Of a DNA stretch of 49,135 nucleotides, positions 1-49,135 are shown in pieces. Numbering within the stretch: the first letter of the stretch is position 1; each line of letters begins with the position of its first letter. The notes under the pieces were generated by a model. That model had not been told where the DNA came from. It ran no database searches and saw only the letters and a program-made list of their open reading frames with translations. The stretch comes from Pseudomonas phage phi297, in sequence record HQ711984.1. One strand, given 5' to 3'. The position numbers were made by a program, and so were the translations under genes.

Positions 1-349
1 ACGGACCGGGTGCAAGTTGGGTTTCGAGGTAACGGTTAGTCAGTACCGGCCCGGCCGGAAATGGCGTTCCCGGCAGGATGCCCAGGGCGTCGGTGGCGCG
101 TTGGACGATGTTGAGCGCCACTTGCAGCGCCGCCGCGTCGTCTTGCATTCGCATGAGCGCGGTCATCTTGGGCCGGTGCTCGGCACACACTCTGTCGCGA
201 AGCTGACCGGCGGCGCGGCGAACCGCGTCGGCCGTGCCGTGGTGCTGGAGCACTAGGGCCATGACCAGTACCACGTCGACGCTGTGCATCTGCATCGTGG
301 TTGTGCGAAGGAGCCAGCGGGGAAGTGCGATGCCTGGTTTCTGCTTCAT
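1..349 (-). CDS. hypothetical early-left operon protein (5'-complete at 349, runs off window start)
   Basis: ATG at 347-349 overlaps the upstream stop (tcat = ATGA). The frame stays open to position 1 with high GC3. It is co-directional with the leftward operon and was missed by the ORF track because it is truncated by the window edge. Confidence 0.4.
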   Translation of the reverse strand, partial: MKQKPGIALPRWLLRTTTMQMHSVDVVLVMALVLQHHGTADAVRRAAGQLRDRVCAEHRPKMTALMRMQDDAAALQVALNIVQRATDALGILPGTPFPAGPVLTNRYLETQLAPGP

Positions 350-468
350 CCGAAGCACCCCGCCTGCCAGGCCGCCAGCGTGCGAACGATCGGGAATATC
401 TCCACCAGCCCCACCACGGCCAGGCCGAGGGCGGCGATGATGGCGAGGGCAGTCAGTGCTCTACGCAT
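346..468 (-). CDS. 40-aa hydrophobic microprotein (MRRALTALAIIAALGLAVVGLVEIFPIVRTLAAWQAGCFG)
   Basis: ATG at 468 preceded by GGGAGG at 8 nt. It overlaps the stop of the upstream 475-aa gene and the start of the next gene (ATGA). It has a single predicted TM helix. It is below the 60-aa track cutoff. Confidence 0.35.
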   Translation of the reverse strand: MRRALTALAIIAALGLAVVGLVEIFPIVRTLAAWQAGCFG

Positions 469-1888
469 CGCTTGGTCCTCCCTGACTCGCCGCTACCCGG
501 TCGATGCGCTCGATCTCGGCCAGGATCAGTGCACCGGCCTTGATCAGGTCGCGTCGCGCGGTGCTCGGCTTCCACCACTGCTGGTCCCACGGCCATGCCA
601 GCGACACCAACAGGGCTGCGGTTCCATCATTCGGAGCGCTGGAGCCGGCCAGGGCGTAGCAGGCGGCGGCGCGGGCAATCTGGCCGTGGCTGTGCTCGTC
701 GTCGTGCTCCGGCGTCCATCCCTCGGCGGTGATCTGCCGGCGGCGCTCTGCCTGCACGTCGAGCCATGCCTGCGGCACCAAGTTGCCGGGCGAGTCGGCG
801 AGTATAGAAAGCAGTTGGCGCTCAGCCGTAATTCGGGTGTCGTGGTCCTTGCCGCTCATCATGTTGAGAAGCGGCTCAATCGGAACCAGCTTCCAGCCCT
901 CCGGCACACTGTGCTGAGCCTGGGCTACAGGGGCGGCGTAGAGCTTGATGCCTGGGCCATAAAGGCCGGCAGCCGCCTCGGTCCACTTCACCCAAAAGGC
1001 TTGATTCCCACGGTTTGCGAGAGCCACCGGCTCCTGCCTCTCCAGCTCCGCGACCCTGGCCAGGGCGTCGGCGAGTCTCAGCTTCAGACTGTCGCGGATG
1101 AGCGGCCAGCGGTCCAGGGCTTCGCTCAGCTTCGCGTTCTCCGCCCGCAGCGCCCCGACGATGCGCTCATGCTGGGCGACGGTCATCAGTTCGTCCTCGC
1201 TCACCTCGCAGCCGCGCTCACGCCAGTGGGCAGCTTGATCTTCCGCGTTCTGCTTGTAGTAGTTCAGTGCGTAGTGGGGATGCTGGTGCTTTGTATGTCG
1301 CCCGATAGTCCGGTACGCCACAACCTCCGGCCGCTCCGCCTCTGCCTGCTCGGCCTGCGCCGGGGAGGGTTGCGCTTGAAGCCGCTCCAGGGCCGCGTCG
1401 AGAATGTCACCGACGCTCGCCGTCCCACTGAAGCCCAGCACCTTGAACAATGCATTGACCTTCTCGCGTGGCGCTTCGTATGGCTGGACCAATGGCTCGC
1501 CCATGAAGGTTTGGCCGTTGTGAGCTTGCCGCAGTGCCTGCTCAGCTTCCAGTGCACGGCGCTTCCAGATGGCTATGTCTTCGCGAGCGCCTTGGTAGGC
1601 ATCGCCGTACTCGCCAGCCGGGGAGGGTTGCGCCAGGGCGGCGCGGGCTTGCCAGCCTTGCAGCCGCAGGTTCAGGTCCTGGGCATCGGTAGCTTCAATC
1701 GCGCGGAGATTCATCGAGCGGTATTCGCTGCGCTTGTCGTCGAAGTAGATGCCTTCCTGCACGGTGAAGGCGCGCTCGAACGCCGCACGCTCATCCCCGC
1801 CTGCCTGCTCTACCGCAGGATGTGCCGGGCACGGATGGACGAGGGAGCCGTCGCCAGAAGGGCAGGTGCATTCATTCGCTTTGTTCAT
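461..1888 (-). CDS. Ea22/Ead-like early protein: coiled-coil N-region plus C-terminal DUF550-like (MazG-like all-alpha) domain
   Basis: 475 aa. RBS GGAGAAAG 5 nt before ATG at 1888. C-terminal HDDEHSHGQIARAAACYALAG...LAWPWDQQWWKP resembles the WPDW-containing C-terminus of DUF550 proteins. The gene sits where lambda ea22 lies in the early-left operon. Confidence 0.55.
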   Translation of the reverse strand: MNKANECTCPSGDGSLVHPCPAHPAVEQAGGDERAAFERAFTVQEGIYFDDKRSEYRSMNLRAIEATDAQDLNLRLQGWQARAALAQPSPAGEYGDAYQGAREDIAIWKRRALEAEQALRQAHNGQTFMGEPLVQPYEAPREKVNALFKVLGFSGTASVGDILDAALERLQAQPSPAQAEQAEAERPEVVAYRTIGRHTKHQHPHYALNYYKQNAEDQAAHWRERGCEVSEDELMTVAQHERIVGALRAENAKLSEALDRWPLIRDSLKLRLADALARVAELERQEPVALANRGNQAFWVKWTEAAAGLYGPGIKLYAAPVAQAQHSVPEGWKLVPIEPLLNMMSGKDHDTRITAERQLLSILADSPGNLVPQAWLDVQAERRRQITAEGWTPEHDDEHSHGQIARAAACYALAGSSAPNDGTAALLVSLAWPWDQQWWKPSTARRDLIKAGALILAEIERIDRVAASQGGPSDA

Positions 1889-2054
1889 GGGAGCTTTCTC
1901 CAGGCCTCGGTTTCGAGGTCAGAAACGGTTATCAGTCGGCGCCGGCGCTAGATGTTTTCGAGTTGCAGGACATTGCCCAGGCTGTCGATGACGACCCAGT
2001 GAATGCCGGTGGGAATGTGCAGGTAGCGTGCTGGCGCGGGAGAGCAGAGGGCGT

Positions 2055-2303
2055 TTATGCGGCGGTATGCGGCGTTTTCGTCGAATGACATTGCGGGCAG
2101 GCTCCGTATGGTGGTGCCGTGTAGCAGTGCTCACCGCTGGCGCCCTGGTCTGCGTCGTTTGCGATCTCGTTCAGTTGTCGCGCGAGCTGACGCAGTTGAG
2201 ATGAGGAGAGCAGGGCGCCGAGGCGTGGGAGGCCGTTGACCTCGGCCAGGCGCTGGCCATCCTCGCCGTCGATGAACATGGCGGTCAGGTTGAGGGTGTG
2301 CAT
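2055..2303 (-). CDS. hypothetical protein (82 aa, CPQC-containing C-terminus)
   Basis: Internal ATG at 2303 preceded by GAGGAA at 5 nt. The longer 95-aa track start lacks an RBS. Confidence 0.4.
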   Translation of the reverse strand: MHTLNLTAMFIDGEDGQRLAEVNGLPRLGALLSSSQLRQLARQLNEIANDADQGASGEHCYTAPPYGACPQCHSTKTPHTAA

Positions 2304-2385
2304 GGCGTTTCCTCGGGAGGCCGGCACCGGATGCAGTTGCATTGCCCGATGCGCTGGCCTGTTGTGCGGCAGTAAATGGGGGCGT

Positions 2386-2736
2386 TCACAACGGCTCTCC
2401 CTGCAACTGACACTGGCTGGCCAGTTTCAGTAGGTTGCGAGTGGTTGGCTTGAAGCCTTCCGTATCCGGAAGGTACTCGTGACGATGGCCCTCCGGGTAC
2501 GTCTGGAACGGTCCGTGCCATTCCCAACTCATCAGCCAGTCTTGCCAGACGGTGTAGGCGTCCTGTCCTTCGCCCCAATAGTCGACACCGCCGCCGACGG
2601 AAAGAACATGCCGGACTCGGGAGCCTTGCTCATATGCGAGTGCAGACGGTTCTTCGTCGCGCCAGGCGCTGCAGTAGAGCGCTGGGTAAAGCTCGACCAG
2701 CCGCTTGCTTAATTTCTTCTCGATGCGCGCTTTCAT
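2386..2736 (-). CDS. hypothetical phage protein (116 aa)
   Basis: Strong RBS GAAGGAAGGTG. Start ATG overlaps the stop of the upstream gene (ATGA at 2733-2736). Confidence 0.6.
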   Translation of the reverse strand: MKARIEKKLSKRLVELYPALYCSAWRDEEPSALAYEQGSRVRHVLSVGGGVDYWGEGQDAYTVWQDWLMSWEWHGPFQTYPEGHRHEYLPDTEGFKPTTRNLLKLASQCQLQGEPL

Positions 2737-3305
2737 GCTTCACCTTCCTTCGCCAGTGCCAGCCGATGCTGGGCGCCGGCCTGGTGCTCCGGCTTGGGTA
2801 GCTTCAGGCCGAAGAGCCGGAGGGCCTGCTTGTGGTTGAGGGAGGCCGCCACAGCAACAGGCCTGGCATGCTGGTCGATGTAGGACTTCGGCCAGGGCGC
2901 GCGCCCGCGCGCGGTGAGTATGCCGGCGTGGTCGAGCGGCCAGGTCCGTGCGGCGGCCAGGTTGGATGTCCGGCCGGCGGCCTCGGGTACCCAGACCAGG
3001 CAGTTGCCGTCCCAGTCCCTGTCGTAGGCGACGTAGATGCGGTCGTCCGCCGGCGCGCCGGCGAGTGCCTGCGTCCGGGACAGGTCCAGGTCCTGGTGAT
3101 CGACGCCGTACTCGGCCCGGGCGCGCACGTAGTCGACCGGCCAGGGCAGATCGGTTTCCCGGCACTTGTACTGCCGAACGGCATGGGCGCTGGTGAACGT
3201 CTCGGCTTCGTCGAGGTTGGTGGTGTAGCCGCCGCCGGCGCGCCAGAACGTTGCTCGGCTCCCGACGTTGCTGCGGCTGTCTTGCAGGTAGAAGAGGTCG
3301 GTCAT
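2733..3305 (-). CDS. hypothetical phage protein (190 aa, MTDLFYLQDSRSN...)
   Basis: Start at the internal ATG 3303-3305 with RBS GCGGAGGA. It overlaps the stop of the DUF4406 gene (ATGA). The 307-aa track ORF's Arg/Pro-rich N-terminal extension is rejected. Confidence 0.6.
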   Translation of the reverse strand: MTDLFYLQDSRSNVGSRATFWRAGGGYTTNLDEAETFTSAHAVRQYKCRETDLPWPVDYVRARAEYGVDHQDLDLSRTQALAGAPADDRIYVAYDRDWDGNCLVWVPEAAGRTSNLAAARTWPLDHAGILTARGRAPWPKSYIDQHARPVAVAASLNHKQALRLFGLKLPKPEHQAGAQHRLALAKEGEA

Positions 3306-3625
3306 GGCGCATCCTCCGCAGGACCGGTGATGTGCTCCGCGTGCAGAGCGCGCATTCCCAGATTGGTGGCTACGGTGAACTCCAGCCTGGCGCCCTTCGA
3401 GTCCATCCAGCCGGGCAGCAGAGCGATTGCCTGGCAGGTGAGCAGCTTCTGCAGGTCGAGCCGCAGGTAGTCGGCCCACTCGAAGCCCGGAATCTCGCCG
3501 TGCTCGGCGGGGTTCTCGACCTGGTACCCGAGGCCTCGCAGGCGCGCGGCTTCGGCGTGGAACGCGGGGAAGTTGTGTTCGGGCAGGCCAGTCATGGGGC
3601 CTGCGAGGTAGATGCGCTGGGTCAC
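3302..3625 (-). CDS. DUF4406-like, nucleoside 2-deoxyribosyltransferase-like fold protein
   Basis: N-terminal IYLAGPMTG motif is typical of DUF4406 and nucleoside deoxyribosyltransferase / dNMP N-hydrolase-like proteins. GTG start with strong RBS GGGGAGGAG. GTGA overlap with the upstream MazG-like gene stop. Confidence 0.65.
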   Translation of the reverse strand: MTQRIYLAGPMTGLPEHNFPAFHAEAARLRGLGYQVENPAEHGEIPGFEWADYLRLDLQKLLTCQAIALLPGWMDSKGARLEFTVATNLGMRALHAEHITGPAEDAP

Positions 3626-4269
3626 GGCAGCAACTCCTCCCCGACCTGGCGGGCATGCTCGATGGAGCTGGCCTTGATGCGCGTCCAGCCCTTGCCCCAG
3701 TCCTGGCTCAGGCCGCCCTGGTCCCGGAAGAACGGACCGTGCTTCACGAAGACCTTGTTGCCGGCGTTGCGGTGCACGAAGTAGGTGTCATCGTCGATCG
3801 GGTCGTCTGCGCGGTCATGCTCGATTGCCTTGTCGGCCGGCGCCGTGCGCCAGTCCGGCCAGGTGCGCGCCTCGTTCAGCGCCTGCTTGGCGACCAGGGC
3901 GTCGATGATCTGCGCCGGAGTGGCGCCGGTGCGCCAAGCCCCGTCAAGGGCCAGGATCACGACGTCGATCCACTCGGCCAGGTCGCCGGGGGCTTCTTCG
4001 ATTTCGCGCAACTCTTTGCGGATGTGGTCGACGACGCCAGCGGCGCGCGACCCAGGCCCGAACGTGCGTTCGCTGAACCGGCGCTGGCGCTCAAGGTGCA
4101 GGTCGAGACGGAACACGTCCAGCCGCCCTCGGGCGCGGCCAAGCGCGTAAGCCTCGTCCTGGAACATCAGGAGGTGATCGCTGGTGCGTCCGGTCAGGAC
4201 ATCGAGATAGCGGCTGTGGAGCGCTTCAATGGCAAGGTGATCGTCGGGGTGGTTCTGGTTCGTCGTCAT
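3622..4269 (-). CDS. MazG-like / DUF550-type nucleotide pyrophosphohydrolase
   Basis: Start at the internal ATG 4267-4269 with RBS AGGTG. The region DHIRKELREIEEAPGDLAEWIDVVILALDGAWRTG...ARTWPDW matches the all-alpha NTP-PPase (MazG/DUF550) pattern. ATGA overlap with the upstream gene stop. Confidence 0.6.
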   Translation of the reverse strand: MTTNQNHPDDHLAIEALHSRYLDVLTGRTSDHLLMFQDEAYALGRARGRLDVFRLDLHLERQRRFSERTFGPGSRAAGVVDHIRKELREIEEAPGDLAEWIDVVILALDGAWRTGATPAQIIDALVAKQALNEARTWPDWRTAPADKAIEHDRADDPIDDDTYFVHRNAGNKVFVKHGPFFRDQGGLSQDWGKGWTRIKASSIEHARQVGEELLP

Positions 4270-4694
4270 GGCTGCACCTGCTGAAGTGGGCGATGGCCTG
4301 GTTTCGGCGGTAGGTGTGGGGTGAGCAGCGCGTCCTCGAGGGACATGCCTGCGGCGAGTCGCCGGCGGACGGTGCTGGCCGAGACGGGGCTCGGCAGCAG
4401 GTCGACCAACTCTTCGAGGGTTCCGGTTCTGCCGCGCACGGTGTGGGTGTGCTTTTCCTTGCGTGCCTGGCGGGCCTGGTCCAGTGCGCGGGCGAGTGCC
4501 GGCGTGCAGTAGCCCCGTTTCTGCGAGTTGGCCCGCTTGTGGTCCAGCGACTGGCCCTTCGCCGGCCACTCGATGTCCGGCATCAGGGTCAGCATTTCGC
4601 GGAATACCCATGGGCCGATGCCCAGGGCCAGCCGGGTGGCGCGGCGGGAAAGCCCGCGCGCGGCCGCGTTTCGAATGAACTGTTCGGTGTTCAT
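4266..4694 (-). CDS. HTH DNA-binding protein (142 aa)
   Basis: ATG at 4694 with RBS AGGTGG. C-terminal GTLEELVDLLPSPVSASTVRRRLAAGMSLEDAL is a helix-turn-helix. Confidence 0.5.
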   Translation of the reverse strand: MNTEQFIRNAAARGLSRRATRLALGIGPWVFREMLTLMPDIEWPAKGQSLDHKRANSQKRGYCTPALARALDQARQARKEKHTHTVRGRTGTLEELVDLLPSPVSASTVRRRLAAGMSLEDALLTPHLPPKPGHRPLQQVQP

Positions 4695-4797
4695 GCCGCC
4701 ACCTGTTGCGGTCTCGGCCGTAGCCGCCGCTTCCATGGGTCGTTCGCCCGGCCGTACTGGGTTTTGAAGTCGAGCGGGGAGGGCTTCTTGAGGGAAG

Positions 4798-7428
4798 TCA
4801 TGCGGCGGGTTCCTTCTGGATGATTTCAGCATCAGCCTCGAGCAGGGCGAACAGGTCGGGCATGGCCATCTCTTCCTCCGCGGACTTGCAATAGCCGGCA
4901 CCGTCCAGGAAGTAGCGGGAGTTCAGTTCGTGGGCGCGGGTTCTGCGCTTGAGCTTCAGCGCGCAGTACGGGACGGTCATGATCCCGCCGAAGGGATCGA
5001 AGACCAGGTCTCCTTCCATGGAGTACTGCACGATGGCCCGGTCGACGATGTCGAACTGCAGCGGGCACAGGTGCATTTCCTGGCCCTTGCTGTACTGCTG
5101 GGCGTTGAGCGTCCGCATGCGGGCGACGTCGGTCCATACGTCCGGGTGCCAGGACTGCGGTGGCAGCAGCATGAAGCCGGTGGGCAGCTTCCCGGTGACC
5201 TCCAGCGATTCGCCGATGCGGACGTGGTGCTCGAAGTCGTAGACGGTGGACAGGCTGTAGTCGCGGTACAGCTTGAACATCACGTCGTGCGGAATGCCTT
5301 CGAAGTCCGCTTCAGTCAGCGGACGGTTGCCGTTGCTGCGGGTGAAGCCGTGGGCGTCCAACTGCCAGCGTGCCCGGCTGTAGCCGTTGCCGCGGGTGAC
5401 GGTGAGCTTCTTGTCCATGGCGAAGGGGACGATCTGGCCGTCTTCGTCGATGCACAGGGGCTTGGCCTTGACCACCGGAATGTCGCCGTAGGCGTTGGAG
5501 TTGTCGGTGGGGGGCTTGCGGAAGATCAGCAGGTACTCGGGCATGCCGACACCCATCTTGGTGCCGTCCTTGCACTGTTCCGTCCACGAGAGGCGGTAGG
5601 TCTGGGCGTTCTCGCGAACCACGTCGGTGACGATGGTCTTCATGCCCATATAGGCCCAGCCATGCTTGACGAAGGCTCGAGTCACTTCCATGTGGAAGGG
5701 GTAGACGGTCTGGAAGCCAAGGCCGGTCATTCCGCCGGGAATGATGCGATCCTTCACGTGGATGCAGGCCAGACGCCCGGGGATGGTCACGCGCAGCAGT
5801 TCCGGGATCAGATAGTCCATCTGCTCGAAGAAGTGCGCGTTGTCGTCGGTGTGGCCGAAGTCGGCGTAGTTCGGCGAGTACTCGTACTGGGTGCTGAAGG
5901 GGATGCTGGTGATGGTCAAGCCGACGCTGTTGCTTTCCATGCGGCAGGTTTCGAGCACGGTGTCGTTGTTGACGATGGTGTAGTCCTTGCCCTTGATCTC
6001 GACGCGCTCCACGCCCATGGAGCGGGTGAGGGTCTGTGCCATGGCGGCCACGGACAGGCCGTACTGCTTGATGATCTCGGTCATGCGCTGAACCATGGTG
6101 TTGTGCTGCTGCCACTTCCGTTCGAGTTGGCGGCGGATGTCGCGCTCGGCCTCGGTATAGATCAGGTCGATGCGCACACGGCCTGTCTGCAGGAATCGGT
6201 GCAGGCGGTGAATGGACTGGATGAAGTCGTTGAACTTGAAGCCGATGCCCAGGTAGATGGCCCACGAGCAGTGGCGCTGGAAGTTGCAGCCGCTGCCTGC
6301 GATCACTGGTTTGGCAGCCAGTTCCTGGAACTCGCCGTCGCTGAACTGGACAATCGCGCGCTCGCGCTCCTCCAGATCCTGGGCGCCGTAGACGCTGATG
6401 GCGGTGGGGATAGCGGCCTCGATCGCGTGGCGTTCCGCCTCGAGGTCATGCCAGATGATCCGGTGAGCATCTGGAGCCTCGGCCCGGATCTCCATCAGTT
6501 TGGCGATCCGGGCAGGAAGGCTCTCGCGCTTCTCTGCGGCGGCGTCCTGCACGCCAATGGCGGTGTTGCGAAGCAGGCGGCCCTGGCCGTTACGCTCATG
6601 GCCAGCGTGCGAGTGGTCGGACGGTACTTCGTGCCAGCGGATGTCCAGTTCCGGTAGCGCGTAGCCTTCGTCGCTGAACCCGAGGTCGCTGGGGCGCTGA
6701 ACGAAGATCGCCCAGGACGCCACCCACATCCAGAACTCGCCCTCTTTGTGGGCATGGATGGTGAGTTGGTCGGCCTTCTCAGAGTTGCGTTTGAAGAACC
6801 TGGTCTTGGCCTGGCCGACATCCATCACGCCGAGGAAGGCCGAGTAAGCCAGTAGCTCGATGTATTCGTTCGGGCTTGGCGTGGCAGTGGCCACGTACCG
6901 GTACCGGACGCCATCGCCGCGGACGCCGGCGGCGCGATCGTCACCAGCGAACAGAGCCATGAACTCGCGGAACGTCTTGCTGCCGCCGAAGCCGCGAAGG
7001 CAACTGGCTTCGTCCAGGCTTGCCACGCTGAACCGGCGAGGGTCGAGCTTGCCGTCGCGGACGGTCTCGTAATTGGTCAGGTAGATGGTGGTGGGGTCGT
7101 CTACCTCGTCGAAACTGCGGATGAACCGGACGGTGATGCCGAGCATCGCGGCGTCGCGGTAGAACTCCTGGCGCACACCCAGCGGAATGGTGATGAGAGC
7201 GTAGCCGCCGGCTAGGTCGCGGGTGACGCGCACCACCTCAAGCTGCATTACCGACTTGCCCAGGCCGAAGGCCGCGAAACAGGCCGCGCGGCCTTGGCGC
7301 ACCAGCCAGGTGGCGATGGCGCGCTGGTGCGGCTTGAGCAGGGGGTTGAAGGCCGAGGGCTCCACTTCGAAGCCTTTCGGCTCGGCGAGGCGGACCTTCG
7401 CTCGCAAGAAGTCTTCATAGGCGGTCAT
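4798..7428 (-). CDS. SNF2/DEAD-like helicase fused to beta-class DNA (N6-A/N4-C) methyltransferase
   Basis: 876 aa from ATG 7428 with RBS AAGGAA. N-terminal Walker A FGLGKS and DEAS box (ASLDEAS). The C-terminal half carries a beta-class SPPY-like motif IV (TSIPFSTQYEY) followed by motif I (VFDPFGG). Confidence 0.8.
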   Translation of the reverse strand: MTAYEDFLRAKVRLAEPKGFEVEPSAFNPLLKPHQRAIATWLVRQGRAACFAAFGLGKSVMQLEVVRVTRDLAGGYALITIPLGVRQEFYRDAAMLGITVRFIRSFDEVDDPTTIYLTNYETVRDGKLDPRRFSVASLDEASCLRGFGGSKTFREFMALFAGDDRAAGVRGDGVRYRYVATATPSPNEYIELLAYSAFLGVMDVGQAKTRFFKRNSEKADQLTIHAHKEGEFWMWVASWAIFVQRPSDLGFSDEGYALPELDIRWHEVPSDHSHAGHERNGQGRLLRNTAIGVQDAAAEKRESLPARIAKLMEIRAEAPDAHRIIWHDLEAERHAIEAAIPTAISVYGAQDLEERERAIVQFSDGEFQELAAKPVIAGSGCNFQRHCSWAIYLGIGFKFNDFIQSIHRLHRFLQTGRVRIDLIYTEAERDIRRQLERKWQQHNTMVQRMTEIIKQYGLSVAAMAQTLTRSMGVERVEIKGKDYTIVNNDTVLETCRMESNSVGLTITSIPFSTQYEYSPNYADFGHTDDNAHFFEQMDYLIPELLRVTIPGRLACIHVKDRIIPGGMTGLGFQTVYPFHMEVTRAFVKHGWAYMGMKTIVTDVVRENAQTYRLSWTEQCKDGTKMGVGMPEYLLIFRKPPTDNSNAYGDIPVVKAKPLCIDEDGQIVPFAMDKKLTVTRGNGYSRARWQLDAHGFTRSNGNRPLTEADFEGIPHDVMFKLYRDYSLSTVYDFEHHVRIGESLEVTGKLPTGFMLLPPQSWHPDVWTDVARMRTLNAQQYSKGQEMHLCPLQFDIVDRAIVQYSMEGDLVFDPFGGIMTVPYCALKLKRRTRAHELNSRYFLDGAGYCKSAEEEMAMPDLFALLEADAEIIQKEPAA

Positions 7429-7570
7429 GCTGTTTCCTTGAGGAACGGCACACACCGGACGCCGCCCTGCCTGACAGGGCGGCCCACGAGGCATGGTTGA
7501 ATCGCCCACAGGGCGGCGTCCGGTGCGTGCTGGAAGAGAAAGCGCCCCAGGTGGGGCGCTGTATCGAGGG

Positions 7571-9316
7571 TCAGGCCGCAGCCTGTTGCTGCTGGTCGGC
7601 GAGTTGCCCGGCGTCGATCCAGACCGCTTGTAGCCAGGCCGGCGTCTTCGCCATCGGTTCCTTGAGCGTGCCGGCGACGATCAGCGTGTCGATCTCGCCG
7701 CCGGCGGCCAGGCTCTGGAACAGCTTCATCGCCTGCTGAGTGCGAGCAGGGATATCCAGCACGTCGAAGCGATCCAGCAACGCCAAGCGCAGGCCGGAAA
7801 TCGTCGCGATGGCCAAAGCGATGGTCGTGTCGCACCGCCAGCGCTCCGACTCGGACAGCAGGCCGTAGATCCGGCCGCCGAACGTGACGTCGATGTCGGC
7901 GCTGATCTGTACCGGCGACCAGCCGGCGGTGCCGGACAGGCGCTGCAGCAGCTCGTTCACCGGTCCGATCGCGTCGGCCAGGATTTCCGCCGGGATGCCC
8001 GTGGGGGAAAGGGCATCGGCCAGGGCGCTCCAGGCGCAGACCTCGGCGTGGAAGTCGGCGGCCTGCTTGATGACGTCCTGGCGCTGCGCGGCGGCGTTGA
8101 ACGCTTCCTGCAGCGACTGCACCTTGGCCTGCTGCCGGTCACGCGCCTGGCGCAGCTCGTTGATCGCCTGTTCGCCGTTGGCGATCGCCTCGGCGCTGGG
8201 CGCCTGGGCGGTTTCGGCTTCCAGCGCGGCGGCCTGCGCGGCGGCGTCCTCGCTCTCCTTCAGGTCCCGCTGGCTGTTGGCGACGGCCCGCTGAGCGCTG
8301 GCAAGATAGCCGCGGTATTCCTCCAGGCGTTTCGCCGCCTCGGGATCGGCAACCTTCGCCGGCGGCTGGTGCGGGACCAACTGGCCGGCCTGCAGGTCCA
8401 CGGCGCCCTGGCAATGAGGGCAGGTCAGCGGCTGGTGGGCGGGCTCTCCGCTGGCGGCGGCCTCGGCCGCCATGACCTTCTCCGACCATTCGTCCTGATT
8501 GGCCTCGTCGGTGGCCAGCTTGTTGCGCCGCCGGTCGGCCAGCGCTGCGGTTTCGCGCAGAGCGGTGATGCGGCTGGCCCGCGCCTGGGCGTCGGCGTGG
8601 GCGCGCTTGCTGGAGCCCAGGGTCTGCTGGGCCTCGTCCAGGTCCTGGGCGGTGGCTTGCAGTTCCGCGCGCGCCGATTCCAGTTCCTCCTCGCTGACGA
8701 TGGCTGGCGGCGCCTCCGGCTCCCACCCGTTCGCCTTGTCGCTGCCGTAGTTCTCGCCGGTGACCGCTTTCCAAGCGCCGCGCGCTTCGCTGGCGTAGGC
8801 CTTGGCCTGCTCGACGGCTGCCGGGAACCCGGAGCGGAGCAGGGGTTTCACCTTTTCGAAGAGCGCCAGGTCCAGGCCTTTGGCTTCCAGCCGCTTGCCG
8901 ACCTCGGCCGGGCTGGCGCTGGCGCCGGTCAGGTCGAACAGCACCCGGCGGCGATCTTTTGTGTCCAGAGCGGCGAAGCGGCTGGCGTCGAGCACGAACG
9001 GCAGGAACGGCGAGTCGGCGAGGGGCGAACCCTTGCCGCTGGGCAGCGCGACGCCGCAGGCCTGCACCTCGCCGGATTCGTCCAGCCACTCGACACGGGC
9101 CTCGCCCTTCTTGGCGCCCTCGGTGATCAGTTGGCCGATATGCTGCTTCTGCGCAACGCGGCCGGGCTTGCCGGTGAAGGCGTGGCTGATGGCGTCGAGC
9201 AGCGAACTCTTGCCGGCGCCGTTGTGGCCGGCCACCAGGAGCACCGGCGCAGAAACATCTAGGGCCGCATGACGCAGCCCTTGGAAGTTGGTGATTTCGA
9301 GTTTCGTGATGCGCAT
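7571..9316 (-). CDS. SbcC/Rad50-like SMC-family ATPase (zinc-hook CPHC)
   Basis: 581 aa. Walker A GHNGAGKSS at the N-terminus. Long coiled coil with CPHCQG hook. C-terminal LALLDRFDVLD Walker B/D-loop. RBS GGAG. Confidence 0.8.
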   Translation of the reverse strand: MRITKLEITNFQGLRHAALDVSAPVLLVAGHNGAGKSSLLDAISHAFTGKPGRVAQKQHIGQLITEGAKKGEARVEWLDESGEVQACGVALPSGKGSPLADSPFLPFVLDASRFAALDTKDRRRVLFDLTGASASPAEVGKRLEAKGLDLALFEKVKPLLRSGFPAAVEQAKAYASEARGAWKAVTGENYGSDKANGWEPEAPPAIVSEEELESARAELQATAQDLDEAQQTLGSSKRAHADAQARASRITALRETAALADRRRNKLATDEANQDEWSEKVMAAEAAASGEPAHQPLTCPHCQGAVDLQAGQLVPHQPPAKVADPEAAKRLEEYRGYLASAQRAVANSQRDLKESEDAAAQAAALEAETAQAPSAEAIANGEQAINELRQARDRQQAKVQSLQEAFNAAAQRQDVIKQAADFHAEVCAWSALADALSPTGIPAEILADAIGPVNELLQRLSGTAGWSPVQISADIDVTFGGRIYGLLSESERWRCDTTIALAIATISGLRLALLDRFDVLDIPARTQQAMKLFQSLAAGGEIDTLIVAGTLKEPMAKTPAWLQAVWIDAGQLADQQQQAAA

Positions 9317-9319
9317 GGC

Positions 9320-10291
9320 TCACTCCAGGGTGATGGGCGCTTCGGCCGGGGCCTTCTCGGCAACGGTCACGCGGTAGGTGTTGAGGTCTGGTGTTTCGCC
9401 TTCGGCGTCCAGCGTGATCACGCCGTCGTCGAGCAGCTTCAGGGCCACGGCCAGCGACTCGTCGGTGCTCAGCGCGAAGCGGGACTGCAGCCAGCCGGGG
9501 GTGATCTGGTCCTTACGCAGCACCAGGACAGTGATGTCGTCGATGGTGTGGCCGCCGTAGGTTGTGTCGCCGGGCTTGGCGGCGCTGCTCAGCAGGTCTT
9601 TTTCCGGTTCCGGCGGCGATTGCAGGATCACCTCGCGCTCGCCGTTGGAGTTCGGTGCCGATACGACCCCGGCCGCCTCCATCGCTTCAACGATGCGCGC
9701 GGCACGGTTGTAGCCGATCTTCAGGTGCCTCTGGATGGAACTGATGGTTGCCTGGCGGGTGTCGCGGACATGTGCGACAGCCTCGAGGTACAACTGATCT
9801 TCACTGCCATCGCCCAGCAGCCCCTCTGCGACGTTGCCAGCGTGCAGCGGCATTTCGTGCTGGTCGCGGTCGGGACGGACGTCGTCCAACCCCTCGTCGT
9901 AATCGCTCGGTGCCATTACCAGCAAGCACAACTTGCCAGCAGCGTCGGTCAATTCGTGCTTGTTCGGCTCTGCGCCGTCTACCTTCGCCGTGATCGTCAT
10001 GGTCTTGGCTTCGACCTTGATCGCTTTCATATCGACTGGAACGGAGACTGCGCCGCGGGAAGCAATGATGCTGATGGCCACCCTGGTCACTTCGCTCACG
10101 CTTTCCGCTATGCGATCGATCACTTCCTGCTGCTCGTCTTCCTTCAGCAGGTGGAAGGGCACACGGACACTGCGCAGTTCGGTGACCACCGTGTTGACCA
10201 GGTCGCGCTCCAGCAACTCGTGCGCGATAGTGCTTGGGTAGTAACCGTGTAGTTTGGCGCGGTCGATGATCTCGCGGTGTTCGGCTTTCAT
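9320..10291 (-). CDS. phage protein with FtsK-gamma (KOPS-binding winged-helix) domain
   Basis: 323 aa. Central [31 protein letters not shown] matches the FtsK gamma motif. RBS AGGAG. Confidence 0.7.
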
Positions 10292-10303
10292 CCGGTGGAG
10301 CTC

Positions 10304-10504
10304 CTATTCGTTGGCAATCCGCTCCAACTGCTCGAGTTGGGCGTCGCTGAGGTAGGTGTGGGCGCCGTAGCGCTGGAAGTTGCTGCGGAGGTCGGCCAGG
10401 AACTGCTCGTCCCAGTCCGTAGCGGCGTTGAGCTCAGCCGCGCCGAGTAGCGCGGCGAACTCCCCGACCTGGCCGTACCGCTCAAGGACAGTGAGGCTGG
10501 GCAT
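10304..10504 (-). CDS. hypothetical protein (66 aa)
   Basis: Track ORF tightly packed between RecT and the FtsK-gamma gene. Confidence 0.45.
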   Translation of the reverse strand: MPSLTVLERYGQVGEFAALLGAAELNAATDWDEQFLADLRSNFQRYGAHTYLSDAQLEQLERIANE

Positions 10505-10510
10505 GGCCGG

Positions 10511-11344
10511 TTACTCGAGGTTGAGCTCGTCGGTGCCGGTGTCCGGCTGCTGATCGGCGGGCTGGCGCTGAGCCGACTTGGTGATCTCGCCACTGACGGT
10601 GTCGATCACTTCTCCGGGTTCGTGTTCCAGAGCCTGCTGGCCCGCGCCCGGCACCTTGTCGGTGACTTCCTGCTGGCGCCGCAGCACGTCGAGGTCGACC
10701 GTGAACGAGCCGTCGGCGTCGCGCTTGGCATCGATGACGTCCTGCAGCTCTTCAGCGGTCTGCAGGCCCATGCCGAGGTCCGGCGCATAGGCGCGCTGCC
10801 AGAATGCGGCGGCGCGGTAGATGAACATCTGGTCCGGCATCGTCTTCCACTTGCTGCCGTTCTTCGCTGCCCAGCCTTCGTCGTTCACCATTTTCCAGGT
10901 GACCCAGATGCCGTCGAGGCGTTCGCCGGTGGACTTCTCAATCGCCCAAGCCCGGCAGCCGTAGTCGGAACTGCCTGGTTCGCCTTTCCACTCGTAGCGC
11001 ATTGAGGAGAAGCGACCGCAGGTGTTCACCGTGGCGATCAGAAACTTACTCGACCAGCCCGGGGTGCCATGCACGATGTAGAGGTTCTGCATGACCATTA
11101 GCGGGTTCGCGCCCATGCGCTGGGCCATGTCCAGCGCAATCATGCAGTTGGGCAGGTTGCCCTGGTACTGCTTGGGCACCAGGTCAGCCTGGCTGAAGGC
11201 CTTGGCGATGCGCTGCATCAGCTCGAAGCCGTCCATGTTGAAGAACGACATAGCGACAGGTGCCTTGTCGCGCTGACGCGGAGCCACGGCTTGCGTCTGC
11301 AGGGTTTCGAGGGTGGTTGTCTGGCTCATGGTGTCTCCGGTCAT
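10511..11344 (-). CDS. recT: RecT-family single-strand annealing protein
   Basis: Family-level resemblance to RecT-type annealing proteins, adjacent to the exonuclease gene. ATGA overlap with the exonuclease stop at 11341-11344. An alternative ATG at 11329 has a GGAGA RBS. Confidence 0.65.
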   Translation of the reverse strand: MTGDTMSQTTTLETLQTQAVAPRQRDKAPVAMSFFNMDGFELMQRIAKAFSQADLVPKQYQGNLPNCMIALDMAQRMGANPLMVMQNLYIVHGTPGWSSKFLIATVNTCGRFSSMRYEWKGEPGSSDYGCRAWAIEKSTGERLDGIWVTWKMVNDEGWAAKNGSKWKTMPDQMFIYRAAAFWQRAYAPDLGMGLQTAEELQDVIDAKRDADGSFTVDLDVLRRQQEVTDKVPGAGQQALEHEPGEVIDTVSGEITKSAQRQPADQQPDTGTDELNLE

Positions 11345-12144
11345 TCGTGGTAAGGGCAGGTCCGCCAGCGCGGACAGTACTTCGGGCTGCAAAGTGGGCT
11401 TTGCGGGTTCGGCGGGAAGAGGCCGGAACGGAACATGTCGGCCGCGAACTTGATCAGGCCGTGGTGCGACTCGCTGCCAGCCATCATCTGGCGCGCGCCG
11501 ACGATCTCGCCGACTGCCGCCTCGGGCTTGCCCTTGGTCTTCAGGCCGATGATCTCGGCCGGCGCGGTGATCGCATCGCCGGTGGTGTGCTCGTAGAGCA
11601 GTTCGTAGGTGCCGATCTGGGCCTTGTTCCCCTTGGTCTTGGCCACGCCCTGGCTCACCGCAGCGCCGCCGGTCTTCACGTCTGCGATGCCGACGCCGTG
11701 GCTATCGCGCTTGATGCGGGCGCGGTCGAGCTGGCCAGTGAGGCGGACGATGACCCCGCCGCCGCAGTCGATCTCCATCGGCTTGGTCGTCAACTCGACG
11801 GCGACGAAGTCGTAGTGCGGGCTGATGTCGTTGCAGTACTTCGTGTGCAGCGTCAGTCCGGTGGACTCGGCTTCGCGCGGGCTGATGTCGGAGCCGCGCC
11901 AGTCGACCTCGAACTCCGGCTGCTGCAGCGTGTGCACCAGCAGTTCCGAGGCGTCGTAGGCGCTGATCGGCTCGCCGTTGACCCGTGCCGCGTCGAACGC
12001 GGCGGTGCTGGCGTGGATCGCGGTACCGAGCAGCGCCCGGGGGGATGAAGGGCTGCGCATCTTCAGGAGGTGTACGCCCTCCCACTTGAACGCGCAGTCG
12101 AACAGCGCGCCCCAGGACGAGGCGCGCACGGTGATGGTTTGCAT
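11341..12144 (-). CDS. PD-(D/E)XK exonuclease, Cas4/RecB-like with Fe-S cysteines
   Basis: 267 aa. N-terminal Cys (DCAFKW) plus C-terminal CSPKYCPRWRTCPYHE cluster typical of Cas4-like nucleases. Partner of RecT. Confidence 0.75.
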   Translation of the reverse strand: MQTITVRASSWGALFDCAFKWEGVHLLKMRSPSSPRALLGTAIHASTAAFDAARVNGEPISAYDASELLVHTLQQPEFEVDWRGSDISPREAESTGLTLHTKYCNDISPHYDFVAVELTTKPMEIDCGGGVIVRLTGQLDRARIKRDSHGVGIADVKTGGAAVSQGVAKTKGNKAQIGTYELLYEHTTGDAITAPAEIIGLKTKGKPEAAVGEIVGARQMMAGSESHHGLIKFAADMFRSGLFPPNPQSPLCSPKYCPRWRTCPYHE

Positions 12145-12151
12145 GGTTGGC

Positions 12152-12247
12152 TCACTTCCCGGCGATGGGTGCCGTGGCGGGTTGTTCGGCGGTGATCAGA
12201 CCGCCCCAGGCAGAGGCGAAGATGAGCAGGATGTAGAAGGCAGTCAT
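12152..12247 (-). CDS. possible 31-aa hydrophobic microprotein (MTAFYILLIFASAWGGLITAEQPATAPIAGK)
   Basis: Short ORF ending 8 nt before the exonuclease start. No clear SD, so weak. Confidence 0.2.
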   Translation of the reverse strand: MTAFYILLIFASAWGGLITAEQPATAPIAGK

Positions 12248-12272
12248 GGCCAGTGCGCCGAGGAGGGTGGCT

Positions 12273-12464
12273 TTACGCTTGGCATTCACGACGCACCCCC
12301 AGGCACTTCCGGCCGCGCTTGATGGTCAGCGCCATGCGATGCGGCAGGTTCACCACCAGGGTCTCGCGCGGCAGGCCGAGCACCGCAGCGATGTCGGCGC
12401 CGGCCGGCATCACCAGGTCGTCGAGTTGGTCGTCGATGATCGAGCGAACGGGGCGGGTGGTCAT
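12273..12464 (-). CDS. small HTH-like protein (63 aa)
   Basis: Internal ATG at 12464 overlapping the upstream stop (ATGA). RBS AGGAG. IAAVLGLPRETL looks like an HTH. Confidence 0.45.
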   Translation of the reverse strand: MTTRPVRSIIDDQLDDLVMPAGADIAAVLGLPRETLVVNLPHRMALTIKRGRKCLGVRRECQA

Positions 12465-12682
12465 AGGTCGATGCTCCTCAGTTCCTGCTGTCTCGCATCC
12501 GCTGCGGCGTCGAGCCGGCGGCGCATGTCGTCGTATTGCCGAGTGCCGATGGCGTCCAGCGTGTAGGCCATCTCGATCTGGCCGCGCCATACCAACTGGT
12601 CGTGGCGCGGGATCACCGACCGACGCATTGCGACGATCGCTTCCTCGATCACGCCCTCGGCGCGCTCATTCGCCCAGGCCAT
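12461..12682 (-). CDS. hypothetical protein (73 aa, MAWANERAEG...)
   Basis: Internal ATG at 12682 with RBS AGGAGG at 6 nt. The longer 182-aa track ORF's Ser/Pro/Arg-rich extension is rejected. Confidence 0.5.
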   Translation of the reverse strand: MAWANERAEGVIEEAIVAMRRSVIPRHDQLVWRGQIEMAYTLDAIGTRQYDDMRRRLDAAADARQQELRSIDL

Positions 12683-12818
12683 CGTCGGCCTCCTGCTCTT
12701 CGTCCTCGGGCTCCGGTTCCGGCTCCGGCTGGTCCCAGAGCGGGTCTCTGGCGAAGTCCCAGGCGTGCTGGGCGTTGCTGCAAGCCGCGCGGTTGCGGCG
12801 CTCGCGGTATGTCCACAT
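12666..12818 (-). CDS. possible 50-aa Trp-rich acidic microprotein (MWTYRERRNRAACSNAQHAWDFARDPLWDQPEPEPEPEDEEQEADDGLGE)
   Basis: ATG at 12818 with RBS GGAGAG at 8 nt. The stop overlaps the start of the 73-aa gene. Below the track cutoff. Confidence 0.3.
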   Translation of the reverse strand: MWTYRERRNRAACSNAQHAWDFARDPLWDQPEPEPEPEDEEQEADDGLGE

Positions 12819-13396
12819 CGGGATGCTCTCCGTGGTTCACCTGCATTCGGCTGAACGCTCACGCCGCCGGGCTTGCCCGATGGGGAAGGCGGGGAGCGTT
12901 CATGCGAATGCGGGCGGTGAAAAAAGCCCGGCCAGAGCCGGGCGAAGAGGGGGAACGCTGCATGCGCAGCGGGGAGTGATCTGACCGGTCGCGACTCCGG
13001 CTCTGGCATCAGTGCGCTTCTCGGGTGTTTGCCGCTGTTGCGGTGACTGTGCTGATGCCCGGAACTTCATCGGCCATTGGCCGCCCACGTGCGCGCTTGT
13101 TCCCGCGCTTCCCGCGTGTCTCCAGGGAGCTTTCGGCTCCCAGCTTCCACGCCGCAGATCACTCCCCGCTGCGCCCTGGCCGATCCAGGAGCAGGAAAGA
13201 GAAGGGCGCCGCCAAGCGCCCTGTCTCCACTTACATGCACCGCCTTATGTGAAAGCGGTTGGGTACAGGCTCGACCGCATGTTGGCGATCTGCCGTTGGG
13301 GCTGGGCTACATGTCGGTATCCTCCGTTGTGCGCGCCGTTCGACCGGCGGGCGCTCGCCGTGGGTTAAACGCCCGGCAATGGGCCAGGAGCCGAAG

Positions 13397-13768
13397 TCAG
13401 GAGATCGCAGTGCAGGACCGCAACGCGACCGGCGCCGATTGGCCTTCGATCCAGATAACCGCGGCCCCGCCGAGCGACACGCTGGCCCGGCCGACGGTGC
13501 GGGTGCGCTGCGGTTCGGCCCCGCGGTACGGCCGGTATTCGATCAGCGCTGGCGCCGGGTGCTCTCGGTTCCAGGCCTCGACCAGCTCCGCCGGCGGCAC
13601 CGGACGGACGTTGCCAATCTGCTGGTAGATCTCGGAGCGGTGGATGGCGACGTCGTCCGGGGCGGTGATGCCGAGGCGCACCTGGTCGCCTTGGCTGCTG
13701 AGGACCGTGACGGTGATGTTGTCGCCGATATGCAGGGTTTCGCCGGGGCGGCGGGTCAAGATCAGCAT
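13397..13768 (-). CDS. CsrA/RsmA-family post-transcriptional regulator homologue with ~60-aa C-terminal extension
   Basis: From the internal ATG 13768 (RBS GGAG). [51 protein letters not shown] aligns with RsmA/CsrA ([33 protein letters not shown]). Total length is 123 aa. Confidence 0.75.
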
Positions 13769-13800
13769 GGTGTGACTCCGTTCGGGGTGGTGGGTGGCCG

Positions 13801-14064
13801 TCAGCCCAAGCGATCCGGGACGACCTTCATTGCCTCGGCGACGAGCTTGTGGGCCCCTTCGGAGTCCACCGTGGCGAACCCCTTTTCGGCGTGGTCCCAC
13901 TGCTCATCCTCGTCGCCGGGGAAGTTGCTGCACGCCACTGAACAGACGCCAAGCCCGTCGGGCTTGAAGTAGAGGCGCACCTCTGGGCCGTCATCCCCGC
14001 GATCAAGCATCACGAGCACCTGGCCCAGGTCTTCGAACTCGAACAGCTTCGCGAACTGCTTCAT
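13801..14064 (-). CDS. hypothetical acidic protein (87 aa)
   Basis: ATG at 14064 with strong RBS AAAGGAGAGGAA. The track's alternative start at 14079 is rejected. Confidence 0.55.
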
Positions 14065-14075
14065 TTCCTCTCCTT

Positions 14076-14204
14076 TCACGGTTGGCAGCCGGCCAGCGCG
14101 CCGAAGACCACGCGGGCGGTGGTCGCGAGGCCGACCATGAAGATGGCCAGTCCCAGGCCGAGCAGGGCACCCTCACCCACGGCTTTCAAAGTTCTTCTGT
14201 TCAC
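14076..14204 (-). CDS. 42-aa hydrophobic peptide (MNRRTLKAVGEGALLGLGLAIFMVGLATTARVVFGALAGCQP), first ORF of the leftward operon
   Basis: GTG at 14204 with GGAGGG at 6 nt. It has a single TM helix. It lies immediately downstream of the long structured leader. Confidence 0.4.
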   Translation of the reverse strand: MNRRTLKAVGEGALLGLGLAIFMVGLATTARVVFGALAGCQP

Positions 14205-14671
14205 GTCTTGCCCTCCAGGGCGTGTTGACTTCCCGTCTGGCCCTCGGTGGAGGGCCAGCCAGTGAAATCGGTGTTGCTCCCGCGTTCGCCTACTGGGCTT
14301 CTACAACCCGCGGGTGGTGCTTCTGGTGTCTCCGTAAACCGCTCAGCCGGCATGCCGAACGTCGCAGTCTTCTTGCTCGGACGCTGTTACCCGCCACCTG
14401 CGCCTGGGCGATGATTTCTGTCCTCACTGCAAGCGCTTTCGGCGCCTGTCCGCTGTGTTCCCCACCTTTCGGCGGTACCAGGTACAAAGCCACCATCTGA
14501 GTGACCCTGGCAGGGAGCGTGAGCAGTGCAGACCCTCGGCGCGCGATTCCAGATGCGTCGCGTCAGCCTTGAGCCTGGCCGGCAACCAGAGGCCGGCATG
14601 GGTTCCCAAATTGTCAAAAGAGCGCGGCTCGGTGGCCTGGCCAGCGGTGTGTTGCTGGTGTGAGACTGAAT

Positions 14672-14730
14672 ATAAGCGTGCTTATTTTGAGTGTCAATAA
14701 GTCTGCTTATATTTTGATATGAGCGCTTAC
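14672..14730. promoter_or_regulatory. OL-like operator cluster: ATAAGCGTGCTTAT (14672-14685), ATAAGTCTGCTTAT (14697-14710), degenerate ATGAGCGCTTAC (14719-14730)
   Basis: 14-bp palindromes ATAAG-N4-CTTAT with 25-bp centre spacing. The same motif recurs three times between the repressor and cro genes. Confidence 0.55.
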
Positions 14731-14768
14731 CGAATTCGGGCTTGCTCTCTTCAGGGATATTGAAAATA

Positions 14769-14784
14769 CTGTATAAAAAAACAG
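14769..14784. promoter_or_regulatory. LexA (SOS) box CTGTATAAAAAAACAG
   Basis: Perfect CTGT-N8-ACAG with an AT-rich spacer, 5 bp upstream of the RBS (GGAGG at 14790-14794) of the 14800 gene. Confidence 0.6.
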
Positions 14785-14799
14785 TATTTGGAGGTTGGC

Positions 14800-15135
14800 A
14801 TGGCTGCGCAGAAGAAGAACAACCAGGGGAAAGGACAAGTCTCGCCAGTGGAGAAGGTGCGTCTCCGGGTATCAGCGATGATCAATAGTCCGCGGGCTCA
14901 GGTGGAGCGCCGGGCGTCGATCTGGAAGGCGCAGGGGGATTCGGAAGAGGCCTGGCAGCAGGTGCTGGAGGAGTTGGCCGAAACCGATGGACTCGAGATG
15001 TCGCTGGGGGAGGACGGAGTGGTTACGCTCACCTGGGAGGCGGGAGACGAGGAGGGCGTTGAAGTGGTCGATGGGATCGAACTGGTGCAGGAGCCGGACA
15101 TGGTGGTTCAGCGCCTTCACGAGGAGAGGGCGTAG
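14800..15135 (+). CDS. acidic 111-aa protein (SOS-box controlled); candidate antirepressor or DNA-mimic
   Basis: RBS GGAGG. Basic N-terminus (AAQKKNNQGKG), then a very acidic C-half (EEAWQQVLEELAETDGLEMSLGEDG...DEEGVEVVDGIELVQE). Confidence 0.65.
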   Translation: MAAQKKNNQGKGQVSPVEKVRLRVSAMINSPRAQVERRASIWKAQGDSEEAWQQVLEELAETDGLEMSLGEDGVVTLTWEAGDEEGVEVVDGIELVQEPDMVVQRLHEERA

Positions 15136-15279
15136 GCTGAGGTCGAGCCAGCGGGCCGGGGGGACTCAGGCGGACTCTGGATGTGGGGTCAGGCGAGGAA
15201 GGACTGCGCTGTATCGAGCTCACCGCCGGGGCGGTCGTCTACTCAGCGCTGAGTTGGGAGTGAAGGGTAGGAACGAAAA

Positions 15280-15309
15280 GGCCGCGCCGGGGAAGGTTCC
15301 GGCGCGGCC
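15280..15309. terminator. bidirectional intrinsic terminator (11-bp perfect stem GGCCGCGCCGG / CCGGCGCGGCC)
   Basis: A-run before the stem and T-rich after it. It lies between the convergent 14800 gene and the ParA-like/cI transcript. Confidence 0.5.
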
Positions 15310-15460
15310 TGGTCCTTTCGGTGTTGTGCCTTCAAGGACACCTCAATGTATCAAATGCGCGGCTGAAGTGAAAAGGCCGCACTGGAGTCGAGGCGCGGTC
15401 TGTTGCCGGGCTGCTGTCATCCCTGGCCGGCGGAGGGAATCTGTCAAAGGCGGGCAGGGA

Positions 15461-15486
15461 CGAAAAGCCCCGCGGGTGCAGGGCTT
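15461..15486 (-). terminator. intrinsic terminator after the ParA-like gene (AAGCCC-N10-GGGCTT TTCG on minus strand)
   Basis: Hairpin plus U-tract 6 nt after the stop codon. Confidence 0.45.
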
Positions 15487-15491
15487 ATGAT

Positions 15492-16502
15492 TCAGAGGCT
15501 GGTGACTAGATCAGAAATCGCTCGCTGGTAACGCTCGATTGGCTCGTTATTGACCTGAGGCTTCGTGTCGTAGACCTCGTAGCTGCCTGGCTTCACATCG
15601 TACAGAGGCAGACCTAGGTGCGAGGAAACAATCGCAACAGAATGGTTGTCAGGCACTTCAAATCGCTGCAATTCACCACTCTGGAAAGCGCTTGGCTTCT
15701 TGTCTTTCAGATTTCTCGCTCGCGCTTCGATATTGTCGAACATGGCTGAAAATGCCTTGCTCGCCTTTTTGTCGTATTGCGTAGAGCGATTGAAGACGAA
15801 GGAGTGAATAACAGGGACCGGAGCGCCAAATTGATTACTTCGGTCAAAGAAGCTAACGGCCTTGTAGGCGTCCTGAACATCAATCCCGTAGACCAGTTGA
15901 CCAAGGTTGTCGATCGCTCGCGCGGAAGAGCCATCGCTCGAACATGGGACGATAATCTGGTTGGCAGCCAGAAGCGCGAGTTCAGTGTAGGCCGCGAAGC
16001 TGGGATTGCAGTCGATGAAGCAGGTGGTTTCTTGCTCACCAAGGTAATTGCCACAGGCCGTTACCAGATCCTTGAGCCAGAGGTGGACATTCTTCCAAGA
16101 GTCTGCCGGCAGGCTGACGGCGCTCAATTGGTTGATTACAGGAGCCTGGACCTCAAGACTTGGATCACCTGCCAGGCAGTAAAGATTGTCTGGCATGTTG
16201 GCGTTGTGATCCTTCCCTTTCACCAAAAAAGACGTCTCACTACCCGTAATCGCATGTGCGCTACGTGTGCGGGCATCAAAATACCCGCCGATGGTTTTGC
16301 GCTGAGCAATGAGCTTTCCAAGCGCAGCGGCACCTTTGCCGTTACCGCCAAGAATGATCTCCGAAAGGTTGGCCTGCGGGCACATGTCAGCGACGATGAC
16401 GCGCTTTTCAGGATGAATTCGTGCATATTCTGACGCGATAGCAAACGTCAGGTAAGTCTTACCGACCCCACCTTTGTTGTTCCATATCGCATACGATTTC
16501 AT
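15492..16502 (-). CDS. ParA/MinD-family ATPase (deviant Walker A KGGVGKT) with ~100-aa C-terminal extension; low-GC moron at the rex position
   Basis: ATG at 16502 with RBS AGGTG. MKSYAIWNNKGGVGKTYLTFAIASEYA is a ParA-type P-loop. GC clearly below that of the surrounding phage. It sits directly downstream of cI on the same strand. Confidence 0.75.
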   Translation of the reverse strand: MKSYAIWNNKGGVGKTYLTFAIASEYARIHPEKRVIVADMCPQANLSEIILGGNGKGAAALGKLIAQRKTIGGYFDARTRSAHAITGSETSFLVKGKDHNANMPDNLYCLAGDPSLEVQAPVINQLSAVSLPADSWKNVHLWLKDLVTACGNYLGEQETTCFIDCNPSFAAYTELALLAANQIIVPCSSDGSSARAIDNLGQLVYGIDVQDAYKAVSFFDRSNQFGAPVPVIHSFVFNRSTQYDKKASKAFSAMFDNIEARARNLKDKKPSAFQSGELQRFEVPDNHSVAIVSSHLGLPLYDVKPGSYEVYDTKPQVNNEPIERYQRAISDLVTSL

Positions 16503-16685
16503 GTTTGCACCTGTCCCGGCCGTTACCTTTTTCGTGCCTTTCATTCTATCAGAACTCCCCATTATTTCGGCTGATCGCCGCAATTCCTTTCGCTCGTTGT
16601 GATTGGCGACTGACTGACTCCGCTCGCCCCACGATCCTCCACGCGCCTACCTACAGATCCCCACCCCGCCAGATGACCTTGCCTG

Positions 16686-17522
16686 TCAAAGCTTTCTGAA
16701 GTTCCAGGCTCCCAGGACCTTGGCCTGGAAATGGACGTCCTCCATTCGGGCCTTCTGCGGCTCGAAGGACTTGTTGTCCGACACCAGCAGGTAGTGCTCG
16801 GCATCGTGGATCTGCACCCGCTTCACGAACAGGTGCTGCAGCCAGGTGAAGACGTAGACGCCTTCCTCGACGAAGTCGGTAATGCCCATGTCGACGAGGA
16901 TCGGGGACTTGTCCTCGATGGTGCCCAGCATGCTCTGGCCCCACCCAGTGATGATCTTGAGGTTGGCCGGATCGGTGTACTTCAGGCCGAGATCATCCAG
17001 TTGGACCTTGTCGACGACCAGATTCCTGACGAACTCGCGGTACTCGGCCGGCACCTGGCCGCCGCCCATGGCAGCGCGCACGTCGTACTGGGCGATCGAG
17101 ATCGTATTTCCTTTCACTAGGGTGGTGCGGCTGAAGTCAGCGTGAATCACGTTGCTTTCGGCTGGGCCCGCATCACTCTCGGCGGCGTTAAGAATTCTTT
17201 CCCTTGCTTCCGCTGAAAGCTTCTGCGCCGCCTTGCTTGCCAGCATGCTGCGGACGATGTCAGCAGCAGACGACGCTGCTTGATACTCGGCGCTAGGCTC
17301 TCGGACAGAAAGCCCGGGCGGCTGACCAGTTCCTTCAGCCAGCCATTCCGGATCGACCCCACAGACGTTCGCTATCTTCAGAAGATGAACACTCTGCAAA
17401 TTCTCGCCTTTCTCAAGCTGAGAGATCACCGGCTGCGAAACGCCCACAGCCTCTGCTAGCTGTCGCTGGGTAAGGTCCGCGTGCTTGCGGGCTAGCTTGA
17501 TTCGGTCTTTGAGTGCGCTCAT
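16686..17522 (-). CDS. cI-like repressor: XRE-HTH + S24 LexA-like autopeptidase
   Basis: HTH RQLAEAVGVSQPVISQLEKG. C-terminal GWGQSM (Ser nucleophile) and VKRV (Lys). The start ATG 17522 abuts the operator cluster. Confidence 0.85.
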   Translation of the reverse strand: MSALKDRIKLARKHADLTQRQLAEAVGVSQPVISQLEKGENLQSVHLLKIANVCGVDPEWLAEGTGQPPGLSVREPSAEYQAASSAADIVRSMLASKAAQKLSAEARERILNAAESDAGPAESNVIHADFSRTTLVKGNTISIAQYDVRAAMGGGQVPAEYREFVRNLVVDKVQLDDLGLKYTDPANLKIITGWGQSMLGTIEDKSPILVDMGITDFVEEGVYVFTWLQHLFVKRVQIHDAEHYLLVSDNKSFEPQKARMEDVHFQAKVLGAWNFRKL

Positions 17523-17534
17523 CCGGGGCAATCT

Positions 17535-17595
17535 ATAAGCGCCCTTATGGACTTGCAAATAAGCCTCCTTATTAATAGGATATAAGTGTGCTTAT
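17535..17595. promoter_or_regulatory. OR-like tripartite operator: ATAAGCGCCCTTAT (17535-48), ATAAGCCTCCTTAT (17559-72), ATAAGTGTGCTTAT (17582-95), with divergent PRM/PR
   Basis: Three 14-bp palindromes at 23-24-bp spacing. Putative PR -35 TTGCAA and -10 TAGGAT overlap the two rightmost sites. Confidence 0.6.
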
Positions 17596-17612
17596 CTAGA
17601 AGGTCCATAGAA

Positions 17613-17825
17613 ATGACCCCCATCGAAAAGCTTGTTTCTTACTTCGGCGACCAGACGAAGACGGCCAAGGCCTTGGGGGTTTCCCAGGCTGCGGTTTCGT
17701 ACTGGCTGGCGGGTATCTACGTAATGCGCGCCGATCTGGCCTTCAAAGCAGAAGAGCTGACTGGTGGCGCCGTGACCGCCAAGGAACTCTGTGCTCGTCC
17801 CGTTGCAAATAGCGTCGTTGCTTGA
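17613..17825 (+). CDS. cro: Cro/YdaS-like HTH regulator (70 aa)
   Basis: ATG 17613 with RBS GAAGG. KALGVSQAAVSYWLAG is HTH-like. It is divergent from the repressor. Confidence 0.7.
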   Translation: MTPIEKLVSYFGDQTKTAKALGVSQAAVSYWLAGIYVMRADLAFKAEELTGGAVTAKELCARPVANSVVA

Positions 17826-17857
17826 TCCCGACCAATCTACCGGCCGGGAGGCCCGTC

Positions 17858-18241
17858 ATGACGAATCAAAAAAGAATCACTGTTCAAGAGGCTGAAAACC
17901 AGGCTGCGCACCGCCGCCAGATCGAACTGATCTTTGCCCGGGCCTGTGCTGAGTCGCTGAAGGAATCGGTCGGTTTCATCTTGCGTGACGACTTGAAGGA
18001 GGAGAAGGCCAGGGCTCACGGCGAAGCATTTGCCTCGGCCTTCGTATTCATGTCGCGCTACTTCACATCCGAAGCGGCTGCGTCACAGCAGGATGAGATT
18101 GCTTCTCGCCAAGACCACTCGCGTAGTACTCCCGAAGCTGCATCTCAAGCGAGCGAAGCATCTCTTTGTCCAGAGTTGCTGTCGTTGCTGAAAACCCAAA
18201 AGTCGACCCAGGAACGTATCGACCAGCTATTAGCGCGTTGA
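17858..18241 (+). CDS. hypothetical early protein (127 aa)
   Basis: ATG 17858 with RBS GGGAGG. This is a lower-GC immunity-region gene. Confidence 0.5.
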   Translation: MTNQKRITVQEAENQAAHRRQIELIFARACAESLKESVGFILRDDLKEEKARAHGEAFASAFVFMSRYFTSEAAASQQDEIASRQDHSRSTPEAASQASEASLCPELLSLLKTQKSTQERIDQLLAR

Positions 18242-18408
18242 GGGTGTCGCGTGCCATTTGCTCTACAGATTTTTCGGTCATGTCCGGCCTCCGATGGCCT
18301 TTTCGTGTGGAAGCAAAAAGCTACCACGGATGTGCCGGACTCCATCTTCCGCCGATCCCGAGAGTCGCTCGGGGTTGAGAAAGGCTAATCCCGGAGAAAC
18401 GCCACGTC

Positions 18409-18981
18409 ATGCGAAGCGAATCGCACACCCTGATTTCCACGCTGCTCGGCGTGGTGAACCAATGGCGCCGCCGAGAGGGGTGGAGCCGAGAGACCGTCGT
18501 CCAGCACATCGTGGAGGCGCACGAGCGCATCCAGGGAGCGCTGGTCACCGGCATCATCTTCGACCCGCCAACACGCGATACAACCGAGCGGATGAAGGTC
18601 AACGCCGACCGCGTGTTCCGCTGGCTCGACGACGGAACCAAGGACACCAACCTGGTGCCAGCGAACTTCGTACCCAGCATCCTCGCCGCGCTGCCGACTG
18701 ACCTGAAGGTCCAGGCCCTGGGCGACATCCTGACGCCGTTGGGAGTGTCGGTGCGCTTGATCGGCGGCGATGCCGGCCAGCGGCCGGAGGTGCTCTGCAT
18801 GCTCCGGACACTCATCAAGGAGAACGGTGAGGCACAGCAGGCTGTTGCCAACCTCGTCGACGGCGCTGATGACCAGGAACTGCAGGAGGCCCACCGGGAG
18901 CTCTCCGAATCCAGGGCGGCGACCGATGAGGCGCTGCGGATGATCGACCAGATGCGCCGGCCGCGCCTTGTTCAGGGGTAG
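18409..18981 (+). CDS. hypothetical early regulatory protein (190 aa), possibly CII-like
   Basis: Track ORF positioned after cro. No recognisable motif. Confidence 0.45.
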   Translation: MRSESHTLISTLLGVVNQWRRREGWSRETVVQHIVEAHERIQGALVTGIIFDPPTRDTTERMKVNADRVFRWLDDGTKDTNLVPANFVPSILAALPTDLKVQALGDILTPLGVSVRLIGGDAGQRPEVLCMLRTLIKENGEAQQAVANLVDGADDQELQEAHRELSESRAATDEALRMIDQMRRPRLVQG

Positions 18982-18983
18982 CC

Positions 18984-19251
18984 GTGCCGTCCTTCCAGAT
19001 TGGCCAGCCGGACGGCGAAGAATTCCGTGGTCCGGACGCTCGCCCGGTCACCGAGGTACTCGATTGCGTGCTGAGCGGGCTCGGTAGGTCCGCGCCAGTT
19101 CCGGCGGGAAGCGTCGAGTTTCACCAGCAGATGGCTCTGCAGGCCGCCCAGCAGATCAAGCAGAGCTACAGCCATATCGCGAAAGAGAAAGCTCGCCGGG
19201 AGTGCCTTGCGCATCTCCGGGCATCGTTACGCAGGCCGAAGGAGGCCTTCC

Positions 19252-19265
<14 letters not shown>
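18984..19265 (+). CDS. hypothetical protein (93 aa, GTG start)
   Basis: Fills the gap between 18981 and the initiator gene. Weak RBS. Confidence 0.3.
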
Positions 19266-20266
<1,001 letters not shown>

Positions 20267-20274
<8 letters not shown>

Positions 20275-21682
20275 CCCGTTCAGCCTGGAAGCCGAGCATG
20301 GCGTTCTGGGTGCCATGCTCCTGCGCAACGAGTTGATCGACGTGCTGTCGGCAGACCTGACCCCGGAGGATTTCTACTGGCCAGAGAACGGCGACCTGTA
20401 CCGCGCCATCCTGGCTCTGCACAGCGACAGCCAGCCGGCAGACATCGTGACTGTCGGTGAATTTCTGGGCGACCGGTACCAGGTCCAAACCACTGACGGC
20501 GTGATCACCGGGATGGCCTACATCGGCCAGATCATCCAGAACACGCCCAGCGTGGCGAACGCCGGAACCTACTCGCGGATCGTTCGGGAGCGAGCGGTTG
20601 ACCGAGCTCTGGCGGCTGCGGGGGACAGACTCCACGAGCTGGCACTCAGCGAGGCCGCCCAGGCCGACAAGGTCGGCGCCGCCCAGGCCATGGTCATGGC
20701 GCTGGACTCGAAGACCTCGACGCACGAGGTGCGCCATGCCGCTGACGTGCTGACCGACCACATCGAGGAGTTGCAGCGCCGCTCCGACCTCGGCGGGAAG
20801 CTGGATGGGCTGTCAACCGGCATCGGCGACCTGGACCAGAAACTGATGGGTCTGAAGCCTGGCGACATGGTCGTGATTGCTGGTCGTCCTGCGATGGGCA
20901 AGACCGCCCTGGCGATCAACATCGCCGAGCATGTCGCCTGCGACCTGGGTGACCCGGCCCTCGTGGTCTCGCTGGAGATGACCAACGGCGGGCTGATGGA
21001 TCGCATCCTGGCATCCCTCGGTCGCATCCCGCTGACCGCGATCAAGGACGGCTCCGCACCGTCCAGCCACGGTGCCGAACTGGGATCTGCCTCGCTGAAG
21101 GTCAAGCGCTCGAAGTTGTACATGGCCGATCGCCCCGGGCTGAACGCCGCTCGACTGCGGGCCCTGGCCCGGCGTCACAAGCAGCGCCATGGGTTGAGCC
21201 TGCTGGTGGTGGACTACCTGCAGCTGCTGGAGAGCTCCGGCAAGTCCACTCGCACCGAGGACGTCAGCGACATGTCCCGCCAGTGCAAGCTGCTGGCGAT
21301 GGAGCTTGGTATCCCCGTGATCGTGCTGTCGCAGCTCAACCGCTCCCTGGAGCAGCGGCCGAACAAGCGACCGATGATGTCGGACCTGCGCGAGTCCGGG
21401 GCGATCGAGCAGGACGCCGATGTGATCATGTTCGTGTACCGCGACGAGGTCTACCACCCGGATACCCAGTACCGCGGCGTGGCTGAGTTGATCATCGCGA
21501 AGCACCGCAACGGCGAGCCAAGCACTGTTCGGTGCGCGTTCCTGGGTAAGTACTCGCGATTCGAGCAGCTCGCTCCGGGCGCGCTGGACGAGTTCGATTT
21601 CGACGAGCCTCAGCAGGCGCCGAAGGTCACCAGCATGGCGGAGCGCTACCGCGGGATGAAGGGAGGGCGCGCCAATGGCTGA
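20267..21682 (+). CDS. dnaB: DnaB-family replicative helicase
   Basis: Walker A AGRPAMGKT. Further DnaB-like conserved blocks. 471 aa. Confidence 0.9.
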
Positions 21683-22124
21683 CCTCCGCCCGGTGATGTT
21701 CACCGTACCCGGCGAGCCGGTGGGGAAGGGGAGACCGCGTATCGGTCGCGTCGGCGCCCACGCCAGGATGTTCACGCCGGCGAAGACGGCGGCCTACGAA
21801 GGCCTGGTAGCCATGGCTGCCCAGGAAGCGCTCGCAGGACGCCCCCTGATCGCCGGCCCCGTGCTCATCGAACTGCGGATGTTCCACCCCATTCCGCGGT
21901 CCTGGTCGAAGAAGCGCCAGGCCATGGCCTTGGTCGGCGAGGTCATGCCTACCGTGAAATGCGATGCCGACAACTGCCTGAAGGCGGTGTGTGACGCGCT
22001 CAATGGGGTGGCCTGGAAGGACGACACCCAGGTCGTCAACGTGATGCTGGCGAAGCGGTACGCCGAGGTACCGCGCGTCGAGGTGAAGATTGTTCCGCTG
22101 ATGGCCCAGGGAGCGCAGCGGTGA
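21675..22124 (+). CDS. rusA: RusA Holliday-junction resolvase
   Basis: PGEPVGKGRPR near the N-terminus and KCDADNCLKAVCDALNGVAWKDDTQV. Confidence 0.85.
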   Translation: MADLRPVMFTVPGEPVGKGRPRIGRVGAHARMFTPAKTAAYEGLVAMAAQEALAGRPLIAGPVLIELRMFHPIPRSWSKKRQAMALVGEVMPTVKCDADNCLKAVCDALNGVAWKDDTQVVNVMLAKRYAEVPRVEVKIVPLMAQGAQR

Positions 22125-22152
22125 CTACAGGAAACTACAGGGGAGAGTCGAA

Positions 22153-22839
22153 ATGAGACTGATCAGCGCGCGCCAGGCTTGGCAGGACGCGTACCACATC
22201 CCGGGTGCGTCGGTGATGGCGAAAGCCATCGAAGACGCCGAAGAGGCGACACGGAAGACCAGGGCGAAGCGCCGCAAGAAACTGGTGGCCCGCTTCCCCG
22301 AGGGGTACCAGGGCGAGAGCAAGGAGCCGGAGGGCCTGTTCCCCATCGACTCCCAGATCATCGCCGCCTACGAGACGCGGACCGGGCGGGCCGCGGGAAA
22401 CCTGAACCGCTGCCAGCACATGCTCGCCGCCGGCAAGGTGATGCATGCGATCAGCACGCTTCCGGCGCCGCTGCAGCACCTCGGCCACTTCCTGTACTCG
22501 CCGCTGGCGAACGGGGTCGACCAGAACCGCGCGCAGTCCTTCCTGTACTTCTCGGCGGATCTCCCGAAGATGAACAAGCCCCGCCAGGAGGTCGCTTACT
22601 GGGTGGCCTTGGCGGCGATGCACTCGTGGAAGGACATGGTGAACGGCCGGGAGGAGTGGTGGCCTGGCAAGGTAATCCAGTTCCTGGCGGACTGGCCGGG
22701 GTTCGTACTGTACGCCGCGAATTGGGAGCGTGACTGGGCGGCGATCTGGGAGATTTTCATGCAGGAGCTCAACCGACTGGACGCCCAGGCTCTGGTGCCG
22801 GTGGCGCAGGTGGTTGCGGCCCAACGGGACGCCGCTTGA
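22153..22839 (+). CDS. putative late-gene antiterminator (Q-like)
   Basis: Assignment rests on position (after rusA, before the holins) and the downstream promoter plus short-leader terminator. RBS GGAGAG. No strong motif. Confidence 0.35.
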   Translation: MRLISARQAWQDAYHIPGASVMAKAIEDAEEATRKTRAKRRKKLVARFPEGYQGESKEPEGLFPIDSQIIAAYETRTGRAAGNLNRCQHMLAAGKVMHAISTLPAPLQHLGHFLYSPLANGVDQNRAQSFLYFSADLPKMNKPRQEVAYWVALAAMHSWKDMVNGREEWWPGKVIQFLADWPGFVLYAANWERDWAAIWEIFMQELNRLDAQALVPVAQVVAAQRDAA

Positions 22840-22908
22840 CATTTTGATAAGAGATTTGGGAGTATTTTCCCAGTTTGCGAAGTAGCACCCAATCAAAAGA
22901 TTCCCCCG

Positions 22909-22936
22909 AAAACCCGGCCCTGGCGCCGGGTTTTTT
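22909..22936 (+). terminator. tR'-like intrinsic terminator (AAAACCCGGC-N6-GCCGGGTTTT TT)
   Basis: 10-bp stem plus T-tract, 18 bp upstream of the first late gene. Confidence 0.55.
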
Positions 22937-22953
22937 CGTTTCTGGAGTACCCC

Positions 22954-23343
22954 ATGGCTGAACCGACGAGCAGCGGAGCAGTAGCAGCAGCCGGCGCCGT
23001 CGGGCTCACTGCCACCGCAATCATCCCCGGAGTCGACGTAAATGCGGTGATCGGCGGCTTCGCCGGCGCGCTGCTGTTCGTGCTCTGGGCTCACGACCTG
23101 ACCATGGCCAGGCGCCTCGGCTACCTGCTGGCGTCCTGGGTGGGCGGCTACTACGCCGCCACCGAGGCTGTCGGGCGGGGCGCGACCCAGTTCTCCGGAC
23201 TTCCCGCGCTGGTCACCGCCGCGCTGATCGTCACCATCCTGATCGGCGTGCTCGACTGGATGATTGGTGGCCGCGCGCCGGCATGGCTCCAGATCGTTCT
23301 GCAGCGCATCGTCGGCATGATCGGAGGCCGGAAAGATGGTTGA
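22954..23343 (+). CDS. putative holin (129 aa, multiple TM helices)
   Basis: First late gene. Hydrophobic segments and a charged C-terminus. Confidence 0.45.
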   Translation: MAEPTSSGAVAAAGAVGLTATAIIPGVDVNAVIGGFAGALLFVLWAHDLTMARRLGYLLASWVGGYYAATEAVGRGATQFSGLPALVTAALIVTILIGVLDWMIGGRAPAWLQIVLQRIVGMIGGRKDG

Positions 23344-23620
23344 CCTGGTGACCCTGGCGGCTGCGGCCGTCTGCGGCGCTATCAGTTGCCGCATCTTCAC
23401 GTACCAGCGCCACGGTGCCACGTACCGGTTCGGCGTCTCGCTCTGCGCATACATCCTCGCCGCTGGGACCGGCATGCAGGCGCTGTCGATCAGCCTGGCC
23501 GTGCTGATGGCGCGCCACGCGACGCCGATATCGCCCTACCTGCTCGCGGTCCTGGTTGTGCTGCTGGTGCTGGTCTACCGCAACAAGGGCAACATCGCGC
23601 CCATCCTGAGGCTCAGTTGA
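23336..23620 (+). CDS. putative holin/antiholin (94 aa, 3 TM)
   Basis: Second small membrane protein, overlapping the first. Confidence 0.4.
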   Translation: MVDLVTLAAAAVCGAISCRIFTYQRHGATYRFGVSLCAYILAAGTGMQALSISLAVLMARHATPISPYLLAVLVVLLVLVYRNKGNIAPILRLS

Positions 23621-23628
23621 GGTGATCC

Positions 23629-24171
23629 ATGGCGCTAACAGCAAAGCAGCGCCGCTTCGTCGCCGAGTACCTGCTCGACCTCAATGCGACCCAGGCGGCA
23701 ATCAGGGCCGGGTACAGCAAGAATCGCGCGTCCGAGATCGGTTACCAACTGCTGCAGAAGCCGGACATCACGTCCGCCATCCAGGAAGCTATGAAGCAGC
23801 GCTCCGAGCGCACCAGGTCTGACGCCGACTACGTCGTCCGGCGCCTGGAGGAGATCGACCAGATGGACCTCCTGGACATTGTCAATGATGACCTGACCCT
23901 GCGCCCGCTCAGCCAGTGGCCCAAGGCCTGGCGCCAGTACCTCAGCGGCTTCGACCTGGCCGAGATGTTCGAGGGCAAGGGCGACTCCCGCGCGGCGGTC
24001 GGCATCCTCAAGAAGATCAAATGGCCGGACAAGGTGAAGAACCTGGAACTGCTCGGCCGGCACCACGGCGTGTTCACCGACAAGTTCGAGCACTCTGGCC
24101 CCGGCGGCGGGCCCATTCCCACCATGCCGACCATGATCGAACTGGTGGCACCTGGTGAAAGCACGGATTGA
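23629..24171 (+). CDS. terS: terminase small subunit
   Basis: LTAKQRRFVAEYLLDLNATQAAIRAGYS is the Terminase_2 signature. Confidence 0.8.
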   Translation: MALTAKQRRFVAEYLLDLNATQAAIRAGYSKNRASEIGYQLLQKPDITSAIQEAMKQRSERTRSDADYVVRRLEEIDQMDLLDIVNDDLTLRPLSQWPKAWRQYLSGFDLAEMFEGKGDSRAAVGILKKIKWPDKVKNLELLGRHHGVFTDKFEHSGPGGGPIPTMPTMIELVAPGESTD

Positions 24172-25408
24172 ACTCCCACCAAAGCTGATTCCGGTCTTCT
24201 CCGGGCCAGCACGGTACCGCGGCGCCTACGGCGGGCGGGGCAGCGGTAAGACCCGCAGTTTCGCGAAGATGGCGGCGATCCGAGCCTACATGTTCGCCGA
24301 GGCTGGCATCTCCGGGCAGATTCTCTGCGGCCGGGAGTACATGAACAGCCTGGAAGACTCCTCCATGGAGGAGGTCAAGCAGGCGATCCGGTCCGAACCC
24401 TGGCTCAACGCCTACTTCGAGATCGGCGAGAAGTTCATCCGCACCCGCAACCGACGAGTGTGGTTCTCGTTCTCCGGCTTGCGCCACAACCTCGACAGCA
24501 TCAAGTCGAAGGCGCGCATCCTCATCGCTTGGGTCGATGAGGCCGAGAACGTCAGCGAGATCGCCTGGCAGAAGCTGCTGCCGACGGTCCGCGAGTGCGA
24601 CTCCGAAGTCTGGATCACCTGGAACCCGGAGAAGGACGGCAGCCCGACCGACACTAGGTTCCGGAAGAATATTCCGGCCGGCGCCAAGATCGTCGAGCTG
24701 AACTACACGGACAACCCTTGGTTCCCCGATGTCCTCGATCAGGAGCGCCTGAACGACCGGGAGACGCTGGACGACCAGACCTATGCCTGGATCTGGGATG
24801 GCGCCTACCGTGAGAACAGCGACGCGCAAATCCTGTCCGGCAAGTACCGGGTAGCCGAGTTCACGCCGGGCCCGGGCTGGGACGGCCCTTACTACGGCCT
24901 GGACTGGGGCTTCAGCCAGGACCCTACGGCCGGCGTGAAGCTCTGGGTGCATGACCGCCGGCTCTGGGTCGAGTACGAGGCCAGCAAGGTCGGCCTCGAA
25001 AACGACGACATCGCCCAGTTCATGATCGACCGTCTGCCTGGCATCGAACTGCATGCCGTGCGGGCCGATTCGGCCAGGCCGGAGACAATCAGCCACGTCA
25101 AGAGCAAGGGGCGCGACCACAAGCGCGCCAACTTGCCGCGCATCGAGCCGGTGGCGAAGTGGCAAGGCAGCGTCGAGGACGGCATCGCGCATCTGCGCAG
25201 CTATGTCGAAATTGTCATTCACGTGCGCTGTACCGGCTTCCTGCGCGAGGCCCGGCTCTACAGCTACAAGGTCGACCGCCTGACCGGTGACGTGCTCACC
25301 GAGATCATCGACAAGAACAACCACTTCATGGACGCGAGCCGCTACGCGTTGGGCCCGCTGATCAAGCGCCGCGGCGCGGTCGGTATGCTGCTACCAGGAG
25401 CCCGCTGA
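24155..25408 (+). CDS. terL: terminase large subunit
   Basis: Walker A YGGRGSGKT. C-terminal nuclease-domain acidic residues. Confidence 0.9.
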   Translation: MKARIELPPKLIPVFSGPARYRGAYGGRGSGKTRSFAKMAAIRAYMFAEAGISGQILCGREYMNSLEDSSMEEVKQAIRSEPWLNAYFEIGEKFIRTRNRRVWFSFSGLRHNLDSIKSKARILIAWVDEAENVSEIAWQKLLPTVRECDSEVWITWNPEKDGSPTDTRFRKNIPAGAKIVELNYTDNPWFPDVLDQERLNDRETLDDQTYAWIWDGAYRENSDAQILSGKYRVAEFTPGPGWDGPYYGLDWGFSQDPTAGVKLWVHDRRLWVEYEASKVGLENDDIAQFMIDRLPGIELHAVRADSARPETISHVKSKGRDHKRANLPRIEPVAKWQGSVEDGIAHLRSYVEIVIHVRCTGFLREARLYSYKVDRLTGDVLTEIIDKNNHFMDASRYALGPLIKRRGAVGMLLPGAR

Positions 25409-25605
25409 TGGCCATCTTCATCCTCAAGGAGCGCGCAACCAGCCGCTCCATGGTGGTCCGTGCTCGCTGCACGTCCTGCGCCCGCACCGTGGCGGTCGAG
25501 AACGCTGGCGCCGAGGGGACGATGGTCTGGCGCGACCCCAACCTCTCTTCTGTTGAACTGGTCCGCGAAACGGACAAGCCAGGCCTCATCCTGAAATCGG
25601 ACTGA
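25408..25605 (+). CDS. hypothetical protein (65 aa)
   Basis: Small ORF bridging terL and the portal gene. Confidence 0.3.
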   Translation: MAIFILKERATSRSMVVRARCTSCARTVAVENAGAEGTMVWRDPNLSSVELVRETDKPGLILKSD

Positions 25606-25607
25606 TC

Positions 25608-26978
25608 ATGACTGACAAACTCGACCTCGCGGTCAATCACGCGATGAGCAGTGCTATCGCGCGTGCGCGAATGAGCCTGCTGAACCAGGGCATCGGCCAT
25701 GACGCCAAGCGGCCGCAGGCATGGTGCGAGTACGGTTTTCCCCAGGAAATCACGTTCAACGACCTGTACACCATGTACCGGCGGGGCGGCATCGCCCATG
25801 GCGCGGTCGAGAAGATCGTCACCACGTGCTGGAAGACAAATCCGCAGGTCATCGAGGGCGACGATCAGGACCGCTCCAAGGACGAAACCGAGTGGGAGAG
25901 GAAGAACAAGCCATTGATCGCAGGTGGCAGGTTCTGGCGGGCTGTCTCCGAAGCCGACAGGCGCCGCTTGGTGGGTCGGTACTCCGGGTTGCTCCTCCAC
26001 ATCAGGGACAGCCAGCCCTGGGACAGGCCCGCCAGGGGAAAGCTCAATGGCCTGGCGAAGGTCACCCCGGCCTGGGCTGGGTGCCTTAAGCCGAAGTCGT
26101 TCGACGAAAAGCCGGATAGCGAGACCTACGGGCAGCCCACCATGTGGGAATACACCGAGGCTTCCCAAGCCGGCCGCCCTGGCCTGGTGCGGGATATCCA
26201 TCCGGATCGGGTGTTTATCCTCGGCGACTGGACCGGCGATGCAATCGGCTTCCTGGAGCCTGCCTACAACTCCTTCATCAGCCTGGAGAAGGTCGAGGGA
26301 GGCAGTGGCGAATCGTTCCTGAAGAACGCTGCACGCCAGCTCCTGCTGAACTTCGACAAGGAGATTAACCTCGGCGAGATCGCCAGCACCTACGGCGTGA
26401 CGCTCGATGCGCTCAACGAACGCTTCAACGAGGCGGCGCGTCAGCTAAACCGCGGAAACGATGTCCTGCTTCCAACCCAGGGTGCGACCGTCACGCAGAT
26501 GGTGTCCGCCGTTTCGGACCCTGGGCCTACGTACAACGTCAACCTGCAAACCGCCGCCGCCGGCGTCGACATCCCGACCAAGATTCTGGTGGGCATGCAG
26601 ACCGGCGAGCGGGCGAGCAGTGAGGACCAGAAGTACCACAACGCCAGATGCCAGGCGCGCCGGGTGCAAGAACTGACGTTCGAGATCAACGACCTGTTCG
26701 CGCACCTGATGCGCATCGGCGTGGTTCCGCTGAAAGCCGAGTTCACCGCGATCTGGGATGACCTCACCGTGCCGACCAAGGCCGAGCGCTTGGCCAACTC
26801 CAAGACAATGAGCGAGATCAACAGCGCCGCGATCGGCACTGGCGAGCCCGTGTTCACGGCGGAGGAAATACGCGAAGAGGCTGGCTACGACCCGCTCCAG
26901 GGTGGTGATCCGCTACCTGACACCGAACCGGAGGATGAAGATGCCGCGCGCACCGATCCTACCGGCGAGCAGCAGTGA
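25608..26978 (+). CDS. portal protein
   Basis: 456 aa, positioned after terL. Acidic C-terminal tail. Confidence 0.75.
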   Translation: MTDKLDLAVNHAMSSAIARARMSLLNQGIGHDAKRPQAWCEYGFPQEITFNDLYTMYRRGGIAHGAVEKIVTTCWKTNPQVIEGDDQDRSKDETEWERKNKPLIAGGRFWRAVSEADRRRLVGRYSGLLLHIRDSQPWDRPARGKLNGLAKVTPAWAGCLKPKSFDEKPDSETYGQPTMWEYTEASQAGRPGLVRDIHPDRVFILGDWTGDAIGFLEPAYNSFISLEKVEGGSGESFLKNAARQLLLNFDKEINLGEIASTYGVTLDALNERFNEAARQLNRGNDVLLPTQGATVTQMVSAVSDPGPTYNVNLQTAAAGVDIPTKILVGMQTGERASSEDQKYHNARCQARRVQELTFEINDLFAHLMRIGVVPLKAEFTAIWDDLTVPTKAERLANSKTMSEINSAAIGTGEPVFTAEEIREEAGYDPLQGGDPLPDTEPEDEDAARTDPTGEQQ

Positions 26979-27864
26979 CCCGACCGGGGTCGATCGCCTG
27001 GAAAGGGGCGCAATGCGCGAGTTCGACAGGCGCATGCGGAAGATCAGGGATGGTTACGTGGCCGCCCTGGACCGAATCCCGGCCCAGCCGGTGGTGAATG
27101 AGCAGTACACCTACCGTCTCGACCAGGCCCTTCTCTCCGCGATCTTCGCCGACACCAACCTGATGGTCGACGAGATCCTGCAAGAGGGCGGGGAGCGCGA
27201 CCTCTGGTTCTTCGAATCCTATGTCGGGGTTGCCTACATCCGCGGTACCGCACAGACGCATGCCAACCTGGCGCAGCAATCGTCTGCATACCGCGCCGGC
27301 CGGGAATCGCTGGATGTCCTGCTTCGATCCGACGCCTACCGCGCGCGGATGGCGCTGCTTCGCGCTCGGGAGTTCGAGGAAATGAAGGGGCTGTCGGGCC
27401 AGGTCAAGGCCGACATGGCGCGCATCCTCGCCGAAGGCATGGGGCGCGGGAAGAATCCCCGCGAGATTGCACGGGATCTGACCGCACAGACCGGCATCGA
27501 GGCGCGTCGAGGCCATCGCATCGCCCGCACCGAGGTCACTACCGCACTCCGAAGGGCTCGCTGGGACGAGAAAGACGCTGCTGAGGCCGATTACGGCGTC
27601 CAGTCGAAGCTGATGCACATGTCGGCCCTGTCTCCCAGCACTAGGGCCACCCACGCGGCCAGGCACGCCAGGCTCTACACCTCGGACGAGGTGAGGGACT
27701 GGTACAGCCAGGACGGAAACTCGATCAACTGCAAGTGCAGCCAGGTCGAGGTCCTGGTCGATGACGAAGGGAACCCGGTTGTCCCGGCCATCGTCGAGCG
27801 CGCGCGCCGCAACTACCAAGTCATGAAAGCCAAAGGGCGCGGGCCCTGGGCGAAAGAGGATTGA
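26941..27864 (+). CDS. head morphogenesis protein (Mu F / SPP1 gp7-like)
   Basis: ATG 26941 with GGAGGA at 6 nt. Position and size fit. Overlaps the portal gene's 3' end. Confidence 0.7.
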   Translation: MPRAPILPASSSDPTGVDRLERGAMREFDRRMRKIRDGYVAALDRIPAQPVVNEQYTYRLDQALLSAIFADTNLMVDEILQEGGERDLWFFESYVGVAYIRGTAQTHANLAQQSSAYRAGRESLDVLLRSDAYRARMALLRAREFEEMKGLSGQVKADMARILAEGMGRGKNPREIARDLTAQTGIEARRGHRIARTEVTTALRRARWDEKDAAEADYGVQSKLMHMSALSPSTRATHAARHARLYTSDEVRDWYSQDGNSINCKCSQVEVLVDDEGNPVVPAIVERARRNYQVMKAKGRGPWAKED

Positions 27865-27867
27865 GCC

Positions 27868-29145
27868 ATGCCCATGCAGGTCAACATCACCACCCAGGTC
27901 AACAGCGCCAGTATTCGACGTGAGACCTACAACGGGCGCGAACACCTGGTTCTGCCGAGCTACACCCTGCCGGCCGGGGTGATCATGAACGGTGGTCTCT
28001 ACACCGCCGAGCAGATCGACAAGCACTACCCAGGCCTGGAGGGAACGCTCGCGCCGCTCGGCCACCCGATGGTCGACGGGAAGTTCGTGTCTGCGTTCTC
28101 GCCTGAAGGGATCAACGTCGGCCACGTCGGCGCCTGGAACCGCAACGTGAAGAAGTCCGGCAACCGGGTCTACATGGAGAAGTGGGTCGACGTCGAGTTC
28201 GCCAAGTCCACGGAAGGCGGTCGTGAATTGTTGCAGCGCGTCGAGGCGCTGGAGAAGGGGGATGACGTCCCCCCGATCCATACCAGCGTTGCCGCATTCC
28301 TCAACCGCATCGAGCCGAACGAAAGCCAGCGCGCCCAAGGCGCGGAGTGGGTCGCCGACATCCAGAGCATGGACCATGACGCGATCCTGCTGCATGAGGT
28401 AGGGGCGGCCACTCCTGAGCAGGGCGTCGGCCTCATGGTGAACGCGGACCAGGCTGTGCCGCTTCAGCCGAACTCCGGCGCCCTGGTTGGCGAGTCCTAC
28501 CGGGAGCGTGAGCAGCGCCTGGACCGAGCCGCAAAGGAGCGATTCGCCTCCGGCCCCGACCAGTACGCATGGGTTGCCGACTTCACCGATTCCCAGGCCG
28601 TGATCAGCCTCAACGGCGGTGTGACCGAGGTGTACGGCTACAAGGTCGAGGCAGGGAAGATCGTCTTCGACGAGTCCGGCCAGCCCGTTGTCCGGCAAGA
28701 GTCCTGGGTCGCCATGGTGGCCAACAGCATCAAGAACATTTTCACCCATCGTCAGGCTCGGCCTGATCAACCTGAGAAGGAGGGCGACATGCCCCTGACC
28801 CCCGAAGAAAAGGCCGAAATCGTGAAGGAAATCGGCACCAACACCTCCAGCGCCATCAAGGAACTGGCGGACACCATCATCAAGCCCCTGGCCGACAAGG
28901 TCGACGGCCTGGTCGCCAACCACAAGGCCCTGGCCGACACGCTGACCGCCAACCAGCGCGCCGAGGAAGACAGCATGCGCGAAGCGGTCAAGGCCAAGTT
29001 CGGCGAGGTCATCGCCAACAGCCTGGCCGGCGACGCGCTCAAGGAAATGTTCAAGCAGTGCGGCGAGTCCGCCCCGCTGGGCGCCAATGCCGCCACCGAC
29101 AAAGGCGGTCTCACCGCCGATATCAACAACCTGCCGAAGGAGTAA
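27868..29145 (+). CDS. putative scaffolding / prohead-processing protein
   Basis: 425 aa. Helical, K/E-rich C-terminus typical of scaffolds. Confidence 0.45.
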   Translation: MPMQVNITTQVNSASIRRETYNGREHLVLPSYTLPAGVIMNGGLYTAEQIDKHYPGLEGTLAPLGHPMVDGKFVSAFSPEGINVGHVGAWNRNVKKSGNRVYMEKWVDVEFAKSTEGGRELLQRVEALEKGDDVPPIHTSVAAFLNRIEPNESQRAQGAEWVADIQSMDHDAILLHEVGAATPEQGVGLMVNADQAVPLQPNSGALVGESYREREQRLDRAAKERFASGPDQYAWVADFTDSQAVISLNGGVTEVYGYKVEAGKIVFDESGQPVVRQESWVAMVANSIKNIFTHRQARPDQPEKEGDMPLTPEEKAEIVKEIGTNTSSAIKELADTIIKPLADKVDGLVANHKALADTLTANQRAEEDSMREAVKAKFGEVIANSLAGDALKEMFKQCGESAPLGANAATDKGGLTADINNLPKE

Positions 29146-29148
29146 GCC

Positions 29149-29598
29149 ATGTCTCGCTATCGTCGCGTGAACATCGACGGCAAGTCGCTGTTCAAGACCG
29201 AAACCCGCAAGACCGCCGCGGATCTCCTGCCCGGCACGTTCGCCGTGATCAATGGCAGCGACCTGTTCGCCCAGGCAAGCGCAAGCGTTGGCCGACTCTA
29301 CGTCATCGACTGCGCTCACCACGAAGGTCTCAACATCCGCGATGCGGTTCCCGCCGGCCATTCGGCCGTGGGCAACTACGTCGAAGAGGGTCGCGAACTC
29401 GCCGTGCTGTGCCCGGCCGGTACCTACAAGAAGGACACGCCGATCAAGCTCGGAACCAGTGGCCAGGGTGCCATCGCGTCGAGCGATACCGACACGGTCC
29501 TCGGTTACAGCCAGGATGATGCAGTCATCGCCTCCGGCCAAACCGACTTCATCCGCATCCGCTTCCGTGTCGGCAGTGTCGCCGCCCCGGCGCCCTAA
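29149..29598 (+). CDS. head accessory/decoration protein (149 aa)
   Basis: Lies between the scaffold and the major capsid gene. Confidence 0.45.
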   Translation: MSRYRRVNIDGKSLFKTETRKTAADLLPGTFAVINGSDLFAQASASVGRLYVIDCAHHEGLNIRDAVPAGHSAVGNYVEEGRELAVLCPAGTYKKDTPIKLGTSGQGAIASSDTDTVLGYSQDDAVIASGQTDFIRIRFRVGSVAAPAP

Positions 29599-29613
29599 TA
29601 GGAGTACGGACAC

Positions 29614-30708
29614 ATGTTCCTCACCCAGCAAGCAATCGCCGCCCATCCCCGCCTGATGGGCCACTTCCAGGAGTTGCAGGCCAACCGCAACATCTGGAAC
29701 AACCAGAACGCCGCTATGCTCGCCGAGCACCGCGGCGCCATGACCCCGGGAATGCTGGCCTGCAATGCGCTGGCCGGCCTGGGTCGTGAGTTCTGGGCAG
29801 AGATCGACGCCCAGATCATCCAGTACCGCAACCAGGAGACCGGCATGGAGATCGTCAACGACCTCCTGCAGGTGCAGACCGTTCTGCCGATCGGCAAGAG
29901 TGCCAAACTCTACAACGTGGTCGGCGACATCGCCGATGACGTGTCGGTGAGCATCGACGGCCAGGCCCCGTACTCCTTCGATCACACCGAGTACAACTCC
30001 GACGGCGACCCAATCCCGGTATTCACCGCCGGCTACGGTGTCAACTGGCGCCATGCCGCTGGCATGAGCACCGTCGGCATCGACCTGGTCCTGGATTCCC
30101 AGGCCGCGAAGCTCCGCAAGTTCAACAAGCGGATCGTTGCCTACACCCTGGACGGTGCCACCAACATTCAGGTCGAGAACTACCCGGCTCAGGGCCTGCG
30201 CAACCACCGCAACACCATCAAGGTCAACCTGGGCTCCGGCGCCGGCGGCGCGAACATCGACCTGACCACTGCCACGCCGCAGCAGATCATCGACTTCTTC
30301 ACCAAAGGCGCATTCGGCCAAGCCGCGCGCACGAACAAGGTCGACGCCTACGACGTGCTCTGGGTTTCCCCGGAAATCAACGCCAACCTCGCTCAGCCGT
30401 ACATGATCACCATGGGCGGCGGTGCGAATGCGGTAGTGGCCGGCACCGTGCTCGATGCGGTCATGCGCTTCATCCCGGCGCGCGAGGTTCGCCAGACCTT
30501 CGCCCTGTCGGGCAACGAGTTCCTGGGTTATCAGCGACGTCGTGACGTGGTGTCCCCGCTAGTCGGCATGGCTACCGGTGTTATCCCGCTGCCGCGCCCG
30601 CTGCCGCAGGTCAACTACAACTTCCAGATCATGAGCGCCATGGGCATCCAGGTGAAGAAGGACGACGAAGGTCTGTCCGGCGTGATCTACGGCGCCAACC
30701 TGGCGTAA
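29614..30708 (+). CDS. major capsid protein
   Basis: 364 aa. RBS GGAG. Followed by a terminator hairpin. Confidence 0.7.
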   Translation: MFLTQQAIAAHPRLMGHFQELQANRNIWNNQNAAMLAEHRGAMTPGMLACNALAGLGREFWAEIDAQIIQYRNQETGMEIVNDLLQVQTVLPIGKSAKLYNVVGDIADDVSVSIDGQAPYSFDHTEYNSDGDPIPVFTAGYGVNWRHAAGMSTVGIDLVLDSQAAKLRKFNKRIVAYTLDGATNIQVENYPAQGLRNHRNTIKVNLGSGAGGANIDLTTATPQQIIDFFTKGAFGQAARTNKVDAYDVLWVSPEINANLAQPYMITMGGGANAVVAGTVLDAVMRFIPAREVRQTFALSGNEFLGYQRRRDVVSPLVGMATGVIPLPRPLPQVNYNFQIMSAMGIQVKKDDEGLSGVIYGANLA

Positions 30709-30719
30709 GGGGGGGCGAT

Positions 30720-30911
30720 GTGCGCTACGAAGTGACCCGCGCCTGGCATGGCGTAAGCGTGGGCGACGTGGTGGAACTGGAGCACCTTCACCCGTCGCTG
30801 AAACCCAACGTGCGCCCCCTCGGCGGCGATTCTGTCCTCGAAGCAGCTACGCCGGCTGCAAGTTCGGATGTCGAGCAGAAACGCCGAGGGCGACCGCCGA
30901 AAACCGAGTGA
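30720..30911 (+). CDS. hypothetical protein (63 aa)
   Basis: Small ORF. Weak support. Confidence 0.3.
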   Translation: MRYEVTRAWHGVSVGDVVELEHLHPSLKPNVRPLGGDSVLEAATPAASSDVEQKRRGRPPKTE

Positions 30912-30926
30912 CCGGTGCGTGACGAG

Positions 30927-30958
30927 AGGCCGCCTGCGGGCGGCTTCGTCGTTTCTGG
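30927..30958 (+). terminator. intrinsic terminator after the capsid gene (GCCGCC-TGCG-GGCGGC + T-rich)
   Basis: GC stem with loop, followed by ttcgtcgtttct. Confidence 0.45.
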
Positions 30959-30993
30959 CCTCAGCGATGGGGCCCTTCCTTCTGGAGAATGAA

Positions 30994-31236
30994 ATGTTTG
31001 GAAATCTGATCGACTCGGACATCCCGGCAATTCCAAAGGCTCCGCCCGCTCCCATGGAGTTCCCGGCCCCGTTCCGGGCTAGCGATGACTTCAGGCTCTG
31101 CGATGCTATCCGGAACACCGTGGATGCTGCGCAAGACGCCCAAGGTATGACGCTTCGGATTCTTCAACGACACCTCCTCCGTCTGTGCAACCTGCAGGTC
31201 GAGCAACTGGAGGGATGTGGTGATGATCACAGTTGA
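30994..31236 (+). CDS. hypothetical protein (80 aa)
   Basis: ATG 30994 with GGAG at 6 nt. The longer track start is rejected. Confidence 0.4.
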   Translation: MFGNLIDSDIPAIPKAPPAPMEFPAPFRASDDFRLCDAIRNTVDAAQDAQGMTLRILQRHLLRLCNLQVEQLEGCGDDHS

Positions 31237-31624
31237 ACAGGCCCGGCAGTACCTCCAGAGCCAGGGCATCGACAACGTGCCCGATTTCATCCTTGCGGCG
31301 TGGATCGAGCAATTGCAGCAGATCCACGACTGCCTGGATGCCCATTACCCGGCATCGACCGCGCTGCTGATTCAGGCCTACCTGCTGGCGCTGTTTGCCC
31401 TGGCACAGGCCGACAAGTACATCAGCAGCCAGACGGCACCATCCGGCGCTTCTCGATCGTTCCGCTACCAGGCCTTTGCTGATCGCTGGAAGGCGCAGTT
31501 GGCCCTGCTGAACGCCCTGGACAAGTACGGATGTACGACGGGGCTGATTCCCCCGAACCCAACCCAGACCGCACACGGCGGCCTTTGGATCGCGCGCGGT
31601 GGCTGCATGTGTGGTGACTCATGA
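31217..31624 (+). CDS. head-tail connector/adaptor protein
   Basis: Assignment rests on position and size. Confidence 0.45.
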   Translation: MVMITVEQARQYLQSQGIDNVPDFILAAWIEQLQQIHDCLDAHYPASTALLIQAYLLALFALAQADKYISSQTAPSGASRSFRYQAFADRWKAQLALLNALDKYGCTTGLIPPNPTQTAHGGLWIARGGCMCGDS

Positions 31625-31959
31625 GCACGACAGCGAATTGGAGTTACACCAACACTGCGACGGTTCGGCCGTTCCTGCACTTCGACCTTTCGACACAGGA
31701 GGCCGTTTACGGCCTCGAGTACGAGATCGCCTGCACTTGGACCGCCAAGAGCGAGCAGATGCGGGAAGAAGGTGGTCAGTCTGGGGCGCGAGGTGCCGAG
31801 TTCGTATCGCGGCACCAGATATTCACCGAGGACCGCCGGCCGAAGTACCTGGACCTGATCCAGTTCGACGGCTCCAACGGCTGGGAAGAGATTCGCTCGG
31901 TGACGAACTGGGACATGTCCTTCTTCGGCGAGCAGCCGGACTTTCTACTGGTGACTTGA
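31621..31959 (+). CDS. head-tail joining protein
   Basis: Start overlaps the upstream stop (ATGA). Confidence 0.45.
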   Translation: MSTTANWSYTNTATVRPFLHFDLSTQEAVYGLEYEIACTWTAKSEQMREEGGQSGARGAEFVSRHQIFTEDRRPKYLDLIQFDGSNGWEEIRSVTNWDMSFFGEQPDFLLVT

Positions 31960-31960
31960 C

Positions 31961-32365
31961 ATGGCAATCCAAGGAATCGACCGCGTCCGGCGGAATCTTC
32001 GTGTGGCTGTCGAAAACATCGCCGGCGGTGTTTCCGAGCGCGCAGTTTATGAGGTACTGAGCCAGGGCGCCGCAATGGCGCAGACCATGACGCCGATCGA
32101 CACATCGACTCTGGTCAACAGCCAAACGGCCCCCCAGATCACTGTTGGCCCAAACGGGGTCGAGGGCAGCGTCGGTTACACCGCTGCCTACGCAGCAGCA
32201 GTCCATGAAGCACCTGGCACTCTCGCCGGCCAGCCACGGGACGAGAATGACCCTAGCCGGGGGGACTATTGGGACCCGAATGCGGAGCCTGAATTTCTCA
32301 CGAAGGGCTTTGACCAGATCATTCCAGCCATCCCGGCCATCCTCCGCAGGACATACCGCGTATGA
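31961..32365 (+). CDS. HK97 gp10-like tail component
   Basis: N-terminal MAIQGIDRVRRNL is characteristic of the family. Confidence 0.6.
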   Translation: MAIQGIDRVRRNLRVAVENIAGGVSERAVYEVLSQGAAMAQTMTPIDTSTLVNSQTAPQITVGPNGVEGSVGYTAAYAAAVHEAPGTLAGQPRDENDPSRGDYWDPNAEPEFLTKGFDQIIPAIPAILRRTYRV

Positions 32366-32736
32366 CCCCCTACGACGCCTTCCAGGACTGGCTGGCTTCG
32401 ATCCTGGGCGAGGGCTACCAGTACAGCCGCGGGATGTGGGTCGACCACCCCTCGCTCGACTCGGCATTCATCGCAGCGATCCAGCAAACCGGCGGTCCCC
32501 CGACCCAGGTCGACATTCGCCGCCTGCGGTTCAAGGTGATCCTCCTCGGCCCGAAGGGCGTCCGGAAACACGTTGTCGACGTCGGCAACTCAATCGAGAC
32601 CCTGGCGCAGGCAGCGCTTGGTGACAGCGTCCCCTGTGGCGCCGCATCTGTTCGGGCAATCGGCGCGCCGATAGGGCCCGGATACACCACCGAAAACCGG
32701 GCCTGGTACAGCCTGGACCTTGAAGTTCTCTATTAA
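32362..32736 (+). CDS. tail terminator/completion protein
   Basis: Assignment rests on position, immediately before the major tail protein. Confidence 0.45.
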   Translation: MTPYDAFQDWLASILGEGYQYSRGMWVDHPSLDSAFIAAIQQTGGPPTQVDIRRLRFKVILLGPKGVRKHVVDVGNSIETLAQAALGDSVPCGAASVRAIGAPIGPGYTTENRAWYSLDLEVLY

Positions 32737-32750
32737 TCAGGAGGCCAGAC

Positions 32751-33746
32751 ATGGCTTGCAAGAAGCTCAAATTTCCGGGCCGCGACGTCGTGCTCGAGTA
32801 TTTCATCGGGTGTGGCGATGTGTTGCCGGCGGAGACTGACTGGCTCCGTTTCGGGTCGCTCCGCACGAAGGAGTTCACTGTCGAATGGGACACCATCGAC
32901 GCAACCGATTCCGACTCGGTCGGCGCGCTGCGCGAGAACCTGGCCAGCTTCCAGACGCTGACCATTTCCGGTGACGGTACCGTGAAGTCCTCGGGTGCTG
33001 GCGCGCAGAACCTGATCGACCTGACGAAGCATGTCGTGAAGCCGGACGCGACCGGCGGGCAGCCTGTTGTCTGGATGCGCATGACCTTCCCGGACCTGAC
33101 GTTCACCGCATTCATGCTCATCAGCAACCTCAGCCGCTCCGCACCATACGACGATGTCACCACCTACAGCTTCGAGGCTTCGGCGACCGCTTCGGACTTC
33201 GGCCTGATCGTCGAGGATACCCCCGACGCTGATGCGCCGGACCCGACCAGCATTCAAGTCGTGCCGGAGACTCTCTCGCTGACCGTTGGCGAGGGCTTCA
33301 ACTTCGAGGGCGTCGTGCTGCCTGTTGGCGCTCCGCAAGGCCTGCGCTGGACCTCCAGTGCGCCGACCGTGGCCGCGGTGAACGCGGTTACCGGCGATGT
33401 GAGCGCGCTGTCGGCCGGCACTGCTACGATCACCGCTGCTTCCAGCGTAGCCCCGGGCGTTACCGATACCGCAACCGTCACGGTCATCCCGCTGGTGCAG
33501 GGCATTACCGTCTCGCCGACCTCCGTCTCGATCGCCGAAGGCGCCACCCAGCAACTGACCGCCGCTGTATCTCCGACCGGCGCGGCTCCTGGCCTGGTCT
33601 ACGAAAGTGCGGCGCCGGCGATTGCTACCGTGAGCTCTACCGGCCTGGTTACCGGCGTTGATGTCGGTACCACCACGGTGAAAATCACCAGTGCGGCGCG
33701 TCCCTCGGTAAGCGTGACCGTTCCGGTAACCGTTACTGCACCGTGA
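32751..33746 (+). CDS. major tail protein with C-terminal Ig-like (Big_2) domains
   Basis: Repeated TATVTV/AEGATQQLTA motifs in the C-terminal third. Confidence 0.75.
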   Translation: MACKKLKFPGRDVVLEYFIGCGDVLPAETDWLRFGSLRTKEFTVEWDTIDATDSDSVGALRENLASFQTLTISGDGTVKSSGAGAQNLIDLTKHVVKPDATGGQPVVWMRMTFPDLTFTAFMLISNLSRSAPYDDVTTYSFEASATASDFGLIVEDTPDADAPDPTSIQVVPETLSLTVGEGFNFEGVVLPVGAPQGLRWTSSAPTVAAVNAVTGDVSALSAGTATITAASSVAPGVTDTATVTVIPLVQGITVSPTSVSIAEGATQQLTAAVSPTGAAPGLVYESAAPAIATVSSTGLVTGVDVGTTTVKITSAARPSVSVTVPVTVTAP

Positions 33747-34360
33747 TCCTCACCGAGATCGGTGAGATAGGCGTACACACGGCCTCGGGGGAGTTCTTTC
33801 TCCTGCGGCCGTCCCTGTACGCCATGACCCAGCTCGGTACGCCGGCCGAGATTGTCGACGTCTTCGCGCGCGTCATGAGCGACCCGATCACCGAGAAGCA
33901 TCAGGCGGACCAGTTCGCGGACGCCCTGGCCGTGGTGATGGCCTGTAGTGAGCAGGACCTGTCCGACGTGTTTGGCTACTACGATCAGGACCTGATCTAC
34001 CGGCCAGGAACTGCGAACGTCGAGCACCTTGTACCCCTCGCGCGCTGCCTGCTGAAGCACGGCGTCACAGGAGCGCTTCCGCCACTCCCCCGGCGCCACG
34101 ACGAAGAGCCGAACTACTCGGGGGAATTCGTTGCGCGGGAGTACGTCGCGACGGCGATAGCGCACCTGGGGCTGAGCGAGCGCGAAGCCTGGTCCATGAC
34201 CATGACCGGCCTGATCGGCGCTCTGCGCGCGAAATACCCCCCAACCGAATCGAACGCTCCGGGCGCCAGAGCCCCGACCGCGGCAGAGCATGACGCGACG
34301 ATGGAGTGGTTCGACAAGATCGAGGCCAAGCGCAAGGCGCGGGCGAAAGGAGCACCCTGA
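33743..34360 (+). CDS. tail assembly chaperone (G-like)
   Basis: Position immediately before the tape measure gene. Confidence 0.5.
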   Translation: MILTEIGEIGVHTASGEFFLLRPSLYAMTQLGTPAEIVDVFARVMSDPITEKHQADQFADALAVVMACSEQDLSDVFGYYDQDLIYRPGTANVEHLVPLARCLLKHGVTGALPPLPRRHDEEPNYSGEFVAREYVATAIAHLGLSEREAWSMTMTGLIGALRAKYPPTESNAPGARAPTAAEHDATMEWFDKIEAKRKARAKGAP

Positions 34361-37300
34361 TGGCTGAGAATGTCGGCAGCATCTACTACACCGTCGAGGC
34401 GGATACCTCTGGCCTTGTAAACGGCACGAATGCTGCTGACCGTTCATTGGATCAGATGCAGGCAACCATGCGGCGTGCTGATAGCGAGGCGGCACGTCTC
34501 AACACGACTGTCACCAAGCTTTCGTCGGCTATTAAGACGATCATCGCGGCGTCAGCGCTCCGCGAGATGGCCAGCATGGTCCAGTCCTATCAGGAGATGG
34601 CTGACAGGGTTCGTCTGGCGTCTGCAAGCCAGGAAGAGTATGAAAACGTACAGGCCAGACTGCTCCGTACCGCCAACGGGACATACCGAGCGCTCTCCGA
34701 GGCGCAGGAACTCTACATCCGCACTTCTGCAGGCCTGAAAGCTCTCGGATACGACACAACGTCTGCACTGGATGTGATGGATTCGCTGTCGTATGCATTC
34801 GTGACCAATGCGACCAAGGCGGATGCAGCAGAGGCAGCGATCAGCCAGTTCTCCAAGGCAATCAACACCGGCAAGGTTTCGGCTGACCAATGGGAAACAA
34901 TCTCCAGCGCAGTCCCGTCTGTTATTGAGGATATCGGCGCCGCTGCAGGTAAGACGGGGGCGGAAGTCAGGAGTCTTGGTGCGCAGGGGCAATTAACGGC
35001 GCAAATGCTCACCGAGGGTCTACGTAAGTCCTTAGAAGAGAACTCCAAGGCAGCCGCCGGCATGTCCAATAACCTAACCGATGCAGGGGTCAGGATTCGC
35101 ACTGCATTTACTCAAGTCCTTGTTTCGTTGGAAGACCAGACTGGTGCCCTTCAAACCTTCACCAATGGTCTTATTTCGGCTGCTGATGCGCTTCTTGAGT
35201 TCGGGCTTGACTCGGAAAAAATGGCAGCATTTCTCGACACTGCAACAGTCGCAGCAGCTTCTCTGGCCTCTGTTGTGGCTGGGCGTCTAGTTACCTCCCT
35301 GTATGCAGCAGGTGCGGCCCAAGTGCAAAGATTGCGGGCAACGCTTGAGCAGATAGCAGCTGATCGGAATGCTGCTATAGGTGCACTGCGCCGGGCAGAG
35401 GCAGAGAAGGCGGCGGCCGCCGCGGCTGTCGCTCTGGCTCAGGCGGACTTGAATGCCGCTAGGGGTTCGAATGCCCACGCAACAGCTCTAAACGCGCTGC
35501 TGGCCGCTAAAGAGCGCGACTTGGCCGCCACAAGGGCACTAACGGCTGCTCAAACAACGCTGAATGGTGTAGCAACCACCGGGACAGTGGTAATGGGAGG
35601 CCTTCGAGCGGCAATGGCGTTCCTCGGCGGACCGCTTGGGGTTGTTCTGTTGGCCGCAACCGCGATCGCAACATTTGCAACGAATGCACGGGAGGCGAAA
35701 GAGCCTACGGACCTTCTAACTCTGTCCGTTGAAAAGCTTGGACAGGCACAGCTGAAGGTTGCGCGACTGGATATCGACAAGCGAATCCAGGCAGTGAGCG
35801 ACAAGCTCAAACTGCTTGGGGAAAACTATGCGTTCGCGGCAAAAGAAGCCCAGGGCTCTGGTCGAAGGGCCAATCGGTACGCTGAAGATGCCGTGCGTAT
35901 CCAAGGCGCGGTCGAGGAGCTTACGCAGGAGCTTGACCAGCTACAGAAAAAACGTTCAGACGTCGACGCTGCCCTGGATAAAAAGAGTTCATCCCCATCC
36001 GGTAATGGCCCGGATCGCCAGGCAAACCCGGAGGATACAAAGGCTCTCCAGAATCTTCGCGACGAGGCTGAACTATCTGCTCTCGCGGGTGAAGAACGGG
36101 CGAAGCTTGCCGCGCGCAAAAAGCTCAGTGCTGATGCCACAAAAGAGGAGATCGCGGAGGCGGAGCGTCTCGCCGTCCAGATATTCCGCAACAGCGAAGC
36201 ACGGAAGCAAGAGAAGAAGTCAGCCTCTGATACCGCCTCTACGGTCAAAAAGTCGATGGAGGAGCAGCGTCGCGCTGCCCTGGACAATGAGAAGACTATC
36301 GGAGACCTTTCCCAGCAACTGGCACAGGCTGGACTGAAGGGAAAGGAACTGGCAGAAGTTGGGGCGCAATCTCGCCTTAATCCATTCGCCACGCCGGAGC
36401 AGGTCGCCCAGGTCCGCGCACTCGCCGCGGCTCTGTACGAAGCGCAACAGATCGAAGCCAACAAGCAGTTGTTGGGTCAGATGGACCCGATCGCCGGCGA
36501 AGACCAGCGCTACCAGACCGAACTGGAGAATCTGAAAAAGCTGAACGAGGCCAAGTTGCTCGAGGACCAGCGCTACCTGGAACTCAAGACGCAGGCCGAG
36601 CAACAGCACGATGCCACGATGAAGCAACTGGAGGAGGAGCGATTCCGCCGCCAGGCTGCCGGCAACGAGATGATCATGGCAACGCTGGATCAGGTGCAGC
36701 AGGCCGGCACGAACGCTCTGACAGGGCTGATAACCGGGGCGAACAACGGTGCTGACGCCATGCGGCAACTGGCCGGCGCCATGCTGAACCAGGTCGTGGG
36801 CGCCCTCGTCAAGGTCGGCATCGAACAGGCGAAGAACTTCATCATGGGGCAGGCCCAGCAGGCGGCTGCGGCAACCACAGCCGCTGCGACCGGTGCAGCT
36901 ATGGCTTCTGCCTACGCCCCGGCCGCTGCTGCCGCCTCGGTTGCGTCATTCGGTGGGGCGGCAACGGCTGGCCTGACCGCAATGGCGGCTGCCATCCCGG
37001 CGATGCTTGGCATGTTCGCTGGTGGCCGACAGTACGGCGGCCCCGTAGGGGCTGGTGGCATGTACCGCATCAACGAGAACGGCGCGCCAGAGGTATTCCA
37101 GGCTGCGAATGGCCGGCAGTACATGCTGCCGAACACGCGAGGCGAGGTGATCAGCAACGGCGACGCCACCGCGCAGGGCTCGCCGCAGATCAGCCTGCAG
37201 ATCATCAACAACGGTCCTCCGGTTTCCGCCACCGCCACCATGGACGGGAACAACCTGCGGGTAACACTCGATGCGGTCGAGCAGGACTTTGCCAACAAGG

Positions 37301-37371
37301 TTTCGTCCGGCCAGGGGCTTTACCCGAAAGCAATCGAAGGCGCCTATGGATTCAAGAGGGCAGGGCGATGA
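34357..37371 (+). CDS. tail tape measure protein
   Basis: ~1000 aa. Ala/Gln-rich coiled coil. RBS AAGGAG. Confidence 0.85.
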   Translation: MMAENVGSIYYTVEADTSGLVNGTNAADRSLDQMQATMRRADSEAARLNTTVTKLSSAIKTIIAASALREMASMVQSYQEMADRVRLASASQEEYENVQARLLRTANGTYRALSEAQELYIRTSAGLKALGYDTTSALDVMDSLSYAFVTNATKADAAEAAISQFSKAINTGKVSADQWETISSAVPSVIEDIGAAAGKTGAEVRSLGAQGQLTAQMLTEGLRKSLEENSKAAAGMSNNLTDAGVRIRTAFTQVLVSLEDQTGALQTFTNGLISAADALLEFGLDSEKMAAFLDTATVAAASLASVVAGRLVTSLYAAGAAQVQRLRATLEQIAADRNAAIGALRRAEAEKAAAAAAVALAQADLNAARGSNAHATALNALLAAKERDLAATRALTAAQTTLNGVATTGTVVMGGLRAAMAFLGGPLGVVLLAATAIATFATNAREAKEPTDLLTLSVEKLGQAQLKVARLDIDKRIQAVSDKLKLLGENYAFAAKEAQGSGRRANRYAEDAVRIQGAVEELTQELDQLQKKRSDVDAALDKKSSSPSGNGPDRQANPEDTKALQNLRDEAELSALAGEERAKLAARKKLSADATKEEIAEAERLAVQIFRNSEARKQEKKSASDTASTVKKSMEEQRRAALDNEKTIGDLSQQLAQAGLKGKELAEVGAQSRLNPFATPEQVAQVRALAAALYEAQQIEANKQLLGQMDPIAGEDQRYQTELENLKKLNEAKLLEDQRYLELKTQAEQQHDATMKQLEEERFRRQAAGNEMIMATLDQVQQAGTNALTGLITGANNGADAMRQLAGAMLNQVVGALVKVGIEQAKNFIMGQAQQAAAATTAAATGAAMASAYAPAAAAASVASFGGAATAGLTAMAAAIPAMLGMFAGGRQYGGPVGAGGMYRINENGAPEVFQAANGRQYMLPNTRGEVISNGDATAQGSPQISLQIINNGPPVSATATMDGNNLRVTLDAVEQDFANKVSSGQGLYPKAIEGAYGFKRAGR

Positions 37372-37835
37372 TCAAATGGCCTGATGGCCTTCCCTTCCCG
37401 CTCAGGGAGGGTTACGGCTTCAAGACGGTAGAGCCTATGGCCAGGACGTCCCTCCAGAGCGGTCGGGCACGCTACAGGCGGAACTTCAGCAATGTGCCGG
37501 TCGCACTGGAGGTTTCCTGGCTGTTCACTGCTGAGCAGGCTCGGCTGTTCAAAGGGTGGTACCGAGACGTCCTGAAAGACGGCGTCAAGTGGTTCGAGTG
37601 CGATTTGCGTACGGAAGAGGGAATCGTTCCGTGCCACCTGCACTTCGAGGGGATCTACGACGGTGGCTATCTCGTCGGGCGCGACCACTGGCGCTTCAAC
37701 GCGACCGTCGTGATGCGAGAGCGCTCGATCATCGATCCTGGGTGGGCTGAGATTCTGCCCGAGTACATCCTCCTCGCTGACATCTTCGACATCGCGATGA
37801 ACAGGGAGTGGCCGAGACATGGCGACGGCTCTTGA
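37368..37835 (+). CDS. minor tail protein (distal tail, M-like)
   Basis: ATGA overlap with the tape measure stop. Confidence 0.5.
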   Translation: MIKWPDGLPFPLREGYGFKTVEPMARTSLQSGRARYRRNFSNVPVALEVSWLFTAEQARLFKGWYRDVLKDGVKWFECDLRTEEGIVPCHLHFEGIYDGGYLVGRDHWRFNATVVMRERSIIDPGWAEILPEYILLADIFDIAMNREWPRHGDGS

Positions 37836-38310
37836 GCGGTTCTATGCCTCCGGCGGTGAAGACCTGAAGCTCGCCACGGTCGAGTTGTCTTGCCCGGCGT
37901 GGCTGGAGCCTATCCTCATCTGCCAGGGCTATGACGACATCACCTGCATGACCGAAGACGGGCGGCTACTTACGTTCATCGCTGGCGCTATCGACGTATC
38001 GATTCCGAAGCGAGACAACAGCGGAAACCAGAACGTCGGATTCGCAATCGACAACGTGACCGGATTCGCCCAGCAGCGTATCAACGAAGCCCTGGAGGCT
38101 GGCGAGTATGTGACCCTGATCCTGCGGATATATCTGGAAAGCGATCTCACAGCACCTGCTGAGCGGCCATACCGCATGAGGGTCAAGACGTCGGGTTTCG
38201 AGGGTCTCACTGTCCAGGTGGAGGCCGGTTACTACGACCTCATCAACACCGCGGCGCTGCGGCACATCTACAACGTCAGCGAGTTCCCTGGCCTCAAATA
38301 CTGGCCCTGA
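37819..38310 (+). CDS. minor tail protein (L-like)
   Basis: Assignment rests on position. Confidence 0.5.
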   Translation: MATALERFYASGGEDLKLATVELSCPAWLEPILICQGYDDITCMTEDGRLLTFIAGAIDVSIPKRDNSGNQNVGFAIDNVTGFAQQRINEALEAGEYVTLILRIYLESDLTAPAERPYRMRVKTSGFEGLTVQVEAGYYDLINTAALRHIYNVSEFPGLKYWP

Positions 38311-38314
38311 TCCC

Positions 38315-38722
38315 ATGCCGAACAGATACCTAACCGCCATCTATACCGAGGGCGGGCGGACCCTGCCGTGCCTTGACTGCTGGGGCCTGACGCTCATCGC
38401 GCGGGTTGAGTTGTTCGGGCTGCCGATGCTGACCGACTTCGGTGGTGTCACGCGACTCACCCCGGTTTCGATGCAGCGGGCGTGCGATATGGAGATCCAG
38501 CGCGCGCTCGAGCAATGCGAGCCAGGACCTGGGGTCATCGCCGCGGCCTATAGAGGGCGTCTGCTCGATCACGTAGGTCTGCTGGTCGAGGTGGATGGTC
38601 GCCTGCGGATTCTCGAAATCAACCCGGGAAGCGGGGTGTCGCTCACTCCGCTCCAGAAGTTCTCCGACAAATACTCCAAGGTGGTCTTCTACCGTGATCG
38701 AAATCTACCCATCGCTCCTTGA
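38315..38722 (+). CDS. tail protein with NlpC/P60 (C40) fold, lambda K-like
   Basis: Catalytic-like Cys (LDCWGL) and His (LDHVGLL). Confidence 0.6.
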   Translation: MPNRYLTAIYTEGGRTLPCLDCWGLTLIARVELFGLPMLTDFGGVTRLTPVSMQRACDMEIQRALEQCEPGPGVIAAAYRGRLLDHVGLLVEVDGRLRILEINPGSGVSLTPLQKFSDKYSKVVFYRDRNLPIAP

Positions 38723-41423
38723 CGGAGAACCGCTGGAGAGGCATCCGATCGGCCGCAGGATGACGATCCATGCGTGGCTGACTGCGAATTCGCCTGGGTA
38801 CCGCTGCCACGACGTTCATCCGTTCTCCATCGGTGTCGTCCCCGCCGAGGTTGCGCTCTGCGGTGACCTGACCGACAAGCAGAAAAAGGCGCATGAGGAA
38901 TTCGTCCATCCCGGTGAGTGGGCCGAGCGCATCATCGACCGCGGCGACATCGTTCGGATCTACAAGCTGCCGCGCGGGACTGATCCGTTCACGATCACGG
39001 CAGCGCTGTTCAAAGGTGCGCAGTCCGTTTTTCGGATGCTCATGCCTCAATTGCCTGGCATGCCAACGAACCCCGGGCAGGGCGCGTCGCTCTCTGAAAC
39101 CAGCGCGCGCGGGAACAAGGTCAAGCTCGGCGATGCGATACGCGAAGTTGCTGGCCGTCGCCTGATTTATCCCGATTACATCCTGCCGCCCAGGAAGTAT
39201 TTCGCCGGCCCGCGTGAGCAGTGGACCGAAATGCTGTTGTGCATTGGACGTGGTCGATTCCAGATCGCCGAGGGTGCTGCGAAAATCGGTGACACGTCGT
39301 TCCTGGCGCTGGGCGCTGATGCCTCTTTCCAGATTTTCGAACCAGGGCAGAACGTCAGCGGGCACCCGGCATCGGTCTGGTGGCACCTGGTTGAGGAAGT
39401 TGGTGCGAGCTCAACTGGTAATGCCGGCCTGGACCTGACCGAGAGCTCCAATCTCACCCCGAACCCGTCGGCAACTACGTTCACGTTTTCCGGAACGAAC
39501 ATCATCATTTCTGCCGGAGCCGGGTCGTTCCCCTCTGACTGGGTTGCGGGGACGATCCTGCGGGTTGAGGCGATGTACCCCTATTCGGTGAACGATGGCG
39601 GCGGTTCTGACCGCGATGTCGTGACCGGTGACATCGCGCAACTGGGCCTGGATATCGGAGACGAGATCGAGGTTGTTGGCACCAACGGCGGCCTCTACCT
39701 GGTGAACGACATTACCTCCACGTCGATGACGCTCAACTACAGCAACGGTTCGCCGGCCAATGCGTTGCAGACCGGTTCCGGCAATGCAGCAATCGGCCCG
39801 CGCGGACTGCGCTATCGGATCACGTCCTACAGCGCGCAGCAACTCACCGTCGAGCGGCTGACCAGTGCCGGCGGTGTAGATGTGGACTGGCCTGGATTTA
39901 CCGCGCTCAACTCGTCTACGTCTCGCGTCACGATCGATCCGACCAGCCTAGAAGGGGGCTGGCGCGGGCCATTCCCGGCGTGCCCTGTGTCGGAGAAGAC
40001 CAACTTCGTCGAGATCGACGTATTTTGCCCGGAAGGGCTTTGCGGTGTAGGCAGGGAAGGGCAGATCTACCAGATCCGCACCTATTACGACATCCAGTGG
40101 CGAGACATGGCCATCGGCGGCGCATGGACGACGGTCAGCAAGAACCATGCTGGCAGTTCTCTCGACCAGCAGGGTTTTACGGACGGCATCCCGCTGCCGT
40201 ACATGATGCGGCCCGAGTTTCGCATCAGAAAAGTGTTCGTCAACCAGGGCGGCAACTCAACATCCGAGTACCGAGACCGCACCCAGTGGTACGGGATGCG
40301 CGCGCGCCTCCAGGCTCCATCGTCCTACGCCGGCGTCACGACAATGGCTGTTCGGTATCGGTCGTCTGACCGCATCGCGGCGCAGACCGAAAGCCGCGTC
40401 TCGGTAGAGGCTACCCGCATGCTACCGACTCGGCAGAACGGTGCATGGACGCCTGAACTCGCAACGCGAGACATCGTCCCGTTCCTCTGCTATATCGCCA
40501 AGGAGCGCGGCTACACCGATGCGGATCTCGACCTCGAAGAACTGGATAGGCTGGACGCCGTCTGGAAGGCCCGCGGCGACACGTTCGACATGATCTACGA
40601 GGACGGCAAGATCACCGTCGCCCAGATCATGGACGACGTGCTTGCAGCCGGATATGCGGAGAAGACCATCAAGCGCGGCGTGATCTCTGCGGCCAGAGAC
40701 GAGCCCAGGACAACGTTCGGGCACATGTACTCGCCGCAGAACATGGATGGTCCGCTGAGGATCAGCATCAGCGCTCCGTCTGAGGACGACTATGACGGAG
40801 TCGATGTTGAGTTCGTCAATGCCAACGGCTGGATAGAAGATACCGTCCAGTGCCGCCTGCCCGGGGATGTCGGCAGGAAGGTCGAGAAGATCACGGCTGT
40901 CGGTGTCACAAACCGCGATCGCGCCTGGCGCTACGGAATGCGTCGCCGGATGGCGCAGCGATACCGGCGAACCGAGTATTCGTTCGATACCGGCCTCGAC
41001 GCGCTGAACAGCGAGTTCTGGGATTACGTGGCCCTTGCCGGCGATGTTCCCGGCCCAGGACTGGCGCAGAGCGCATATCTGAAATCGTTCGTGATCTCGG
41101 GAAACTCGGTCCTGATCGAGTCCAGCGAGCCGCTCGACTGGTCACTGCTGAACTCGCCAGCGCTCTACCTGCGGCGCCCAGACGGAACGGTTTCCGGTGG
41201 CTACCCGGCATCCAGGATCGACGACTACCGGCTGAGTATTCCCAGCATCGATTTCGTCCCTGATGTTTCCTGGGAAATCGAGCCGCCGCACCTGCTACTG
41301 GGAAACCCATACCCGGCCCTGATCAGTTCCATCGATCCAAACGGCAATACCGCTGCGTCCGTTCGCGCGACGAACTACGACGAGCGCGTCTACACATACG
41401 ACAACGCCAGCGCCCCCAACTGA
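38694..41423 (+). CDS. tail tip / host-specificity protein (J-like)
   Basis: GTG 38694 with AGGTGG. 909 aa with Gly-rich beta regions. Followed by a terminator. Confidence 0.6.
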   Translation: MIEIYPSLLDGEPLERHPIGRRMTIHAWLTANSPGYRCHDVHPFSIGVVPAEVALCGDLTDKQKKAHEEFVHPGEWAERIIDRGDIVRIYKLPRGTDPFTITAALFKGAQSVFRMLMPQLPGMPTNPGQGASLSETSARGNKVKLGDAIREVAGRRLIYPDYILPPRKYFAGPREQWTEMLLCIGRGRFQIAEGAAKIGDTSFLALGADASFQIFEPGQNVSGHPASVWWHLVEEVGASSTGNAGLDLTESSNLTPNPSATTFTFSGTNIIISAGAGSFPSDWVAGTILRVEAMYPYSVNDGGGSDRDVVTGDIAQLGLDIGDEIEVVGTNGGLYLVNDITSTSMTLNYSNGSPANALQTGSGNAAIGPRGLRYRITSYSAQQLTVERLTSAGGVDVDWPGFTALNSSTSRVTIDPTSLEGGWRGPFPACPVSEKTNFVEIDVFCPEGLCGVGREGQIYQIRTYYDIQWRDMAIGGAWTTVSKNHAGSSLDQQGFTDGIPLPYMMRPEFRIRKVFVNQGGNSTSEYRDRTQWYGMRARLQAPSSYAGVTTMAVRYRSSDRIAAQTESRVSVEATRMLPTRQNGAWTPELATRDIVPFLCYIAKERGYTDADLDLEELDRLDAVWKARGDTFDMIYEDGKITVAQIMDDVLAAGYAEKTIKRGVISAARDEPRTTFGHMYSPQNMDGPLRISISAPSEDDYDGVDVEFVNANGWIEDTVQCRLPGDVGRKVEKITAVGVTNRDRAWRYGMRRRMAQRYRRTEYSFDTGLDALNSEFWDYVALAGDVPGPGLAQSAYLKSFVISGNSVLIESSEPLDWSLLNSPALYLRRPDGTVSGGYPASRIDDYRLSIPSIDFVPDVSWEIEPPHLLLGNPYPALISSIDPNGNTAASVRATNYDERVYTYDNASAPN

Positions 41424-41441
41424 TCGCACACACAAATCCAG

Positions 41442-41466
41442 AGCCCGCCATAGAGCGGGCTTTTTC
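41442..41466 (+). terminator. intrinsic terminator (AGCCCGC-N6-GCGGGCT TTTT)
   Basis: Stem plus T5 between the J-like gene and the tailspike gene. Confidence 0.55.
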
Positions 41467-41483
41467 ATGCCCGGAGAATTTGC

Positions 41484-43724
41484 ATGACGACCTACGCCAC
41501 CGGTAACCCGCTGGGCTCCAAAGACCCGCGTGATCTGTACGACAACGCCGAGAACTTCGACGCGGCGATGAACGACCGGGTGAATACCACGTGGAATGAT
41601 CGTTTCGGCGTTAGTCGCCCAACGATGAAAGGGTATGAGGAACAGTTCAACGACTGGCTGGATGCTCAAGGATTCGAGCCAGGCTTCCTTGAATATGTCG
41701 ACGGCTCCCCGCTGACCGTAGATCGTCCGACCCAACTGATCCAGCGCGGGGACAACATCTACAGCGTCAAGCGCCCGGCATCGTTCCCCGTTGAGCTGAC
41801 CGGGAACTGGTCCACCGACCAGAACCTGCTGGTTGCCCAGGTTGACCGGACGCTGCAAGACACCCTGGCCACCAGCGCTGGCGCCGGGATGATCGGCTAT
41901 CGCGAGCGCACCGTAGCCGACCGCCTGAACGATACTGCGAACGTAAAGGACTACGGAGCAATCGCAGATGGGGCGTATCACCCGTTGTCAGAGCGGTTCG
42001 CTACGCTCGCCGAGGCGCAGGCGGTCTATCCGCACGCCACTGCGCTGACCGACAGTATCGATTGGGCGGCGTATCAGGCGGCAATCAACTCCGGGGCGCC
42101 GCATGTGCATGCGCCAGGCGGCCACTACGTCATGAATCGCGGAACTCTCGCTGAGCGGGATATTCGGTATACCGGCGATGGCTATGCTACCCGCGTAGAT
42201 TTCAGCCTCGCAGATGGCCCAGGTAGCTGCATGCTGACGCAGGGTGAGCTTGTGCAAATCGGCGATCTGTCCGTGAGCGTGGTTAAAGGCGCTCGCACGC
42301 TGACATTTGCCGCTGCGCCAGACCTGGCTCCGGGCGACGTGGTCATCGTGTACAACCCCGCCAACGGATCTTGGCTGGCTGATCGCGATCCGTATCGCGC
42401 TGGCGAGATGTGGAAAGTCCATTCGGTAAGCGGTAGCACTGTCACGATCTACGGAAACAGCTCGTCGGTGTACCTGTTCTCCGAGGTAGACGTATACCGC
42501 ATGCGCGGCGTGCGCGTGTCTGTCGATCAGATGCATTTTTCGCCATCGGACACATATGCTATTGCGCCGTTCAGGGTGGTTTTCGGTGATGGAGTTAAGG
42601 TTTCCAACTACTACGCTAGCGATGTCACGCGTTACACAGGGCTAGAAGTAGAACGATGCTTTGACGTTTCGATCAATGCGGTTTCAAGCCCGAACAGATC
42701 GCCGGCAGTCAATGACGAATATGGGATTACTATCTCGAACTGCCATAATTTCTCGGTGTACGGTGGTTATGCAGCGGCAACCAGGCATGCTGTCGCGCTC
42801 GGCGGAATGGACGCTGTGTGCTGCGTGCCCAACCGTAACGGACTGATTTACGGTATGCATATAGAGGGCATCGATATCGATTCGGATATTGGTGCGGGAG
42901 ATATGCATGGCAACGCCGACAAAATCACATACGACAACTGCGAGTTTCGGAACGGGGTGATTCTTCAAGGACGAGACGCCACCGTCCGTAACAGCACTAT
43001 CTATGGCGTTTCGAGCGTTTCGGGCGAAGCTCTATACGGGACCGAAGTGTATGGCGGGACGTATACAATCGAGAACAATCGTTTTATCAGTTACGGAAAC
43101 GGTGCGTCTTTCGGCATCATCCATATTTCACCAGGGACGAGCCAGCGCGAAGCGCTGCTGATCATCGCGAGAAACAATACATTCGAACTGCCGAATGCCA
43201 CAGGATCGACAAAGGTGCTGTTCTTGCGCGGACGCAATAGTCCGCTCCCGTGTAGTGTTAACATCGACGGCATGCATGTCCACATGGCGCCTGTTGCGAT
43301 GCAGTGTTTCCTTTTCGCAGACGACCAAGTTGCAGCAACTCTGAACAGTAACTATCTGATCATTGACGGCGTATATGGGCCTAGTGGTACGTACCTGCTG
43401 TATCCAACCTCGAAGAATGCCGCCATACCGACCAGGCAGATGCACCAGTCCGGCGCGGTGAACGTGACTACTACGGCTTCCGCTACGGTTGCAGCCCCAG
43501 CTCAGACCATTCGCTACCCATACTCCAAGATACCCAACGTTAGCGTGCAGGTTTCCAGTCAGTCGGGCGGTGGTCAGAGCGCAATCGGGTCAATCACCCC
43601 TGTGGCGATTGCGTACAATGTGCAGCCGAACAGCATCAGGCCTGCAATCATGGCGCCCAGCGGATCGTTCGCGGCCGGAGGCTCCGCTCGTCTTCACTGG
43701 TCTGCTAGCCTAGATGATATTTGA
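41484..43724 (+). CDS. tailspike with pectate-lyase-like right-handed beta-helix (polysaccharide depolymerase)
   Basis: VKDYGAIADGAYHP is a Pectate_lyase_3 hallmark. Conserved N-terminal anchor domain. RBS GGAGAA. Confidence 0.75.
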   Translation: MTTYATGNPLGSKDPRDLYDNAENFDAAMNDRVNTTWNDRFGVSRPTMKGYEEQFNDWLDAQGFEPGFLEYVDGSPLTVDRPTQLIQRGDNIYSVKRPASFPVELTGNWSTDQNLLVAQVDRTLQDTLATSAGAGMIGYRERTVADRLNDTANVKDYGAIADGAYHPLSERFATLAEAQAVYPHATALTDSIDWAAYQAAINSGAPHVHAPGGHYVMNRGTLAERDIRYTGDGYATRVDFSLADGPGSCMLTQGELVQIGDLSVSVVKGARTLTFAAAPDLAPGDVVIVYNPANGSWLADRDPYRAGEMWKVHSVSGSTVTIYGNSSSVYLFSEVDVYRMRGVRVSVDQMHFSPSDTYAIAPFRVVFGDGVKVSNYYASDVTRYTGLEVERCFDVSINAVSSPNRSPAVNDEYGITISNCHNFSVYGGYAAATRHAVALGGMDAVCCVPNRNGLIYGMHIEGIDIDSDIGAGDMHGNADKITYDNCEFRNGVILQGRDATVRNSTIYGVSSVSGEALYGTEVYGGTYTIENNRFISYGNGASFGIIHISPGTSQREALLIIARNNTFELPNATGSTKVLFLRGRNSPLPCSVNIDGMHVHMAPVAMQCFLFADDQVAATLNSNYLIIDGVYGPSGTYLLYPTSKNAAIPTRQMHQSGAVNVTTTASATVAAPAQTIRYPYSKIPNVSVQVSSQSGGGQSAIGSITPVAIAYNVQPNSIRPAIMAPSGSFAAGGSARLHWSASLDDI

Positions 43725-43857
43725 TAGTTAGGTCTGGGCGCTTTTCTGGCCCGGGCCTATTTTAAATGTCCTGATAGTATGTCGCTATAAAAAGCACAAG
43801 GATGAATGCTGCTATTGATATTACTTTTGTTATTTGGTCGAAGATTGTGCGAAGCAT

Positions 43858-45012
43858 TTAATTGTCCTCGATTTTAAGATTAGATGATGAGTAAAGCCCA
43901 AGTGCGGCAGGTAGTAATAAATATGTAAAGTATTTCCCAACAAGAAGAAGCACTATTGTCACTGCGAGAATTGAGAATGCGGATATTTCTCTATTAGTCT
44001 GCGCGCTTCCGAGTGCTATATTTATTCCTAGTTTTACGGTTGGACCTATTGAGATGATGAGTATAAACAAGAATCCGAATAGTCCTAGGTCGTTCCATGC
44101 TGAAAGGATGTTGTGTATGTACTCGCCTTTTTCATATTTTCCATAGTTTCCTAGTATTGGGCTTTCCATTATCTTGTTTAGTCCTTCAGATGCTATACGG
44201 CTCCGCTCATTGCTCGAATTGTCATGCTGAAGATCAAGCAGATTTGCTACTCTGCTATCTGGAATCTCCACTATTCCAGAACTAATGGTTGCCACTGATC
44301 CTGCTGAAACTATGATAAGGGCAAGTATAGGGAGTCCCTTGTTTTTTGACGACAGAAACTCGTAGGTTGCCGCAAATAGAGCGTATGCAACGAATTCGCT
44401 TCTCGCACCATTTATGTAAAGGCAGGCTATCGCTACAGCATGCGCAATGCATCTGGTAGGCAATGATCGCACTCCCGTAACAAGAGCAACCGAAAGCAGC
44501 AAGTAACAGAGGGCGAAGGTTTGATATCCCGGTATCTTATCTACGTCGCTGGGGAGCTCTCTAAGCGAGAATCTTCCGTCTACAGTAAATATAAGAATGC
44601 ATGCGGATGAAGCAATCCACGCAGTTTTAAGAGCTAGCCCCGGTAGTCGGTCAACTCTGAAAGCACCCTTGCATATAAGAAAAACGGCTGCGCATTGTGC
44701 GATTGAAACCATGTGCCATGTGAAGATATAGCTTTCTTCTTCTCTGTTTAAAATTACGATGCACAGGAAAAATAGAAGAAATCCAAAGTACGTCAGATCA
44801 ATTACAGCTATTCGTCCTGTTCTGAGCGTGGTCCACAGATATAGCGGAGCAAGTATTGCGAGCGCGGCTGCGGATGTTTTTCCAAAGTATCCAGTAATAA
44901 GCGCCGGAATCAGTCCATTTGTTGTCGCTACGTAATAAAGAATCGTTCCTGGGAACAGGAGAAGGAAAAGGATGTATGGGACGGTTGAAAACGGGATCTT
45001 GGTCCTATTCAT
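43858..45012 (-). CDS. wzy: Wzy-type O-antigen polymerase/ligase-family polytopic membrane protein (serotype conversion)
   Basis: 384 aa with ~10 TM helices and a large periplasmic loop. GC is far below the prophage average. RBS GGAGAAAGGAA. Confidence 0.7.
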   Translation of the reverse strand: MNRTKIPFSTVPYILFLLLFPGTILYYVATTNGLIPALITGYFGKTSAAALAILAPLYLWTTLRTGRIAVIDLTYFGFLLFFLCIVILNREEESYIFTWHMVSIAQCAAVFLICKGAFRVDRLPGLALKTAWIASSACILIFTVDGRFSLRELPSDVDKIPGYQTFALCYLLLSVALVTGVRSLPTRCIAHAVAIACLYINGARSEFVAYALFAATYEFLSSKNKGLPILALIIVSAGSVATISSGIVEIPDSRVANLLDLQHDNSSNERSRIASEGLNKIMESPILGNYGKYEKGEYIHNILSAWNDLGLFGFLFILIISIGPTVKLGINIALGSAQTNREISAFSILAVTIVLLLVGKYFTYLLLPAALGLYSSSNLKIEDN

Positions 45013-45104
45013 GCGTATTTCCTTTCTCCATTCCTTAAAACGTGGCGCGTCATGGTACGCGCTTCATTCATGCTAGTCATTGGATAGTGAATCGCCATGC
45101 CCAT
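45009..45104 (-). CDS. possible 31-aa ORF translationally coupled (ATGA) to wzy
   Basis: The hydrophilic sequence MGMAIHYPMTSMNEARTMTRHVLRNGERKYA argues against a membrane peptide. Confidence 0.15.
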   Translation of the reverse strand: MGMAIHYPMTSMNEARTMTRHVLRNGERKYA

Positions 45105-45173
45105 CACTGAGCAGCAACTGCTGCGAATTCTCCCGAACGCCGGCCCTCGAGCCGGCGTTTTTGTTGGAGCGCG

Positions 45174-45914
45174 TCACGCAGTACCTCGCCGATCCCTGCG
45201 GAGGTAAGACTCCCTTTCCCGCCGAGCGGCGAGCCGCCCGCAGGTCCTTACCGCAATATCGACCGGTATTCCGGCTTTGATGCGCTGGTGGGCGGTAGAG
45301 ACGTTGACTCCGAAGTGAGCACAGGCCTGGGCAATACTGGCGAACTGAGTGCCGTCGATCTCGACTCCGGTCAGGCGTCGCTGGTTCTCGGACGCTTGCT
45401 GATGGATCGTGGCCCATCGGCAGTTTTCAGGACAGTAGTCACCGTCTGGGTCGATTCGATCGATGCTGTACCTCCCAGCAGGCCGAGGCCCCATGTCTTT
45501 GAGGAAAGCCTCGAACGACTGATTCCAACGTTCGCAGACCTTGATACCGCGACCGCCCCAGTTAGGGAAGTCCTTGTACTTCTCGTCGTAGCACCTGCGT
45601 TTCATGCCTAGCCAGGTTCTGTACTCCGGGGTTTTCAACCCTCGACGGCTGTGCCCGTGCGCGGTGACTTTGGCTGTACGCTTCCTGACGAATTCCCTGT
45701 TTGAGCCAAGCGCTGAAGCCCATTCGCTGGCGAGGCACCCGCATGAACGTGTCGAGCCGCTTCGCAAGTTCGACGAGTTCACCTTTACCTCGGCTCCGCA
45801 CTCGCACCGGCAGAGCCAGACAGATCCTCCGTTTTTCCCGGGAGAGTCGTAGGCGACCACCAAAAGGCGCCCATAGCGAAGCCCGGAGATATCGATCCGT
45901 TTCATTTCATTCAC
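45174..45914 (-). CDS. HNH/AP2-like DNA-binding protein with C-terminal HTH (homing-endonuclease-like)
   Basis: N-terminal GRLLVV...WLCRCECG. Tandem EYRTWLGMKRRC and GRGIKVCERW motifs. C-terminal HTH QFASIAQACAHFGV. Confidence 0.5.
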   Translation of the reverse strand: MNEMKRIDISGLRYGRLLVVAYDSPGKNGGSVWLCRCECGAEVKVNSSNLRSGSTRSCGCLASEWASALGSNREFVRKRTAKVTAHGHSRRGLKTPEYRTWLGMKRRCYDEKYKDFPNWGGRGIKVCERWNQSFEAFLKDMGPRPAGRYSIDRIDPDGDYCPENCRWATIHQQASENQRRLTGVEIDGTQFASIAQACAHFGVNVSTAHQRIKAGIPVDIAVRTCGRLAARRERESYLRRDRRGTA

Positions 45915-45935
45915 CTATTGAGAGAGGGACCGCCG

Positions 45936-46418
45936 ATGGCAGTCGTTTCCGAGAAAACCGCTGGAGGGAGGAACGTTCTTGCGTTCCTGGACATGCTTGC
46001 GTGGTCTGAGGGGACCAGCACGATCAGAGGTAGCGACAACGGCTACAACGTTGTTGTCGGTGGAGGGCTGTTCAATGGGTACGCTGATCACCCGCGCCTG
46101 AAGGTCTATCTGCCTCGCTACAAGGTTTATTCAACTGCGGCGGGCAGGTATCAGCTCCTTTCGAGGTACTGGGACGCCTACCGCGAAAGCCTGGCACTGA
46201 AAGGAGGTTTCACCCCATCTAACCAGGACCTGGTGGCGTTGCAGCAGATTAAGGAGCGACGCTCGCTCGCAGATATACAGGCTGGTCGCTTGGCGGATGC
46301 AGTGCAGAAGTGTTCCAACATCTGGGCCAGCCTGCCGGGGGCTGGTTACGGCCAACGCGAGCATTCTCTTGATGACCTGACCGCGCACTACCTTGCGGCG
46401 GGCGGAGTCCTTTCATGA
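45936..46418 (+). CDS. endolysin, lambda R-like lytic transglycosylase
   Basis: LAFLDMLAWSEGT...YNVVVGG...AGRYQLLSRYWDAY...ALQQIKERR...CSNIWASLPGAGYGQ is near-collinear with lambda R. Confidence 0.9.
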   Translation: MAVVSEKTAGGRNVLAFLDMLAWSEGTSTIRGSDNGYNVVVGGGLFNGYADHPRLKVYLPRYKVYSTAAGRYQLLSRYWDAYRESLALKGGFTPSNQDLVALQQIKERRSLADIQAGRLADAVQKCSNIWASLPGAGYGQREHSLDDLTAHYLAAGGVLS

Positions 46419-46783
46419 TCTCGGCCCGCGCTGTCTCGACCATGCTGGCCTGCCTGGTGCTGATTGGCTTCGGCACCGCCGGTGGTGTCTGGCTCGGCGC
46501 GCGGCACTACCGGCCGCAGTTGGATGCCGCGAGCGCGGATCTGGCTGCCTGCCGTGCCTCCCGGGGAGAGTTGGAGTCCGCAGTGGCAGAGCAGGTCCGG
46601 CAGGTTGCCGCGATGCGCCTGGCCGACGAGCAGCGCGCCCGGGATGCAGCCAGGGCGCTGGAGCAGGGACGACAGCAGGCCGCCGAGCAGTATGCCGCCG
46701 CCAACCGTCTGCTGCGTGAGCGCTCCGCTGGTGATCAGTGCCTGGCAGCCGAAGTGGTCATCGATCAGGAGTTAGGTCTATGA
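46415..46783 (+). CDS. i-spanin (Rz-like)
   Basis: N-terminal TM helix followed by a coiled coil. Confidence 0.7.
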   Translation: MISARAVSTMLACLVLIGFGTAGGVWLGARHYRPQLDAASADLAACRASRGELESAVAEQVRQVAAMRLADEQRARDAARALEQGRQQAAEQYAAANRLLRERSAGDQCLAAEVVIDQELGL

Positions 46784-47109
46784 AGCTGCAGGCGTGGCGA
46801 AAGACTGCAGGTGCAGCGATTTCCGGCAGGTGCAGCCGAAAGGTGCAGGTGGTGCAGGTGCTGGGGTTGGTGTTCGCGCTGGCGGGATGCGCCGGCCAGG
46901 TCGAGCCTGAGCCGCGCACGCTGCGCGTAGAAGTTCCGGTGGCGGTGCCGTGCCGAGCGCCCGCGGTCGAGGTGCCGGCCTGGGCAGCGGCTGGGCTGAA
47001 GAAGAGCGACGACCTACAGACCAAGGTCCGCGCGCTGCTGGCCGAGCGGCGACAGCGGATCGGTTACGAGGCGCAGCTCCTGGCAGCGAATAAGGCCTGT
47101 CAGGATTAG
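46780..47109 (+). CDS. o-spanin lipoprotein (Rz1-like)
   Basis: Signal peptide with lipobox LAGC. RBS AGGAG. Overlaps the Rz stop. Confidence 0.6.
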   Translation: MKLQAWRKTAGAAISGRCSRKVQVVQVLGLVFALAGCAGQVEPEPRTLRVEVPVAVPCRAPAVEVPAWAAAGLKKSDDLQTKVRALLAERRQRIGYEAQLLAANKACQD

Positions 47110-47144
47110 GAGTAGACTACGGCCTTTTCCTACGGAGCTCGGTG

Positions 47145-47408
47145 ATGCTGGTGATTCGATTCAGGGGCTGGTCGGTGAAACTCGACCACCAGGTGGGCAG
47201 CGCTGGCAAGTTCGGCATCTGGTCGTTCCACGGCTCGGAGAGCAGCTACGTGCCGGACATGCAGACGATTCTCCGGCATGCTGCTATTCGGCCTGCGGAG
47301 CCGAAAGAAGGCGGGGAGGTCGAGGTATTCATCTGTGATTCGCGCATGCCGCAGGATGAGTGGCGGCCTGTCGGTAGCGGCGTTGCGGCCTACGAGTCGG
47401 ACCGCTGA
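47145..47408 (+). CDS. hypothetical protein (87 aa), last gene before att
   Basis: ATG 47145 with GGAG. Confidence 0.35.
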   Translation: MLVIRFRGWSVKLDHQVGSAGKFGIWSFHGSESSYVPDMQTILRHAAIRPAEPKEGGEVEVFICDSRMPQDEWRPVGSGVAAYESDR

Positions 47409-47529
47409 ATGCTGGCCGTGACGGAAACGTGAAGCACGGAAATGGAAAACGTGAAAAGGAATTTCACGATTGGCACAGTTTAAGTGATTGCGGTCGGCGT
47501 AAACTGTTGTAATATAAGCGCTTCTGAGG

Positions 47530-47594
47530 TGCGAGACAGGATTTAGGTTCCAGCGCCGCAAGGCGTGAGAGTTCGAGTCTCTCCGTCCGCACCA
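47530..47594 (+). other. 3' fragment of a class-II tRNA (variable arm, T-arm GAGAG-TTCGAGT-CTCTC, acceptor 3' strand, CCA): putative attR core
   Basis: GGTTCGAGTCTCTCCGTCCGCACCA ends at 47594. No complementary 5' acceptor strand (GCGGACG) occurs upstream. Confidence 0.5.
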
Positions 47595-47709
47595 TACTTC
47601 TCTTTCGCGATCCTTCGTGTTCCTTCGCAAGCTCAGTAATTCCGGGGCTTGCAGCCGATTAGTCTCTTCCGTTGGCTTCCGCCACAATTCGCCACCAGCC
47701 GCGTTTTTT

Positions 47710-47758
47710 TAGTACATTCCTTAGTACATCTGAATTTGGTTTTTCCGGGAATGTACTA
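47710..47758. repeat. 8-bp TAGTACAT repeats: two direct copies (47710-17, 47722-29) and one inverted copy ATGTACTA (47751-58) abutting the int start codon
   Basis: Exact copies in an AT-rich leader. Candidate arm-type or AlpA sites. Confidence 0.4.
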
Positions 47759-48876
47759 TGCCGCTCACGGATACTGCTGTCCGCCAGGCAAAAGCAGAAG
47801 CTAAAGACTACACCCTCGCCGACATTGACGGCCTCTCTCTCTTCGTTTCTCACAAGGGCACCAAAAGCTGGCACTTCCGCTTTTCGCTGAATGGCCAGCA
47901 GAAGCGAGTGTCGCTTGGGACGTATCCCGAGTTGAGCCTGCGTGATGCCCGGCAGCGCCGTGACGAGGCGCGTTCGTTGGTGGCCCAAGGTATCGATCCG
48001 CGGGGGCAGCATCGAGCGGACCGGAAGACGGTCAGCGTCGAGGAGACGTTTCGACACGTGGCTGAACAGTGGCTGGAGTTGAAACAGGGGCGCTGGGCGG
48101 ACGATAGCCGGAAAGGCAGCGCAAACCAGGCGCGCAGAGTATTGGACAATGACCTATACCCGGCCCTGGCGAATATGAAGTTTCGCGAAATTCACCGTCG
48201 TGACCTGGCTGCGGTTGTCGGAGCCATCGAGCGCCGGGGAGCGCTGCACGTCGCGGAGAAGGCGCGGAGTTGGTTACGCCAGATCTTCCGCGTTGGGATC
48301 GCGGCCGGATTACGAGAGGACAACCCTGCCTCGGACCTGGACATTCTGGCGAAAGAACAGCCGCCGACTGAGCACAATCCGATTCTTGCGCATGATGGCG
48401 AAGAGCTTCCAGCCCTTCTTGTGAGACTGCGGTCTTACCAGGGGTCCGAGATCACAAGGATCGCCGTTCGTCTGATGCTTCTGACCGCGGTACGTACGAT
48501 CGAGCTTCGAAAGGCTGCGCCGGCAGACTTCGATCTAGAAAAGGGGATATGGACTGTCCCGCCCGGAAGGGTGAAGCAATTGCGCGGCAAGGTGCGCAAG
48601 GACGGGGAAGAGGTACCTCCGTACATCGTGCCGCTGTCGCGGCAAGCGATTGAGGAGGTCAGGCGGTTGCTGCAGAAGACGGGAAAATACCCGTTCGCGT
48701 TCGCAGGTCGAAATGATCCGACGAAGATGATGAACCCAAACGCCGTTAGCCAAGTGATTAAGCGCCTTGAGTTCGATGAACCACTAACTGGCCATGGTTG
48801 GAGACTGTCTCGAGTGCGCTACGTGCAGCACTGCCGTGGTTACTTGGTTCGGTTGGAGCAGGCTGCCCCGGAGTGA
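47758..48876 (+). pseudogene. int: P4-like tyrosine integrase (DUF4102 N-domain), apparently C-terminally truncated
   Basis: Box R (TAVRTIELRK) and HGWR are present. The ORF stops ~23 aa later, before the expected second His and catalytic Tyr. It abuts a convergent alpA gene with zero gap. Confidence 0.5.
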
Positions 48877-49110
48877 TCACTCCGGGGCTCCCGCTTCGTT
48901 TGTTGGCGCCTGCGGCGTCCAGGTTCCGTTGCAGTACTGGTCGATTTCAACCTCTGCCCAGCGAGTGGCACGGCCAAACTTGCGCCCTTTGGGGAAGTCC
49001 CCTTTCTTCATATGGTCGTAGATGAACGTGGTACCCATCCCCGTTCTCAACTTGACCATATTCAAGTCGATGAAGCGGGGGACGTCTTGGTGCTGCTGGG
49101 TGTTGCGCAT
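48877..49110 (-). CDS. alpA: AlpA-family excisionase/transcriptional regulator
   Basis: RFIDLNMVKLRTGMGTTFIYDHMKKGDFPKGRKFGRATRWAEVEIDQY is AlpA/Xis-like. Confidence 0.7.
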   Translation of the reverse strand: MRNTQQHQDVPRFIDLNMVKLRTGMGTTFIYDHMKKGDFPKGRKFGRATRWAEVEIDQYCNGTWTPQAPTNEAGAPE

Positions 49111-49135
49111 AGAGATACCTCCCGGGTCCATTGAT

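Follow-up and report, generated by a model that had tools for sequence, protein, structure and literature searches.

The immunity region of phi297 and its ParA-like gene

The window that we analyzed, a stretch of 49,135 nucleotides from Pseudomonas phage phi297 (sequence record HQ711984.1), contains an immunity region in which a single gene for a ParA/MinD-class ATPase lies between a cI-type repressor gene and a pL-like promoter. Its features are the following, with positions counted from the first nucleotide of the window:

14669..14713, minus strand: oL, two copies of the same 15-nt operator as in oR (14671-14710), overlapping the pL-like promoter
14788..15135, plus strand: DUF1654 gene (PHROG_2707), convergent with the ParA-like gene; backbone conserved in phage D14H
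15279..15310, minus strand: terminator T2 (terminator prediction), a 12-bp GC stem followed by UUUUCGUU; fold -31.7 kcal/mol, z = -5.69
15465..15486, minus strand: terminator T1, just past the stop codon of the ParA-like gene; fold -16.2 kcal/mol, z = -3.97
15492..16502, minus strand: ParA/MinD-class ATPase gene of the DxCPQ family, distant homolog of GiPD474 (see below), 336 aa
16503..16685, minus strand: cI-to-ParA spacer or leader, 183 bp, without predicted terminator; travels with the gene in locus L038
16686..17558, minus strand: cI-type repressor gene (HTH_3 and Peptidase_S24), from domain and profile matches
17534..17595, no strand: oR, three copies of the 15-nt palindromic operator TATAAGCGTGCTTAT, a repeat family between cI and cro
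17586..17825, plus strand: cro-like gene (P22_Cro/YdaS), divergent from cI

Since oR and oL/pL flank both the ParA-like and the DUF1654 gene, both lie inside the immunity region, and the ParA-like gene occupies the slot between cI/oR and oL/pL that holds rexAB in phage lambda, as an earlier note made from the sequence alone had proposed. Further elements of that note's description, a single ParA-type P-loop gene of about 336 aa that follows cI on the repressor strand after some 180 bp and is itself followed by two terminators, agree with the open reading frame at 15492..16502 and its intact deviant Walker A motif, the 183-bp spacer behind a cI gene on the same strand, and the terminators at 15486-15465 (T1) and 15310-15279 (T2). 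The pL-like sigma-70 promoter (TTGACA-17-TATATT at 14697-14669, an 11/12 match) is directed leftward and away from the ParA-like gene, whose transcription can therefore start only at the cI promoter or within its leader. Neither terminator prediction nor a sigma-70 promoter scan returned any candidate in the cI-ParA spacer, which is without stable structure as judged by a fold z of +1.1, and Rfam gave no match in 14300-17800. By eye only, an extended -10-like motif, TGATAGAAT, can be made out at 16551-16543. The U-tracts of T1 and T2 are alike, and T1 is part of the backbone that is common to phage D14H.

The minus-strand open reading frame spans 15492..16583, and its in-frame ATG at 16502 yields a protein of 336 aa beginning MKSYAIWNNKGGVGKT. 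A second ATG at 16544 would give 350 aa and is the NCBI start in most Pseudomonas aeruginosa copies, while most family members start at a position equivalent to 16502, which is also exactly where nucleotide homology with the copy in locus L016 (91% identical) sets in. A Shine-Dalgarno candidate, AGGTG, is visible by eye 5-6 nt 5' of the ATG at 16502. The gene has a GC content of 0.521 compared to 0.621 for the window, in line with the earlier impression that it falls well below the rest of the prophage, and its GC3 of 0.588 compares to 0.70-0.90 in the neighboring genes; only 3.8% of 1011-bp segments have a GC content as low.

Cassette exchange in the cI-pL slot

The boundaries of the insertion become apparent from comparison with Pseudomonas phage vB_PaeS-D14H (D14H). 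Homology to D14H covers the 3' half of cI, ends at 16651 (35 bp past the cI stop codon) and restarts at 15484, only 8 bp past the stop codon of the ParA-like gene; in between, D14H carries unrelated genes of 84 aa and 300 aa in place of the ParA-like gene. Conversely, locus L038 has the same cassette, with homology from 16683, behind a different repressor. The clean swap against D14H shows that the ParA-like gene is an exchangeable cassette of the immunity region, and in all 8 of the 8 hosts examined its GC content is below that of the surrounding locus. A Pfam scan of the alternative cargo in the same slot of D14H and other phages was uninformative.

The slot from cI to pL is a documented hotspot of mosaicism that harbors bstA in phage BTP1 just as it harbors rexAB in lambda (PMC8585504), and the phi297 locus is a well-defined case of cassette exchange at this site. 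Like lambda rexAB and BTP1 bstA, the window gene sits between cI and oL/pL-N with a terminator after the cargo, and transcription together with the repressor is presumed. The likeness ends with the genes' products: RexAB is a two-protein system of a sensor and a membrane channel, BstA belongs to the KilA-N/DNA-binding proteins and comes with a DNA-based element for self-immunity, and the window protein has no sequence or fold relationship to either of them.

A ParA/MinD fold with a cysteine in the Walker A' motif

The earlier note had assigned the protein a C-terminal tail of about 100 aa unrelated to ParA, and this part of its description does not hold: The PHROG ParA-like profile aligned over residues 1-318 of the 336-aa protein, and an AF2 model (pLDDT 89.4, pTM 0.90) shows one single ParA/MinD fold whose seven-stranded ParA sheet runs to residue 284, with the seventh strand at 280-284 and a terminal helix at 319-335. 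Given the profile span and the model, the roughly 85 extra residues are insertions within the fold and not a tail, and the whole protein is a complete ParA/MinD-fold P-loop ATPase. Among the members of its own clade, it is mainly residues 209-226 and 262-281 that vary, while the motifs of the nucleotide site are nearly invariant.

These motifs include an intact deviant Walker A motif (signature lysine K10 and K15) and an intact Walker B motif (D164). All clades of the family share WNNKGGVGK[ST], D-x-C-P-Q and IDCNPS, and NNKGGVGKT is invariant. In profile alignments, the DMCPQ of the window protein aligns to VDLDPQ or VDCDPQ of ParA proteins with solved structures, which places a cysteine at the second aspartate of DxDPQ; this Walker A' cysteine was found in 75 of 75 genomes checked and in every clade. 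The second aspartate of Walker A' (D40/D44 in Soj, D40 in MinD) serves to activate the water molecule for hydrolysis; when it is lost, as in Soj D40A/D44A or MinD D40A, ATP-bound dimers without turnover result. Because this catalytic aspartate is replaced by cysteine, we infer that the DxCPQ proteins may work as slowly hydrolyzing ATP switches. The cysteine sets the window protein apart from ParA, Soj, MinD and McdA (PDB 8ray, 6noo, 2bek), as do its approximately 85 inserted residues, its scores below the NCBIfam ParA cut-offs, and a genetic context without ParB, MinE, McdB or other adaptor and without centromere.

NCBIfam returned sub-threshold P-loop matches only (42 bits compared to a ParA cut-off of 180), and PADLOC-DB v2.0.0 contains no match to the window protein at E <= 0.1 and none to homologs from four other clades at E <= 1. 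Ten longer relatives (449-595 aa) were scanned for fused domains and showed AAA_31 and CbiA only; an apparent fusion of 1383 aa in locus L095 was rejected as a spurious high-GC open reading frame. Also rejected was the sequence R78-x4-H83 in one of the insertions as a cryptic HEPN motif, given that H83 is often glutamine and that the region does not form a HEPN bundle.

Distribution and genomic contexts of the family

Database searches revealed more than 3000 matches of around 335 aa that share 57-60% identity across phyla, with at least 577 matching loci in one scan of species-representative genomes that included Acidobacteriota, Planctomycetota, Chloroflexota, cyanobacteria, Bdellovibrionales, Spirochaetia and archaea. 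Such high conservation across phyla, at about 58% identity, is unusual for a sensor engaged in an arms race.

Among viral genomes, a cI-like repressor gene lies directly upstream on the same strand in 52 of the 78 evaluable IMG/VR loci, and 13 clusters with less than 50% identity to one another can be distinguished among these repressors. The earlier note had proposed such a check for homologs downstream of cI in other prophages, and its outcome favors the note's idea. The pattern holds in three subclades of ParA-like proteins that are mutually only 35-39% identical: A copy in Serratia has the same arrangement behind the repressor, and so do genes with 35-39% identity in Klebsiella phage ST11-VIM1phi8.2 and Salmonella phage S.Inf 5-2. 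Furthermore, one type of repressor, with 65% identity among its members, is found ahead of ParA-like genes from two different clades.

Outside of integrated phages, P1-like phage-plasmids carry the gene after kilA-repL, with a separate ParA-ParB operon beside the replicon, and a homolog is found on 5-kb plasmids of the ColRNAI (ColE1) type. On chromosomes of bacteria and archaea, the gene is found at IS-flanked sites, as in O. alaskensis, and in all of these carriers it is a solitary cargo. The four neighbors on either side of the gene in 80 genomes included no conserved partner except in one clade that is linked to HEPN genes (see below). For the "solo" clade, the chromosomal neighbors in 58 species were mostly heterogeneous housekeeping genes and IS1/IS1595 transposases and not defense islands, with no ParB and with one type I restriction-modification match only.

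Relationship to the Salmonella defense protein GiPD474

A member of the same family of ATPases was recently described as GiPD474 (STM474_RS13505, WP_000368620.1; Bosma, Noireaux & Bowden, AEM 2025; PMC12724215). It is encoded by a single 1086-bp gene in the immunity regions of the prophages Gifsy-1 of Salmonella Typhimurium 4/74 and Gifsy-3 of strain 14028s, and is strongly transcribed during growth in lysogens (PMC12724215). [quoted passage not shown] The authors suggest a block after adsorption (PMC12724215).

Our own search seeded with the Klebsiella phage protein recovered P0345, a protein of 361 aa with GGVGKT at residues 29-34 that represents a cluster of 159 members from E. coli and Salmonella, Typhimurium included. 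Judging by its length, the position of its Walker A motif and its hosts, we regard P0345 as GiPD474 itself or as a protein with at least 90% identity to it. The window protein aligns with P0345 over the full length, with 39% identity in 341 columns (E = 8e-81), a degree of relatedness that leaves room for a function or phage range different from those of GiPD474. As this identity is below the homolog cut-off of >=70% used by the GiPD474 authors (PMC12724215), the window protein lies outside their survey. In a neighbor-joining tree, the clades of the window protein and of GiPD474 are sisters, with the HEPN-linked, S.Inf and ColE1-plasmid clades outside.

Beyond sequence identity, the two have much in common. 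Both genes stand alone in the immunity region of a prophage, adjoining a cI/cro/cII module, both are low in GC and have spread horizontally, and both encode a ParA/MinD/Soj-like fold with the Walker A motif GGVGKT and come without a partner gene; DxCPQ, IDCNPSF, PCxxDxxSxR and NRS are motifs that P0345 shares with the window protein. They differ in that the window protein belongs to the sister clade and to a Pseudomonas host, and in that its clade is found in many phyla including archaea, on P1-like plasmids and at IS-flanked sites. The proposition that the window encodes an uncharacterized factor therefore needs to be qualified: With GiPD474, the family has a validated member and is no longer wholly uncharacterized, whereas the member of the window clade is new.

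A related clade linked to HEPN ribonucleases

The HEPN-linked clade comprises ATPases that are 40-44% identical to the window protein and have the same DxCPQ signature. In 17 loci, a gene for a HEPN_RiboL-PSP protein of around 200 aa lies 10-13 bp downstream of the ATPase gene, and a HEPN gene with the Rx4-6H motif follows the ATPase in loci L099-L119 and L130. These loci are mainly from cyanobacteria, Chloroflexota and similar groups and not from Pseudomonas or enterics. The clade corresponds to the ParA/Soj-HEPN dyad, for which a role as toxin-antitoxin or conflict module was predicted, with the ATPase as antitoxin (Anantharaman et al. 2013, Biol Direct 8:15, PMC3710099); in the literature that we searched, this 2013 prediction was all that we found on the dyad, with no experimental test. 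The window gene shares with the dyad its ATPase family and its mobile, patchily distributed carriers, but no HEPN gene was seen downstream of it in the window or in its clade, which thus differs from the dyad by the lack of the HEPN_RiboL-PSP gene of around 200 aa.

A candidate defense gene of the prophage

We consider it fairly probable, at roughly 0.65, that the window gene is a stand-alone anti-phage defense or exclusion gene of the GiPD474 kind that is carried as an exchangeable cassette of the immunity region and probably expressed in the lysogen. It lies on the cI strand, where no terminator precedes it and two follow it, and has no conserved partner gene. The earlier suggestion of a candidate for prophage-encoded defense or superinfection exclusion is supported by this position as well as by the co-occurrence with repressors, the absence of ParB and the homology to GiPD474.

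In such a scenario, the gene would be transcribed together with cI, as are rexAB and bstA, from its own leader, or from both. The protein might form an ATP-bound sandwich dimer with slow ATP hydrolysis and work like a switch, not like an oscillator. Once phage DNA has entered, it could bind either to a component of the phage or to DNA, be it the nucleoid or phage DNA under replication, and block a step after adsorption, perhaps at the expense of the cell. In the HEPN-linked clade, the same ATPase might serve an RNase effector as its sensory or regulatory subunit; in the solo clades, the ATPase would have to be the effector itself or act via a universal cellular target, an idea that fits the activity of GiPD474 upon transfer from Salmonella to E. 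coli.

A true partition or DNA-positioning ATPase that serves the excised or replicating phage genome or the host chromosome with a host ParB or with no adaptor at all would suit the complete ParA fold with its signature lysine, the "ParA family" annotation that databases give to the protein and the presence of family members on plasmids, but we regard this reading as very improbable. Only one of five features of partition ParA proteins is present, the deviant Walker A motif KGGxxK[ST] with the signature lysine, and four are not; in particular, the catalytic aspartate that the partition ParA cycle requires is a cysteine in every member. The phage integrates via a tyrosine integrase (gene at 47758-48876), there is no small open reading frame on the same strand 3' of the ParA-like gene in the window and no gene for ParB or a small centromere-binding protein, and no parS-like repeats were seen, the only repeats being the cI operators and the terminator tracts. 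In the wider family, the P1-like carriers have a parA-parB operon of their own, and the ColE1-type carriers are high-copy plasmids. That a role in plasmid partition is unlikely and that no partition site or ParB partner is present had already been argued in the earlier note, and both points stand: The four failing features and the integrase speak against partition, nothing of the kind lies near the gene, the solo clade has no conserved neighbor, and no consistent pairing of homologs with parB/parS was found.

As an orphan antitoxin or anti-defense factor, the solo ATPase would neutralize HEPN RNase toxins from ParA-HEPN modules of the host or of rival elements and thereby shield the prophage instead of acting on incoming phages. 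Solitary antitoxins are familiar from mobile elements, and the tight operonic linkage of a related clade to HEPN_RiboL-PSP genes, with a gap of 10-13 bp in 17 loci, is in keeping with the antitoxin role predicted for ParA/Soj-like ATPases (PMC3710099). However, we think such a role unlikely here, given that identity to the HEPN-linked clade is no higher than 40-44% and that this clade was found mainly in cyanobacteria, Chloroflexota and similar groups and not in Pseudomonas or enterics, and that GiPD474 on its own reduces phage plating in naive E. coli, which is a phenotype of defense and not of anti-defense. Improbable as well is a lysogenic-conversion factor that mimics or hijacks a ParA/MinD system of the host, such as Min division-site selection, FleN/FlhG control of flagellar number or the positioning of pili or chemoreceptors, so that phage resistance would be an indirect effect on receptors: The same clade, at 50-60% identity, occurs in distant phyla and archaea without such host systems, GiPD474 is active in more than one genus and seems to act after adsorption, and a MinD-like C-terminal membrane helix is not evident on inspection of the AF2 model. 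The best account of the locus remains a defense or exclusion gene of the GiPD474 kind.

Implications

Defense by a single ParA/MinD-class ATPase was first reported in November 2025 for one Salmonella protein, so that the kind is already known from this one paper and the window gene is a further member in a new host genus. What this analysis adds is the wide distribution of the family, its DxCPQ signature, its connection to the HEPN dyad, P1-like and ColE1 plasmids as carriers, and the exact limits of the cassette. The family now extends to prophages of P. aeruginosa, which is of relevance for phage therapy, as well as to a much larger, highly conserved clade that spans phyla and archaea, with P1-like phage-plasmids and small ColE1 plasmids added to its carriers.

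A more speculative proposition, which we consider possible with the odds clearly against it, is that the DxCPQ ATPases as a whole constitute one pan-prokaryotic immune module, a hydrolysis-impaired ParA-type switch that acts alone or gates a HEPN RNase. If true, a ParA-class ATPase of nucleoid or DNA surfaces as immune sensor or effector would be a mechanistically undescribed principle of defense, and the clade of the window protein would be the branch with the widest distribution and the highest conservation, next to the solo clades of GiPD474 and of the ColE1 plasmids. The exchange of aspartate for cysteine and the HEPN-coupled clade offer concrete entry points to the mechanism.

Operators and layout of the immunity region

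The immunity region that holds the stand-alone ParA-like ATPase gene (15492-16502, minus strand) is bounded by two clusters of a 15-nt palindromic operator, TATAAGCGTGCTTAT, and also encodes a protein of unknown function:

14671-14710, oL, 2 copies of the operator
14788-15135, plus strand, DUF1654 / PHROG_2707 gene
17534-17595, oR, 3 copies of the operator

A sigma-70 promoter with an 11/12 match (14697-14669, minus strand) is overlapped by the oL operator pair, and this arrangement, together with the 2 + 3 distribution of operators, gives the window a lambda-like immunity architecture. The DUF1654 gene is also kept in phage vB_PaeS-D14H (D14H, locus L001) and other Pseudomonas phages; it is convergent with the ParA-like gene and separated from oL by around 75 bp.

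Variable cargo downstream of cI

The same slot of D14H, from cI to the terminator (3816-5083 of L001), is occupied by unrelated genes of 84 and 300 aa that gave no match in a Pfam scan, and we regard them as candidate alternative immunity-region cargo. Cargo downstream of cI also varies among E. coli lambdoid prophages (H21-H35) with the repressor type of locus L032, which illustrates the hotspot. The genes found there encode DUF3037, DUF6932, KilA-N, and hypothetical proteins. In some enterobacterial prophages (L026-L028 and L034), a DUF3024 gene separates the ParA-like gene from the repressor region.

Relatives of the ParA-like gene in other contexts

In one clade of relatives (40-44% identical; loci L099-L119 and L130), the ParA-like gene is followed by a gene for a HEPN_RiboL-PSP protein of around 200 aa with the motif RHSFAHG. 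The two genes are spaced by 10-13 bp in genome loci, and L130 places the pair in one IMG/VR viral contig. A solo ParA-like gene of Halomonas sp. GDM18 (L125) adjoins the following run:

9233-17011, strand opposite to the ParA-like gene, five genes (694, 133, 290, 419, and 1124 aa)

None of these five had a Pfam match, and the run may be an unrecognised system. Another locus (L122; NZ_CP148804.1, 5873 bp) comprises a lambdoid immunity region (repressor, cro-like, and cII) plus the ParA-like gene, and the unverified "Salmonella phage S.Inf 5-2" is a match for it at the same identity. The record was deposited as a Salmonella Infantis plasmid.

Further genes of the window

Outside the immunity region, the following features stood out:

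3622-10291, minus strand, early-left operon
around 13397-13768, minus strand, ORF with a CsrA/RsmA-like N-terminus (likeness judged by eye)
43858-45012, minus strand, Wzy_C (O-antigen ligase/polymerase-like) gene, weak match
47758-48876, plus strand, tyrosine integrase

GC falls to its lowest in the window, 0.43, in the stretch that carries the weakly matching Wzy_C gene near the integrase, and this region looks like a serotype-conversion module. Products of the early-left operon include a DNA methylase (903 aa), an SMC/RecF-like AAA_23 ATPase (581 aa), an FtsK-gamma-domain protein, and a dATP/dGTP pyrophosphohydrolase-domain protein. The D14H homologue of the CsrA/RsmA-like ORF is annotated as "Bacteriophage control infection protein".

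Follow-up and report, generated by a model that had tools for sequence, protein, structure and literature searches.

The low-GC block that follows the tailspike gene of Pseudomonas phage phi297 is, with a probability that we put at about 0.88, the two-gene form (iap and wzy(beta)) of the D3-type serotype-converting unit, a moron that separates the tailspike gene from the lysis genes. The conversion system itself is already known: the system has been published, and so have phages that carry it, the phi297 wzy(beta) included. The sole new point is that phages of the phi297 type do carry iap, against a published statement. Our analysis covered the whole stretch of 49,135 nucleotides of record HQ711984.1, called the window below. 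The features in and around the block are the following, with coordinates given in the window.

41484-43724, plus strand: tailspike gene (phi297 gp61 type), encoding a beta-helix pectin-lyase-like fold; homologue of LKA1 gp49, convergent with wzy(beta).
43729-43765, plus strand: intrinsic-terminator-like hairpin and U-run after the tailspike stop codon (fold -27.8 kcal/mol, z -5.19).
43762-43857, minus strand: iap, encoding a 31-aa hydrophobic single-span peptide, MLRTIFDQITKVISIAAFILVLFIATYYQDI; homologue of D3 Iap.
43858-45012, minus strand: wzy(beta), encoding the O-antigen beta-polymerase, a polytopic inner-membrane protein of 384 aa; GC 0.434.
45009-45107, minus strand: hydrophilic upstream ORF, 32 aa from a GTG start and 31 aa from an internal ATG; best read as non-coding.
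45013-45125, minus strand: conserved wzy(beta) leader, presumed to hold the cassette promoter and ribosome-binding site; near-identical in all loci.
45097-45172, plus strand: remnant of a GH19 endolysin gene, its first ~25 codons (MPITEQQLL...); right-hand edge of the cassette.

The original prediction had described a block of GC far below that of the phage, carrying a Wzy-type gene for O-antigen conversion, and was right on both counts. GC is 0.434 in 43725-45096 against 0.621 in the whole window, and this interval is the minimum among all windows of 1372 nt (median 0.63; 5th percentile 0.539). The same contrast is seen at third codon positions, where GC is 0.395 in the wzy(beta) ORF against 0.651 in the tailspike gene and 0.688 in the HNH gene. 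The gene encodes a D3-type Wzy(beta), as detailed below, and the block is a low-GC moron. Gene order is that of D3, PMG1 and Fyn8 minus oac, and exactly that of Marin, PP9W and FBPa19.

The expectation that a small inhibitor of the host alpha-polymerase might accompany the polymerase was partly correct. A predicted inhibitor gene does exist in the block; the ORF examined for this role, at the start of wzy(beta), was the wrong one, the true iap being located behind wzy(beta) at 43762-43857 (minus strand). Its ATG directly follows the wzy(beta) stop codon (TAAATG junction), and a GAGGA Shine-Dalgarno motif is present 7 nt upstream of this ATG, within the 3′ end of wzy. The encoded peptide, with a mean Kyte-Doolittle hydropathy of 1.26, matched D3 Iap by BLASTP (E 4e-8) and the PHROG family that includes D3 Iap (phrog_34981, E 2.4e-5). 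The C-terminus IATYYQDI is common to phi297 Iap and the D3 Iap translation, and overall the two are 42-52% identical, the figure varying with the alignment. With a Pfam cut-off as loose as E 10, the Iap peptides matched no family, Wzz included.

At the nucleotide level, the gene is 55% identical to D3 iap, with the N-terminal part (about one third to two thirds) diverged. In the last 8 codons all 6 differences from D3 are synonymous, and these codons appear to carry the signature of purifying selection. An intact 31-aa iap ORF was found in 6/6 phage records, in 6/6 P. aeruginosa genome loci and in all 18 of the IMG/VR contigs carrying the iap C-terminal DNA pattern. In 15 of these 18 contigs iap abuts wzy(beta) without oac, as in phi297, and in P. 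aeruginosa prophages the two-gene form is commoner than the form with oac. Phage and genome records, those of Marin, PP9W and FBPa19 among them, leave iap unannotated or label it 'hypothetical'. Judged by its sequence, 43762-43857 is a true iap homologue and a predicted inhibitor of the host polymerase, overlooked both in the first reading of this DNA and in the phi297 literature.

A review has stated the opposite: as no inhibitor was annotated, it took phi297 to be without one (PMC3564109). On that reading, phi297 would possess a beta-polymerase and no working inhibitor; Wzy(alpha) would remain active, the lysogen antigen would be mixed alpha/beta, and conversion would be partial. The phi297-type Iap is indeed unnamed in any database. 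In PAO1, wzy(beta) on its own yields mixed alpha- and beta-linked antigen (PMC4815439). Converting activity has been reported for phi297, together with a partial adsorption block; D3 still adsorbs to phi297 lysogens, giving small plaques, which Krylov et al. attributed to incomplete conversion (PMC3564109). We nevertheless consider the published reading unlikely, since an intact iap homologue, preceded by a Shine-Dalgarno motif of its own, stands directly behind wzy(beta) and is kept, with a signature of purifying selection, in every related locus. Moreover, residual D3 adsorption is equally explained by missing O-acetylation or by the difference between the D3 and phi297 tailspikes, which are 81% identical.

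The hydrophilic ORF originally considered for the inhibitor role, and already doubted there, is present as described on the minus strand at 45009-45107, overlapping the wzy start as ATGA. Could it encode a regulatory or inhibitory peptide translationally coupled to wzy(beta)? The overlap would suit such a role, as would the very high nucleotide conservation of the stretch and an ORF that is open in 23/25 loci. However, a 1-nt deletion frameshifts the ORF in 2 related loci, and a GTG to GGG change removes the start in another. Substitutions are close to the neutral ratio (6 nonsynonymous versus 2 synonymous), and the ORF has no Pfam match and no PHROG match. Its peptide is hydrophilic, which Iap is not, and some of the underlying DNA is left over from the endolysin gene on the opposite strand. 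A promoter or leader function explains the conservation better. A translated peptide is therefore very improbable, and the doubt expressed about this ORF as an Iap was justified.

The leader is kept in FBPa19 although the sequence farther upstream there is unrelated. In an O16 strain, the 500 bp upstream of wzy(beta) have been shown experimentally to contain promoter activity (PMC4815439). No sigma-70 match fell within the wzy leader in a consensus promoter/terminator scan of 43600-45300, so the exact position of the promoter in the leader is presumptive; the matches obtained were all inside wzy and no more numerous than in shuffles. The pair ATGACT-17 nt-TACCAT in the leader matches a promoter at 8/12 positions by eye and is not claimed as one. 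An inverted repeat in the leader (GCGCGT-ACCATG-ACGCGC) was likewise rejected as a structured element, because it is not strictly conserved and the leader fold has a z of -0.69 against shuffles.

The polymerase itself had been predicted as a polytopic Wzy-like protein, which was borne out for the ORF at 43858-45012. The protein is 91% identical over 383 aa to D3 Wzy(beta) (AAF80789.2), the experimentally proven beta-polymerase of O5-to-O16 serotype conversion (PMC4815439). It is 97% identical to a P. aeruginosa protein cluster of 391 member sequences, and the identical protein recurs across many assemblies of P. aeruginosa (44 index blocks). The residues listed as essential for Wzy(beta) (PMC4815439), namely R147, R151 and G162 (RX10G), R254, R270, R272, K295, and H300 and G310 (HX9-10G), are all at the same positions in the phi297 protein; among 13 family members, R254, R270, H300 and G310 are invariant. 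The ORF matched phrog_19842 (E 3.5e-259). PHROGs classes Wzy(beta) as a nucleic-acid 'polymerase'. Pfam Wzy_C (PF04932) matched residues 192-301 with E 9.6e-6 and 25.9 bits, under the gathering score of 31.7; the precomputed Pfam list of the 97%-identical cluster representative does contain PF04932. That this single Pfam match is named 'O-antigen ligase', and that databases use the name 'O-antigen ligase domain-containing protein', might suggest a WaaL-like ligase or another Wzy_C superfamily member with no polymerase function, but this can hardly hold for a protein 91% identical to one genetically shown to be a beta-polymerase. According to the authors, Wzy(beta) fails to complement a waaL mutant (PMC4815439), and in chromosomal O-antigen clusters related genes stand where wzy is expected, beside wzx and glycosyltransferase genes.

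On the left, the cassette adjoins a convergent gene for a tailspike of pectate-lyase fold, in agreement with the original prediction. The product of 41484-43724 (plus strand) matched PF22442 (Gp49 pectin-lyase-like, E 1.6e-138) and PF20745 (TSP Ig-like, E 5e-43). Residues 143-746 (604 residues) are 100% identical to the phi297 tailspike structure PDB 4RU5, and the published phi297 gp61d cloning primers match the sequence found here. Identity to LKA1 gp49 (4RU4) is 32% (E 1.6e-74). O5-specific O-antigen lyase activity, with specificity for the alpha linkage, has been shown for LKA1 gp49, in a study where phi297 gp61 served for crystallographic phasing (PMC5701251). We presume from this sequence relationship that the phi297 tailspike is the receptor-binding and O-antigen-cleaving protein.

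The terminator-like hairpin occupies the 37 nt that separate the converging tailspike and iap genes, its U-run overlapping the iap stop codon. On the plus strand, 0/200 shuffles folded as well as 43729-43765; the minus strand of the same interval is weak (-11.6 kcal/mol, z -1.4), and fold analysis of the minus strand after iap gave no convincing terminator. At the right-hand edge, dozens of Pseudomonas phages matched 45097-45172 alone, through the 5′ end of a gene that carries the annotation 'lytic enzyme', 'endolysin' or 'pyocin R2_PP'. In Marin, PP9W and Fyn8 the GH19 endolysin gene is intact and divergent and adjoins wzy(beta), as seen from the Marin and PP9W annotations and from alignment of the upstream region. 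A scan of the window for tRNA and tmRNA genes found none, so a tRNA-borne att site cannot be shown.

The D3 unit comprises iap, oac and wzy(beta) (PMC3594210). The claim that phi297 has no O-acetylase gene was confirmed by tblastn of D3 Oac against the whole window, which returned nothing better than E 2, and for this reason we assign the block to the two-gene form and not to the three-component D3 form. In other respects the phi297 block resembles the D3 unit (Newton et al. 2001): the polymerases are 91% identical, Iap is a 31-aa peptide with the same C-terminus, GC is 0.43, and the unit is placed between a Gp49-like tailspike gene and the HNH and lysis genes. Unlike in D3, iap abuts the wzy(beta) 3′ end on the same strand. 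In D3 a 2-kb oppositely oriented oac separates the two genes, and D3 iap must have its own promoter. We considered whether D3 oac had simply been inserted into a unit of the abutting type. This was rejected: homology to phi297 ends 13 nt before the wzy stop codon, and the flanking alleles have diverged (55% nucleotide identity for iap, 81% amino-acid identity for the tailspike 3′ end), so the oac difference between D3 and phi297 is not a clean indel.

The O2/O16 serotype-converting unit (Kaluzny et al. 2007; Taylor et al. 2016) likewise consists of iap and wzy(beta), is constitutive there and gives a beta-linked antigen; the numbering of its essential-site residues fits phi297 Wzy(beta) exactly. 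Other close likenesses are Marin, PP9W, FBPa19, FBPa42 and the 15 IMG/VR prophage contigs, which share the order tailspike-iap-wzy(beta) without oac at 86-95.5% nucleotide identity over the block. They differ from phi297 in the right-hand neighbour, an intact GH19 endolysin gene in such relatives and an integrase gene in FBPa19, and the FBPa19 tailspike has a different N-terminal adaptor.

Iap-like ORFs also occur farther afield. ORFs of 31-35 aa ending in A-x-[YF]-Y-[QP]-D-[IL] go with distant prophage Wzy homologues (40-56% identity) in 4/4 distinct prophage settings, which represent 5 loci, one strain having contributed two. In chromosomal O-antigen clusters with a related Wzy, such ORFs are missing from 3/3. 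A Gp49-like tailspike adjoins the Iap/Wzy(beta)-like pairs in all but one prophage of several Pseudomonas species. Three gene orders were observed, with iap after wzy, iap before wzy, or oac between iap and wzy, and some units have an O-acetylase or a C5-epimerase as an optional addition. Salmonella phage epsilon15 follows the same logic, an alpha-polymerase inhibitor and a phage beta-polymerase altering the phage's own O-antigen receptor; its host and O-antigen differ, and epsilon15 removes acetylation where D3 adds it.

We propose that conversion by phi297 proceeds as follows. The tailspike would attach the phage to the alpha-linked O-specific antigen on strains of serogroup O2, e.g., O5/PAO1, as suggested by homology to the LKA1 gp49 O5 lyase. 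In the lysogen, a promoter in the conserved leader (~110 nt) would drive wzy(beta) and iap as one minus-strand transcript; the TAAATG junction and the Shine-Dalgarno motif that the genes share are our grounds for inferring co-transcription. Iap, with its single inner-membrane span, would imitate a Wzz transmembrane segment and so shut down the retaining host Wzy(alpha), as shown for D3 Iap and expected here by homology. D3 Iap is described as a single-span Wzz mimic in two papers (PMC3854497; PMC12004945), which disagree on whether TMS1 or TMS2 of Wzz is mimicked. Wzy(beta), inverting and Iap-insensitive, would then polymerise the same Und-PP-linked trisaccharide through beta(1-4) inter-repeat bonds where Wzy(alpha) forms alpha(1-4) bonds; beta(1-4) linking has been shown for the D3 and O16 Wzy(beta), all of whose essential residues are conserved in the phi297 protein. 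The expected product is a beta-linked O16/O2-type antigen, non-acetylated because oac is missing, which would lower adsorption of phi297 and of other O5-specific phages.

The biology of such conversion is itself settled, and the practical value of the present analysis is an annotation correction for the 31-aa iap beside wzy(beta). In P. aeruginosa in-silico serotyping, presence of wzy(beta) separates serogroup O2/O16 from O5 (PMC9973846), and O-antigen conversion alters susceptibility to O-antigen-dependent therapeutic phages and tailspike enzymes. Genome-based prediction of serotype and host range should seek the iap-wzy(beta) pair, and oac separately. More broadly, phages of the phi297 type are probably not 'polymerase-only' but possess the full wzy(beta)-iap operon, in unannotated form, and Iap probably belongs to a wider family of single-span peptides that travels with prophage Wzy(beta)-like polymerases and is missing from chromosomal clusters. 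If so, the reason why phi297 lysogens exclude D3 only in part would be missing acetylation, not missing Iap, and the invariant C-terminal motif of Iap, rather than its membrane span, may be the functional determinant.

GC content across the window was 0.621 overall and fell to 0.434 at 43725-45096, the minimum among all 1372-nt windows (median 0.63, 5th percentile 0.539), confirming the low-GC block of the original prediction. GC was below 0.50 in no further 400-nt window. At third codon positions, GC was 0.395 in the wzy ORF, versus 0.651 in the tailspike gene and 0.688 in the HNH gene. The predicted convergence of wzy with a pectin-lyase-fold tailspike and the small ORF coupled to the wzy start via ATGA were both recovered, in the following layout.

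41484-43724, plus strand: tailspike gene, 746-aa ORF, convergent with the wzy ORF
43762-43857, minus strand: putative iap, 31-codon ORF, starting right after the wzy stop (TAAATG)
43858-45012, minus strand: wzy(beta), 384-aa ORF
45009-45107, minus strand: small upstream ORF, in ATGA overlap with the wzy start
45097-45172, plus strand: GH19 endolysin relic, the first ~25 codons, adjoining the wzy leader
45174-45914, minus strand: HNH endonuclease gene
45918-46418, plus strand: lysozyme-type endolysin

The tailspike gene is closed by a hairpin and U-run (43729-43765, plus strand, -27.8 kcal/mol, z -5.2); no comparable terminator was found 3′ of iap on the minus strand. As predicted, the O-acetylase gene (oac) is absent, since the D3 protein used as a tblastn query gave no match anywhere in the window.

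Comparison with phage records supported the main reading of a Wzy-type O-antigen conversion gene. Blastn with 43600-45300 matched 77 Pseudomonas phages. In Marin (95.5%), PP9W (91.7%) and FBPa19/FBPa42 (85.9%) the match runs from the tailspike 3′ end across wzy, and in D3, PMG1 and phi_D3 (about 90%) and Fyn8 (88%) it begins at the wzy end and runs onward. The window protein shares 91% identity with D3 Wzy(beta) and 97% with a P. aeruginosa protein cluster of 391 member sequences. Pfam Wzy_C scored 25.9 bits, below its cut-off of 31.7. The Wzy(beta) residues found important by mutagenesis are all kept, with the same numbering (R147/R151 and G162, R254, R270, R272, K295, H300 and G310). Public labels for this O-antigen polymerase are misleading: PHROGs family 19842 files it as 'polymerase' under 'DNA, RNA and nucleotide metabolism', FBPa19 labels it 'phosphatidate cytidylyltransferase', and Marin and the RefSeq D3 and PMG1 records name it merely 'polymerase'.

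The inhibitor of the host alpha-polymerase appears to lie at the other end of wzy. D3 iap is annotated as 31 codons between the tail-fibre gene and oac, with the translation (V)HLKFSIIVIKAVGITAFMALVLIATYYQDI. The 31-codon ORF downstream of wzy, preceded by a GAGGA motif 7 nt upstream of its start, encodes MLRTIFDQITKVISIAAFILVLFIATYYQDI, which matched D3 Iap by BLASTP (E 4e-8) and the PHROG family containing D3 Iap (E 2.4e-5). The last eight codons differ from those of D3 at 6 synonymous and 0 nonsynonymous positions, leaving identical residues. On these sequence comparisons, the iap homologue at 43762-43857 (minus strand) is the probable true inhibitor gene. The ORF, in several sequence variants, was intact in 6/6 phage records, in 6/6 P. 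aeruginosa genome loci encoding identical Wzy(beta), and in all 18 IMG/VR contigs retrieved by searching DNA with a degenerate motif of the Iap C-terminus. It abuts wzy(beta) without oac in 15 of these contigs, like the window, and the other 3 follow the D3 layout, oac included. Only the D3 type goes by the name Iap in the protein collection searched; no name is attached to the window-type peptide, and the variants of PP9W and FBPa42 appear there as 'hypothetical' or 'uncharacterized'. In one IMG/VR contig (IMGVR_UViG_2734482524_000015, L029 1153-2404), the Wzy(beta) match breaks off after 295 residues, ~270 nt short of an intact iap, a possible case of a disrupted polymerase with a retained inhibitor gene.

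The original prediction had considered the hydrophilic ORF upstream of wzy as a doubtful Iap-like inhibitor. It was right to doubt, but the wrong small ORF had been considered. Among 25 loci, a 1-nt deletion frameshifts the upstream ORF in two and its GTG start is GGG in one; its substitutions (6 nonsynonymous, 2 synonymous) are in an about neutral ratio, and it has no match in Pfam or PHROG. An inhibitory role for it is very unlikely. In all loci compared, the ~100 nt ahead of wzy hardly differ, and in FBPa19 this leader is conserved although the sequence beyond is unrelated. The most fitting interpretation of this stretch is that it serves wzy(beta) as leader and promoter. Promoter activity has been demonstrated in an O16 strain in the 500 bp preceding wzy(beta) (PMC4815439); since a consensus scan of the leader found none, we infer the exact promoter position here. 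Beyond the leader, Marin, PP9W and Fyn8 retain a full GH19 endolysin gene that points away from wzy. An HNH endonuclease gene and a lysozyme-type endolysin stand in its place in the window, as they do in D3 and PMG1, and the GH19 relic looks like the visible scar of a lysis-module swap.

Distant Wzy homologues occur in two settings, prophages (four distinct; five loci, two from one strain) and chromosomal O-antigen clusters. The prophage loci were as follows.

L013, myovirus-like prophage: Wzy identity 56%, Gp49-like tailspike, Iap-like MMLQKSVTIAFKAAVAMVFMAACLVAIFYPDL after wzy
L014, P. plecoglossicida prophage: Wzy identity 50%, C5-epimerase, Iap-like MLSTAVSHATHAIFVSTLIALSVIAMFYQDI overlapping the wzy stop
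L015/L016, Pseudomonas sp. CK-NBRI-02: Wzy identity 55%, Gp49-like tailspike, D3-type order with oac, Iap-like MLEKSAIAALKMAAMIVFMAICLVAAYYPDL
L019, P. putida: Wzy identity 40%, Gp49-like tailspike, oac, Iap-like 35 aa (...LLASFYQDL) before wzy

No Iap-like ORF was found in the chromosomal clusters L017 (P. kilonensis), L018 (P. shirazica) and L020. A scan of the loci gathered to that point for short ORFs ending in the Iap motif gave wzy-adjacent ones only, and M1, A25, Y28 and D30 were invariant in an alignment of nine distinct Iap peptides. GC is 0.41-0.44 in all Pseudomonas wzy genes of the family, phage-borne and chromosomal alike, which fits capture of wzy from an O-antigen cluster, as we infer.

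In L014 (2249-5286, GCA_013523035.1), where a tail-fibre assembly gene was called but no tailspike, a PF06662 C5-epimerase-domain gene lies directly upstream of the Wzy(beta) homologue. Epimerase, Wzy homologue and Iap-like ORF may together form a conversion module of three parts, able to epimerise a uronic acid as well, which recalls how members of P. aeruginosa serogroup O2 differ in mannuronic versus guluronic residues. In L019 (1670-7248, GCA_024266625.1), the Iap-like ORF (3882-3989) is upstream of wzy, not downstream, with oac on the opposite side and the tailspike 56 nt past wzy, a third gene order for one set of parts.

The tailspike matched Pfam Gp49 pectin-lyase-like (E 1.6e-138) and TSP Ig-like (E 5e-43) domains. 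Residues 143-746 are 100% identical to PDB 4RU5, the phi297 tailspike, named gp61 in the LKA1 paper, whose published gp61 cloning primers agree with the window at the tailspike gene end; it is also related to 4RU4 (LKA1 gp49; E 1.6e-74). On this evidence the window represents phi297 itself or a phage nearly identical to it. LKA1 gp49 acts by beta-elimination at the mannuronic-mannuronic bond, and its trisaccharide product contains the Wzy-made FucNAc(1-4) bond (PMC5701251). An alpha to beta change of that bond would modify the substrate adjoining the scissile bond, and by analogy this argument would extend to the phi297 tailspike, 32% identical to LKA1 gp49.

The FBPa19 tailspike (vB_PaeP_FBPa19, L004 712-3150) shares 93% identity over window residues 124-746, and the catalytic part of the L013 tailspike (4030-6279) 68%. 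These loci have this catalytic part and iap-wzy(beta) in common despite other tail types and N-terminal adaptors, and tailspike body and conversion genes seem to move as a single block. A P. aeruginosa prophage (GCA_047819045.1, L010 7156-9707) has an identical wzy(beta)-iap pair beside a 726-aa tailspike conserved only in its first 204 residues, with an unrelated receptor domain, indicating that recombination can uncouple the conversion genes from the tailspike. A 24-codon remnant of the former tailspike C-terminus (…ARLHWSASLDDI) persists after iap, and an AcrF2-family anti-CRISPR gene lies in the vicinity (3765-4040).

Elsewhere, part of 25000-49135 showed megablast-level similarity to nine Salmonella phage records, consistent with phi297 having been described in print as a mosaic that includes segments of enterobacterial phages. 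Just downstream of the lysis genes, a lower-GC stretch (47130-47760, 0.50-0.55) precedes an integrase-like 372-aa ORF (47758-48876, plus strand). No tRNA gene, and hence no tRNA-borne attachment site, was found in the entire window.

The conversion system and the phage are both already known. D3 converts PAO1 from O5 to O16 through iap, wzy(beta) and oac (PMC3594210). Iap inserts into the inner membrane via one span, and its inhibition of host Wzy requires Wzz1 and Wzz2 and is relieved when Wzz is overexpressed, behaviour that has been taken as Wzz mimicry (PMC3854497, PMC12004945). Wzy(beta), an inverting enzyme, escapes Iap, and PAO1 with wzy(beta) alone makes both alpha- and beta-linked antigen (PMC4815439). 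Taylor 2016 implies an active inhibitor in O2 and O16 strains. By homology, the window operon would be expected to produce a full switch to beta-linked, non-acetylated antigen. Krylov et al. concluded that phi297 lacks the inhibitor and put the small plaques of D3 on phi297 lysogens down to incomplete conversion (PMC3564109); the window sequence, however, does contain an iap homologue, with oac as the sole missing D3 component. Two points go beyond the ordinary: the correction of the iap annotation, and a wider Iap family with a conserved C-terminal motif.
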